This document shows positions 1-64,000 of a stretch of DNA of 64,000 bases, piece after piece. The notes under the pieces were generated by a model. It was not told where the DNA came from, made no database searches, and saw nothing but the letters and a program-made list of their open reading frames with translations. Position 1 is the first letter of the stretch, and each line of letters starts with the position of its first letter. Both the position numbers and the translations under genes were made by a program. The DNA is from Eledone cirrhosa (Eukaryota): NCBI GenBank assembly GCA_964016885.1, contig OZ024740.1:94612001-94676000 (forward strand), read 5' to 3'.

Positions 1-658
1 CAGGGAATATTTATAATATTCCCATTCTACAAATTACACCGCCCAAGTGAAATCAAGAGAAAAATCAAAGAAAATAATGTTATTGATAAATTCAAACCCA
101 AGCTAAATGAAGAATAATAACGCTTAGGGGTATTACTTCTACTATCACTATGACTACGACCACTAACAACAACAACAACAACAACAACAACAATAATAAT
201 AATAATAAAAGTGATGTTGATGGTGATGTTTAATAGAAAATGCTATTTTCATCATTTCTAAAAATAGCAAAACAATTGATGCTTTGGATATGATTAATTA
301 TTGGTCGTTAGACATGCTCAACCAGCCGTGTCCCTTAAACCATCAGCTTTAGTAATTCAGTGAAACTACACACTGATTGGTCGAAATACAGTTTGCAAGT
401 CTTAGGATTCTTGAGCCACTTTTCCCTGTATAAAATGTATAAAAGGTAGAAAATTTACCCATCTTATTACAGTTGAAAATTGCAAACTTGACTGTCACCA
501 CATATTATGAACCTGAAGATTGCGAAAGCATGAAAGTACTTGTTCAATTAACACTTAGAATTTAATATTCTATCATACTATTTCATTATAATACCATTAT
601 AAATTTTAAAGGATTTTAAATAAAACGAGTAAATCAGACAAAGTTGGAATTCCTCTTA

Positions 659-660
<2 letters not shown>
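1..660 (+). mobile_element. 3' end of a Penelope-like retroelement (GIY-YIG C-terminus, 3' UTR and hammerhead), ending at (TA)n
   Basis: Frame 1, 1-117, reads QGIFIIFPFYKLHRPSEIKRKIKENNVIDKFKPKLNEE*. This matches the C-terminal pattern of PLE GIY-YIG endonucleases (F.IFPFYK...R..KE...I.KFKP.LN). A hammerhead at 508-546 and a (TA)n tract follow. Confidence 0.7.
508..546 (+). ncRNA. Minimal type-I hammerhead ribozyme (PLE type)
   Basis: TGAAC-CTGAAGA-T TGC GAAA GCA T-GAAA-GTAC-TT-GTTCA. Stem I is TGAAC/GTTCA, the core is CUGANGA...GAAA, stem II has a GAAA tetraloop, and stem III is the palindrome AGTACT. U follows U16.1 at the cleavage position. Confidence 0.8.

Positions 661-661
<1 letters not shown>

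Positions 662-726
<65 letters not shown>
662..726. repeat. (TA)n microsatellite
   Basis: Pure TA run. Confidence 0.98.
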
Positions 727-729
<3 letters not shown>

Positions 730-1200
730 TCTGCGTGGTTTGGGCTGCCCTTTCTAGGCGCTCATACCACAGAGACCACTGGTTAAAGCCCTAGGCCTGC
801 TGTGAAGTATCTATCCCACGTGTGGGTCAACAGTCGCTTTAGATTCTCTTAGTGTTGTCTTACACACGCTGATGAACCATAGGCTAATCATTTCTGTCAA
901 CAACTTATTTGGCGAAACATATTTTTGGATTTGTACGTGTGTGGTAGATAGTTATCGAGGTATGTATTTACATTTTAATTCATACTTTTAATTATTGTGT
1001 GTCTACTCTGCCTTCCATGGGCTATATATTCCATACACTGGTGGTTTTTCCCTGTTTGACTGATGGCGCACTATCTCTCTCTCTCTAGTGTGTTATCTTT
1101 TCAACATATTGTATTATAAAGAGCTCGGAATACCTTCTCCTTTGAGCACATTACTGACTGGGAATAGCGAGACTCTATGGGTCCGTTAATTTATCGTGAT
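727..1200 (+). mobile_element. ~470-bp non-coding hammerhead-bearing unit between (TA)n tracts (solo pLTR or non-autonomous PLE derivative)
   Basis: Bounded by (TA)n on both sides, has no ORF and contains the hammerhead at 862-942. Confidence 0.5.
862..942 (+). ncRNA. Type-I hammerhead ribozyme
   Basis: ACACACG-CTGATGA-[aCCA...TGGc stem II]-GAAA-CA...TG-TA-CGTGTGT. Perfect 7-bp stem I, complete core and a GUA cleavage triplet. Confidence 0.85.
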
Positions 1201-1202
1201 AT

Positions 1203-1409
<207 letters not shown>

Positions 1410-2151
1410 GAGCGAGAGAACGATCGTAAACCAACTTTTTGTGATAGGGCTGACACCGTTGTTAGAAAAGAATGATTGTAGCGAGATTCGGCAGTAGTTT
1501 TAGTGTATGGGATCACCGCCTAATCTACGTACAACTGATTTTATCGTTCTACACACAACCACATACAAGCTCATTCTTATTTTATTTTGTCTTCTTTGCG
1601 CATATATACATACACAAGCACAATAACAGCAAACACATAAACACACACTAGTAAAGATAGAATACATTAACCGATACACAGTCACCCAATCACGAACACA
1701 CATCAAACAAAACACTATACACACACGCAAACGCATGCGCAAAGAAGACAAAATAAAATAAACAAACAAACAAATAAATAAATAAATATATAAACATACT
1801 AAATAAAGATGGCGTAGACATTCAATGTAATGGGAGGAAACAATAGCACAACTGACGATGTTGCAGATGTGCAACGAAAGAACTTTGATAAACTATATAT
1901 ATGTGTTTGTGTCTATATTGTATCTGTATTATTTTTGACCGTTGGTCAGTCAAAGGCAACATTGAGGACCGAATAAATTAGATTACCGATATAAAAGACA
2001 CAGAAGCGAAAACCGAAAATCCCCAAACAGTGAGTGTGTTCTATTATTAATTCTGGTAATATTACACAAATATGACCCTCCCCAAGTATAACAATATTTG
2101 TTTCGACAAACGATTTCATATAAGAAACTTCGCAAAACTAATTCATCGTCG

Positions 2152-2152
<1 letters not shown>
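1410..2152 (-). mobile_element. Diverged copy of a non-coding dispersed repeat family (related to 2187-3345 and 62635-63214)
   Basis: 2060-2152 is the reverse complement of 2187-2280 (ATGACCCTCCC(C)AAGTATAACAATAT vs ATATTGTTATACTTTGGGAGGGTCAT). It shares the AAGATGGCGTAGA motif and starts at a (TA)n boundary. Confidence 0.6.
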
Positions 2153-2186
<34 letters not shown>

Positions 2187-2189
<3 letters not shown>

Positions 2190-3339
2190 TTTTATGAATT
2201 TATTTAGCAAGATTCTTTATCTGAAAATGTGTGTTGAGACCGATATTGTTATACTTTGGGAGGGTCATGTTGCCAATAAGAAACACACGCACCAGGTGCT
2301 TTCCCTTCAATTTATTATAAATTAAATTTATAAATTTAAGAACTTATGAATTTCCGGTTGGTTGATTTGTTCCACAATCAGACGATTGTTCATATATTGT
2401 CAAAATTATTTTGTCACACATGCTGTGACCTCTTCAGTGACTAGGGGTTATGTTCTTTGTTTCTGTGCCTCTCCTTTGTTCTGTCCTACGCCATCTTGTT
2501 TATGTGTGTGTTTTGTGCTTAGGTTGCACATGTGTTACATCCGAGTGTCTGTGTGTGTTTATATTTGTTTATTTATTTGTTTATTTACATGTTACTGGTT
2601 GGTTGTTTGTTCTATGTGTATGTGTGTTTTCATGTTGTCCTTAATTGTAAGTCGTGATGTTGCTATTCCATTCATGCTTTCTATTTAATTATGGTTGGTG
2701 TTCATTTATGTTTATTGCCTCTGTGATTTGTCTAAACATTGCGTCTTTTCTGTGTGTAGATTATATAGACTTTGGACTGAGGAATGCTCTGAAAACTGAC
2801 CAATGGGAAGTTTGACCTTACAAATCTTTATAACATTGAGATGGGTATAACACACAGACACATTTATTCGATTATTTTATTTTATGTTGATCCTTTACCA
2901 TATTATTCCTTCTACCACTTTATCACATTTATTTTGAGCTGACTCCAACAATAACACGACTTCCAACACAAGAATAGAGGTCAGACGTACCTAACAATAA
3001 CAAGAACAACAACTACAGATTGGCTTGCCTCAGAACGAATTACTATAGACTTTTGACTGAGGAATGTTCTAACAACTGACCAAAGAGCGGAGAAGAGGCC
3101 CTTTGTCGCTGAAATTCTTTTGTTTGAATTCATATGATTCCATTTCCTCAGTGATATAACAACCCAACCAGGAACTGGGCATATCAGAGTATTGACAAAG
3201 TTATACACCCCAACAACATGTTTACTCGTCCCTACCACACTAATTCGGACTGCCTAAAGAGGTCACATCCAAAGATGACTGTCACCGAAATATATATAGC
3301 AGTAATAAACGAAGCAAAATTTTAAACATTTGACTTTTT

Positions 3340-3345
<6 letters not shown>
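2187..3345 (+). mobile_element. Non-autonomous PLE-related element ending in a degenerate hammerhead, AATAAA and (TA)n
   Basis: 2187-2760 is clearly homologous to 62635-63214 (minus strand). The 3' end has a hammerhead-like motif at 3249-3303, then AATAAA and (TA)n. Confidence 0.6.
3249..3303 (+). ncRNA. Degenerate type-I hammerhead (core G5>A)
   Basis: ACTGC-CTAAAGA-GGT...ACC-GAAA-TATATA-TA-GCAGT. Stems I and II and the palindromic stem III are intact, but the core reads CTAAAGA instead of CTGAAGA, so it is probably inactive. Confidence 0.65.
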
Positions 3346-3413
<68 letters not shown>

Positions 3414-5413
3414 TTATTTATTTATATAAAGAGGTACGTGTACGTATGTTTTTATACGAATTAAAACCATTATCATAAAATACGTTAACCATATACATTT
3501 ACATAATTACATCGTTTAAAATGTCTCCTGTCGTGATTTCTTTTATCTTTCACACGTAATGAAATTTATGCTTACTAAATATATATATAAATATTACAAA
3601 ATGTGTTTTGATCACATGCTGTGTCATGGGTGAATTTTAATGATGTGTTTGCTTACTCATCCTTTTGAGCTCTTCTGAATGACAAGAAAACATCAATATT
3701 CCTCACGATTAAAGGATAAAAAAATGAAATAACAGTTACAGAATTCTACAATTAAGGTAACATGACTGCATGGTTTCTTTACGAGCTAATTTTATTATTA
3801 TGACTAATTAATAAGTACGTCGGTGTGAAACCATAGTGTAGCTTAGACAAAAACATTATGGAAATAAATAGACATAACAGAGGGGAATTTAATATAATTC
3901 TTCTGTTATAATATGGCCATGAATTATTTGTTCAGATTTTAGTAAGTTGGTAACAAATCCCCACTGGCAATTCGTGCAAATTCGTCACTCATTTTTATTG
4001 AAAGGGAGGTATTTCTTTAAATCATATTGCTTTTGTTGGGTTATCTTGCTTTCGTGATGAATCTATAGTGAAACTTCATTCAGACAAATTATTTTAACAA
4101 TAGCTTGCTGAGTTATTCAAAATGACTTTATTTTTTTGAGTTTATAATTCTTATCGTTGGGTATATTTTTATTGATCTAATTTTGTGGACTAATTCCCGT
4201 GCTATTTTACTTTTCATATTGCATTGTATCTTCTGCTTTTTACTTCTATGATTTGCTTTTAATTTCCAAGCATCTTTATGTTTAACAATTCTCTGCATGT
4301 TGATCACCTGGTTACATTCCTCCAAACGTGTTTATAACATCGTTAGATTCTTCTAAACTGTTGTCTCTTAATACTGTTTTCTCATACGTTACACACATAG
4401 GTTCTATTACATTATAGAATATGGCACATTGCAATTATATAAATGTAATCACACATAATCTACAGCACATCACGTGTACAGGCCCAAGTAATTAGCAATT
4501 ATAATTATGTTTTATTACACTTAAAAACTGAGTCTATATGTCTAGCTCTTCTATTATTAAACGCATTACAATGTAATCCAAACCAATCTTCATACCTGAG
4601 TCGTATCCTGTTTGTATAGAAAGAACAATTAATGTACATATTTTTTCCATAATATATCTTGATAATTACTTTATGGGGCACACCTTTCTAACATGCATTA
4701 TTTCGCGGATAAATTTGGCTAAATTCGGTAAGTCATTAAGTCCTATTATTCTGTATAGTAGAATCGACGTTATAAAGAAAAAAAATGTTTCTTTGTATTT
4801 TAAAATTATATCTTTAGCCTGTTTTTAGAGAATTCTAATCCCATTTCTTTCAACAGTACCGAGAGACTATCAGTAATGATTACATTTCTTTATCTTAAAA
4901 AAGAACAAATACATAGGATTTTATAGTGAAATATGGATAAATAAAAGCTCTATTTACAAACCTATCTCATAATTCAGATGTGTACTAATGAAATTTTGAT
5001 TTTTTAATGATCTTTGATACTATCAAATCTTGTAATAATTTTCTAATATTGCGATACCATCAATATTTAAACTCGATCATTATTTTCATTAATCCTCATA
5101 CGGTGTATATTAGGAAATTCTGATTGGTTATTTATTAGTAGAATCACCATGTAATATAACTTTTGAATTCCTAATGACTATGTCTAGAAATGACAGATAC
5201 ATTAGATGCTGTTAGGCTTTAAACGTTGAGTGAGTAAACGATGGTAAACTTATGGCTTTGCAAAGTGTTTTGTATATATGCTTTCGTGTGGTAATGATTA
5301 TGGTGTTGTTCTGGTCGATGGTGTTCGTAATTGTGGGGGAGACCTTGGAGATGTGTCTGATGGTTATATTGGTTCTGATGATTATCAAGCCAAAGGGTAT
5401 CGATTTTTCATGA

Positions 5414-6337
5414 GGTTCCGAGGAATTTAAGTGTAAATATATTAATGTTAATTCAAACCACCTCCAAAACATCACTGATAACCTAGTAAAAAGCGTCTCT
5501 ATTAGAATATCTGGCCTCTCCGCCAACAAATATATTTTTAACGCATCTGCCTCCTACTACAATGATGCACTCGCCCGTAGCGGATTTAAAGATAAGATAA
5601 CATGCCTAGAAACCACCGCAAGATTGCAGAGGAGGAATAGACATAGGCAGATTAGCTGGTACAACCCTCCCTTCAATAGAGAGGTCTCTACTCCGAAAGC
5701 TACGATTTTCTTCACTTTGATGAAATTACACTTCCCCATACAACATAGGTACCACACCATCTTTAATAAGAACACAATAAGACTCTCCTACTCCACCACA
5801 CCTAACCTAGCTAGGAATATAGCCAACCACAATTCTAAAAAATTAAATAAGCCAACCACCTCCGAACCCAATCCCCGGACTGGGGCTCTATGTAATTGCC
5901 TAAATAAGGAAGCATGCCCACTTGAAAACAAATGCCTCACAAATGATATCGTATACAAATGCGAAGTCATCTCAGGCATCGATGATTGCAAAAAGACTTA
6001 CATCGGCATGACGTCCAAGAACTTTAAGACCCGTTGGAATGCCCATACCCACTCCTTCAGAAGACAGGACAAATCAAACCAGACAACACTCGCCTCCTAC
6101 GTTTGGGACCTCAAAAGGAACTCCACCCCCTTCACGCTTAAATGGAAAATACTCCAGAAAGCGCGCTCTTACAACGGAGGACACAAGGGCTGCGACCTTT
6201 GTATTTCAGAGAGCTACGAAATTTTATTCGCCAAGGGCCCGCTACTGAACAAACTCTCTGAACACTGCCCGAACTGCATGCACAAGAACTTTGCAACTTT
6301 CAAACACTTTAAGCCAGTGATAAAGCCCGATGGCTAA
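5414..6337 (+). CDS. PLE polyprotein C-terminal part: RT thumb, CxC-x5-C-x5-C linker, GIY-YIG endonuclease (5'-truncated)
   Basis: The frame stays open upstream of 5624 (YINVNSNHLQNIT...RISGLS...YNDALARSGF). Motifs: WYNPPFN, HFP, IFNKNTIRLSYS, CNCLNKEACPLENKC, IVYKC...YIGMTSKNFKTRWNAH, CDLCISE...LLNK. Confidence 0.88.
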   Translation, partial: GSEEFKCKYINVNSNHLQNITDNLVKSVSIRISGLSANKYIFNASASYYNDALARSGFKDKITCLETTARLQRRNRHRQISWYNPPFNREVSTPKATIFFTLMKLHFPIQHRYHTIFNKNTIRLSYSTTPNLARNIANHNSKKLNKPTTSEPNPRTGALCNCLNKEACPLENKCLTNDIVYKCEVISGIDDCKKTYIGMTSKNFKTRWNAHTHSFRRQDKSNQTTLASYVWDLKRNSTPFTLKWKILQKARSYNGGHKGCDLCISESYEILFAKGPLLNKLSEHCPNCMHKNFATFKHFKPVIKPDG

Positions 6338-6499
6338 AAACGACCTCCCCCTATTGGCCCCTATACCTCCTTCCCACCCTACCCCCACCCCTCCCCAACC
6401 TGAAATACGTCCACTATGGTTATGTGAGTACTTCTTACCTATCTACATTTTCTGCCTGTAGAGGTGTTTTTATGTGCCTGCGTATATGCGTATATTTAT

Positions 6500-6876
6500 T
6501 GAGTACTTATTTATTTGTATGTGTATATATTTGTGTGTATGTGTGTATATGTATGTGTATGTATATATATATATATATATATGTGTGTATATGTGTTTAT
6601 CTATGTATATATATGTATGTGTGTGTATGTATGTGTGTTTATATATGTATATATGTGTGTATATGTGTGTGTGTATTTGTATGTATATGTATGTATGTAT
6701 ATGTGTGTGTATATATGTATATGTGTGTGTGTATATGTATATGTATATGTGTATATGTATATATGTATATTTGTGTATGTATATATGTGTATATATGTAT
6801 ATATATGTATATATATATAAATATGTGTATATATGCGTATGTATATGTGTGTGTATGTATGTATATATGTATATGC

Positions 6877-6924
<48 letters not shown>

Positions 6925-7145
6925 GTGTATGTGTGTGTATATATATGTGTGTGTGTGCATGTGTATATATATATATATATATATATGTGCGTGAGAGATA
7001 GTGTGTGTATATATATTTGTGTGTGTGTGTGTGTGTATGTGTGATTGCGTGTATATATATATATATGTATATATGTGTGTATATATGCGTATATATGTTT
7101 GTATATATGTGTATATGTATGTATATGTCTGTGTATGTATGTGTA

Positions 7146-7176
<31 letters not shown>

Positions 7177-7205
7177 ATATGCATGTGTATGTGTGTGTGT
7201 GTGTA

Positions 7206-7270
<65 letters not shown>

Positions 7271-7387
7271 GTATATATGTATATATATATATATATGTGT
7301 ATATATGTTTGTATATGTATATATGTATGTATGTGTGTGTATGTATGTATATGTGTGTGTGTGTATATGTATATATATATATATATG

Positions 7388-7445
<58 letters not shown>

Positions 7446-7531
7446 TATATATATGTATGTATATATATGTATATATATATGTGTGTGTATATATGTGTAT
7501 GTATTTGTGTATATATGTATGTATATGTGTG

Positions 7532-7603
<72 letters not shown>

Positions 7604-7622
7604 TATATGTATGAATGGTGGA

Positions 7623-7668
<46 letters not shown>

Positions 7669-7751
7669 TATGTATGTATGGTGTATGTGTGTGTATATAT
7701 ATATATATGTTCTGTTTTGTTCCCCTTCATATTTTTCCTTATATATGTGTA

Positions 7752-7808
<57 letters not shown>

Positions 7809-7901
7809 GTGTATGTATATATATATATATGTATACACATGTATATATGTGTGTATGTATGTGTGTGTGTGTGTGTATATGTATATATGTGTATATGCAT
7901 G

Positions 7902-7962
<61 letters not shown>

Positions 7963-8040
7963 CTGTATATATATATACATATAAATATATTTATATATGT
8001 GTGTGTTTTTATGTGTGTATATGTGTATGTGTGTTTATGG
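6500..8040. repeat. ~1.5-kb mosaic (TA)/(TG)/(TATG) low-complexity tract
   Basis: Direct reading. It is the source of many Y/I/V/C-rich spurious ORFs. Confidence 0.95.
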
Positions 8041-8526
8041 TTGCGCGCGAGTATGTGAGTGAGTGTGTTTTGTGAATGTGTCTGCTGATTTTTGGCATGT
8101 AGTTGATTAGTTTAAGAGAAGTTTGAAGATAATTGTAAGTTATGCACTCAGTATTTTGAATCTGTCTACAGGATTCTCTTAACCTTTGTCACTTAGTAGA
8201 ACCTTAATGAATTTAGCTTTTAAAGAATCTCCCTTTCCTTTAATTCTATCTACCATGACTGACCCCCCACTGATCTTATAGACATCTGTTAGATTAAGAC
8301 AAACTTAATAACAAGGAATGGTATGCCATCCGGAACCTGTTTATAGAATTATGTCTGCCTTTGTTACTCTAAAAACAAAAATAAATAAAAATAAACTATA
8401 GCTTTGTAGAATTAGATTTTACTGAATTCCCTTTTCTATCAACCAATGACCTACACCCACCCCACTCCCCACCCTCTCCTACCACTTCTAGAGACCTATA
8501 AATACCATATTTATTTTTTGATACCC

Positions 8527-8577
8527 AGATTCCTGATGATTTCTAATGAATGAAACAGTTCTAGTCCTGTAGAATCT
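8527..8577 (+). ncRNA. Type-I hammerhead ribozyme at the PLE 3' end
   Basis: AGATTC-CTGATGA-t TTC taat GAA t-GAAA-CAG ttctagtc CTG-TA-GAATCT. Stem I has 6 bp, stem III is intact and the cleavage site is GUA. Confidence 0.88.
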
Positions 8578-8589
8578 CATCTATATTAA

Positions 8590-8788
<199 letters not shown>

Positions 8789-8972
8789 GGTTGGTTTTGG
8801 AAGCCTTAACAATGCATATGGTTAAATCTCCGGGTAACAAAATCCGGTGGTGAAGAGAAAGGTGTAAGGGAATGTAGAAGGAGATGTATAGTGTGTAGAG
8901 GAAAGTAGGTTAGAGTGTAGAAAATAAAAATAACAACACGAGATAGAGTTACCTAGGTAGAGATTTAATTGT

Positions 8973-9008
8973 CCCTATATTTCGGATTCTCATCCATCAA
9001 CTGGGGGG
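8973..9008 (-). ncRNA. Degenerate hammerhead-like motif (probable PLE 3' end remnant)
   Basis: Minus strand reads CCC-CAGTTGA-t GGAT gaga ATCC-GAAA-TA-TA-GGG. The stems are present but the core has two substitutions relative to CTGATGA. Confidence 0.4.
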
Positions 9009-9397
9009 TTTTGCTGGTAGGGGGGGTTATCTGTCGGAGAGGTACTGTACGTGGCCTTTGTTGTCGGCTGTTTGTGTGTAACCTAGTTATTCTGTAGAGC
9101 GCACGTGCGCGCGGAATATGTGCGGTCAATCAAAGGTCAAAGCAGCTCCTTTTTATTGTGGTAGTTGGATGGCGTTATCTGTCAATTCATTTTACTACCT
9201 ATATGTACTGGTTTTTGGTATCAGCAGTGTTGTAGTCTGCCTGGTCGCTTGTTGGTCGGTGTATGGGGTGGGGCGGGGGGGGGGGGCTAAATACACAATA
9301 ACAATCATTCGAATGCAACTGTGAGTGTGCGTGTGTTGTTGTTTCATATATATATATATATATATATATCAATACACACGCAAACGATTTAACATGT

Positions 9398-10080
9398 TTA
9401 CAGAACTTCTCTATATATACAATGTTTTCAATTATTTCTTTAGAGTATATATGAAGAACTTATGGGGTTTTCCTACTCTAGGAAAAGCTACTATAATAGA
9501 CCGTGTGTGAAACAGCTTTCTTCTCAATGGAGACCGACAAACTGCAGTGTTTGACATCAGCCGACACTTTTTAATGGTCAATGAGTAACTGATAACCACT
9601 GGGAAATGCAATAATTTAACACTAAATAGGACGTATTAGCGTTACTCTCTGTATAAATACGATTTATGTAATACCATATCCGTGAAGATTTCGGCTTCAA
9701 TTATGAGCCTTTAATTTAGACACAGCAATATGCTTCACATTGTACAATCCTTGTTGATCCAGGTTTCTGTGAAGTATTATGACTGTGTCCCACTTCAATA
9801 CTAGATTGTGTGACAGCATATCAGATGGCTCCAGACATTCACAAATTCAACGACATAATGAAGAGCTTTGCCCTCTACGATAAATTCGACAGATGTATAG
9901 GTGTTGCTATTTCCATATATCATATGTGGGTTATTTTTGTTGATGGCATTCACTGTGTTGTGTTCGGGGGTAAGGATTGATCTTTCACACAGCTGCATGG
10001 CATTGGAAAGGTGGATATCTAAATTGGAAAAGACCTGATTAATTTTGTATAAAACGCTTTCCACAACAGTACAAATTGAA
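9398..10080 (-). pseudogene. Degenerate Helitron RepHel PIF1-type helicase C-terminal fragment
   Basis: Across frameshifts: QVFSNL...LCERSILTPEHNTVNAIN, EFVN..LEPSDMLSHNLVLKWDTVIILHRNLD, IEAEIF, FPVVISYSLTIKK, TLQFVGLH..HG...VAFPRVG, NIVY.EVL*. This is the canonical order of Helitron helicase C-terminal motifs. Confidence 0.8.
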
Positions 10081-10679
10081 GAAGGAACAAAACAAATTTT
10101 AATAACAAGGGATTACTTTCCTCTATATTAAAATGGCTGAGAAAGGCCATCTCTATCTCGGAGGATATTACTCCTCTCTCGGTTGTTATTCCAACTGAAT
10201 AAATATTGGAGACAGGGATATTACGAGAACCTCAATTCCATTATTGGAAATGAAGGATATTGGAAGCATGTTGCAGTGCAGATTACTTGAAAATTTACGA
10301 GAAAAGCTAAGAAAAACTGTGTCTTGATACACAACGTGCGCTTTTCTAGAAACTTGAACGGTTAAGATGTTCTCCAAGATCTCCCCTCATTTCCTACATA
10401 CGTTTTCGGAAAATAATTGTCATGTGCGAGTTTGACGTGGGTCTGATCAGTCAAAAATAAACGATAAAACTGCAAAAAGAAAAATAAGATTGAATAAATC
10501 CGAGGGTCAAACGCTTGCCCCTTTTTGTAAACTGATATATCAGCTGTGTTAGAGGTTTAACACCTCTTCTTGCTGATATATTTTATTTATGTAGCGCAAA
10601 TATGGTTTGCATCGGATCTATTGTTGACCTATTTGAACACATCATTTTTTTTTTTTCGGATAAAAAGTTGATTGTGAGC

Positions 10680-11600
10680 ATGTCGAAAGTCAGATTCTCT
10701 GAAAACACAAGAATCACCATGCAAACATAGATTACGTAGGACTTACCTCGCCCTCAAACCCCATAATGACCCGGTGGGTAGACAAGGGCTGATACCTCCG
10801 CACACTTCCTGAATAAGTTAGAGGAAACCCCAGCTTACATAGGTAGATGTATCTCTTTTATTTCCCTCTTTGTCTTCTTCTTCCCTATCACTTCGTTTCA
10901 CCCCCTATGTCCTTCCTCGTCTGCCTTTCCCCTTTCGCCTACCCCGATGCAGCCCATCGGGCCTTTGTAGCATCAGTTCCCCCACCCCTGTAATTTTAAG
11001 ATATAATTGGCCGAATACGTTTTACTAACTATTAATGCACATGTGTTAAACCCCTTTAATTGTGTATCAGATTTGTTACTACTCCATTTCTACAATTTTT
11101 TTCTAATCTCAACTTATTAACCTGTAATTGTAAGATAGCATCGTGAATTTTTTTATTCATTTCCCACTATCTAATGTTATATATTTTTTATTTCTCTCTA
11201 TTATCCTTTATTGTCTCCTACTCTCATTCGACTTACCTATTCTATAACCTCCCTCCTCCACTTCATACACTATCCTTAGAATCTGCAGTATACATATCAC
11301 TTTCAACGCTTGACCGCTCTACTCACTCCCCTATTGTTCTACAGGCAAGTTAGCCATTCCTACCTCCCACCAAATGCCATGATAGACCTATTTGTGTTTA
11401 CAACAAATTTTAACCAATCCTTTGACAACTACAATCTTCCCATATAAGGAAGTACCCCCTTGACAAGTTCGGCTGTTTATTCACAGGCTAAACATTCTAA
11501 TTTAGTCCAGAAATAGCCGTCGAAACGGCTTGACCTCTGCATCAAAATCGATATTTTATCTTTTAATTTCTATACACTCGTTTCTAAATAATTAATGCCC
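10680..11600 (+). mobile_element. Possible PLE 3' end remnant
   Basis: The short frame TQESPCKHRLRRTYL resembles the PLE C-terminal E...CxH motif. A degenerate hammerhead-like TTGACAA..CGGCTGTTT/AAATAGCCG..GAAA lies at ~11460-11530. Confidence 0.35.
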
Positions 11601-11665
11601 TCACAAATGAAAGGTCTGCCCATTCCAGATATTTATAATGTGTGAAAATGTACATGAATTAAAAT

Positions 11666-11810
11666 ATAATTGTTTCTACTTTGTGGCACAAAGGTACTTT
11701 ACTTTATCGACCCCGTAAGGATGAAAGGCAAAGTTAACCTCGGCGGGATTTGAACTCAGATCATAAAGGGACATAAGTATGCTAGAAAGCATGGCGTCTG
11801 ACCCTCTATG
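11666..11810 (-). mobile_element. tRNA-derived SINE, partial (Nin/Deu-like core)
   Basis: Minus-strand B box GAGTTCAAATCC followed by GGTTAACTTTGCCTTTCATCCTTACGGGGTCGATAAAGTAAAGTACC. Homologous to 44061-44248. Confidence 0.8.
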
Positions 11811-13886
11811 AATTAAAATATATTGTATGCAGATCGGTAACATACCGGCACTCTTTCTCGCCCATTTTCTGTAAAGTTCAGTAAAATACGTCTATTATAT
11901 CGTCATTCATTTAATATATATACTATAATAATCTAAATACTTAAACAGGTATTTCTATGCCTTCGTATGTTAACTTTATATTAATAAACGCAGCAGAATA
12001 CACTCGTACGACACCAATCAATGAAACATATGAATGAATGAACTGTAAAAGCTCTACGTTCGACCATAATAAATGACAAATTTACACTATTCTTTAGAAT
12101 GAGACACCCATAATATCTCGTAGAAATCAGGTAAAATATTAATTTATTTTCGTATGAGCAACTTAATACGATTTTCATATTGCAAGCATCAATTGAATAT
12201 GACAAGAATTATTGCAGGATTCTTCTAGTACTAACTTTGAATATACAATAAATAAATAGCAGTGAAATACGAATGAAATAACATATTTATTATAACAGCG
12301 ACTTATAATGGCATGAGATATTCAATACCGCATATGAAAAGAAACAAATCCAAGAAACAATCGAGAAATAATATATTACGTATATCTCCCAGGATCGAAC
12401 ATTATCAGTGAAGAAATGTGTTTTAATAGATGTCAACATCGATAGATAAAATAGGTTAAATCATATATAAAGTACGAAAAATGTTTTACAAAATGTCAAT
12501 GATTTTTCCATCAGAAAATCTAAATGACAGTCAAGTGTTGTAGAAAATAACAGTATATCAGATAAGAAGTTATTGCCGAGTATTCTTTTGGAATTTCTAA
12601 GCTTCAATTTTCTTTCGTAAAGACAGATGGTATTTAAGATATAGAGCAATGAATGAAGAGTAAAAGCAAATGTAAGAAATATATCTTTAAAATCCGTAAC
12701 TGAATCTTTTTTTTACTGAGTAATGGCGCATTTTTAAAGAATTTTTTTTAGTGTAAATCTTCCAAATATAAGCAGTTTCTAAGTTATATTCCTATTCTTA
12801 AAAAAACATATTTCAAATTGTTACAGCTAATATAGATCTATCTTCGATAAATGGGATATAGATTAGATCAGTAAAAAGGAATCGGAATAAGAAAAAAGTG
12901 CACCGCCGAGTTTAATGCAAGATATAACGAGACAAACATAGAATATACTTGCTTTTCCTCATAATATATTTAACATTTATTTCTCATATGGTTTTTGAAG
13001 AGTGAAACTATGATGACACATTATGATGATTCACTATCCGCCAGACAGTGTATTGAATGATATCCAGATATTTGAAAATTAGAAGATAACTGTGTTACTG
13101 TATTCGAGTGGCATTTCCGAATTTAGGAATCCGATAGAATGGTAATTTTTTTATAAATCGAACCAAGCTATTTAAACGCATCATTGAAACTAAATGTAAA
13201 TGCCAGCATTTATATTAGTTCAACGTCATAAAAAAATATTTGTCATATATATCCTTTGGAGGATATATTAATAAAGTGCCTTGCAATCGGTTGAAAAAAA
13301 AACAATTTACACATGTTAGAATGCATTCTTTCAGATCATTAGTTCTGTACACATTCATGCACGTTGTTCAACATAGCATTATCTATTGCACGGATTCTAA
13401 TTGTGAGGCATTTGTATTTTTCAATCATTTAATTTCCCATATATATTTTAATATATCACACATTGTAACTGCCTTGTGATTAAGCTTAATATATATACGC
13501 AGGTTTTTAAAGAGATTGTGGCTTTTAAACATTATCATATAATAGAACACAATGTTTTCATATAGTGTCAGGATAATATCATAGTATACATTATATAGCA
13601 TATTACGGTGAAATGCGAAGTTTGAAAATATTCGTAAATTTCCTCGATGAGAATCCAGCTTTTCACTCAATCGATTTTGTAACACTTGAATTACTTAGCA
13701 AGTGGATGAATATTCCACGTATACGTTTAAACATATGACATTTTCCTTAACGAATGAGCATATCACAATATGAGTTATTCTATCTGACGGCATTCGTTAT
13801 GCCTACGATACCCGCCATAAGAAATACGATAAACCACTAAATCACTCACTCCTTCACCCTCACCCTCTCGCTCTCCCGATATGTTT

Positions 13887-14008
<122 letters not shown>

Positions 14009-15523
14009 TTGTTGAGTTTTTGGTACCTGATGGTTAGCGTAGCGTCCTAAGTTTTGTTCTCCCCTTGATGGCGAATCTTACTGTATCGTATATGACAGCA
14101 CATTGCTATTACGAGGAAGGTAAATCAACTACTCGCCCCATCTGGCTTAGTCCCACAGACTCATGTGGGCGTATCTTATTCAATTGTTTGACGCTCCCTA
14201 CGACAGGACATGCGTACACTGCTCGCTCCCCCTATTTGGTAATAGATACGGCTCGTACCGGGGTAGGGGACACCGTGCTCGCACCCTAGGATTATTAGAG
14301 TTCCCTTTACCGTAAAACCTATATTTTATACTATGTTTGAACCCGACCCGTTTGAAGACTCCCCCATAATAGAATTAGTAAATCTATACTTGGGCTTATT
14401 GACATTTTCTGTTTTGTACAGATTGTTAATCCACGTGTTGTATGCGTTTGGTCAACGGAGAACTACTACTGCACCTAACCTGTCATTATTTTGAAGTGTT
14501 CGCGGCTGGATTAGTTGTGACGAATTTGGTTGTACAGAATCTGGAGCTGCAACTTGGACACATTGTACTTTGCGGTCTGGGATTTTAAACATGTGGAGAT
14601 GTTTTGATGTGCAAATTCAGCCTGTAATACATGTTACTATATGTGATGATATGTTTTGGTGAGCATATGAATCCGACTCTATTGCACTTTACGGACGATC
14701 TACATATGTTGTAAATTCTGGACCGAATTACTATATACGGACAATCCACTATCCTTATAATTCCTAGAGAACCGGGGCATATGAAACCGATAGGACTAAC
14801 CTCTACATTAGATATGCATATGTAGTGACTCCTCGCCAGGTGTGTGTTTTTACAGGAACTAAACCATGTTTGTTATGTATTTTTGCTTCAGCTTGATCAT
14901 GCAATAACTCCGCTGTGCTTGTGTTTGGCTTGTATTGATGTGGTCCCTCTCTATATACAGGTTCAGCACCAATGGTCCAAGACATTCCGTAACCTACTAG
15001 TATACCTTGATTATGTATACTATGGGGAGGAATAAAATCCCCTTTGGAAATCTGAAAGTGTTTGGGAGCCTCGTAATATTTCTATAATTCTAGGTTATGG
15101 AGAACTAAATCACCTGTTATATATAGTGTCCAACGCATAGTTTCCTCTGGTTTTATGGGTTCTTTAAAATGTTTTTGTTTTACTTTTTTTAATTTTGTCA
15201 TCTCTTTATATTATTATTTCCTTTTTCTTTATTATTATATGTTTTAACTATTGTTATACTTTTTGCTTTTGTGTGACCTCACGTGCTTCGGCATTTTGTG
15301 AAAATATCTGCCTGTACCCTAGCATATAGCTGTAGTGCTGAATCAAAACTTCACTTTGCACTCTCTCCATACTCACCATTTCCGATCTCCCTCTTGTTAC
15401 CTTCCGTTGTATGTGTAATGTTCATGTGACTAAGCTTGGTAGAGCTTATACTTAGCACTGTATTTTTGTTTATAAAGTTCTGATGATTCCTGCCCCATGG
15501 TATGGAGAAAACATTGTCAGCAA

Positions 15524-15532
<9 letters not shown>
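14009..15532 (+). mobile_element. Degenerate Penelope-like element between (TA)n tracts
   Basis: Relic CANSACNTC (PLE Cys linker) at ~14608, IYICCKF...YI/GQS...R..GH (GIY-YIG) at ~14700-14785, and TATAAA plus a hammerhead just before the (TA)n. Confidence 0.6.
15477..15521 (+). ncRNA. Type-I hammerhead ribozyme (slightly degenerate)
   Basis: GTT-CTGATGA-T TCC TGCC ccat GGTA T GGA-GAAA-ACATTG-TC-AGC. Full core, stem II and a GUC site are present. There is one extra A in stem III, and stem I is short. Confidence 0.65.
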
Positions 15533-15560
<28 letters not shown>

Positions 15561-15612
15561 TTTATTTATATATGTATGTATGTATGTATATATGAGTGGT
15601 GGGGAGAAGCAA

Positions 15613-17827
15613 TGTATTACAGGAAAATAAAATACACTAATAATTGTTAATAGCAGGACACTGGGGTTGTATGTACAATGTTTATTTAACAAGGTTGAGC
15701 TATGTAGAGCAGAATAGTTGACATGCCAAGGGAGATGAAAGAATGAATTAAAGTTAGATGTTTACCGTTTTGAAGTCAGCGCGCAATAGACGAAGAGGTC
15801 TTTACATTACCATGTTCAGGTTGCCAGAGAGTATATCCTCGGCGGAACGCACCTGGCCGAAGGGCCAGGCAGATTATAAGAGAGGGAGGTAGATTTCAGA
15901 TCTCTCCTTTTATAGTTCCACGGACGGAAGTGACAAAGAAGGTTCTGCAACCTCAACGGGAAGTCACTCCAGCTACTTCCTGTCTAGAGAGCGCTACAGG
16001 ACTCCCCTCCCAGACGAGAGGTCGAATGACCAAATGAAATCATTGTATCGAGAACACGAGGAGCAAGGCAAAAGGTACAGGAACATGAATGAACAAAACA
16101 TGAGCAAGCAAATAGCAGAATGAGCATGCAAACATTAATGATACATATGAAGGTAGCCAACCGCTCTTGGCCAGAGAACGACTGGACATCTAGCTATCCA
16201 TCACACAAAGATACAATGTAATGAACCTAAGAAGAGGTCAAAGGAGCAAAGAAATGTGCTCGAAAAAAGTTATTAAAAAAGTTCAAATGTTCAAAAATAA
16301 AGTTAACATGACAGCAGGAAAGAGAGTGTGTCACCAAGAGAAGATATGCCTGTGGTTTCTGGACTGAGCTACAACGTGAAATTCCGAACCTCCGAAGGCG
16401 GTGGGATTTTCTCACAGGAAGAGTGCTGCAAACATATATTCTCTGTGTTTTGTTCTGTGCGGTTTTGGTTGTTGATAAAGCAAAGATGAAGCTGTGTTGT
16501 TGTCTCGCGGAGTGAGTCTATTCGATGTTGATTCCAGTAAAACGTTTCCCAGAAAAAATGAGTTGCGCAAAGTGCTAGAAATAACAGCCAGAGTTGATAG
16601 TCAATGTTGAGAACGCGTTGATCTGGAAGGGTCAAGAAGCCAGCGACAATAGAAATAAGCATTCTGAATAAATGCGCAGTTTTCAACGGCATTTTTCGTA
16701 GTACATTTTTAAACTGGCAAATATGAGAATATAGCTTAAGGCTGGAGAATCCTTGTCAAGAAACATTATCTATGGCGTGTGTTATCTCAGTGAGTCGTGA
16801 TGTGTGCTCCCACACGTGCCGAAAACAACGTTGAAGTCAAGTTGAAAAAAAAGAATTTCTATTGCGCGAGAAAATGGCGCGAAAATGATAGTGCAACAGG
16901 CCGTTGGCAGCCATTTTGAAAAATGTGTGTGTGAACGTGATACTATGATGAAAAAGAAGGAAAGGCTATATTCACTTTGCATATGGCGAGAGTTCAATTT
17001 TTTTTTAAAGTGATGAAAAACTAGCGAAAAAGGCTTAGTTGAATAAGTAAGCGAGCTGTGATGTTCATAAAAATTGACATGTTGAATATAAGAATACAAG
17101 AGTCCAAGTCTTTTTGAGTGTTCGTTGTGAGACGGACGAAGGATACATTGAAACCCATTTAAACGATGTAAACACGTGAGGTGAAAAGCAAAATGTTGTT
17201 TGTTTGTTTGCTGCTGGGGAAAAGATTACTTATATTTTTCGTTGTAGACAAAATCCATGTGGAATGTTGTTAGAGGATTTTTTTTTCTTTTTGAAATACT
17301 GCTAATTAATTTTCTTTTTTTTCATATTCACACAACACCATATCCTATTATTCTTTTATCAGGGTCACCAATTATAACATAGTGACTATAAATTGCAATT
17401 GTTCAAGCAGAAAGTTCATTGTATTTGAAACTGGAAATAGTAAACACAGGAAAAATGGAAATGTTTTGCAAGAAGAATGGTTAAGAAACTCACTTGAGGT
17501 GAACGGTAATTCACATATTGCGCCAACTTGGCGGGCCAATGGACACGTCGTCCAATTCTCGTGACTGGAGATGAAACAAGTGGATTAAAGTTAGTTGTTT
17601 ACCGTTTTGAAATCAGAGCGCAAGAGGTCTTTACATTACCATGTTCAGGTTGCCAGAGAGTATACCCTCGGCGGAACGTGCCTGGCCGAAGGGTCAGGCA
17701 GGTTAAAAGAGAGGGAGATCATTTTCAGCTCTCTCCTTTTATAGTTCCCCGGACGGAAAGGACAAAGAAGGTTCTGCAACCTCAATGGGAAGACACTCCA
17801 GCTACTTCCTGTCTAGAGAGCTCTACA
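15613..17827 (-). mobile_element. Non-autonomous or deleted LTR retroelement (two LTR copies plus polypurine tract)
   Basis: Direct repeats at 15731-15998 and 17567-17827 both begin TGTAG on the minus strand and contain TATAAAAG. The left LTR (15613-15998) is TGTA...TACA with AATAAA, and the PPT GGGAGGGGAG lies at 16002-16011 just before it. No intact gag/pol and no clear TSD. Confidence 0.7.
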
Positions 17828-20800
17828 ATTCCATAATTTGTAATGATAATCAGATGCTACATACCTCAATCTGACAAAATTAGTCTGATTAAAAATTAAA
17901 ATAATATATAATACTCTGATGTATCGAAATAGGTAGTCAGGATAAAGAATATGTTAAGGTTACTTATATCAGCATAATTTCATAAATGAACGTGTGGATT
18001 TGGTGTAATCGTAGCATGTAACAATCAACAAACTTGCATAAGTGTTACAGAATTATGCTTAAACACTTAAACTCCAACGGCATGTTCAAAAGACAGAATC
18101 TATGATGTTTAACTATGTATAATGCTATGCAATTTTAAATATGTGGTTTAAATTGTTTTCCCCTGGTCATTTGACAGTGTTACAAATTCTAATTACAACA
18201 AAGCAATATAATCTGTAAATAACAGGATTTTACTTTACCGTTGAATTTTACTTTACATGTTGAATGATATTTTAGTTTTCATTGGAGATTTCTTCTAAAA
18301 ATATGGAGGTCGAAATATCTGAATGGCTAGTAAAGGGAATAAGATTTTCCACGACATCCAGTTATTTAAATGAAGTGGCCTGTTGCAATTTCATTAAACA
18401 ATGTATATGTCATATATCACCATAATCTAATGACAATTTAATTCCAGTGAGACGTGAACATTACGTGAATTAAGATCTCAATTTGTATTTATATCATTCT
18501 TCGATATACTGGTGCAAAATATATTTATTCATATAACAGCGCCGTTGCAAATTTGATAATTCTATATAATTGCAGATCAAATTATGTTACGCAAAGTTTG
18601 AAGTACACCTGGGACAAGTTAGATGGTGTTTACATGATAGCTAGATATATTTGTGAATAATCTGGCTCGAGAGATCACTTGAACAATGTTCGTTAACAAT
18701 AATTTAATAATATTATAGTATCTGAGAAATTATATTCGATCAAGGATATACAAACATTACCTTTGTTAAACATATTTCGCAAGACAAATGTTTTTCCTAG
18801 ACATATCAATGTTATTCTCATATTGTATATTATACTCCTTAAACATGGATTAGAATACTCGGAATGCATGTTATACTTTGTTAAATTTCACGCAAGAATA
18901 TTGTTATTGATTTGCAATATATGGTATGTGTACATTTTATTATATTTCATTTATGTAGGCTTCATAATCCTAAATGTCAGTGTCTTCAAGATGTATTATA
19001 TGTTTATATATAACATGGATGACGGACATAGGGATTAATGCACAGAATATCTAAGTTCCAGTTCCATGGCTTGATATTTATGAAGATTAGGCATTATTGA
19101 GATTCGTTGTATTTCCATTTTATTTCGCAATCCAAGCCCGAATCGCATGGGAACGGCAACCCTGTTTCAATAATGCTCATAAGTATTTGCATTTACTTGC
19201 ATATATTATTGATTGTAATTTCTATTCTTTTAAGGAATTAAAATATAACTAAACAAACCGTGGAACGTGGTTCAATAATTCTAACTGTAACTGATTAAAG
19301 CAATACATTTTAATGAACACAGAATTGAGTCTCGACGACAAAATGACTTTTATTAATATAAGAAAGTGCATATGAATATAGAAATAAGTTTGCTTCTCTA
19401 AGCAACACATGTACTACGGATACTATACTGCACTTAACACACTATATCCCTTTCATTTGTTAAGTGCCTGGGGCACAAACCTTTGCCTTTAACTTCTATA
19501 TCAGTTCTGTCATGCTTCACCATACTGGAATGAGATGGCTATTCTCTGATGCATTTATTTTGCTACTTCGCATGCTGTGGAGTCTTCTGGGATCTTAGAT
19601 GGCAGAATATCAAGGGGATAAAGAAACATCTATATCTAACACATTTTGATATTCAAGATATTTGGTCACTTCTTAAAGTTCTAATGTCATTGAAGTCGAA
19701 ACCTATATATAATGTGGTCTATAGTGTTTGATACGACATGGTATATGGGCACCATGTTGTGGAATACTGTTGAGACCTTTGTCTAGAATCGTCTAGAATC
19801 ATCACTGCCTATATCACCGCTCGCATCTATATCGTATCACTGTTATAGTCTTATATTCTTGATGAGGTTGCAATGCATTCTTTCGACTTTGCCGTTAAAT
19901 TTTCTCTGTCTGGTAACCCTAGACATGAACAACTGGCCAGCCTATTGACGACACTTATACATCTGATGAACAATAAGTTCCCCTGGCTCGTCTGAAAGAT
20001 AATCCAGTCCTATGCACGTTGCTGCACTTTTAGTGATATACGCATGAACCGCCACATCGTTTTTTGTGAGCCCAGCATGGATTTTAAATCAGTGTTGTAG
20101 TGAGCATGTAGTATTGCGTTGATACCCACTGACTTGCAATTCTCTTATTAAACTGCAGATACGTATCCTACGCACGTTTGACACCCAGCGTGAACCGGAT
20201 TATTGATTCATCGTGCCACCTGCGTACCATTCTGCCTGCTCTCACTATGAAGACATGGAAACACTCCCTCAGCTTTTAATCAATGGTTAGTTAGTGCACC
20301 GTGATTATACCATACCATTTGGCCATCAATTTATCGAATATTTTTTCCAAGTGAAAGTTTATCACATTGCCCATTGATAGTTTAGCATATGGTTCTGTGA
20401 TCAGTCACTATGGTGTAAAAGCTTTGTAGGACAGCTTCAACCCCATCGAAAGCCGTCCTGAATGACACTTCATAAGCAGGTTTACTCTAACAGAGTGACC
20501 AGATTTCATCAGAATGTTCGATCGTTGATTTGCTGTGGGGAAAGGTATGTTGTTATTAGTATATACTCTAATTCCCCTTGAATGTAAAGGACGTGTTCCA
20601 TCTTCCTTTTGCATCCTGGTATATTTACTAACTTTGTGGAAACATTAGGAGGCGATGCACTCTGGCTTTGTAATGTTCGTCCCCCTGATTTTAGGATGAT
20701 TTCTTTTAACATGCTAAGGTTGTTTACTGAATAAGGCGTTATGTATACACAATATTAGATTTTCCTCAATTATATCTATATATTTGATGGCTGCTTAGTC

Positions 20801-20964
20801 GATGTGATGAAATGTGATATCAACATCTCATCTTGCTTATATATATTCATGCGTAACATAGATATGAGAACATATTTGTGTTGATCCTTCATGAGCTCAC
20901 ATATACTATAAGTTCCTGCAGTGTATGTCTGGCTGTATGTTAGGGTGCATGCACACGCGTGTAT

Positions 20965-21310
20965 GTGTGTCTGTGTGTAGATGGACCAGTATTTGTGTGG
21001 TACTGGTAAAAATGGCGTACATAATTCGATAGTGTCAGTCATTTGCCAAAACGATTCTCTCAAAAGAACATTAATAACATCAATAATAAAAGAGGTGAAA
21101 TGATGTAAAGTATTGTCATAACAAATCTGGACCCACACACGCCTTGTTGTTATGACAATACTATACATCAGTTCACCTCTTTTGTTATTGATGCTATTGA
21201 TGCTCTTTTGAGAGAATCCTTTTTGCAAATGACTGAAAATATCGAATAATGTACGCCATTTTTACCAGAACCACAAACATACTGGTTCATCCACACGCAC
21301 ACACACACAC
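20965..21310. repeat. Long imperfect inverted repeat (foldback/MITE-like), ~160-bp arms with a 22-nt loop
   Basis: GTATTGTCATAACAA (21110-21124) pairs with TTGTTATGACAATAC (21147-21161), and CTGGTAAAAATGGCGTACAT pairs with ATGTACGCCATTTTTACCAG. The arms continue into (TG)/(CA) tracts. Confidence 0.85.
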
Positions 21311-23172
21311 GCATGCACACACGCACACTAACAGACAGACAGACATACACACGCACTTCTCCGTATAATACAAGAGCTGAAAAATATGTTGCAACATGTT
21401 AAAATACCCCCCCACACACACACACCTAGACACGCATTCCTACTGAGTGATTCATTTCCATTATCACAATAATGAACAACTTTGCTACACACGCACATGC
21501 ACACGCTCGCACGCACACATATTTGTCTTAATAGACACCTGAACTGTTGACCTCTCAAAATGACTGCAACTCAATCAAACGGAAAAGGACACTCTTCGAC
21601 AAACCTACATTTGGTGCGAAACCAGTTCGCACTAAAATCAATTTAAACATTGACGTGTCTTCTACCGACCAATCAAAATTGTTTTGACTACAAGAATTTT
21701 TGCAACATGAATTGGCGCGACTTTATAGTGCTTATTCACGTGACATTCAACAACCAACCAAATGTGAATACCTTCCAAGCCACTTTTTTGACACAAAATA
21801 GCAAGAATTTCCAAAACTGATCAGATTAGAGCAAAATTCACGAGCACTCTATCTCATGATTATTTTTGAAAAGCATAAGAAATGCGCAAACGGTAAAAAC
21901 TTAAAACTAAAACAGAATACTCACTAATACTTAATATTAATTTATACTTATTCCTAATTTAAACTATTTTTCAGTGGGTAACATTTGTCAGCATTTACTT
22001 TTCTTCTTTACTAATATATTACAACTTGTGTGTCACACCACTATTTTTTTTAAATATATATATATATACATTACACTCTGGTATTTATTGATATCATACC
22101 ATGAGTTTATTCTATTAACCTTCTTCCTAGTTCTTTCTATATATATGAAGTAACCAAATGAATATTGCAATAATGTTTACCACAATAACGATGAATACAA
22201 ACATGTAGAAGACTAATCTGGACCAGAGTTAAGACTCGATAGATATTGATGAACAACTTCGATAGTTTTCTAGGCCTATTTAAATATGCAACATGAATTG
22301 CACAATGCATATACATGTCATAGAAGCATCTAGTGATGGAAGTACGATGTCACTTCATTTGATCATTCAACATTACCGATGTAATACAGTCTATAGGAGA
22401 CAGTGAGACATTCTCTCTTCATCGTAAATTCGCCGGTGAGAGTTGGCTTTGGAGCGATGTTTAGCAATGGGAGTGTTGACATGTCGTTTTACTTAGGCAC
22501 TGATTGGCATGTTGTAACTGGGTGTGCGATGCTGGTGTGATGACGGCTGTGGGTTTGCCAACGGCAAGGTTCTGATTAGTGTAGGAATGGACGTTGCGTT
22601 TGCTTGTGTGCGTGAATGGGATAGAAGGACATAAAGTGTGGATAGAAAATAAAGGGTTCAACATGTAATTTAATGGCCAACTTGACGCAACTCATGGAAT
22701 TTATTCCACCTGAAAATACGTGAAAGTTACACGAAAGTGTGGAATGCTCATTCAAAGGTAAATCGCTACCATCCTCCTAAAATAAATGTATGAATGAATA
22801 AATAAAGAAACAAATAATCAAATAAAATTATGTAATCCGGTGTTGAAGAATAAAACGTAGGGGTGACATTTTAAATACACTTTACACTCGCTTTGTGTTG
22901 CTCCGTAATATTATCAAATGGTTCAACGTTTGAATCATATTCCGTTTAATGCTTGTCAATTGAAGATATCGTTGCGATATATGCTCAACGGCGAAAGAAG
23001 TTTGATAACTCTCATTTAATTTCTTTGTTAAGAGGACTGTTTCATCGTTTGTTGTAGAGTGGTAGGGTAGTGGTAGAAGTCAGGGTGTTAATAATGATAA
23101 TAATCGAATTCTTAATGTTGTTTTAATGGAAGGAGAAGGAAGATATGACTGCTTCATCAATGATCGGGAAAA

Positions 23173-23219
<47 letters not shown>

Positions 23220-23240
23220 ATAGCAGTAGTAGTAGTAGTA
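23173..23240. repeat. (TAG)n microsatellite
   Basis: Direct reading. Confidence 0.95.
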
Positions 23241-25112
23241 GTGTAGTAACAGTATATGATATTTTGTCTTTTGAGGTAGTTTGAGAGCGCAATTGCCACT
23301 CTAAACAAATTTGAAAAGTTTGAATGTGAAGGATGGTTGTTGCTGTTCACCTGGTCACTGTTTGACGGACTGTTGGCATGGTTGCTGTGTTATTCTTAGC
23401 GTGGTTATTGATTTTGTTTGAAATGCTGTTGTGGACGAACATTATTTGAATAAAAAATGTGTTCAATCTTTCTAGCATTCAATATTTTCTAATAATTTCA
23501 ACCAGATTGACGTTCCAATATATATTTTCTGATATTTTCCAACTGAAAAGCTAACATTTTAGCTTTATTTAAGACGGTAAATATATCAGTGTTCGTTTAG
23601 CTGAATGGTACAGACCGCTCACCATAATTTGATAAGTGCATATTTCGATTTTCTCTAGCGTCTGCTGGCAAACGTTCAGTCTATAAAAGTATTTTCCCTA
23701 AGATTCTTAGTTATGTTCACATCTATCACGATATGCTTGGTATTTTTTTTACTTTTCTAAACTTATTATATGTCCGTGTGTGAGTGTATGTGTGTGAATG
23801 TCTGTGCGTGTTCTGCAATGCAGTAGACTTTTCAATTGCCCATTGAAATATTCACGTGTCATAAAGCCGATGTAAATTTCGATAATGCCTTAATAGAAAT
23901 ACTTTCTATTCATGCTTTTCTAACTCAAAATGCTGTTTTTCTTTTCGAAATATATTCGATAGCTTTTAGATCCCCGTCAAAAGTTATGTTTTTTTTTTTA
24001 CCGAATGCTGTATTTTACGATGAGAAAACTTCATTTAGGCGTTAGTTTTTTATGTGCAGGCCATTCAATAGTTTAATGCAATTTGATTGAATCACTGCTG
24101 TATTTCTTCTGAACGCGAAGAGCAGTGGCTATTTACGGAATAAAATATATCAATGAACGCAATCGTGTGTAACTTCAGCCACTAACTTAGCTATATTTTC
24201 CAATTAGACTGTATTGGCAGAGCTCTGTATATCGGTAGCATCAACAACATAAATATAAACGCATCCATCTCCGATACCACTATGCAACAATATGATTGTC
24301 AAATACCCCCTTTTTCACCGTACTTAATATCAAAAAGATCATGAATATTACTAGTATGATAAAAACAACGGTCATCTTATCTATCTTTTTATCATTCTTC
24401 TATGCTTGCTCAAACGTGTTTCAGCATGGTGCATATTATGTACGTAAGAGAAATGCATTCTTATTTCTTTTGTGGGACGATTTCATTCTGTTTACACTCC
24501 AGATTTTGTAATAAGATTCCTCTTAAGGTGTTTCTATAAATTACTTACGTTATTTGCAAACCCATCTCTAGGCGCAAAATGCATCTCTCTGTTAAAGGAA
24601 TGAAACAATAAAATTTCTTCTTTGGCAGTTGCTATACGGTGCTAAACTGTCTCACATCTTATCAATTCGTTAAAATTTTAATATCAGATGTCATACAACC
24701 GTATAATTTTACTGTCTCAGAGATATATCATGAGAATGTGTCAAACATGTATTTTATATATCAGTCATTATGTCTAAACATATACATAAATGTAGAATTT
24801 ATATTAGACATAAATTCTCTAGTATAATACGTCTTTCGTTTCTTCTTAGCGAGAAAAAAATATCATTACAAAGTATTAAACAAAACATTCATACCCTAAT
24901 AAGTCTACCTAGTTGCAAATATATTTGAAGAAACTTCTCACAGTCTCAACCGAAGGAGATTTAGTGAAGGAAACATGTGAAACAAACGTCAAATTGGATT
25001 AATAGGATTTAAGGTAGCAACATAATGTTATCTCACTGTCCCTACCATAAATGGTAGACCGAATAACTCCATACATCAACATTTTCTCGCTCCCATTCAA
25101 TTTATTAATCCC

Positions 25113-25126
25113 CCTCCTCCTCCTCC

Positions 25127-25184
<58 letters not shown>

Positions 25185-25209
25185 CATCCGTCTTCTTCTT
25201 CTTCTGCTT

Positions 25210-25287
<78 letters not shown>
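25113..25287. repeat. Compound (CTC)(ATC)(TTC)(TTA) trinucleotide microsatellite
   Basis: Direct reading. The (TTA)n part is the 3' tail or target of the adjacent Dong-like LINE. Confidence 0.95.
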
Positions 25288-28045
25288 GTCGTTATTCCTT
25301 GAATCTCAGTCATTGATGTTGGTTAACTGGAAAGTCCGTTGGAATGAATATCAAGCCACTACCTGCAGCCTCAGATATTCAGGACGTATCGGAGGGTTCT
25401 TGCTGTTCCAAGCAAGCATGCCTTTTGAAGCGTTCCAAAAAGCGTGAAGGGGCCGATTTTCTTTAACCATCCCTGGAAACTTTTGGAGATAGTCCCCAGT
25501 GCGCCTAAGACAATCGGGATCACTTTGACTTCATGGCAGTTGCAAATCCTTTTCACCTCCCACTTTAGGTCCTGGTATCGGTTAACTTTCTCCCTCTCCT
25601 TCTCTTGCACTATCGTGTCGAAAGGGCAGGCCACATCCACAATCGGACACGATTTTTTTTCTTTGTCCACAACCACCAGGTCAGGTCTATTGTGTTCCAG
25701 TTTTTTGTCCGTCTGTATCCTAAAATCCCACAGCACATTCACCTGATTGTGCTCCATCACCGCCTCTGGCCTATGCTCATACCATTTCTCAGAATGTGGT
25801 AAATTGTTTACTGTGCACAGGTGCCAGTGGATCACCCTGCCCATCACATCGTGTCTCCAGCCCTTATAGTGGGTCTGGGCTAGGTGTTTACACTCGGACA
25901 CAATGTGAGCCACAGTCTCCTCTCTCTCACCACAGATCCTGCACAGTGGGCTAGCCTCCTCCTTGTAAATATGGTGCTTCAACCACTTCGTTTTGAGGGC
26001 CTGCTCCTGCGCAGCCATTAGCATTCCTTCTGTAGCCTTTTTGAGGTCTCCTCTTCTCAACCAGTTCCATGTCTGTGGATCTCTAAATTCAGTTTTCTCA
26101 AAGAAGGTATTATGAAGGGATTTTCCCTTAAGGCTGCTCTTCCTCCTTGATGTTATTTCCTCCTTGGACAACCCCTGGCCTACTGTCCCCTTCTTCAGTA
26201 CAGTTCTGAGCATTGGCGCCTTACTATAGGTCACGTATATGTATAGGTTGTTTTTCTCCATCTGAACACAGTCCTCTATGCTGATAAGACATCTTCCACC
26301 CTCAGATCTCCTTAGGTAGAGTCTATAGACATCACTCCTCTTGTGGAACATGTTGTAGATAGTCAATAGCTTCCTAGTCTTCCTATCCATTTCTTTTTGT
26401 TCAGCAACATTCCATCTCAGAATTCCCGCACTGTACCTAATAATAGACACAGCTCGGGAATTTACTGCACTTATGGCATTCCTACTGTTCAGATGTGACT
26501 TTAATACGCTCCTTACTCTCCGAAGGTATACAGTTCTTATCAATTCCTTCATTTTTTGTTCTTGATGTCATCAGACTCCAGAACGCCCAAATACTTGTAT
26601 CCTTCCTCATAGTCAATTTCCTTCTATCATCTCACCTGTTGGTATCTGGATTCCGTTACTTCTGCTGAACTTACCCCTCCTCATCACAATGACTCCACAC
26701 TTACTAATACCAAATTGCATACATATATCATTGCTGAAAATACGGAGAGTGTCAACAAGCACATCCAACTTCTTCTCACTCTTCACGAAGATCTTAAGAT
26801 CGTCCATGAAGAGGAGGTGATTGACGGTAAGCCCTCCCTTTCCCAACCTGTATCCTGCTTTTACTGTTCGCAGTCCACTGGTCAGGGGCATCAGCGCAAG
26901 GAGAAACAACAGAGGGGACAGACTATCTCCCTGGAAGATACCTCTCTTGATCTTCACGCTTCCCACGGATTCTCCAGTTGATGTTAACTCTGTTTCCCAG
27001 GACTTCATACTTTTGCCCAGCAACTGTCTGATTGTACCTGCCACCTTGAAGATCTCCAGGCTTTTGGTGATCCAAGAATGAGGCACCATGTCAAATGCCT
27101 TTTTGTAGTCTATCCATCCCATGGCAAGTCCAGTGTGTTTCCTCTTGCAATTCCTCATTACCATCTTATCAATAAGTAGCTGGTCCTTTGTACCACGTGA
27201 CTTTTTTCTGCATCCCTTCTGTTCGTCCGGTAACAAGTTGTTTGTGTGGAGGTGATGGTAGATTTCCTCAGACATAATGCTTGTCAACAGTTTCCACATT
27301 ACGGACAGACATGTGATAGGTCTATAATTGTTAACATCATTACCCTCGATTCGCTCTTTCATTATCAGAACTGTGGTACCTTTTGTGAACCTCTCTGGTA
27401 CGTCACCTGACATCAAGGAGTCATTCAACATGATTGTCAGTTTCGGGTGGAGGGATGTTATGTTTTAAATCCAATACCCCTGCACACCATCTGGGCCAGG
27501 TGATTTCAAGTTGGTTAGTTTTTTGGCCTGCCCCTTAAGTGTTTCAACTGTGATACTCAAATGAGTTTGTTGTTGTGCCTGTTCCTTGATCTCCTTCTGT
27601 ACTGTCTCAATCCACACTGCCTGGTCATTATGTTTAACATCCTGCTCCCATTTTCCTCTGCAGAATGTTTTAGTTTGTTCCCCCTCAGGGATCAGGTCGT
27701 TGCCTCTTTCTTTCCCTTCAAGCTGTCCAAACAGCATCTTCTGGTTGTTGTCGAACATGCGGTTCTGTCTATACTGACTGGCTCTGTTATCGTATCGTCT
27801 GAATTTTGCACTCATTGCTACAATGCGTTGCTTCAGTTCCTCAAGATAATATTTAGATTTTTCCTCCTAGTTTTGTATTTTATTTCAAGTCTATTTTTAT
27901 TGCCAAGGTGTTTTAGTGTCCCATTCAGTAGGGACTCAAGCTTTCCAATGCCATTTCTCATTTCCCTGATTTGACCACTCAGTCGTTTCTTCCACCAAGG
28001 CTCTGCTCTTTATTGTCTGTGGTTTCCTCTCGCTTTTTCTTTTTT
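25288..28045 (-). mobile_element. R4/Dong-clade non-LTR retrotransposon A (RT plus RLE endonuclease), 5'-truncated and disrupted
   Basis: KSPGPDG, YRPITCLSVMWKL, EQKGC, WIDYKKAFD, GIFQGDSLSPLLF, HLLFMDDLK; CRIC..EETVAHIVSEC, RHD, RPDLVVVDK..IVDVACP...KVNRY. The 3' end abuts (TAA)n. Confidence 0.92.
25371..27815 (-). pseudogene. Disrupted RT-RLE ORF of Dong-like element A
   Basis: Three ORF-track pieces (27465-27815, 26613-27431, 25371-26552) are separated by an in-frame TAA at ~27465 and by indels near 26550-26620. Confidence 0.88.
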
Positions 28046-28060
28046 ATTATTATTATTATT

Positions 28061-30045
28061 TGCATTTATCTTGCTTTATGTTTATACGAGTTATCACCAA
28101 GTCACAACCAGTGACCTCAAGAGACAACAAGGTCCGCCATGTTCAAGAAAGAACACACATATTCACACATGCATCCTTAGTGTTTAGACTTGTGATGTAC
28201 TTATATTGACAGGATCTTCCTTAGTATATGGGCAGTTCCCATTAGTACTATCTTTTGTATTTCTCCTATACGCGGGTTTCCTGGGATTTGCGATAAGTAG
28301 TCGTTAGACCCCTTAGGTATCATTCCCAGAGCGCCTACAACCACTGGTATTGTTTTAGTTCTCAATTTCCACATTTTTCCAATTTCTATCTCCAGGTCCT
28401 TATACTTGCTCAATTTTTCAAATGTTTTTATAGATACATTCTTGTCTATTGGAACAGACATATCAATTAGCAGGCATACCCTCCTTTGAAAGTCCTTCAA
28501 TATTATATCAGGTCTATTTGCATCTATTTTTCGGTCTGTTTGGATGCTAAAGTTCCACAAGATTGAGATGTGATCTTTTTCAAGTATGGGAGGTGGTTGA
28601 TGCTCCCACCAATTCTTTTGATGGGGCAGGTCAAAATGCTTACACATTATCCAATGTATGTATTGTGCAGCTCTGTCATGCCTGTTTAGGTATTCGGTTG
28701 GAGCTATAGGACTGCACATTGAAATTATATGGTCAATGGTCTCTGGTTGTTTTTTGCATACACGGCATAATGGGCTGCACCCATTTTTTATTATGTTGGC
28801 TTGGTAATTTTTTGTTGGCAGACACTGATCTTGTGCGGATATAATCAGTCCTTCAGTCTCCGATTTCAGTCCAGAGGATGCCAACCACTGATGGGTTAAA
28901 GTTTTGTCAACATCAGGATTGTTAGCTCGCTCTGGGTATTTTCCATACAGAGGCTTTTCTTGCCATTTCTTAGCCAGTTTCTGTAGCAGTTCTTTCTTTG
29001 CAGTTACTTTTACCTGCTTTGCTTTTTCTGTGTTTTCCATTTCAGCAGTAAATGGGACTTCTGAAATTTGTAGTCCATTACTGTATCTTTGTGCATCTTT
29101 TGTAATGGAATATGATCTTTTGGTGCTTTCGTGTTTCAAAACGAGTTCGATCATCCAATCATGTGATTCCCTTAGATATGTGGATAATCCAATTGTTGCA
29201 GTTTTCAACGCAATGTCTAACTGGATTAACCCACGTCCTCCTTCTTTCCTAGGGAGATATATTCTATCTATGTCTGCCTTAGGGTGATGCATTCTGTGCA
29301 TGGTTAAAAATTTTCGGATTTTTGTATCGAGCCTACGGATATCTGTGCTTGACCAGTTGATGACATTGTAACTGTAGGTTACTACTGGTATGGCAAGCGT
29401 GTTTATGGCATCGATCCTATTCCTTGCATTCAATTCCGTTCTTAAGATTGCTCTGACTCTGCGGTAACATTCCTTCCTTATCCTTTCCCTCATTGTCGAG
29501 TGCTTGATTCCGTCTCCTTCACAAACACCTAGATATTTGTAAGTTTGTTCTTGATCAAGCTCTCTTATCACGTTCCCCCGATCAAGATTAATGTCTGAAC
29601 TCTTCAGCAGCTTTCCTCTGGTGAACGTTGCTTTGGCGCATTTATCCAGTCCAAACTCCATTTTAATGTCATCACTGAACTGCTTCACAGTGGATAATAG
29701 CCCTTGCAATTGTTCATCATTTTTTGCGAATAGTTTCAGGTCATCCATGTAGAACAGGTGATTAATGGTTTTGTCATAGACTCTATATCCATGTTTTGTT
29801 TCATTGAGCATTTTACTTAATGGTATAAGTGCGATGCAGAATAAAAGCGGTGATAAAGAGTCACCCTGAAAAATTCCACAATTAATGTTAACTTCTCCAG
29901 CTTCCAGTGATTTTGTTTCACTATTCAAAAGGAGTGTCGTTCTCCATGTCCTCATACTGAATGACAAAAACCTCCTGACAACGGGGGATATTTTGAAAAT
30001 CTCTAAACATTTTTCAATCCAACTGTGTGGCAAACTATCAAATGC

Positions 30046-30049
<4 letters not shown>
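28061..30049 (-). mobile_element. R4/Dong-clade non-LTR retrotransposon B, 5'-truncated, flanked by (TAA)n on both sides
   Basis: Uninterrupted RT-CCHC-RLE frame, 140-bp 3' UTR and (TAA)n tail. Its protein sequence is clearly different from element A, so it is a distinct family. Confidence 0.92.
28201..30033 (-). CDS. Reverse transcriptase (from KAFD motif onward), CCHC zinc finger and PD-(D/E)xK restriction-like endonuclease (5'-truncated)
   Basis: 610 aa open frame with GIFQGDSLSPLLF, HLFYMDDLK, YKYLG, CRVCKKQPETIDHIISMC, RHD and RPDIILKD..LLIDMSVP...EKLSKY. It continues upstream as KAFDSL to the junction at ~30049. Confidence 0.9.
   Translation of the reverse strand: MPHSWIEKCLEIFKISPVVRRFLSFSMRTWRTTLLLNSETKSLEAGEVNINCGIFQGDSLSPLLFCIALIPLSKMLNETKHGYRVYDKTINHLFYMDDLKLFAKNDEQLQGLLSTVKQFSDDIKMEFGLDKCAKATFTRGKLLKSSDINLDRGNVIRELDQEQTYKYLGVCEGDGIKHSTMRERIRKECYRRVRAILRTELNARNRIDAINTLAIPVVTYSYNVINWSSTDIRRLDTKIRKFLTMHRMHHPKADIDRIYLPRKEGGRGLIQLDIALKTATIGLSTYLRESHDWMIELVLKHESTKRSYSITKDAQRYSNGLQISEVPFTAEMENTEKAKQVKVTAKKELLQKLAKKWQEKPLYGKYPERANNPDVDKTLTHQWLASSGLKSETEGLIISAQDQCLPTKNYQANIIKNGCSPLCRVCKKQPETIDHIISMCSPIAPTEYLNRHDRAAQYIHWIMCKHFDLPHQKNWWEHQPPPILEKDHISILWNFSIQTDRKIDANRPDIILKDFQRRVCLLIDMSVPIDKNVSIKTFEKLSKYKDLEIEIGKMWKLRTKTIPVVVGALGMIPKGSNDYLSQIPGNPRIGEIQKIVLMGTAHILRKILSI

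Positions 30050-30110
<61 letters not shown>
30050..30110. repeat. (ATT)n target microsatellite
   Basis: About 20 ATT units between the Dong B 5' junction and Tx1 copy 1. Confidence 0.97.
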
Positions 30111-30323
30111 GAATGCCATGGTTGACGGAGGCTCGGCTCTGTAAGGTATAGTAATTTTTAACCGTTAAAACAATTGTAAATTGTTTAAAACTTGAACCAA
30201 ATTGTTGATAAAGACACCCTCCTCCTCGTGAGAGGGGTCTTTCTGTCCGTTATTTGGCCCTTCGGGGTTAAATAACCAGTTATTGGGGTTTTGTACCCAA
30301 AATTTCATTTTAAACAAAAAAAC

Positions 30324-32417
30324 ATGGCTACCAAAAAGAAATTTCATACGTCACTCCCACTCATTCCGTCTTCTTCTTCCTCAATCATCACTACAGCAGA
30401 GAGAAGATTGTCTCTCTCCCTCCCTTCTTTAAATGTGTCTCTCTCCCTCCCTTCTCTTTCGCAAGCCACGAAAGAAAAGAAAAGTCTCGTGCAAAGCGTG
30501 CAAGGTTTCTCCACGACGACGACGACAGCGACGAAACAGGTGTGCGGGAAATACGAAAACCCAGTTCATTCGTCTGACGTCAGGAATAATAGCAGTAGCA
30601 GCCGTAATAACAACAGCAACAGTGACAATGAAAACAACAGTAGCAGCCGCAACAGCATCACCAGCAGCATAAACAACAACAGCATTAGCAGCAGCAACAC
30701 CAACAACAACCACAGCAACAGCGGCGGAGGCAGTAGTCGTAGTACCTGCAGCAACAAAAGTACCAGCAGCTCTGACGACAACAACAACAGCAGAGAAAAA
30801 CCAATCTCATTTGCAGGTATTGCGAAAAACCTGGAAACAATCCTCATAACAAATGAGGAATTAGAGGAAGCGAAGAAGATGGTGACAAAGAACGGACACC
30901 GAGCAATCTGCAAGGCAGCGAAAAATTTTTTCGAAACCCAAGAGCACTGTACGGTCACGTACCGTACAGTAAGTACAAAATCCCGTAGGGTGGAAAGAGC
31001 CACAGAGGCCCAAATACAAAAAGCCTTGGGGTCTGTGTGGCAGAGGAAAACGCACATCACCCGAGGCAAAAAATACGCCACCGTAGACGTACTTTTTGCC
31101 ACACCCCAGGAGGCAAAGGCCCAATCAGTAGTGACCCTAAGGAGCGAGGAAATGGTGTTGGTGCCCTCCTACTGTGGGCAAAAAATTGTGAGGGTCAAAC
31201 TGACCCACGTCCCCCCCGGAATGACCCCTTCTTGGCTGGCCGCGTCTGTCCTCGTCGGAATCGAGGACAAAACAACTGTACTGCAAGTACAGAAAAAAGT
31301 AAGAGAAGATTGGGTCGGCTCCTCCATTGAGATGCTAATCCAAACCAACCAGGAGTGCATCGAAGCTATCCCGGATGTGATAGACTTCGATAACGGCACT
31401 CAACTGCCCATAAGTGTTGAGGGCAAACGCCCGAAATGCTTTCGCTGTGGATCGAAGACTCACCTCAGGGCCTTCTGCAACGAGAAGACCATGAGAAAGG
31501 AGAAAACCCCCCTCCTCCCGAATCCGGTTCCACGGCTACCAGCAACAGGACAAGCGGCAACCAGGAACGATAGGTCCGTGGCACCCATACCCACTCCACG
31601 GAAATCAAAGACAGCAGCAGCAGTGGAAATATTAACAACAACAACAGCAATACCAAATGCAGCTGCAACAGAGACTCCAGTGCAAACATCACCAACAACA
31701 ACAAGTGAAAGAGTGGAGCTGGTACCCCTCCCCGACCTTACAGAATCAGACATGGAGTGTGAGGTGGGAGAGGGATGGCAAAAGGTCGTAAGAAGGCACA
31801 AACGCAGAAGCAGCGCATCGTCGCCTTTGAAAAGGGAGGAAAGAAATGAGAAAAGGGTAAAGTCTACTGCAAAGAGACCCACAGCAGCAACACCACCAAC
31901 ACCATCACCACCCACACCAGCACCACCATCACCACCGGCGACAACCCCACCGCCAACAACACCTTCAACACCACCACCACAAGCACCAACATCGCAAACA
32001 CAACAACAAAACACACACACCCAGCAACAACGACAAGAAAATAGCAGAACCACACCCCACCCCCAGAAAAACAAATGCACGGCAATAAACACACACAACA
32101 AGAAACTAATGACTTACATAATTGAACACACAGACATTTCACAACAGGACTACATAATACCAGCACCAATCAAAACGCCAACTAACATAAGACTGCTAAA
32201 AATAGCACAGAAACAATACACAAACATTAAAACGAAATTCCCCAACGCAGTTGGTGATTTCAGGGACCTAGGAGGAACCATTAATCGAAGAGTATATTCA
32301 GACATTCTCTTAGAAGAGCCGACGACCAGCCGAAGGGACGATTCAACGGTCCCTTCACCAGACGATCAAGTGAAAAGGGATGTAAAAACCATCCCTCCTC
32401 TACCAAAAGTACGGTAA
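30324..32417 (+). CDS. ORF1 protein (Ser/Asn-rich N-terminus, central folded domain, one CCHC zinc knuckle, Pro/Thr-rich tail)
   Basis: First ATG at 30324 (MATKKKF); the ORF track start at 30291 is TTG. CFRCGSKTHLRAFC fits C-x2-C-x4-H-x4-C, typical of Tx1 ORF1. Confidence 0.88.
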   Translation: MATKKKFHTSLPLIPSSSSSIITTAERRLSLSLPSLNVSLSLPSLSQATKEKKSLVQSVQGFSTTTTTATKQVCGKYENPVHSSDVRNNSSSSRNNNSNSDNENNSSSRNSITSSINNNSISSSNTNNNHSNSGGGSSRSTCSNKSTSSSDDNNNSREKPISFAGIAKNLETILITNEELEEAKKMVTKNGHRAICKAAKNFFETQEHCTVTYRTVSTKSRRVERATEAQIQKALGSVWQRKTHITRGKKYATVDVLFATPQEAKAQSVVTLRSEEMVLVPSYCGQKIVRVKLTHVPPGMTPSWLAASVLVGIEDKTTVLQVQKKVREDWVGSSIEMLIQTNQECIEAIPDVIDFDNGTQLPISVEGKRPKCFRCGSKTHLRAFCNEKTMRKEKTPLLPNPVPRLPATGQAATRNDRSVAPIPTPRKSKTAAAVEILTTTTAIPNAAATETPVQTSPTTTSERVELVPLPDLTESDMECEVGEGWQKVVRRHKRRSSASSPLKREERNEKRVKSTAKRPTAATPPTPSPPTPAPPSPPATTPPPTTPSTPPPQAPTSQTQQQNTHTQQQRQENSRTTPHPQKNKCTAINTHNKKLMTYIIEHTDISQQDYIIPAPIKTPTNIRLLKIAQKQYTNIKTKFPNAVGDFRDLGGTINRRVYSDILLEEPTTSRRDDSTVPSPDDQVKRDVKTIPPLPKVR

Positions 32418-32452
32418 GTGGTCTTTCCCATCTTTTCCACTCTATTTTAAAC

Positions 32453-35400
32453 ATGACCTCACTCAGAATAGGCAGCATAAATGCGCGTGGCTTGGGGTCG
32501 TCATGGAAGCAGGGTCACCTGCTCAACGACCTCAGGTCACTAAACATAGATGTAGTGGCCATCAGCGAGACCAGAATCTCCGAAGCACGGGCCTTCGCAC
32601 CGATCTTCGGCGGCTACGATGTGTACGCATCTCCCAGCCGTCCTGGATCGGGTGGAGGAGTTGCTGTGCTTTTTCGGAGAGGTTTGGATCTCGCCATACG
32701 GGCCATCTTCCTGGACCCAGAGGGTAAGCTGGTGGTGCTGGACGTGACCAGCGGAGACGGGCAAGCTTTCAGGCTAGTGGCCGTCTATGCCCCGACAGGA
32801 GCAGGGCGGCCTGATTTCTTCCGGCGTCTGGAGACCTTTCTTGGAACGTCCCGCTCTTTAGTGTTAGTGGGCGACTGGAACGGGATCTTAGATGCACGCT
32901 GGGACTGTGTGGGATTAGCGGATAGGGGTGGAGGGTGCAAGAGCCTCACCAACCTGCTCAGGCGTTTTGAACTGTCTGACAGGTACCGATTGGATTTCCC
33001 GAATGTGCCAATGTGGACTTGGACAAATCGCATAGGGTCATCCAGATCATATCTAGATAGAGTATTTTGTAGGGAAATAGATAGGTCTAGCATAGGCTGT
33101 CCACAATTCAAGATAGTCAGCTACACGGACCACAAATTCGTGATCTGTGTGCTTGACTTAGATAGGCTTCATAGACGAGGACCCGGCTACTGGAAGCTAA
33201 ACGCGTCCTTACCAGCGCGCAAGGCCTACAGAGACCGGATTAGCGAACTAGTTAAGCGGGCGTTGACGGGGGCCATCGTCAACAACAAGTGGTGGTTTGC
33301 TCTGAAAAGAGCGATTAGAATAGAATCGATTAGGTTTAGTAAGGCTTTAGCAATAGAGAAAAATAGAGCAGAGGGAGAACTAGTTAGAAAATTAGACGAG
33401 GCGCTTAGCAAAGGCATTGCGACCGACGTGCTTGCGGCGAAATTGGCCCTTGACCAATTCTTCAATGCAAAGCACGAAGGCTGCGTTGTCAGAGCTAGGG
33501 TGCGTGCTCTCAGACACGAGGGGACGAAAGCCGTTCAATGGGCCCGAGTGGCGGAGGCGCGTCGTGGCAACAAAGCCACGATCCGGTCTTTGGTGGACCA
33601 CGACGGGCGCATGCTACTCGATCCCGGGCAAATGTGTGAAGCTTTTCAGCGACACTTCGCTCAGCTGTTCGGGGGCAGCGGGGGGCCGGGTAGAGGGATG
33701 GACTTTAGTGTCTACCTCGACGGACTGCCGCGGCTCTCGGCCACTGAGGCGAAGTGTTGCGAAAAGCCGATAACAGCCGCTGAAGTAAGGGAGGCAATGA
33801 CTGGCTGCACAAGGGGTAAATCGCCTGGTTTGGATGGTCTGCCCTATGAACTTTACGTACAGATGCCAGACTTGTTCGGAGGCCTCTTGGCGGACGTCTA
33901 CTGCAACTGGCAACAGAACGGGAGAATTCCCAGTTCTGTGAGCCGAGGAGCGGTGGCACTGCTGAGAAAGGATCCGAACAAGGGGGATAACATAGACAAT
34001 TTCCGGCCCATAACTCTGCTAAACACAGAGTTTAAGATTTTGGCCAAGGTGCTAGCAAAGAGGTTGGCGCTTGTCGTTGGTGGTCTGGTGGGAGAGGCGC
34101 AGACATGCGCCATTCCCGACAGATCCATCCACGACAACCTCCACCTCATGCGATACATCGTAGAGAGGGTAGCTAGGGAACCTGGCACGGGTGGGTCCTT
34201 GATCAATTTAGATCAGTCGAAAGCTTTCGATAGGGTCGACCATCGTTACCTAGCGGCAGTCCTGAGGGCGGCTGGCTTTGGGCCCGTCTTCAGAGGCTGG
34301 ATCGCTGCCATGCACAGCGACATCTGCTCTGTGGTGAGAGTGAACGGTCACCTGTCGGAACCGTTCAACATCATGCGCTCGGTCCGCCAAGGATGTCCCC
34401 TCTCGTCCCTCTTGTACGTATTGACTCTCGAGCCATTACTGCACAAACTGGAGACGTTGAGGGGGGTCCCGCGCGAACTAGGATGCGGAAGATCCGTATC
34501 AGCATATGCGGACGATGTCACCGTAGTGGTGTCGAACGCCAAACACATCGAGGCGATCGGCACTACACTAAGAGAATACGAAGCGATGACAGGAGCAATG
34601 ATCAACCAGGAAAAGTCAGTGGGCCTGCAGCTCGGCACCTGGAGAGGCAGGTCCATGCCGTCCAACAGCGTCGTCGGACGCTGGACGGACGGACCGGTTA
34701 AATTGCTAGGGGTCTGGTTCGGTCCGGACCTCCAGACGGACAAAAACTGGGACGAGGTGACGAGCAGGGTGGCTTCTCTCACCCAGAAATGGGCCGAGAG
34801 GAAGCTATCCCTGAAAGGTCGAGCGGAGGTGGCTAACGCGTACATCGCGTCCGTCATCTGCTACCGCCTGACCGTCGTACCTTGTCCTAAGCCTCGCCTG
34901 ACTGTGCTGGAGCGTTTGCTCTTTCGCTTTTTGTGGAAGGGACGCGCTCCGATGGTCAGGCGGTCCATCTGTTGTCAACACCCGCTACGTGGAGGGCTGG
35001 GCATGCCGTGGCTGATGATGCGCAGGCACGCGCTCAGGCTACGACATCTCCACCTCTTCCTCGACGGTGATCAGGTGTGGTCGCCGTTTGCTAGACGCGT
35101 GTTTCCCCAGCTCGTTTCCTTGACGGAGCTGCAGTCCTGGGTCAAGCGAAGACCGAGAGGGAGCGCCTGGAGACTGGAATGTCTTCAGGCGCTCACAGCC
35201 CTCGACCAATCGGGCAATGTGATCGGTGGGAACTCCACCTCGGCGTTCTATAGAGGATTAGTGGAGGGGAAGAGCGACGACGTACTTGGGGAAACTCTAG
35301 GCGTCGACGAAAATCAACTAGCCAATCTCTTCGGAAGAACTTTCGGGCCAGGGCCTATGGACAACTTCCAGAAATCTCTGGCCTGGCAGTGCTACCGAGG

Positions 35401-35872
35401 AGCCTTGCCAGTTCGGGATAAACTCTACAGGCATGGAGGTGCCGTCAGCCGGGCATGTCCGAGATGCGCGCAGGGCGACGAAACCGTCCTGCACGCACTC
35501 GTCCAGTGTCCGAAAATTGCTGACTTGTGGGTTTATGTCGAACACCTGCTGTCGCGTTTAGGACGGATCCGGCTATCATCTGAGTCCATCGTGAGGATTG
35601 CCCCGCCCTCCTCCTTTAGCCGGGAAGGGCAGGCAGTTTTTATCTGCCTGGTGGCCATGGCGAAAGAGATAGTATGGTGGACACGTTTGAAAGGGCTGAA
35701 GACGAGCACTTACCTCTTCGGTGATGCTCTGATTGACTTTTTCAAATTTCATTTGAAAAGGAAAATCAGAGTAGAGAGGGAAGTGCTCTCTTCCCAGCAT
35801 TTTGTTGAAAGATGGGTGAGAGAAGCAAGAATGGCCCGAGTGAATGGGCCTACTCTGAGCATATATCTGTAA
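32453..35872 (+). CDS. ORF2: APE endonuclease, reverse transcriptase and C-terminal CCHC (1139 aa)
   Basis: SINARGL, ISET, VYAP, GDWN, YLDR, TDH (APE); KSPGLDGLP, FRPITLLNTEFKILAK, LDQSKAFDRVDH, VRQGCPLS, YADD (RT); CPRC..DETVLHALVQC. Confidence 0.96.
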   Translation: MTSLRIGSINARGLGSSWKQGHLLNDLRSLNIDVVAISETRISEARAFAPIFGGYDVYASPSRPGSGGGVAVLFRRGLDLAIRAIFLDPEGKLVVLDVTSGDGQAFRLVAVYAPTGAGRPDFFRRLETFLGTSRSLVLVGDWNGILDARWDCVGLADRGGGCKSLTNLLRRFELSDRYRLDFPNVPMWTWTNRIGSSRSYLDRVFCREIDRSSIGCPQFKIVSYTDHKFVICVLDLDRLHRRGPGYWKLNASLPARKAYRDRISELVKRALTGAIVNNKWWFALKRAIRIESIRFSKALAIEKNRAEGELVRKLDEALSKGIATDVLAAKLALDQFFNAKHEGCVVRARVRALRHEGTKAVQWARVAEARRGNKATIRSLVDHDGRMLLDPGQMCEAFQRHFAQLFGGSGGPGRGMDFSVYLDGLPRLSATEAKCCEKPITAAEVREAMTGCTRGKSPGLDGLPYELYVQMPDLFGGLLADVYCNWQQNGRIPSSVSRGAVALLRKDPNKGDNIDNFRPITLLNTEFKILAKVLAKRLALVVGGLVGEAQTCAIPDRSIHDNLHLMRYIVERVAREPGTGGSLINLDQSKAFDRVDHRYLAAVLRAAGFGPVFRGWIAAMHSDICSVVRVNGHLSEPFNIMRSVRQGCPLSSLLYVLTLEPLLHKLETLRGVPRELGCGRSVSAYADDVTVVVSNAKHIEAIGTTLREYEAMTGAMINQEKSVGLQLGTWRGRSMPSNSVVGRWTDGPVKLLGVWFGPDLQTDKNWDEVTSRVASLTQKWAERKLSLKGRAEVANAYIASVICYRLTVVPCPKPRLTVLERLLFRFLWKGRAPMVRRSICCQHPLRGGLGMPWLMMRRHALRLRHLHLFLDGDQVWSPFARRVFPQLVSLTELQSWVKRRPRGSAWRLECLQALTALDQSGNVIGGNSTSAFYRGLVEGKSDDVLGETLGVDENQLANLFGRTFGPGPMDNFQKSLAWQCYRGALPVRDKLYRHGGAVSRACPRCAQGDETVLHALVQCPKIADLWVYVEHLLSRLGRIRLSSESIVRIAPPSSFSREGQAVFICLVAMAKEIVWWTRLKGLKTSTYLFGDALIDFFKFHLKRKIRVEREVLSSQHFVERWVREARMARVNGPTLSIYL

Positions 35873-36133
35873 ATTAAAGGTGGAAAACTGGGAGAGGGCA
35901 CTTGCCTTGGTGGTCAGGGTCATTGTGGCTTTTTACTGGGCTTTCTCCACAAATGTCCCTCCGAAGTCTCCCCCCTATTGGGGAATTTTTCATTGTTATT
36001 TTCATTGTTATTTTTGTTACATCCTCTGTTTTTGTTTTTTTTACACGCAGAAATGCCCATTTGTACCGTCCTGCATTGTCCTGCACTGTCCTTAATGTCT
36101 ACTTTATGTAAACCCTTGTGGTTAATAAAGAAA

Positions 36134-36135
<2 letters not shown>

Positions 36136-36198
<63 letters not shown>
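36136..36198. repeat. (ATT)21 between the tandem copies
   Basis: Direct reading. Confidence 0.97.
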
Positions 36199-36411
36199 GA
36201 ATGCCATGGTTGACGGAGGCTCGGCTCTGTAAGGTATAGTAATTTTTAACCGTTAAAACAATTGTAAATTGTTTAAAACTTGAACCAAATTGTTGATAAA
36301 GACACCCTCCTCCTCGTGAGAGGGGTCTTTCTGTCCGTTATTTGGCCCTTCGGGGTTAAATAACCAGTTATTGGGGTTTTGTACCCAAAATTTCATTTTA
36401 AACAAAAAAAC

Positions 36412-38505
36412 ATGGCTACCAAAAAGAAATTTCATACGTCACTCCCACTCATTCCGTCTTCTTCTTCCTCAATCATCACTACAGCAGAGAGAAGATTGTC
36501 TCTCTCCCTCCCTTCTTTAAATGTGTCTCTCTCCCTCCCTTCTCTTTCGCAAGCCACGAAAGAAAAGAAAAGTCTCGTGCAAAGCGTGCAAGGTTTCTCC
36601 ACGACGACGACGACAGCGACGAAACAGGTGTGCGGGAAATACGAAAACCCAGTTCATTCGTCTGACGTCAGGAATAATAGCAGTAGCAGCCGTAATAACA
36701 ACAGCAACAGTGACAATGAAAACAACAGTAGCAGCCGCAACAGCATCACCAGCAGCATAAACAACAACAGCATTAGCAGCAGCAACACCAACAACAACCA
36801 CAGCAACAGCGGCGGAGGCAGTAGTCGTAGTACCTGCAGCAACAAAAGTACCAGCAGCTCTGACGACAACAACAACAGCAGAGAAAAACCAATCTCATTT
36901 GCAGGTATTGCGAAAAACCTGGAAACAATCCTCATAACAAATGAGGAATTAGAGGAAGCGAAGAAGATGGTGACAAAGAACGGACACCGAGCAATCTGCA
37001 AGGCAGCGAAAAATTTTTTCGAAACCCAAGAGCACTGTACGGTCACGTACCGTACAGTAAGTACAAAATCCCGTAGGGTGGAAAGAGCCACAGAGGCCCA
37101 AATACAAAAAGCCTTGGGGTCTGTGTGGCAGAGGAAAACGCACATCACCCGAGGCAAAAAATACGCCACCGTAGACGTACTTTTTGCCACACCCCAGGAG
37201 GCAAAGGCCCAATCAGTAGTGACCCTAAGGAGCGAGGAAATGGTGTTGGTGCCCTCCTACTGTGGGCAAAAAATTGTGAGGGTCAAACTGACCCACGTCC
37301 CCCCCGGAATGACCCCTTCTTGGCTGGCCGCGTCTGTCCTCGTCGGAATCGAGGACAAAACAACTGTACTGCAAGTACAGAAAAAAGTAAGAGAAGATTG
37401 GGTCGGCTCCTCCATTGAGATGCTAATCCAAACCAACCAGGAGTGCATCGAAGCTATCCCGGATGTGATAGACTTCGATAACGGCACTCAACTGCCCATA
37501 AGTGTTGAGGGCAAACGCCCGAAATGCTTTCGCTGTGGATCGAAGACTCACCTCAGGGCCTTCTGCAACGAGAAGACCATGAGAAAGGAGAAAACCCCCC
37601 TCCTCCCGAATCCGGTTCCACGGCTACCAGCAACAGGACAAGCGGCAACCAGGAACGATAGGTCCGTGGCACCCATACCCACTCCACGGAAATCAAAGAC
37701 AGCAGCAGCAGTGGAAATATTAACAACAACAACAGCAATACCAAATGCAGCTGCAACAGAGACTCCAGTGCAAACATCACCAACAACAACAAGTGAAAGA
37801 GTGGAGCTGGTACCCCTCCCCGACCTTACAGAATCAGACATGGAGTGTGAGGTGGGAGAGGGATGGCAAAAGGTCGTAAGAAGGCACAAACGCAGAAGCA
37901 GCGCATCGTCGCCTTTGAAAAGGGAGGAAAGAAATGAGAAAAGGGTAAAGTCTACTGCAAAGAGACCCACAGCAGCAACACCACCAACACCATCACCACC
38001 CACACCAGCACCACCATCACCACCGGCGACAACCCCACCGCCAACAACACCTTCAACACCACCACCACAAGCACCAACATCGCAAACACAACAACAAAAC
38101 ACACACACCCAGCAACAACGACAAGAAAATAGCAGAACCACACCCCACCCCCAGAAAAACAAATGCACGGCAATAAACACACACAACAAGAAACTAATGA
38201 CTTACATAATTGAACACACAGACATTTCACAACAGGACTACATAATACCAGCACCAATCAAAACGCCAACTAACATAAGACTGCTAAAAATAGCACAGAA
38301 ACAATACACAAACATTAAAACGAAATTCCCCAACGCAGTTGGTGATTTCAGGGACCTAGGAGGAACCATTAATCGAAGAGTATATTCAGACATTCTCTTA
38401 GAAGAGCCGACGACCAGCCGAAGGGACGATTCAACGGTCCCTTCACCAGACGATCAAGTGAAAAGGGATGTAAAAACCATCCCTCCTCTACCAAAAGTAC
38501 GGTAA
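36412..38505 (+). CDS. ORF1 protein, copy 2 (same translation as copy 1)
   Basis: The ORF-track translation matches copy 1, including the CCHC knuckle. Confidence 0.88.
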   Translation: MATKKKFHTSLPLIPSSSSSIITTAERRLSLSLPSLNVSLSLPSLSQATKEKKSLVQSVQGFSTTTTTATKQVCGKYENPVHSSDVRNNSSSSRNNNSNSDNENNSSSRNSITSSINNNSISSSNTNNNHSNSGGGSSRSTCSNKSTSSSDDNNNSREKPISFAGIAKNLETILITNEELEEAKKMVTKNGHRAICKAAKNFFETQEHCTVTYRTVSTKSRRVERATEAQIQKALGSVWQRKTHITRGKKYATVDVLFATPQEAKAQSVVTLRSEEMVLVPSYCGQKIVRVKLTHVPPGMTPSWLAASVLVGIEDKTTVLQVQKKVREDWVGSSIEMLIQTNQECIEAIPDVIDFDNGTQLPISVEGKRPKCFRCGSKTHLRAFCNEKTMRKEKTPLLPNPVPRLPATGQAATRNDRSVAPIPTPRKSKTAAAVEILTTTTAIPNAAATETPVQTSPTTTSERVELVPLPDLTESDMECEVGEGWQKVVRRHKRRSSASSPLKREERNEKRVKSTAKRPTAATPPTPSPPTPAPPSPPATTPPPTTPSTPPPQAPTSQTQQQNTHTQQQRQENSRTTPHPQKNKCTAINTHNKKLMTYIIEHTDISQQDYIIPAPIKTPTNIRLLKIAQKQYTNIKTKFPNAVGDFRDLGGTINRRVYSDILLEEPTTSRRDDSTVPSPDDQVKRDVKTIPPLPKVR

Positions 38506-38540
38506 GTGGTCTTTCCCATCTTTTCCACTCTATTTTAAAC

Positions 38541-41500
38541 ATGACCTCACTCAGAATAGGCAGCATAAATGCGCGTGGCTTGGGGTCGTCATGGAAGCAG
38601 GGTCACCTGCTCAACGACCTCAGGTCACTAAACATAGATGTAGTGGCCATCAGCGAGACCAGAATCTCCGAAGCACGGGCCTTCGCACCGATCTTCGGCG
38701 GCTACGATGTGTACGCATCTCCCAGCCGTCCTGGATCGGGTGGAGGAGTTGCTGTGCTTTTTCGGAGAGGTTTGGATCTCGCCATACGGGCCATCTTCCT
38801 GGACCCAGAGGGTAAGCTGGTGGTGCTGGACGTGACCAGCGGAGACGGGCAAGCTTTCAGGCTAGTGGCCGTCTATGCCCCGACAGGAGCAGGGCGGCCT
38901 GATTTCTTCCGGCGTCTGGAGACCTTTCTTGGAACGTCCCGCTCTTTAGTGTTAGTGGGCGACTGGAACGGGATCTTAGATGCACGCTGGGACTGTGTGG
39001 GATTAGCGGATAGGGGTGGAGGGTGCAAGAGCCTCACCAACCTGCTCAGGCGTTTTGAACTGTCTGACAGGTACCGATTGGATTTCCCGAATGTGCCAAT
39101 GTGGACTTGGACAAACCGCATAGGGTCATCCAGATCATATCTAGATAGAGTATTTTGTAGGGAAATAGATAGGTCTAGCATAGGCTGTCCACAATTCAAG
39201 ATAGTCAGCTACACGGACCACAAATTCGTGACCTGTGTGCTTGACTTAGATAGGCTTCATAGACGAGGACCCGGCTACTGGAAGCTAAACGCGTCCTTAC
39301 CAGCGCGCAAGGCCTACAGAGACCGGATTAGCGAACTAGTTAAGCGGGCGTTGACGGGGGCCATCGTCAACAACAAGTGGTGGTTTGCTCTGAAAAGAGC
39401 GATTAGAATAGAATCGATTAGGTTTAGTAAGGCTTTAGCAATAGAGAAAAATAGAGCAGAGGGAGAACTAGTTAGAAAATTAGACGAGGCGCTTAGCAAA
39501 GGCATTGCGACCGACGTGCTTGCGGCGAAATTGGCCCTTGACCAATTCTTCAATGCAAAGCACGAAGGCTGCGTTGTCAGAGCTAGGGTGCGTGCTCTCA
39601 GACACGAGGGGACGAAAGCCGTTCAATGGGCCCGAGTGGCGGAGGCGCGTCGTGGCAACAAAGCCACGATCCGGTCTTTGGTGGACCACGACGGGCGCAT
39701 GCTACTCGATCCCGGGCAAATGTGTGAAGCTTTTCAGCGACACTTCGCTCAGCTGTTCGGGGGCAGCGGGGGGCCGGGTAGAGGGATGGACTTTAGTGTC
39801 TACCTCGACGGGCTGCCGCGGCTCTCGGCCACTGAGGCGAGGTGTTGCGAAAAGCCGATAACAGCCGCTGAAGTACGGGAGGCAATGACTGGCTGCACAA
39901 GGGGTAAATCGCCTGGTTTGGATGGTCTGCCCTATGAACTTTACGTACAGATGCCAGACTTGTTCGGAGGCCTCTTGGCGGACGTCTACTGCAACTGGCA
40001 ACAGAACGGGAGAATTCCCAGTTCTGTGAGCCGAGGAGCGGTGGCACTGCTGAGAAAGGATCCGAACAAGGGGGATAACATAGACAATTTCCGGCCCATA
40101 ACTCTGCTAAACACAGAGTTTAAGATTTTGGCCAAGGTGCTAGCAAAGAGGTTGGCGCTTGTCGTTGGTGGTCTGGTGGGAGAGGCGCAGACATGCGCCA
40201 TTCCCGACAGATCCATCCACGACAACCTCCACCTCATGCGATACATCGTAGAGAGGGTAGCTAGGGAACCTGGCACGGGTGGGTCCTTGATCAATTTAGA
40301 TCAGTCGAAAGCTTTCGATAGGGTCGACCATCGTTACCTAGCGGCAGTCCTGAGGGCGGCTGGCTTTGGGCCCGTCTTCAGAGGCTGGATCGCTGCCATG
40401 CACAGCGACATCTGCTCTGTGGTGAGAGTGAACGGTCACCTGTCGGAACCGTTCAACATCATGCGCTCGGTCCGCCAAGGATGTCCCCTCTCGTCCCTCT
40501 TGTACGTATTGACTCTCGAGCCATTACTGCACAAACTGGAGACGTTGAGGGGAGTCCCGCGCGAACTAGGATGCGGAAGATCCGTGTCAGCATATGCGGA
40601 CGATGTCACCGTAGTGGTGTCGAACGCCAAACACATCGAGGCGATCGGCACTACACTAAGAGAATACGAAGCGGTGACAGGAGCAATGATCAACCAGGAA
40701 AAGTCAGTGGGCCTGCAGCTCGGCACCTGGAGAGGCAGGTCCATGCCGTCCAACAGCGTCGTCGGGCGCTGGACGGACGGACCGGTTAAATTGCTAGGGG
40801 TCTGGTTCGGTCCGGACCTCCAGACGGACAAAAACTGGGACGAGGTGACGAGCAGGGTGGCTTCTCTCACCCAGAAATGGGCGGAGAGGAAGCTATCCCT
40901 GAAAGGTCGAGCGGAGGTGGCTAACGCGTACATCGCGTCTGTCATCTGCTACCGCCTAACCGTCGTACCTTGTCCTAAGCCTCGCCTGACTGCGCTGGAG
41001 CGTTTGCTCTTTCGCTTTTTGTGGAAGGGACGTGCTCCGATGGTCAGGCGGTCCATCTGTTGTCAACACCCGCTACGTGGAGGGCTGGGCATGCCGTGGC
41101 TGATGATGCGCAGGCACGCGCTCAGGCTACGACATCTCCACCTCTTCCTCGACGGTGATCAGGTGTGGTCGCCGTTTGCTAGACGCGTTTTTCCCCAGCT
41201 CGTTTCCTTGACGGAGCTGCAGTCCTGGGTCAAGCGAAGACCGAGAGGGAGCGCCTGGAGACTGGAATGTCTTCAGGCGCTCACAGCCCTCGACCAATCG
41301 GGCAATGTGATCGGTGGAAACTCCACCTCGGCGTTCTATAGAGGATTAGTGGAGGGGAAGAGCGACGACGTACTTGGGGAAACTCTAGGCGTCGACGAAA
41401 ATCAACTAGCCAATCTCTTCGGAAGAACTTTCGGGCCAGGGCCTATGGACAACTTCCAGAAATCTCTGGCCTGGCAGTGCTACCGAGGAGCCTTGCCAGT

Positions 41501-41960
41501 TCGGGATAAACTCTACAGGCATGGAGGTGCCGTCAACCGGGCATGTCCGAGATGCGCGCAGGGCGACGAAACCGTCCTGCACGCACTCGTCCAGTGTCCG
41601 AAAATTGCTGACTTGTGGGTTTATGTCGAACACCTGCTGTCGCGTTTAGGACGGATCCAGCTATCATCTGAGTCTATCGTGAGGATTGCCCCGCCCTCCT
41701 CCTTTAGCCGGGAAGGGCAGGCAGTTTTTATCTGTCTGGTGGCCATGGCGAAAGAGATAGTATGGTGGACACGTTTGAAAGGGCTGAAGACGAGCACTTA
41801 CCTCTTCGGTGATGCTCTGATTGACTTTTTCAAATTTCATTTGAAAAGGAAAATCAGAGTAGAGAAGGAAGTGCTCTCTTCCCAGCATTTTGTTGAAAGA
41901 TGGGTGAGAGAAGCAAGAATGGCCCGAGTGAATGGGCCGACTCTGAGTATATATCTGTAA
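38541..41960 (+). CDS. ORF2 APE-RT-CCHC, copy 2 (1139 aa)
   Basis: Same motifs as copy 1, with 7 amino-acid differences visible by eye. Confidence 0.96.
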   Translation: MTSLRIGSINARGLGSSWKQGHLLNDLRSLNIDVVAISETRISEARAFAPIFGGYDVYASPSRPGSGGGVAVLFRRGLDLAIRAIFLDPEGKLVVLDVTSGDGQAFRLVAVYAPTGAGRPDFFRRLETFLGTSRSLVLVGDWNGILDARWDCVGLADRGGGCKSLTNLLRRFELSDRYRLDFPNVPMWTWTNRIGSSRSYLDRVFCREIDRSSIGCPQFKIVSYTDHKFVTCVLDLDRLHRRGPGYWKLNASLPARKAYRDRISELVKRALTGAIVNNKWWFALKRAIRIESIRFSKALAIEKNRAEGELVRKLDEALSKGIATDVLAAKLALDQFFNAKHEGCVVRARVRALRHEGTKAVQWARVAEARRGNKATIRSLVDHDGRMLLDPGQMCEAFQRHFAQLFGGSGGPGRGMDFSVYLDGLPRLSATEARCCEKPITAAEVREAMTGCTRGKSPGLDGLPYELYVQMPDLFGGLLADVYCNWQQNGRIPSSVSRGAVALLRKDPNKGDNIDNFRPITLLNTEFKILAKVLAKRLALVVGGLVGEAQTCAIPDRSIHDNLHLMRYIVERVAREPGTGGSLINLDQSKAFDRVDHRYLAAVLRAAGFGPVFRGWIAAMHSDICSVVRVNGHLSEPFNIMRSVRQGCPLSSLLYVLTLEPLLHKLETLRGVPRELGCGRSVSAYADDVTVVVSNAKHIEAIGTTLREYEAVTGAMINQEKSVGLQLGTWRGRSMPSNSVVGRWTDGPVKLLGVWFGPDLQTDKNWDEVTSRVASLTQKWAERKLSLKGRAEVANAYIASVICYRLTVVPCPKPRLTALERLLFRFLWKGRAPMVRRSICCQHPLRGGLGMPWLMMRRHALRLRHLHLFLDGDQVWSPFARRVFPQLVSLTELQSWVKRRPRGSAWRLECLQALTALDQSGNVIGGNSTSAFYRGLVEGKSDDVLGETLGVDENQLANLFGRTFGPGPMDNFQKSLAWQCYRGALPVRDKLYRHGGAVNRACPRCAQGDETVLHALVQCPKIADLWVYVEHLLSRLGRIQLSSESIVRIAPPSSFSREGQAVFICLVAMAKEIVWWTRLKGLKTSTYLFGDALIDFFKFHLKRKIRVEKEVLSSQHFVERWVREARMARVNGPTLSIYL

Positions 41961-42220
41961 ACTAAAGGTGGAAAACTGGGAGAGGGCACTTGCCTTGGTG
42001 GTCAGGGTCATTATGGCTTTTTACTGGGCTTTCTCCACAAATGTCCCTCCGAAGTCTCCCCCCTATTGGGGAATTTTTCATTGTTATTTTCATTGTTATT
42101 TTTGTTACATCCTCTGTTTTTCTTTTTTTACACGCAGAAATGCCCATTTGTACCGTCCTGCATTGTCCTGCACTGTCCTTAATGTCTACTTTATGTAAAC
42201 CCTTGTGGTTAATAAAGAAA

Positions 42221-42277
<57 letters not shown>

Positions 42278-42286
42278 TCATCCTTA

Positions 42287-43003
42287 TCTATATTACTAAA
42301 ACAGAGAATGCCTGTCTGTCAGCATGTCGGTTCAATCACTAAAACTGGACAACCACCCAACCGCGTTTTTCAAACTTTACACATGAAATACTTATGGTCC
42401 CGTGACTGTTTTGAGAAGAGGAAATCTCAAATTGTTCATGCCCGAGGGACTGCATTAGGCGATTTAGCGATTTCTCTCTATAATGCTTAGTCTTTCTCTT
42501 TTTAGATGGATACATAGATATAACATCGTGCCTTTATAGTATATGTATATATGCCTGACTGTCTGAATTACCTCATTATGACGCGATCAGTGTGTGTGTG
42601 TGTATATGTATATATAGTGTGTGTATATATATATTCGTATGCCAGTGAACGTCTTCAAGAACCAAAGTATCGTCTTTTACATCTGCGTTCACAGATTAAT
42701 TTGTTTAGTTTCAGATGATCCCGTTAAGGGTGAAAGCAGCATTTCTTTGCTTAAACTTTAATATGTTATTGTAATATAGATATTCGTGTACATGTATTTT
42801 TACACACACAAACACAAACTATAAACAAAAAAAGCCGGGGATTACATAATCGCATGCATCACTGACAGATATTTTTGCATACACAAAAGCATTTTGAAAT
42901 ATTTACTTCTGCGTTCACTGATTGATTTGTTTAGTTTCAGAAGATCCCGTTAAGGGTAAAAGCAGCGATCCTTTGCTTAAACTTTAATCTGTTATTTTAA
43001 TAA

Positions 43004-43064
<61 letters not shown>

Positions 43065-43207
43065 TATATTCGTGTACAGATATGTTTACATACACAATAA
43101 CAAAATATAGACAAACGTACATTCACGAGACCCGATAAGGATAAATATATATCAAATATATAAGAATCCTGGAGCAGATCCCGAGCAGCGTCGGGCCATT
43201 CTGCTAT
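42287..43207 (+). mobile_element. Non-autonomous Helitron-like element
   Basis: 5' A|TCTATATTACTAAAACAGAGAATG..CTGTCTGTC. The 3' hairpin CCCGA gcagcg TCGGG is followed after ~8 nt by CTAT|T (a CTAG variant). There is an internal ~225-bp duplication (42680 vs 42905). Confidence 0.7.
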
Positions 43208-43219
43208 TCATTACTATTC

Positions 43220-46200
43220 GTTACGGACTTGTGAAGACGTGTTATTGTGAGACTCGACATTTAAAATCTATTTGTAGAAAATGATTGTGGTTAATTGCAA
43301 AAATGACACTAATTATTTTTTTCTGAAAATAAGATAACAGATTTTCGCTTCGGCCTAAATGTCGAAACATTCTTTAAAAAAAAAAAATCTTAAAATACAA
43401 ACTTGACGGTCGCAAAAGATTTCGCCCGCAAAAGAGAGCGATTCTTTCGATCAACAGAACACCAACTTTTCTTCCAACAGCAGTAGCAGTAGCAGCTGTA
43501 CTAATATCAGTATTACCAACAAACACGCTTATATCGTGAATTTGGTTTTCGAAATTAACGCAGTCGCCACTACAAAATAACTCATCAAAGAAACAAAAAA
43601 AGAATACCACAGCCATTACAACCAACATACTCACCAGAACTACAACCACCGCCGACACTAGCACCTCCATCACCGCCACCACAACAACAACTACAACAAT
43701 AGCACAACCACCACCGCTACAACAACAATAACAACAGCAACATCAGCAGCAGAGACAGAGATGTGTCAGAGACTGCATCAGCAGTAATATTGGAGCCGGT
43801 AGCAACACCAGCAGCACCAGCAGCCGCAGTATAGATAGCAGAATCACCAGCATCAGAGGCAATAACAGCGGTAGCTGCAACATCAGCGCTAGACCAAACG
43901 TAACGTTTGCGAGGGCCTCAAACAAAAGTAAACGGTCACGGTGACCCTCGGGAAAAGGGATAAAGGCAGACAAATGGTAAAACATTATGAACACTGGGTC
44001 AGCCTAACTCCTCCATCAGACATATATGTACGGTATTGTAGCGTACATTAGCATAATAATTGTTTCTACTTTTGGCACAAGGCCAGCAATTATCCAGTGT
44101 ATTACTGGTACTTTATTTTATCAACTCCGTAAGGATGAACTGCAAAGTTAACCTAGGCGGGATTTGAACTCAGAAGGGCAAGAGCCGTAACTCTATGCGT
44201 CAAAGCATGGCGTCCCACTCTCTACCGATACTGCCAATCCACCTCCCTTTTATTAGCGTAATAATACGCTTTTTTAGAGCTGGTCTCGTACTCTCAGGTA
44301 CAAAATGTTTTGGGAGCCGTATGGACTAAAGATACAGACAACACACGAGAGAATATAGGGAACTGCGGATGTGTTTATTGCAATCCAAAAATGAGCCACA
44401 GAACACTCCATGATGGAAATAAAAAGCGATGAGCTCTGTCTTGTCCCAAGCCACTACGGCAAAATACTCGAGTGCGAGTCACCCAGGTTCCCAACGCATT
44501 TGCCACTCAAAATCTGTTTTCGACCACATCGAAGATGACACCAGCTTCCTATAAAAAAAGAAGAATCATAGATGGCAACTGGTCCCCGTCAGGAATGGAG
44601 CAGCTGATCGAACTGGACCAGAAAAAAATTAAGCAAATCACAGATATCATAGACCTCCCATACAACAGCCCCCTCACGCTGACAGGCAAGCGTTGAAGGC
44701 AACAATGCCTAACAATTCCTGAAACAACCGACTTAAATGGCTTCTGTTTTCAGTAATAAGCACAAACTCAGCAACGGTAGCAAGAGCACCACTACCATCC
44801 ACCAAGCGAGAAGCAAAACAAACACCACAACCACCATCCACATGACAGAAACCACAACATCTCTGGAGGACACATCCGTTTTTGAACGGATTGTGACGAG
44901 GATGAGGGATTGAAAACAATCAAAATAAACAAAAAACAAAGAATGAATTATTTTGCTTCACCCAAAAAAGAAGGGGTTGAAACAAACAAAGAAATGCAAG
45001 AGATAAAAGCCCCGTAGACCACCACTGATAACATCATCAACTGACCCATCGTGTAAAACACCAATGTCATCACCATTATTAACTCCAACATCACCACCAA
45101 GACCACCGCAAAAATAAAATCACGAATAACAAACCAAACCGAAACAAACACACATGCGCAACCACATTAGGCGTAAAAACGATTAAAATCGATAAAACTG
45201 CAACGCACTACAGGGCTTTAAACACGAACAGCAAACAATGTAGAGCACTAATGCTAGCACATCACATGTACCACAGAGATAAACAAAACAATAACTCAAA
45301 AATTCACACTTCCCACATACATAGAATTAAGACGTATCTCCAAAAATACATATACACATTTTAAAGGAAAAATACCTAATGTCAGTTTAGATTTCCTCGA
45401 AATAGTCCCCTGACGGATGTACAAAGTTATATTTGCGGAGAGGGCTTCAAATAGCTAGAAGGACGGAGGAATTGTCCTTTCTCCACAATAATGATATAAG
45501 TTGTATTTCCCAGCTTTTCCTACTATTTTCAAATATGGGCTTCTTCAGAATAGATAGCGTAACTGCACATGGCATGGGGTATCATGGAAGCAGGGTCACG
45601 GGTCAACGATTTCAGGTCAATGATCATAGTTGTGGAGGACATCAGTGCGATCAAAAGTCCCAAAGCACAATTCTTTGCAACCAATTACGAGGCGTATGCT
45701 TAAAAGGTCTCCCTAAACATGGAGGAGGAGTCGCTATGTTGTTTAGGAAAGGACTCGATCTCGTGATACAGATCATTATGCTGGACCCAAATGGTAAGTC
45801 AGTGGTGCTGGACGTGACAGGCAACGAAAGCTATGCTTCAGCCTATTGGCTCTTATCTCCATCACCATGCAGGTCATTGTGTAATCTAACGTTTTCATTT
45901 GTTTTCCTCAATGAAGTTAATGGTTTAATGTTCCACCACCTCCGGTGATATTCTTTTAGGGGGGAGGGGCACAAATAAGCTCTGCTGCCAACGCCAGATT
46001 CGACACATAGTACCCCACAACCAGCATTAGCACCGGCAATTGAAATCGCAGACAACACACTTAAAACAAACATAGACACATCTAAATCAATACCATGACC
46101 ACCACCAACACCACCTCCACCACCAACATAATCACCCGAATGTAAACAAGCGCAACCAGTCAACATCAAAACACACAAGTCCTTGGTATATTAACAAGAG

Positions 46201-47705
46201 CCTACATGAAATTGATTGCCCAGTACCAGGAAGACAATAAATAGAAAACAACATGGATAATTTTGATACCAGTATATTTCGTGTACCAGAAGACCTGATG
46301 TTTGTATTATGTTGCTAGGTGCATACAAGAACATTAAGGAGATCTTTCAATGTGACGTTGGAACCTAATTCCTGAAGGGTTTCCCATTAAGATCCCCCAT
46401 TTGCTATTTCCATGGTTAACGTAGATATAGCTTATAGGCGAGAACCTGGTTACTGGAAACTCAACACTTCATCCCTAGCGCGGCGCGGCGTAAAGCGTGT
46501 AGAAAATGGGTCACAAATTTAGTTAAATTTAGGTTGACAGCGGGGTGATGGATAACAGGTTGTGTGTTGCTACAAAGAGCTAGATTAAAGTAGCGTCGAA
46601 GGGTTAGAAAAGAAATACAAAGGAGGGAGAGCTACTCGCTAAATGAGATGGTTAGAAGTGGCATTGCAATTGACGTGCGGTCGCAAAAATGGCTTTAGAC
46701 AATTTTTTTCACTTCGAACCAGAAGGGTTACAATATCAGAGCAAAGGCGCGGTAAATAAGAAACGAGAGAACGAAAGCTGTGGGATTGGTCTGTGTGGTG
46801 GAGTCGCAGCTTGGTAACAAATCCATGATTCGGTCGTCGATGGACACAGATGATCGAATGCTGAACGATTCGAGGCTGATTTGTGGGGCATTTCACAAGA
46901 CATTTGCTTACTGTTCAGAGGGAGTGGGACGTCGGAGTCCTTGTCGGATTTTAGTCCCAAACACGATGGCCTAACGAGACTCTCCCCAGACATAACTGAG
47001 CGCAGCAAAAGGCCGATAATTGGGACGAATGCACGAGAAGGGTGGCCATAATCCTCCACAAATGGCCTGAGAGTATAATATCCCTGAAAAATCGGTTTGA
47101 GGTGGCGAACACAAGCCTAGCTTGGCATTGGATTTATGTCAAGCAGCTGTTGCAACGTGGTGACGGATGAAGCTGTTGACCGCTCCATAATGAAGATCAC
47201 TCTGATGTCGTCTTGTGGTCGGGAAGGGCAGGCAATCTAACTAAGCCTGGTGGTCGTAGTGAAATAAGTTGTGACGTGGAGGGGTTGAATGGGTGGAGGA
47301 GTGCCACTTTGTCTTTGGCCAATATTTCATCAACTATATCAAGTTTCAGTTAGAAAAGTAAGTGAGTGTGCTGCTCCCATTACATTTGCTAAAATGAATG
47401 TGGATGAATGTTGTGATAACGGCCCATTGAATTGGCCTACACTAAGCAGTAGACTGTAGGATGATTGATTTGATGAGGTTGCCCTCCTTATGTGCGATTG
47501 GAGCGTCGGGGGTTTGAAAATTAGTGGGGTTCCTGAATCGTCTCCGCATGGTTCTCTATACTATTGGGGAATTTACATTGTTGAATGTTCTGGCAATTTG
47601 ATTTTATATAATTTTTCTCAATTACTTTTGTTAAACCCCACTTTTTCCTGTTTGTTATATATCGGCCCTTGTTGCAAAAAAAGATTTTTTAGAATTTATC
47701 ATTAA
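43220..47705 (+). mobile_element. Old, internally deleted relic of a related Tx1-type LINE
   Basis: ORF1-like low-complexity remnant at 43480-45470. ORF2 remnants: MGFFRIDSVTAHGMG.SWKQGH (45535), GGGVAMLFRKGLDL..LDPNGKSVVLDVT, PGYWKLN (46445), SLK..EVAN (47080), WIYVKQLL, GPTLS (47435). The tail is degenerate (ATT/ATC)n. Confidence 0.8.
44061..44248 (-). mobile_element. tRNA-derived SINE with target-site duplication, nested in the Tx1 relic
   Basis: Minus-strand A box TGGCAGTATCGG, B box GAGTTCAAATCC and Nin/Deu-like core. TSD is ATTAGCATAATAAT (44047-44060) / ATTAGCGTAATAAT (44252-44265). Confidence 0.85.
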
Positions 47706-48047
47706 TATTATCATTATTATCATTATTATTATCATCATCATTATCATCATCATTATCAGTATCCTCATCATATTAAAATGAACTTTCTGGAAAGAATACA
47801 TGATGACATTTATGAGTGCTGAATGCCGACACGGATAATTGTTGAAAGAATATCTGTGACAAAATTTTGAATTTCAGTATATTTTACACGAAATTTAAAT
47901 TATAAAACGTTAATGAATCCACTGACGTAATTAATGAAGCAAGTTATTGTTGATGAATTTACCACGTTCAAAACTACTCATGAGAACGAATCGAGGTTTT
48001 TGTGTCTTTATCGCTGCACAAACAGAATAAAAACCGTGTCCACGCGT

Positions 48048-48122
48048 ACACACATACATGCATACATATGCACACATACACACACATACACACACATACA
48101 CACACACACACAAGTGTATACG

Positions 48123-48158
<36 letters not shown>

Positions 48159-48159
48159 C

Positions 48160-48222
<63 letters not shown>

Positions 48223-48258
48223 TAGATATAGATATATATATATATATGTTTATATATT
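48048..48258. repeat. Compound (CA)/(TA)/(GA) microsatellite
   Basis: Direct reading. Confidence 0.9.
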
Positions 48259-51200
48259 TGAACTAAACAAAACAGTATACACGAAGCAAAATTACGGTTA
48301 TATTAGTTTCACTCTTATGCATATATGTATGTGTTTGTGTTTGTTTCTATACGTGTGTGACTATGTGTGTGTGGTAACCATAAAAAATGCCAACATTCAA
48401 TCACAACAAAATGAAAACTGACTAAATATGAATTAATGAAATATAGCTATTGGAATCAAATCATCAATATATGCATCATATTTATGGGCACCAATAAAAT
48501 CGGCAATTACTGCAGATCATGATATTCCTAAATTTTGGGGAATGATAAATCATTGATGTCATAACACGCAACAACTCACACTCATAACAAGGGTTCCTTA
48601 TCATTTAAATATAAATCCAGCAAACTAAAGGGAAATTAACCAGAGTATGTTTGAAAACATTAACAAGAAGCGTTAGATTTATACGACTCTGAAATATGTG
48701 ACAGGCGTCATGGTCGTTTGTCCTGTTAGAATGAACAACCAACCGTAAGTGAAAAAGAACATTTCATTTATACATACGCATTGGGTGATCATCTGTGAAA
48801 CACTTTATCGCATTGCTTCTCACTTGGAATTGCCATGAGGCTAGAAAAGCTGTAACAAAATGAAATGCAGAACTCCTAGAAAAGACAAATACAGTTTCAT
48901 CACAGATCGTAGAAATAAAACAACACATTTTGCAAATATTTCTTTTTAACGTAGGAAGAAGCCTGGCCGCAATAATTGTAAAATAAATTGAAGCAATTTT
49001 CTAAGATAATATAAACAATCTGCGGTAATAACTATCCAAGGCACAATTATTTATATTCTATTACTTGAAGAAATTCATTTCTACACCACAAATTCATATA
49101 ATATAAAACAAGCATTTGTTGCACCTCAAGACAGTACACTATGTTACGATAAGAGCCACATGTATCTTTAGGATTCATACTAGGCCCATGATTCTGAGTA
49201 GTTGTGAAAATTCACTATCTTTATCAAGACAATTGCATGCATACATCATACCAGTGCAATCCAATTTACAAAGTAGGAAATGAAAGCGTAAAACATAAAA
49301 ATAACAACTGAGAGGAAGATAAAATGTTTAGAATTTCACTAGAAAGAAAATCCGGTAGAGTTAACTTGTATCACTTACCAAATATGTGTTTAACTATGTC
49401 GGTTGTTCTTTTTGAAATCGTATCTTGAAATGAACTCCCCATCCATATATACCTCATTTATTCGAAGAATAATTATATAAAATTGTCGATAATATTATTC
49501 AATCAACATAAATGTCAATTTAATGAAATATCACACAGCTAACATTCTCACCCTACATTGCACACACACAGCCAGAACTAACTACACAAGTAAAGGTTTG
49601 AAATGCATCCTCCATGCTTTCATAACGTATATTTCAAAATATGCTCCTGCCTAATATTCTATCCCCTGCATATGATATAAGACATTCCCTGTAGTATAAC
49701 CGAATGTATTCTCTAGCAAAATATCGTAGGTATCTTCGGTAATCATGGCTTTCAGTCAATAGAATTTTATGTTCAAGCAATAACAATATTCATTAAAAAC
49801 AAAATACTAAGTCATTGGATCCCTCAAGTTGCAATACCATATTGGATTAATAATCGCATATTTTGAATATATATCTTGGTTCAAGCAAACAAATTATAGT
49901 TCGTAGCCTATAACAAATAGACATGTACCATGTCTGTTCATTATCTAGTTTATATATATGCTATGGCACGTTTTCTATTATACAAACACATAAAACTCAT
50001 CGTTCCTCTACAAAAGTTATATGGATATCAAACTCACATAACAAACTCATCTCCAAAAGCAACGTCAATTTTCCGTCCCCATATTCAACATTAAAGACCA
50101 TCCGAATAATGAAATGGACTTCTTGGGGAATGCCCCTTTGTTTTGAGTGTTATATATCGATAATCATTATGTCAAAATATGTAGCACACGTATGTCAATA
50201 TAACCAGTAGTAAACGAATGTATCTAATTTATTCCATTTTGCCGTATTTGTCCTAAACAGGTCTTGAAGGTGGTGAAGGCAAGTGACCAGACAAAATTAG
50301 GCCCTTCTCTTCCAAGGATGTAAATCCCTTATCTGGGACGTGACATGCTGTGACACTTTCACTGCTTCCAAACGTAGTTGGCTCGGCCACAAACCCAGGT
50401 ACGGCGGCTAGTAATGCAGTGGACAGGAAATCAAGCAAAAATCAGAGCTACTCCGGTAGCTTCCTCCTTGCATCTGTCACCGTCGGGACGCCAGGGTGTC
50501 ATCGGAACCCGGACATCTTACCTCATCCGTAAAATCGGAACGATTGCAGCCTCTCAGAGGAAGAAACCCCGGAGGTGGATTGGCTGTTGCAGAATGTATC
50601 CCTGGCCAATATCCACGGAAATGCCTTTGACATTTTGGTCGTGGGGACAGCCGAACCACCGCTCTGACCTAGGTGTATGGTCTGTCAATATTTCACTCTC
50701 ACACTTTTGTTCCTTAATCTAGTAGTCCCTTCTCTTCCCCATCATTTCCTTTCATTTATCGTATTTATAGCCCTTTTCAATGATGTTCGATTTTCCTGTA
50801 TGTTCATGTGGAATGCTATTTATACAACTTTTCATGTGTAATGCTATTTATAGAACTAGAAAAAATAATCAATTTAAACATAACAATAGTAAAATCATAT
50901 CCCAAAAGTGGGATAACACTATTTTATTAATCCATGAACTCTCCTGGAAAATGATATTGTACGCCACACATGTTAGTATTAAACCTTTCAAATATCGTTA
51001 TACATGTAATACGTGACATATTAGAGAGACTGAAATTACAAATAAACGTTTAATATTTATTATCTATTTAGAACGATTGTAATTATTTGACTGGATGGCA
51101 TCCATTTTTATCTGTTAATTGCCAACATTATTAATGTAACGTCTCTAGTAATATATTGTCTCTCGTTATGTAACTTCAATCATCAGCTTGATAAGGAAAT

Positions 51201-51631
51201 GCAACGTGATTGGTCTATTTATTTAAACACGGTTTTTGTCAAATAAATATACCTCAAGAGACATTCCACTTGCAGAAAATGCCACGCAGCGAGTTCGGTC
51301 TGCGAGGCTATGTTTAGTACAAACTCATTGATAATTCATATGCTTTAATAATGGTGCAAAATAAATTGCGTGTTTTTGTTTAAAATGTGTATCATATTTA
51401 AATAAATATTTACAAATGAATACCTCATTATAAGATAAACTTTAAATAAAGTGTAGTTTAATAAAACATTTATTTTCAAGAAAGTAAGCTTGAAAATAAT
51501 ATTTTGTATAAGCTATACATATGTATGGTGCATACGGATCGATTTTCGAGGTGTTTTATTACCCAAGCAATTGCAATTCAGCTAATGTTGTTGTTACTGT
51601 TGTTGGTTAGGATGGCATTGTTTTGTTGTTG

Positions 51632-51633
<2 letters not shown>

Positions 51634-51663
<30 letters not shown>

Positions 51664-51730
51664 CTTCTTCTTCTTCTTCTTCTTCTTCTTCTTCTTCTTC
51701 TTCTTCTTCTTCTTCTTCTTCTTCTTCTTC
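51634..51730. repeat. (CTT)n microsatellite
   Basis: Direct reading. Confidence 0.97.
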
Positions 51731-53926
51731 TCCTCTTTCTTTATTTTAGGCATATTTTTTCGTTCTGTGTAAACAATTTTCATACTGCTTCGCGTTACAA
51801 TATTGAAGTGAGTGGCTTTTGCATTGGCGGAAGCCATGTAACCCTTGTCAGTTGAGCCGATGCAATGTATCACGTATTTATATTGAACGTCACATTTTAT
51901 AACGTATAACACAACGTATTTGATTTTTATTTAATTTTATTTTATGCTATTGTGTATGATTTTGATTTTGATTATATTATGAATTATACTTCAAATATAA
52001 GTAATATATATCTCACCCTATTGGTTACCGGGCATTTTATGTATATTTGATAGAAATTCCTAAAATCATGTCCCAATAGGTTGGACATACCAGGAGGTTA
52101 ACCAAGGCACTACTTATTATCAATTTTACTTCTTTACTCTCTATTAATTAAACATTTATTTATCATCCTCAACAATTTACTTACATCTTAATATTTGATA
52201 GAGTTCTTTTGTACTACTAGGTTCTATACCTTAATTTTCTATATTCTAATATTTCCCATGTTCATCATATTTTACATTATAATCTATAAACTTATGATAT
52301 TTCATATATAATCTAATTTAAGCAACCCATTTGATTTAATACTAGCTACAGATTTGTATCATTTTTATTTTCAACTTTACCTAGAACAATCTAGTTGTAA
52401 TTGTATTGCTATTATCATTAAAATGTATTATTATGAGCATTATCTAGTTCACGCTACAGCATGTAATAAACTTATGATTGCTTTCTGAGTTTGTCATATT
52501 ACGGCAAATTTTCTTTCCTTCCCTTGGAATTAAGTAATTCATTAATTTCCCCTTCTTCAATATTTGAATATACTCAGTAGTGGGATCTTGTAGTAATGAA
52601 GAAGATTATTCCGTCAGTCTCAAATTTCATTTCCTAATATAATACACACACTCACATGCGTGAACTGAATTACCATTTAAACAAATAACTTTAACGAACC
52701 ACTTATATTAACATTATAATTTATTTTAAATGTTTATGTTGTTATCTATATTTAAATTATTTCTCCTTGGTGTATCTGTAGCAATTCACTTTTCTTAATA
52801 GCTTTAAACGCGATATTCCACACTACTTTTATGATTTTTATAATTTAATAGCACTAATAATACAGAGTTAAGTATCCCTAACTTTGTAGCACTATTTCTT
52901 TTTTGTTTAATAGCTTGGATGTATCTATGAACAGCAGAATTTCTCTCACCATCGAAAACACCCTGACTACTCGCAGTTGCGCCGACCTGACCGAAAATGC
53001 TTAGCATTGACGCGGGTGTTAATCAGTGATGGTTCATCGCATCAATAACACGGAATTCCGTAGCCATCTCAAGGTCACATATATTCTCTGTTTGTGTTAC
53101 TGTAATTCATTGTATTAAATTATTAATTATGTAATCCGCATTTGCCGTTGTCACCAATGTGTTGCTTCGTGGCCAAATGATGTAATTTGGACAATAAAAT
53201 ATGTATAGTGTTTTTGTTTTTTTTGCTAGTTAAAAATGTAAAACGACATACAGGGTCCGGTGGCCGTTGCTTTAAATGAATAGTTGTCTCCGTCCCTGTA
53301 TCAGCCGCGAGAATCAATGTCTATGAAGGATGAGCTACATAACGTCGAGTGATTTTCTCTTATGCATCACGTTTACTAATAGGAATGACCAAATCTACCC
53401 ATTGGTAAACCACAGACAGACACGCACATATATAGATATACATATATATACGTCCGATTTATATATATATTGTATATAAGTATATATATATATATTTAAA
53501 TATCGGAGTTTAAAACTCACGTTTATCATCTATAAATGTAATGAATTCAAGTGTTTAACTCTGTCTTTTAATATATCAGCGCCTAATTTATTTCTGTATG
53601 TAAGTAGAGCCTCTTAAGTTGAATTGTTGTAATCAGGTTTTTTGGCGGTTTTATGGTCTTTTCACACCACCATGGGCTATATAACGCCCGTGATTTATCT
53701 GTACATAATGTGCGTATTTAAATTTTTGAAATAATTTAGAAGTGCTTAGCATATTGTACACCAATATCTTTTATGTGGCAAAACATACTCTGATTAGACC
53801 ATATAAGGCGTAATGGTGATTATTGGATGGTTAGTACATTTTGATTTATTGTTTGAATTCATCTGTATTCTTCTTTCCTTTTGTAGACGAAATGTTATTC
53901 AGTCTGCTGGTTTTCTATCCCCTATA

Positions 53927-56900
53927 ATATATAGGCTTTGTCTTAGTAACTTTGTGGTTCAATGCATGGGGATGCAGAACAATAATATGAGAGACGTAAA
54001 ATAAGAAAATTATAAAATTAACTTACTTAATAAAATGTCACTCCAACTAATTAGTTTTTGAAAGGGAATAAACATACTTTCCGAAGAAACGTACGGAGAA
54101 GCCTTTCGTCATCAGGGAAGTCTATTCTCAGGTAAGTTTCCAGGCAATACGTGGACACAGGGAACTTATTAAAAATAATTCAGTGGATGGAAAAAAGCAA
54201 AGCCTGGACCAAATTCCAAGCCATTGAGAAAATCACTGACTACCGCGTCGGTGGCAAATTCAAAAGAATCAATCACGTGACATCGAGGGCAATCGGTGAA
54301 GAGAGGTTTGTTAAGAAGACAGCGGCCGGATCGTTACTAAAGTAGTAGTTTTGGCAAATTTTTGCTCGACAAATAATTTGGAGATAATTATTAATAATTC
54401 GTATATCTAATAACATATATATACACAGATGCATACTTATGCTAGCAAATATATAGGTTTTGTCTTAGTAACTTTGTGGTTCAATGCATGGGGATGCAGA
54501 ACAATAATATGAGAGACGTAAAATAAGAAAATTATAAAATTAACTTACTTACTTAAATTTCACTCCAACTAATTAGTTTCTGAAAGGGAATAAACATACT
54601 TTCCGAAGAAACGTACGGAGAAGCATTTCGTCATCAGGGAAGTCTATTCTCAGCTAAGTTTCCAGGCAATACGTGGACACAGGGAACTTATCAAAAATAA
54701 TTCAGTGAATGGAAAAAAGCAAAGCCTGGACTAAATTCCAAGCCATTGAGAAAATCACTGACTACTGCGTCGGTGGCAAATTCAAAAGAATCAATCACGT
54801 GACGTCGCGGTCAATCGGTGAAGAGTGGTTTGTTAAGAAGACAGCGGCCGGACTGTTACTAAAGTAGCAGTTATGGCAAATTTTCGCTCGACAAATAATT
54901 TGGAGATATTTATAAAGAATTCGTATATCTAATAACATATATATACATAGATGCATACTTATGCTAGCAAATATATAGGTTTTGTCTTAGTAACTTTGTG
55001 GTTCAATGCATGGGGATGTAGAACAATAACATGAGAGACGTAAAATAAGAAAATTATAAAATTAACTTACTTACTTAAATTTCACTCCAACTAATTAGTT
55101 TCTGAAAGGGAATAAACATACTTCCGAAGAAACGTACGGAGAAGCCTTTCGTCATCAAGGAAATCTATTCTCAGCAAAGTTTCCAGGCAATACGTGGACA
55201 CAAGGAACTTATTAAAAATAATTCAGTGGATGGAAAAAAGCAAAGCGTGGACTAAATTACAAGCCATTGAGAAAATCACTGCCTACTGCGTCGGTGGCAA
55301 ATTCAAAAGAATCAATCACGTGGCATCGAGGTCGTTCGGCGAAGAGAGGTTTGTTAAGAAGACAGCGGCCGGATTGTTACTAAAGTAGCAGTTTTGGCCA
55401 AGTTTTTGCTCGACAAATAATTTGGAAATATTTATAAAAATTCGTATATCTAATAACATATATATACATAGATGCATACTTATGCTAGCAAATATATACG
55501 TTTTGTCTTAGTAACTTTGTGGTTCAATGCATGGGGATGCAGAACAATAACATGAGAGACGTAAAATTATAAAATTATAAAATTAACTTACATACTAAAA
55601 TTTCACTCCAACTAATTAGTTTCTGAAAGGGAATACACATACTTCCGAAGAAACGTACGGAGAAGCCTTTCGTCATCAGGGAAATCTATTATCAGCTAAG
55701 TTTCCAGGCAATACGTGGACACAAGGAACTTATTAAAAATAATTCAGTGGATGGAAAAAAGCAAAGCGTGGACTAAATTACAAGCCATTGAGAAGATCAC
55801 TGCCTACCGCGTCGGTGGCAAATTCAAAAGAATCAATCACGTGACATCGATGTCAATCGGTGAAGAGTGATTTGTTAAGGAGACAGCAGCCGGACTGTTA
55901 CTAGAGTAGCAGTGTTGGCCAATTTTTGCTCGACAAATAATTTGGAGATAATTATAAATAATTCGTATATCTAATAACATATATATACACAGATGCATAT
56001 TTATGCTAGCAAATATATAGGTTTTGTCTTAACAACTTTGTGGTTCAATGCATGGGTATGCAGAACAATAATATGAGAGACGTAAAATTTGAAAATTATA
56101 AACTTAACTTACATACTAAAATTTCACTCCAACTAATTAGTTTCTGAAAGGGAATAAACATACTTCCGAAGAAACGTACGGAGAAGCCTTTCGTCATCAA
56201 GGAAATCTATTCTCAGCTAAGTTTCCAGGCAATACGTGGACACAAGGAACTTATTAAAAATAATTCAGTGGATGGAAAAAAGCAAAGCGTGGACTAAATT
56301 ACAAGCCATTGAGAAAATCACTGCCTACTGCGTCGGTGGCAAATTCAAAAGAATCAATCACGTGACGTCGCGGTCAATCGGTGAAGAGTGGTTTGTTAAG
56401 GAGACAGCGGCCGGACTGTTACTAAAGGAGCAGTTTTGGCCAATTTTTGCTCGACAAATAATTTGGAGATAATTATAAATAATTAGTATATCTAATAAAA
56501 TATATATACACAGATGCATACATATACTGGCAAATATATAGGTTTTGTCTTAGTAACTTTGTGGTTCAATGCATGGGGATGCAGAACAATAATATGAGAG
56601 ACGTAAAATAAGAAAATTATAAAATTAACTTACTTACTTAAATTTAACTCCAACTAATTAGTTTCTGAAAGGGAATGAACATACTTTCCGAAGAAACGTA
56701 CGGAGAAGCATTTCGTCATCAGGGAAGTCTATACTCAGCTAAGTTTCCAGGCAATACGTGGACACAGGGAACTTATTAAACATAATTCAGTGGATGGAAA
56801 AAAGCAAGGCGTGGACTACATTCCAAGCCATTGAGAAAATCACTGTCTACCGCGTCGGTGGCAAATTCAAAAGAATCAATCACGTGACATCGAGGTCAAT

Positions 56901-59900
56901 CGGTGAAGAGTGGTTTGTTAAGAAGTCAGCGGCCGGACAGTTACTAAAGGAGAATTTTTGGCAAATTTTTGCTCGACAAATAATTTGGAGATAATTATAA
57001 AGAATTCGTATATCTAATAACATATATATACACAGATGCATACTTATGCTAGCAAATATATACGTTTTGTCTTAGTAACTTTGTGGTTCAATGCATGGGG
57101 ATGTAGAACAATAATATGAGAGATGTAAAATTATAAAATTATAAAATTAACTTAATTACTAAAATTTCACTCCAACTAATTTGTTTCTGAAAGGGAATAA
57201 ACATACTTCCCGAAGAAATGTACGGAGAAGCCTTTCGTCATCAGGGAATTCTATTCTCAGCTAAGTTTCCAGGCAATACGTGGACACAGGGAACTTATTA
57301 AAAATAATTAAGTGGATAGAAAAAGCAAGGCGTGGACTAAATTCCAAGCCATTGAGAAAATCACTGCCTACCCCGTCGGTGGCAAATTCAAAAGAATCAA
57401 TCACGTGACATCGAGGGCAATCGGTGAAGAGTGGTTTGTTAAGAAGACAGCGGCCAGACTGTTACTAAAGTAGAATTTTTGGCAAATTTTTGCTCGACAA
57501 ATAATTTGGAGATAATTATAAAGAATTCGTATATCTAATAACATATATATACACAGATGCATACTTATGCTAGCAAATATATAGGTTTTGTCTTAGTAAC
57601 TTTGTGGTTCAATGCACAGGGATGCAGAACAATAATATGAGAGACGTAAAATTAGAAAATTGTAAAATTAACTTAATTACTAAAATTTCACTCCAACTAA
57701 TTAGTTTCTGAAAGGGAATAAACATACTTCCCGAAGAAACGTACGGAGAAGCCTTTCGTCATCAGGGAATTCTATTGTCAGCTAAGTTTCCAGGCAATAC
57801 GTGGACACAGGGAACTTATTAAAAATAATTCAGTGGATGGAAAAAGCAAGGCGTGGACTAAATTCCAAGCCATTGAGAAAATCAATGCCTACCGCGTCGG
57901 TGGCAAATTCAAAAGAATCAATCACGTGACATCGATGTCAATCGGTGAAGAGTGGTTTGTTAAGGAGACAGCAGCCGGACTGTTACTAAAGTAGCAGTTT
58001 TGGCCAATTTTTGCTCGACAAATAATTTGGAGATAATTATAAATAATTAGTATATCTAATAACATATATATACACATATGCATACTTATGCAAGCAAATA
58101 TATAGGTTTCGTCTTAATAACTTTGTGGTTCAATGCATGGGGATGCAGAACAATAATATGAGAGACGTAAAATAAGAAAATTATTAAATTAACTTACTTA
58201 CTAAAATTTCACTCCAACTAATTAGTTTCTGAAAGGGAATAAACATACTTCCGAAGAAACGTACGGAGAAGCCTTTCGTCATCAGGGAAGGCTATTCTCA
58301 GCTAAGTTTCCAGGCAATACGTGGACACAGGGAACTTATTAAACATAATTCAGTGGATGGAAAAAAGCAAGGCGTGGACTACATTCCAAGCCATTGAGAA
58401 AATCACTGTCTACCGCGTCGGTGGCAAATTCAAAAGAATCAATCACGTGACATCGAGGTCAATCGGTGAAGAGTGGTTTGTTAAGAAGCCAGCGGCCGGA
58501 CAGTTACTAAAGGAGAATTTTTGGCAAATTTTTGCTCGACAAATAATTTGGAGATAATTATAAAGAATTCGTATATCTAATAACATATATATACACAGAT
58601 GCATACTTATGCTAGCAAATATATACGTTTTGTCTTAGTAACTTTGTGGTTCAATGCATGGGGATGTAGAACAATAATATGAGAGATGTAAAATTATAAA
58701 ATTATAAAATTAACTTAATTACTAAAATTTCACTCCAACTAATTTGTTTCTGAAAGGGAATAAACATACTTCCCGAAGAAATGTACGGAGAAGCCTTTCG
58801 TCATCAGGGAATTCTATTCTCAGCTAAGTTTCCAGGCAATACGTGGACACAGGGAACTTATTAAAAATAATTAAGTGGATAGAAAAAGCAAGGCGTGGAC
58901 TAAATTCCAAGCCATTGAGAAAATCACTGCCTACCCCGTCGGTGGCAAATTCAAAAGAATCAATCACGTGACATCGAGGGCAATCGGTGAAGAGTGGTTT
59001 GTTAAGAAGACAGCGGCCGGACTGTTACTAAAGTAGAATTTTTGGCAAATTTTTGCTCGACAAATAATTTGGAGATAATTATAAAGAATTCGTATATCTA
59101 ATAACATATATATACACAGATGCATACTTATGCTAGCAAATATATAGGTTTTGTCTTAGTAACTTTGTGGTTCAATGCACAGGGATGCAGAACAATAATA
59201 TGAGAGACGTAAAATTAGAAAATTGTAAAATTAACTTAATTACTAAAATTTCACTCCAACTAATTAGTTTCTGAAAGGGAATAAACATACTTCCCGAAGA
59301 AACGTACGGAGAAGCCTTTCGTCATCAGGGAATTCTATTCTCAGCTAAGTTTCCAGGCAATACGTGGACACAGGGAACTTATTAAAAATAATTAAGTGGA
59401 TGGAAAAAGCAAGGCGTGGACTAAATTCCAAGCCATTGAGAAAATCACTGCCTACTGCGTCGGTGGCAAATTCAAAAGAATCAATCACATGACATCGAGG
59501 TCGTTCGGTGAAGAGAGGTTTGTTAAGAAGACAGCGGCCGGATTGTTACTAAAGTAGCAGTTTTGGCCTAGTTTTTGCTCGACAAATAATTTGGAGTTAA
59601 TTATAAAGAATTAGTATATCTAATAACATATATATACACAGATGCATACTTATGCTAGCAAATATATAGGTTTTGTCTTAGTAACTTTGTGGTTCAATGC
59701 ATGGGGAAGCAGAACAATAATATGAGAGACGTAAAATTATAAAATTATAAAATTAACTTAATTACTAAAATTTCACTCCAACTAATTAGTTTCTGAAAGG
59801 GAATAAACATACTTCCCGAAGAAACGTACGGAGAAGCCTTTCGTCATCAGGGAAGACTATTCTCAGATAAGTTTCCAGGCAATACGTGGACACAGGGAAC

Positions 59901-62123
59901 TTAGTAAAAATAATTCAGTGGATGGAAAAAAGCAAGGCGTGGACTACATTCCAAGCCATTGAGAAAATCACTGTATACCGCGTCGGTGGCAAATTCAAAA
60001 GAATCAATCACGTGACATCGAGGTCAATCGGTGAAGAGTGGTTTGTTAAGGAGACAGCGGCCGGACTGTTACTAAAGTAGCAGTTTTCGCAAATTTTTGT
60101 TCGACAAATAATTTGGAGATAATTATAAATAATTAGTATATCTAATAAAATATATATACACAGATGCATACATATACTAGCAAATATATAGGTTTTGTCT
60201 TAATAACGTTGTGGTTCAATGCATGGGGATGCAGAACAATAATATGAGAGACGTAAAATAAGAAAATTATAAAATTAACTTACTTACTTAAATTTCACTC
60301 CAACTAATTAGTTTCTGAAAGGGAATAAACATACTTTCCGAAGAAACGTACGGAGAAGCATTTCGTCATCAGGGAAGTCTATACTCAGCTAAGTTTCCAG
60401 GCAATACGTGGACACAGGGAACTTATTAAAAATAATTCAGTGGATGGAAAAAAGCAAGGCGTGGGCTACATTCCAAGCCATTGAGAAAATCACTGTCTAC
60501 CGCGTCGGTGGCAAATTGAAAAGAATCAATCACGTGACATCGAGGGCAATCGGTGAAGAGTGGTTTGTTAAGAAGACAGCGGCCGGACTGTTACTAAAGT
60601 AGAATTTTTGCAAATTTTTGCTCGACGAATAATTTGGAGATAATTATAAAGAATTCGTATATCTAATAACATATATATACACAGATGCATACTTATGCTA
60701 GCAAATATATAGGTTTTGTCTTAGTAACTTTGTGGTTCAATGCACAGGGATGCAGAACAATAATATGAGAGACGTAAAATTATAAAATTATAAAATTAAC
60801 TTAATTACTAAAATTTCACTCCAACTAATTAGTTTCTGAAAGGGAATAAACATACTTCCCGAAGAAACGTACGGAGAAGCCTTTCGTCATCAGGGAAGTC
60901 TATTCTCAGCTAAGTTTCCAGGCAATACGTGGACACAGGGAACTTAATAAAAATAATTCAGTGAATGGAAAAAGCAAGGCGTGGACTAAATTCCAAGCCA
61001 TTGAGAAAATCACTGCCTACCGCGTCGGTGGCAAATTCAAAAGAATCAATCACGTGACATCGATGTCAATCGGTGAAGAGTGGTTTGTTAAGGAGACAGC
61101 AGCCGGACTGTTACTAAAGTAGCAGTTTTGGCCAATTTTTGCTCGACAAATAATTTGGAGATAATTATAAATAATTAGTATATCTAATAACATATATATA
61201 CACATATGCATACTTATGCTAGCAAATATATAGGTTTCGTCTTAATAACTTTGTGGTTCAATGCATGGGGATGCAGAACAATAATATGAGAGACGTAAAA
61301 TAAGAAAATTATTAAATTAACTTACTTACTAAAATTTCACTCCAACTAATTAGTTTCTGAAAGGGAATAAACATACTTCCCGAAGAAACGTACGGAGAAG
61401 CCTTTTGTCATCAGGGAATTCTATTCTCAGCTAAGTTTCCAGGCAATACGTGGACACAGGGAACTTATTAAAAATAATTCAGTGGATGGAAAAAAGCAAA
61501 GCTTGGACTAAATTCCAAGCCATTGAGAAAATCACTGCCTACTGCTTTAGTGGCAAATTCAAAAGAATCAATCACGTGACATCGCGGTCAATCTGTGAAG
61601 AGAGGTTTGTTAAGATGAAGCGGCCGGAGTGTTACTAACGTAGCAGTTTTGGCCAAGTTTGCTCGACAAATAATTTGGAGATAATTATAAAGAATTAGTA
61701 TATCTAGTAACATATATATCCACAGATGCATACTTATGCTAGCAAATATATAGGTTATGTCTTAGTAACTTTGTGGTTCAATGCATGGGGATGCAGAACA
61801 ATAATATGAGAGACGTAAAATAAGAAAATGATAAAATTAACTTACTTACTAAAATTTCACTCCAACTAATTAGTTTCCGAAAGGGAATAAACATACTTTC
61901 CGAAGAAACTTACGGAGAAGCCTTTCGTCACCAGGGAAGTCTATTCTCAGCTAAGTTTCCAGGCAATACGTGGACACAGGGAAGTTATTAAAAATAATTC
62001 AGTAGATGGAAAAAAGCAAAGCGTGGACTATATTCCAAGCTATTGAGAAAATCACTGCCTACTGCGTCGGTCGCAAATTCAAAAGAATCAATCACGTGAC
62101 ATCGAGGTCGTTCGGTGAAGAGT
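53927..62123. repeat. Tandem satellite array, ~521-bp unit, ~15.7 copies
   Basis: The motif GTCTTAGTAACTTTGTGGTTCAATGCA recurs every 520-523 bp (~53940, 54462, 54984 ... 61759). Units differ by scattered substitutions. Confidence 0.97.
54066..54127 (-). ncRNA. Candidate minimal hammerhead-like motif in the satellite unit (first copy shown; present at the equivalent position of the other units)
   Basis: Minus strand reads GAATAGAC-TTCC-CTGATGA-C-GAAA-GG cttctccgtacgttt CT-TC-GGAA-agtat-GTTTATTC. Stem II is replaced by a single C. Confidence 0.5.
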
Positions 62124-62520
<397 letters not shown>

Positions 62521-62634
62521 TTCATAAATGAACACTGGCGAGAGTTTCAAGACAGTAAATAATCATTTGTACTCCACCAACACGCTAAAATAGAACATAA
62601 GTGTAAATTAGAGAACATAGAAATAAAAATAGAT

Positions 62635-63212
62635 TCTACTCACAGAATAGACGCAATCTTTAGACAAATCACAGAGGCAATAAACATAGATGAACTCGAA
62701 CCACCATTAAATAGAAAACATGAATGGAATAGCCACATCACAACTTACAATTAAGGACAAAATGAAAACACACACACACATAGAACAAACAACCAACCAG
62801 TAACATGTAAATAAATAAATAAATAAATAAACAAATATAATCACACACAGATACCCGGATGTAACACATGCCCAAACTAAGCACACAGTACACACAAAAA
62901 CAAGATGGCGTAGAACAGAGCAAAGGAGAGGCACAAAAACAAAGAAAAGAATCCCGAGTCACTGAATCGGTCACATAATGTGTGACGAAAGAACTTTGAC
63001 AATATATGAACAATCGTCTGGTTGTGGAACCAACAACCAACCGGACATTTATAATTTCCTAACTTTATTAACTTAATGTACAATAAATTGAAGTCTGTGA
63101 AAGCAACTGGCTCGGGTGTTTCTTATTGGCAACATTACCCTCCCAAAGCATAACAAATATCGGTTTCAACACACGTTTTCAGATAAATAATCTTGCTAAA
63201 CAAATTCACAAG

Positions 63213-63214
<2 letters not shown>
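62635..63214 (-). mobile_element. Copy of the non-coding dispersed repeat seen at 2187-2760
   Basis: Reverse-complement similarity over ~580 bp, with the same start directly after (TA)n (TATATCG...). Confidence 0.8.
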
Positions 63215-63276
<62 letters not shown>

Positions 63277-63619
63277 CATTTCTATTGTTATTAGCAGTAA
63301 TATGAGTGCTTCTCCACTTAATTCAATTTTCTTTACATTTCTACTGAGATTATTCCCTACTCTAGGAGATAGCAAACCACTGCTTACAAAAGATGATTGC
63401 ACCAGAATGTTCACATCATGCACTTGACAAATTTACACGTATAGCATTTGCTCTCTAGATGTTCACATTATCTGCTTAGAAACATACAGAGAGCAGAATC
63501 AAATTCAATCATATAAGAATGATAGATTATGTAAATATAATTATAGAACACAATCAATTAAAATTATTACATATATGATTATCATTTTACGTGTGATATG
63601 TGCCTTCTCAATAAGCACA

Positions 63620-64000
63620 AATAAGTTATGTTTCAAAGGTCTGGCGGAGGTCGCGAACGCGTCCCTCGCTTCCGCTATCTACTACAACCTGGTCGTCGTA
63701 CACATTCCTTGGACAGGTCTAACTGCATTTGAACGTCTATTATTTTGCTTTTTTGTAGAGGGGTGAGGTTCCTTTGGTCATGCTGTCCATCCACTGTCAA
63801 CACCCACTTACTAGTTGATTGGGTATGCCGTGGCTGATGATGCGCAAACATTAGCTGAGGTTACCACATCTCCAACGTTTGCTTGATGATGAACAGCTGA
63901 GGCCGTCGTTCGCTAAACATTTTTCTCCTCCACGATTAGTTAATTGAGCTGCAGTCTTGGATTAAGTGAGGATTGAGAGACTGGAATACTTTCAAGAGCT
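63620..64000 (+). pseudogene. Degenerate ORF2 fragment of the same Tx1-type LINE group
   Basis: KLCFKGLAEVANASLASAIYYNLVVV...LTAFERLLF aligns with KLSLKGRAEVANAYIASVICYRLTVV...LTVLERLLF. The DNA motifs GGTATGCCGTGGCTGATGATGCGC and GAGCTGCAGTC are shared. Confidence 0.85.

Follow-up and report, generated by a model that had tools for sequence, protein, structure and literature searches.

Two intact head-to-tail copies of a young Tx1-type LINE with a likely (ATT)n preference, probably from an octopod genome

Two Tx1-type LINEs stand between perfect ATT runs in the window analyzed here (the whole 64-kb stretch of DNA), raising the question of whether the element prefers this microsatellite as a target or is simply a young LINE of the usual sort whose tail is a repeat. 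With moderate confidence, we read the pair as intact copies of one young L1/Tx1-type LINE that has a likely (ATT)n preference and lies in a probably pre-existing ATT/TAA run. The order at the locus is (ATT)20–copy 1–(ATT)21–copy 2–(ATT)18, with the copies head-to-tail (Table 1). Both copies have the same first bases (GAATGCC) and last bases (AATAAAGAAATC), and the repeat at their 3′ ends has the unit and phase of the ATT flanking them on the 5′ side. The coordinates and perfect runs agree with the preliminary description, according to which both copies begin at one base and end at one base, with ATT all around and no poly(A). Outside the cluster, (ATT/AAT) runs of at least five units made up 15 of 46,800 bases (0.03%) of the 64-kb window, in which Rfam searches gave zero matches.

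Table 1. Positions of the LINE copies, their parts, and the adjoining repeats in the window
Feature	Position	Strand	Description
D2	25288-28045	-	older 5′-truncated R4/Dong-like LINE, 5 in-frame stops
(TAA)5	28046-28060		next after D1
D1	28061-30050	-	5′-truncated R4/Dong-like RLE LINE; open frame, 615 codons to stop
(ATT)20	30051-30110	none	perfect run, 5′ of Tx1-type copy 1 (+) and D1 (-)
Tx1-type LINE copy 1	30111-36135	+	full length, 6025 nt
Copy 1 5′UTR	30111-30323	+	213 nt, two stem-loops, fold z = -2.4
Copy 1 ORF1	30324-32417	+	697 aa
Copy 1 ORF2	32453-35872	+	1139 aa; APE endonuclease, reverse transcriptase, zf-RVT
Copy 1 3′UTR	35873-36135	+	263 nt, T-rich
(ATT)21	36136-36198	none	perfect run separating copy 1 from copy 2
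Tx1-type LINE copy 2	36199-42222	+	full length, 6024 nt, mosaic (by sequence comparison)
Copy 2 ORF1	36412-38505	+	open, 697 aa
Inferred mosaic breakpoint interval, copy 2	38179-39115	+	copy 1 equivalents 32091-33027
Copy 2 ORF2	38541-41960	+	open, 1139 aa
(ATT)18	42223-42276	none	perfect run 3′ of copy 2
Decayed older Tx1-type relative	44229-47771	+	homology from 44229, mixed ATT/ATC tail 47696-47771

ORF2 matched PF03372 (53.7 bits) and PF00078 (100.5 bits), both over the cut-off, as well as PF13966 (zf-RVT; 33.4 bits versus a cut-off of 27.5). Alignment to human L1 ORF2p placed the APE residues N10, E39, Y112, D141, N143, D202, and H227 at L1 catalytic positions, under an L1 residue numbering that is in part presumed. 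The motifs QGCPLS and YADD and a C-terminal zinc finger were also present, and these features point to an APE-type non-LTR retrotransposon of the L1 group. The APE hairpin loop has 9 residues, as in the promiscuous human L1, whereas Tx1L and TRAS1 have 11. ORF1 is composed of a low-complexity N-terminus, two predicted RRM folds, and a Pro/Thr-rich C-terminal part, with a single CX2CX4HX4C (CCHC) knuckle at residues 372–385. A model of residues 161–390 (pLDDT 78.7) resembled tandem-RRM proteins (E 2e-4, TM about 0.33–0.41), so that ORF1 is a separate upstream ORF with predicted RNA-binding domains. It had zero matches in Pfam, and a homologue search covering 960 candidates yielded nothing at E <= 0.001; homology was found by direct comparison with loci of a sister lineage (see below). 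In the 3′UTR, AATAAA lies 6 nt ahead of the ATT run, and nothing unusual was seen in the folding of this region (z = 0.03). Both ORFs were open in both copies, as first described. Judged by these intact ORFs and the low divergence between the copies, the element is young, which on such sequence criteria agrees with the earlier proposal of recent activity.

We then compared the two copies, which were 99.55% identical. Every one of the 27 differing alignment columns lay 3′ of element base 2917, and the first 2917 bases contained 0 differences, whereas about 24 were expected from the rate of the 3′ part. Among the 23 differences in ORF2, 16 were synonymous and 7 nonsynonymous (pN/pS 0.14; P 5e-6 to 3e-4 versus neutrality), showing that the differences between the copies bear purifying selection. 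Public contigs were compared with ATT runs skipped and with records confined to the element itself, and the alleles of copy 1 were rare among them. A 626-nt contig (run X4) had five differences from copy 1, all five being letters of copy 2, and the letters of copy 2 were seen again at 8 of 8 displayed sites in X4, in contigs from other organisms. At six sites in the 5′ half, contigs of X1, X4, and X7 were mostly unlike either copy; the raw run X22 supplied 3 reads only. The breakpoint would lie between the last shared rare allele (32090) and the first difference between the copies (33028; both copy 1 positions). At the level of sequence, these comparisons showed copy 2 to be a mosaic, with a 3′ half of the common type and a 5′ half of the copy-1 type.

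This mosaic bears on the possibility, feared at the outset, that the pair is a segmental or assembly duplication. Since the differences are mostly synonymous and copy 2 letters occur elsewhere, they represent neither sequencing errors nor neutral post-duplication decay, which supports the view that plain duplication, whether segmental or from assembly, does not explain the pair. A DNA-level tandem duplication by unequal exchange between ATT runs, or an assembly artefact, would fit the identical first 2917 bases and the fact that no public contig spans the whole element, and unequal exchange within a formerly longer array could yield an identical mosaic. However, the repeated unit has precisely the limits of the element and takes in no unique flanking DNA, and we consider duplication or artefact improbable. 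Since copy 2 came partly from copy-1-type sequence, a single targeting event, and not two, may lie behind the pair.

The 5′ side of copy 1 was informative about the age of the repeat. Two R4/Dong-like elements, D1 and D2 (37% identical to each other), lie in opposite orientation within the ATT repeat of the Tx1-type pair, and D2 is followed by (TAA)16 and then (GAA)n(GAT)n. Both follow the R4/Dong pattern of an RT and then CCHC and PD-(D/E)xK endonuclease, with TAA at both ends; the motifs CCHC, RHD, and PD..D..K were found in D1. Their full-length homologues, of about 1100–1250 aa, had no APE Pfam match, and none was named Dong or R4. Since copy 1 and D1 each have (ATT)20 on their 5′ side, this run is the tail of neither element and was probably pre-existing, and we infer that it is a remnant of the original target repeat. 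Moreover, the decayed D2 adjoins TAA at its own 5′ end, and thus the ATT/TAA run would predate the young elements and is probably older than the insertion of the Tx1-type copies. ATT flanked 2 of 2 intact copies, both at this one locus, where the repeat 5′ of copy 1 is not a tail; a decayed fragment at 63623 (70% identical) had no ATT on its 5′ side. The older relative with an ATT/ATC end, also reported earlier, is real though decayed, with tblastn pieces containing stops at 44229–47122 and 3′UTR homology scoring 78 versus a shuffle maximum of 39. Its 5′ end was sought and not located in the window; an ATT-like stretch near 43200 was rejected as its 5′ flank (identity to (ATT)n 0.50–0.58, no 5′UTR alignment).

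A sister lineage on animal-type contigs of a MAG record (loci L055–L092 and L095–L112), the nearest one whose flanks could be read, provided a further comparison. Its ORF2 is 41% identical to that of the element, with 100% support in a quick tree, and the two have in common a homologous ORF1 with one CCHC, AATAAAG close to the end, head-to-tail order, the lack of poly(A), and one ORF2 type joined to different 5′ modules. In contrast, only the sister lineage has an 11-residue loop and long arrays without an ATT spacer or flank; these arrays reach about 70 kb, mix subfamilies, join tail to head directly, and have flanks that are not repeats. ATT/AAT or poly(A) was found at 0 of 6 starts and 0 of 4 ends among the 10 array ends examined. 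A sister-array motif considered as a joint like that of the ATT locus was discarded, as array-end mapping places it inside the 3′UTR. Scanning 12 loci for tRNA genes turned up none, and the sister loci that were scanned gave no Rfam matches. Since the sister arrays are head-to-tail without a microsatellite, a tandem arrangement does not prove targeting; together with the mosaic nature of copy 2, this weakens the initial argument that tandem pile-up is a sign of a target regenerated by the tail. A metagenome scan yielded 54 loci, all distant (best segments 20–48% identical) and from other lineages, mostly without flanks; none of the 27 inspected had an ATT/AAT run of at least 15 bases. Viral contigs and a first scan of GTDB likewise yielded nothing.

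If insertion follows the established TPRT pathway, the (AAT)n strand would be nicked by the APE domain, and the freed DNA end would prime reverse transcription on the 3′ end of the RNA, leaving ATT on both sides of each insertion. Copy 1 would be the first arrival, and a second RNA, of the common type, would then insert into the ATT run behind it. The 5′ 2.0–2.9 kb of copy 2 would have been taken from copy-1-type sequence, either through template switching as copy 2 inserted or through gene conversion afterwards.

The main competing explanation, to which we give a minority share of belief, is that ATT is a mere family tail: the element would insert into AT-rich DNA without real specificity, reaching the run by chance or tail–target pairing, and the tandem would reflect the concatemer habit of the lineage, whether by jumping between templates in a single event or by inserting where a copy of its own ends. 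The direct joints, mixed subfamilies, and non-repeat flanks of the sister arrays speak for it, as do the 63623 fragment and the 9-residue endonuclease loop of L1 length, which also counts against an ATT preference as such. A single event would also suit the identical 5′ halves, a copy-1-type RNA being copied through once and then halfway again. I elements are not known to be targeting elements. They terminate in TAA repeats (part of PMC3747384), and R2 proteins jump between templates to give head-to-tail products (part of PMC11371274). In addition, the locus was chosen as striking, and Octopus vulgaris has 80 L1-Tx1 families, 13 of them recently active with 421 insertions, as given in the consulted portions of PMC13282606; with that many insertions and an assumed ATT content of 0.1–0.3%, about one chance landing per genome is possible. 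However, a mere tail still requires one landing in a rare run that matches its unit, strand, and phase, and the absence of a repeat spacer from the sister arrays makes the ATT spacer peculiar to the family described here. Preference for (ATT)n thus remains our favored reading.

If it is true, an ATT-directed APE endonuclease joins the small set of microsatellite-targeting LINEs, and the locus shows APE and RLE elements that have naturally converged, next to each other, on a single repeat. With both ORFs intact, the preference is directly testable, and the determinants of specificity could be judged against the sister lineage, which lacks ATT association. The mosaic copy 2 cleanly preserves an exchange of 5′ modules between adjoining LINE copies. 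A wider scenario, which we offer only tentatively and regard as rather doubtful, is that (ATT)n specificity evolved in an octopod LINE lineage apart from the vertebrate Kibi and Koshi and with an L1-length loop, that the microsatellite is common to unrelated Dong-type RLE elements through opposite-strand nicking, and that head-to-tail copies arise as an incoming copy finishes its 5′ half using its neighbor, possibly seeding the sister-lineage arrays.

Among named elements, ORF2 best matched Xenopus Tx1L ORF2 (P14381, P0091; 326 bits, 29% identity), versus 179 bits for human L1 ORF2p; an Argonauta match reached 69%, which makes an octopod the probable host. The quick tree (55 rows, careful search unfinished; no row for mammalian L1, Kibi, Koshi, Keno, or Dewa) placed the element in a separate 17-row lineage at an open fork beside the TX1-containing group. 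It thus groups with an unnamed 40–43% lineage, apart from the clade of Xenopus TX1 and most fish sequences. The element is probably of the same kind as the Octopus vulgaris L1-Tx1 families, and its own family may be among them; no target analysis for those families was found in the text of PMC13282606 seen or by term search of its supplement. Xenopus Tx1L, unlike the element, targets the Tx1D transposon and has the longer loop. The Dong/R4 clade shares with this locus the repeat targeted (PMC7998251 and PMC3812793, in part), Dong-like elements having (TAA)n targets in insects, molluscs, and cnidarians (PMC7998251, same portion). D1 and D2 nevertheless belong to a type with a single ORF and a restriction-like endonuclease, unlike the two-ORF APE element; with only 22–24% identity between the Dong-like RT and the Tx1-type ORF2, a common target, if real, would be convergent. 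Closer parallels are Kibi on (TC)n, Koshi on (TTC)n, and crocodilian Tx1 on (TTCC)n/(TTTC)n, likewise two-ORF APE LINEs of the L1/Tx1 radiation in microsatellites (excerpts of PMC4494074 and PMC3812793). Related Tx1 families target (TC)n, (TTC)n, (TTCC)n, and (TTTC)n, with further targets in Fig. 3 and Fig. S5, and microsatellite specificity is there assigned when >20% of copies are flanked by the target repeat (PMC4494074, sections consulted). No ATT-targeting Tx1 element was found in the literature searched, Repbase aside. Microsatellite-targeting Tx1 elements are known, and ATT would likely be an added target; the element described here differs from Kibi, Koshi, and the crocodilian Tx1 elements in its ATT unit and its invertebrate host.

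The preliminary description had reported two head-to-tail elements with shared end bases, (ATT)n on every side, no poly(A) and intact ORFs, and the coordinates and domain searches agreed with it: the pair is real, intact, young and of L1/Tx1 type. The copies are bordered by perfect (ATT)20, (ATT)21 and (ATT)18 runs. In each, a 5'UTR of 213 nt is followed by ORF1 (697 aa), a spacer of 35 nt, ORF2 (1139 aa) and a 3'UTR of ~263 nt, in which AATAAA lies 6 bases ahead of the ATT repeat. Pfam searches detected APE, RT and zf-RVT domains in ORF2, the catalytic residues of which aligned with those of human L1 ORF2p. ORF1 had no Pfam match; it contains a CX2CX4HX4C knuckle, and a predicted model of its residues 161-390, computed from a 7-sequence alignment, resembled tandem-RRM proteins with modest TM-scores. 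The stretch right after the last ATT run (42277-42340) opens with TCTATATTACTAAAA, which we take to be reminiscent of Helitron-type 5' ends.

Features of the window, with coordinates and strand
Feature	Coordinates	Strand	Remarks
Copy 1, L1/Tx1-type LINE	30111-36135	+	same start/end bases as copy 2
Copy 2, L1/Tx1-type LINE	36199-42222	+	same start/end bases as copy 1
D1, 5'-truncated single-ORF element	30050-28061	-	615 open codons; CCHC, RHD, PD..D..K motifs
D2, 5'-truncated single-ORF element	28045-25288	-	left of copy 1; 5 in-frame stops
Decayed fragment	63623-63979	+	~70% identical to ORF2 DNA
Satellite	53926-62329		521-522 bp period, ~16 units, ~94% identity; closes with inverted 207-bp piece (62123-62329)
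205-aa ORF	5720-6337	+	GIY-YIG match barely above cut-off; probably end of Penelope-like element
MITE-like elements (two)	2069-2271; 20921-21350		self-inverted
Dispersed 620-bp repeat	2153-2766; 62629-63249	opposite orientation	88% identity

The two copies differed in 27 alignment columns, all past element base 2917 (P ~3e-8 under even spread). Within ORF2, 16 of the 23 differences were synonymous (pN/pS 0.14; P against neutrality 5e-6 to 3e-4, depending on transition weighting), indicating that they arose in functional source lineages. We compared variants with matching contigs from the public sequencing runs X1, X4 and X7, which may come from species other than that of the window; 8 of the 40 variant rows listed, out of 489, were copy 1/copy 2 differences. 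X4 carried the copy 2 letter at all eight, and its contig over 34226-34851 was identical to copy 2 along its whole length; at 34870 and 34945, judged by the mismatch count of another contig, X4 agreed with copy 1. Six 5'-half sites (30467, 31076, 31175, 31517, 31739 and 32090) set both copies apart from X4 and from at least 86% of the X1 and X7 depth, so the identity of the copies' 5' halves does not reflect family-wide invariance. Copy 2 is thus well supported as a mosaic: its 5' part is of the copy 1 type, its 3' part is of the common type, and the change from one to the other falls between 32091 and 33027 (copy 1 coordinates). The 5' identity limits divergence since copying to ~0.1% at most. 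A segmental or assembly duplication as the plain source of the pair, raised earlier as a caveat, is very improbable given the mostly synonymous differences and the recurrence of copy 2 letters in X4.

D1 and D2 fit R4/Dong-type elements. TAA runs were found at the borders of both, and the homologues of D1 are RT proteins of 1100-1250 aa with no APE match. The portion of PMC7998251 available describes R4/Dong elements as having a REL endonuclease and (TAA)n as target; PMC3812793, likewise available in part, gives Dong targets yet groups Dong under APE elements. The two are stacked (25129-30110) within a microsatellite composed of (GAT)n, (GAA)n and (TAA)n in succession, and the frame of the younger element is open to its stop codon. 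The run at 30051-30110 is the tail of neither copy 1 nor D1, because it lies 5' of both; since the 5' end of the decayed D2 also adjoins TAA, the ATT run appears to predate the young insertions, and the repeat probably came before the insertions. Outside the cluster, (ATT/AAT)≥5 accounted for 15 of 46,800 bases of the window.

A sister lineage, a LINE 41% identical in ORF2, was retrieved by an alignment-based scan, and 40 of 42 loci lay on contigs of animal type that belong to a single MAG record; we infer, from the motif and from the lengths of protein and contig, that it corresponds to RT tree rows P0011/P0038. Its units stand head to tail with a period of ~6.4-6.9 kb in arrays of up to ~70 kb, and adjacent units are 97-99% alike in ORF2, while their 5' parts may differ by 30%. 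Array boundaries, placed where BLAST coverage drops and possibly misplaced for divergent subfamilies, were visible in 10 of 16 regions around contig or array ends, and neither ATT/AAT nor poly(A) occurred at any of them (6 starts, 4 ends). The lineage as such is therefore characterized by tandem order and by exchange of 5' modules, and these features alone do not prove a regenerated target: the head-to-tail order claimed previously is real, but its reading as a sign of a tail-regenerated target is weakened. The sister arrays, built of a full-length LINE and without poly(A) or a repeat target, mix subfamilies with different ORF1/5' parts (L055-L092, L095-L112; G001 contigs C4, C5, C7, C9, C15, C19 and others) and hold repeated 3.1-kb truncated units sharing one truncation point. 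Their contigs look animal (microsatellite-rich, flanks of 32-39% GC) and are filed under a bacterial MAG record. A distant Tx1-like element (L093:3036-10137, 28% identity) is flanked by two U1 snRNA matches and possibly linked to U1 arrays.

In the established pathway of target-primed reverse transcription (TPRT), DNA nicked by the endonuclease serves as primer at the 3' end of the RNA. Here the APE domain would cut the (AAT)n strand to start such priming, and the insert would end up with ATT on either side; the Dong-like elements would nick the opposite strand. Most likely, copy 2 started as an insertion of its own downstream of copy 1, and template switch or conversion would have supplied its 5' part from sequence of the copy 1 type. 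A dimer formed in a single event also fits, through template jumping of the kind that R2 proteins show (PMC11371274), and would shrink the targeting evidence to one event. Overall, we somewhat favor an ATT preference of this family. That ATT is only a tail, with no targeting, seems rather unlikely; consistent with it, ATT is absent 5' of the decayed fragment at 63623, and the sister lineage combines tandem order and 5' module exchange with ATT-free boundaries. The endonuclease hairpin loop, which reads the minor groove (PMC1950540), also has 9 residues, the L1 length, in contrast to 11 in Tx1L, TRAS1 and most sister-lineage proteins. The 5' end of the older relative (44229-47771) was sought in the window and not located.

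The best protein matches reached 79% (one NCBI protein) and 69% (Argonauta hians), followed by a set at ~38-47% and vertebrate Tx1-like proteins at ~30%, including Xenopus TX1; this ranking suggests that the host is an octopod. A rapid tree built from 55 RT regions, for which the thorough search was incomplete, joined three octopod rows and 14 further rows with 100% SH-aLRT, separate from the Xenopus TX1 clade. Near-identical DNA was common: among the runs listed, 20 of 24 contained part of the element and 11 (8 organisms, 7 studies) at least half of its words. The sharing of at least 50% of element 31-mers by eight organisms points to slow divergence, recent host radiation or between-host transfer. 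X1 and X7 yielded 49,312 and 59,115 matching contigs, and summed depth, which is not copy number, over ORF2 exceeded that over the 5' part several-fold. This fits a family of many copies subject to 5' truncation, or relatives with a common ORF2.

A term search of PMC9115989 found no Tx1. In the literature searched, partly in excerpt, we found no ATT-targeting Tx1 element; Repbase, Dfam or other repeat libraries may contain one. For O. vulgaris, the accessible part of PMC13282606 reports 13 recently active L1-Tx1 and five Dong-R4 families, and neither that part nor a term search of the supplement showed a target analysis for them. The Tx1 targets described in the available portion of PMC4494074 are (TC)n, (TTC)n, (TTCC)n and (TTTC)n.
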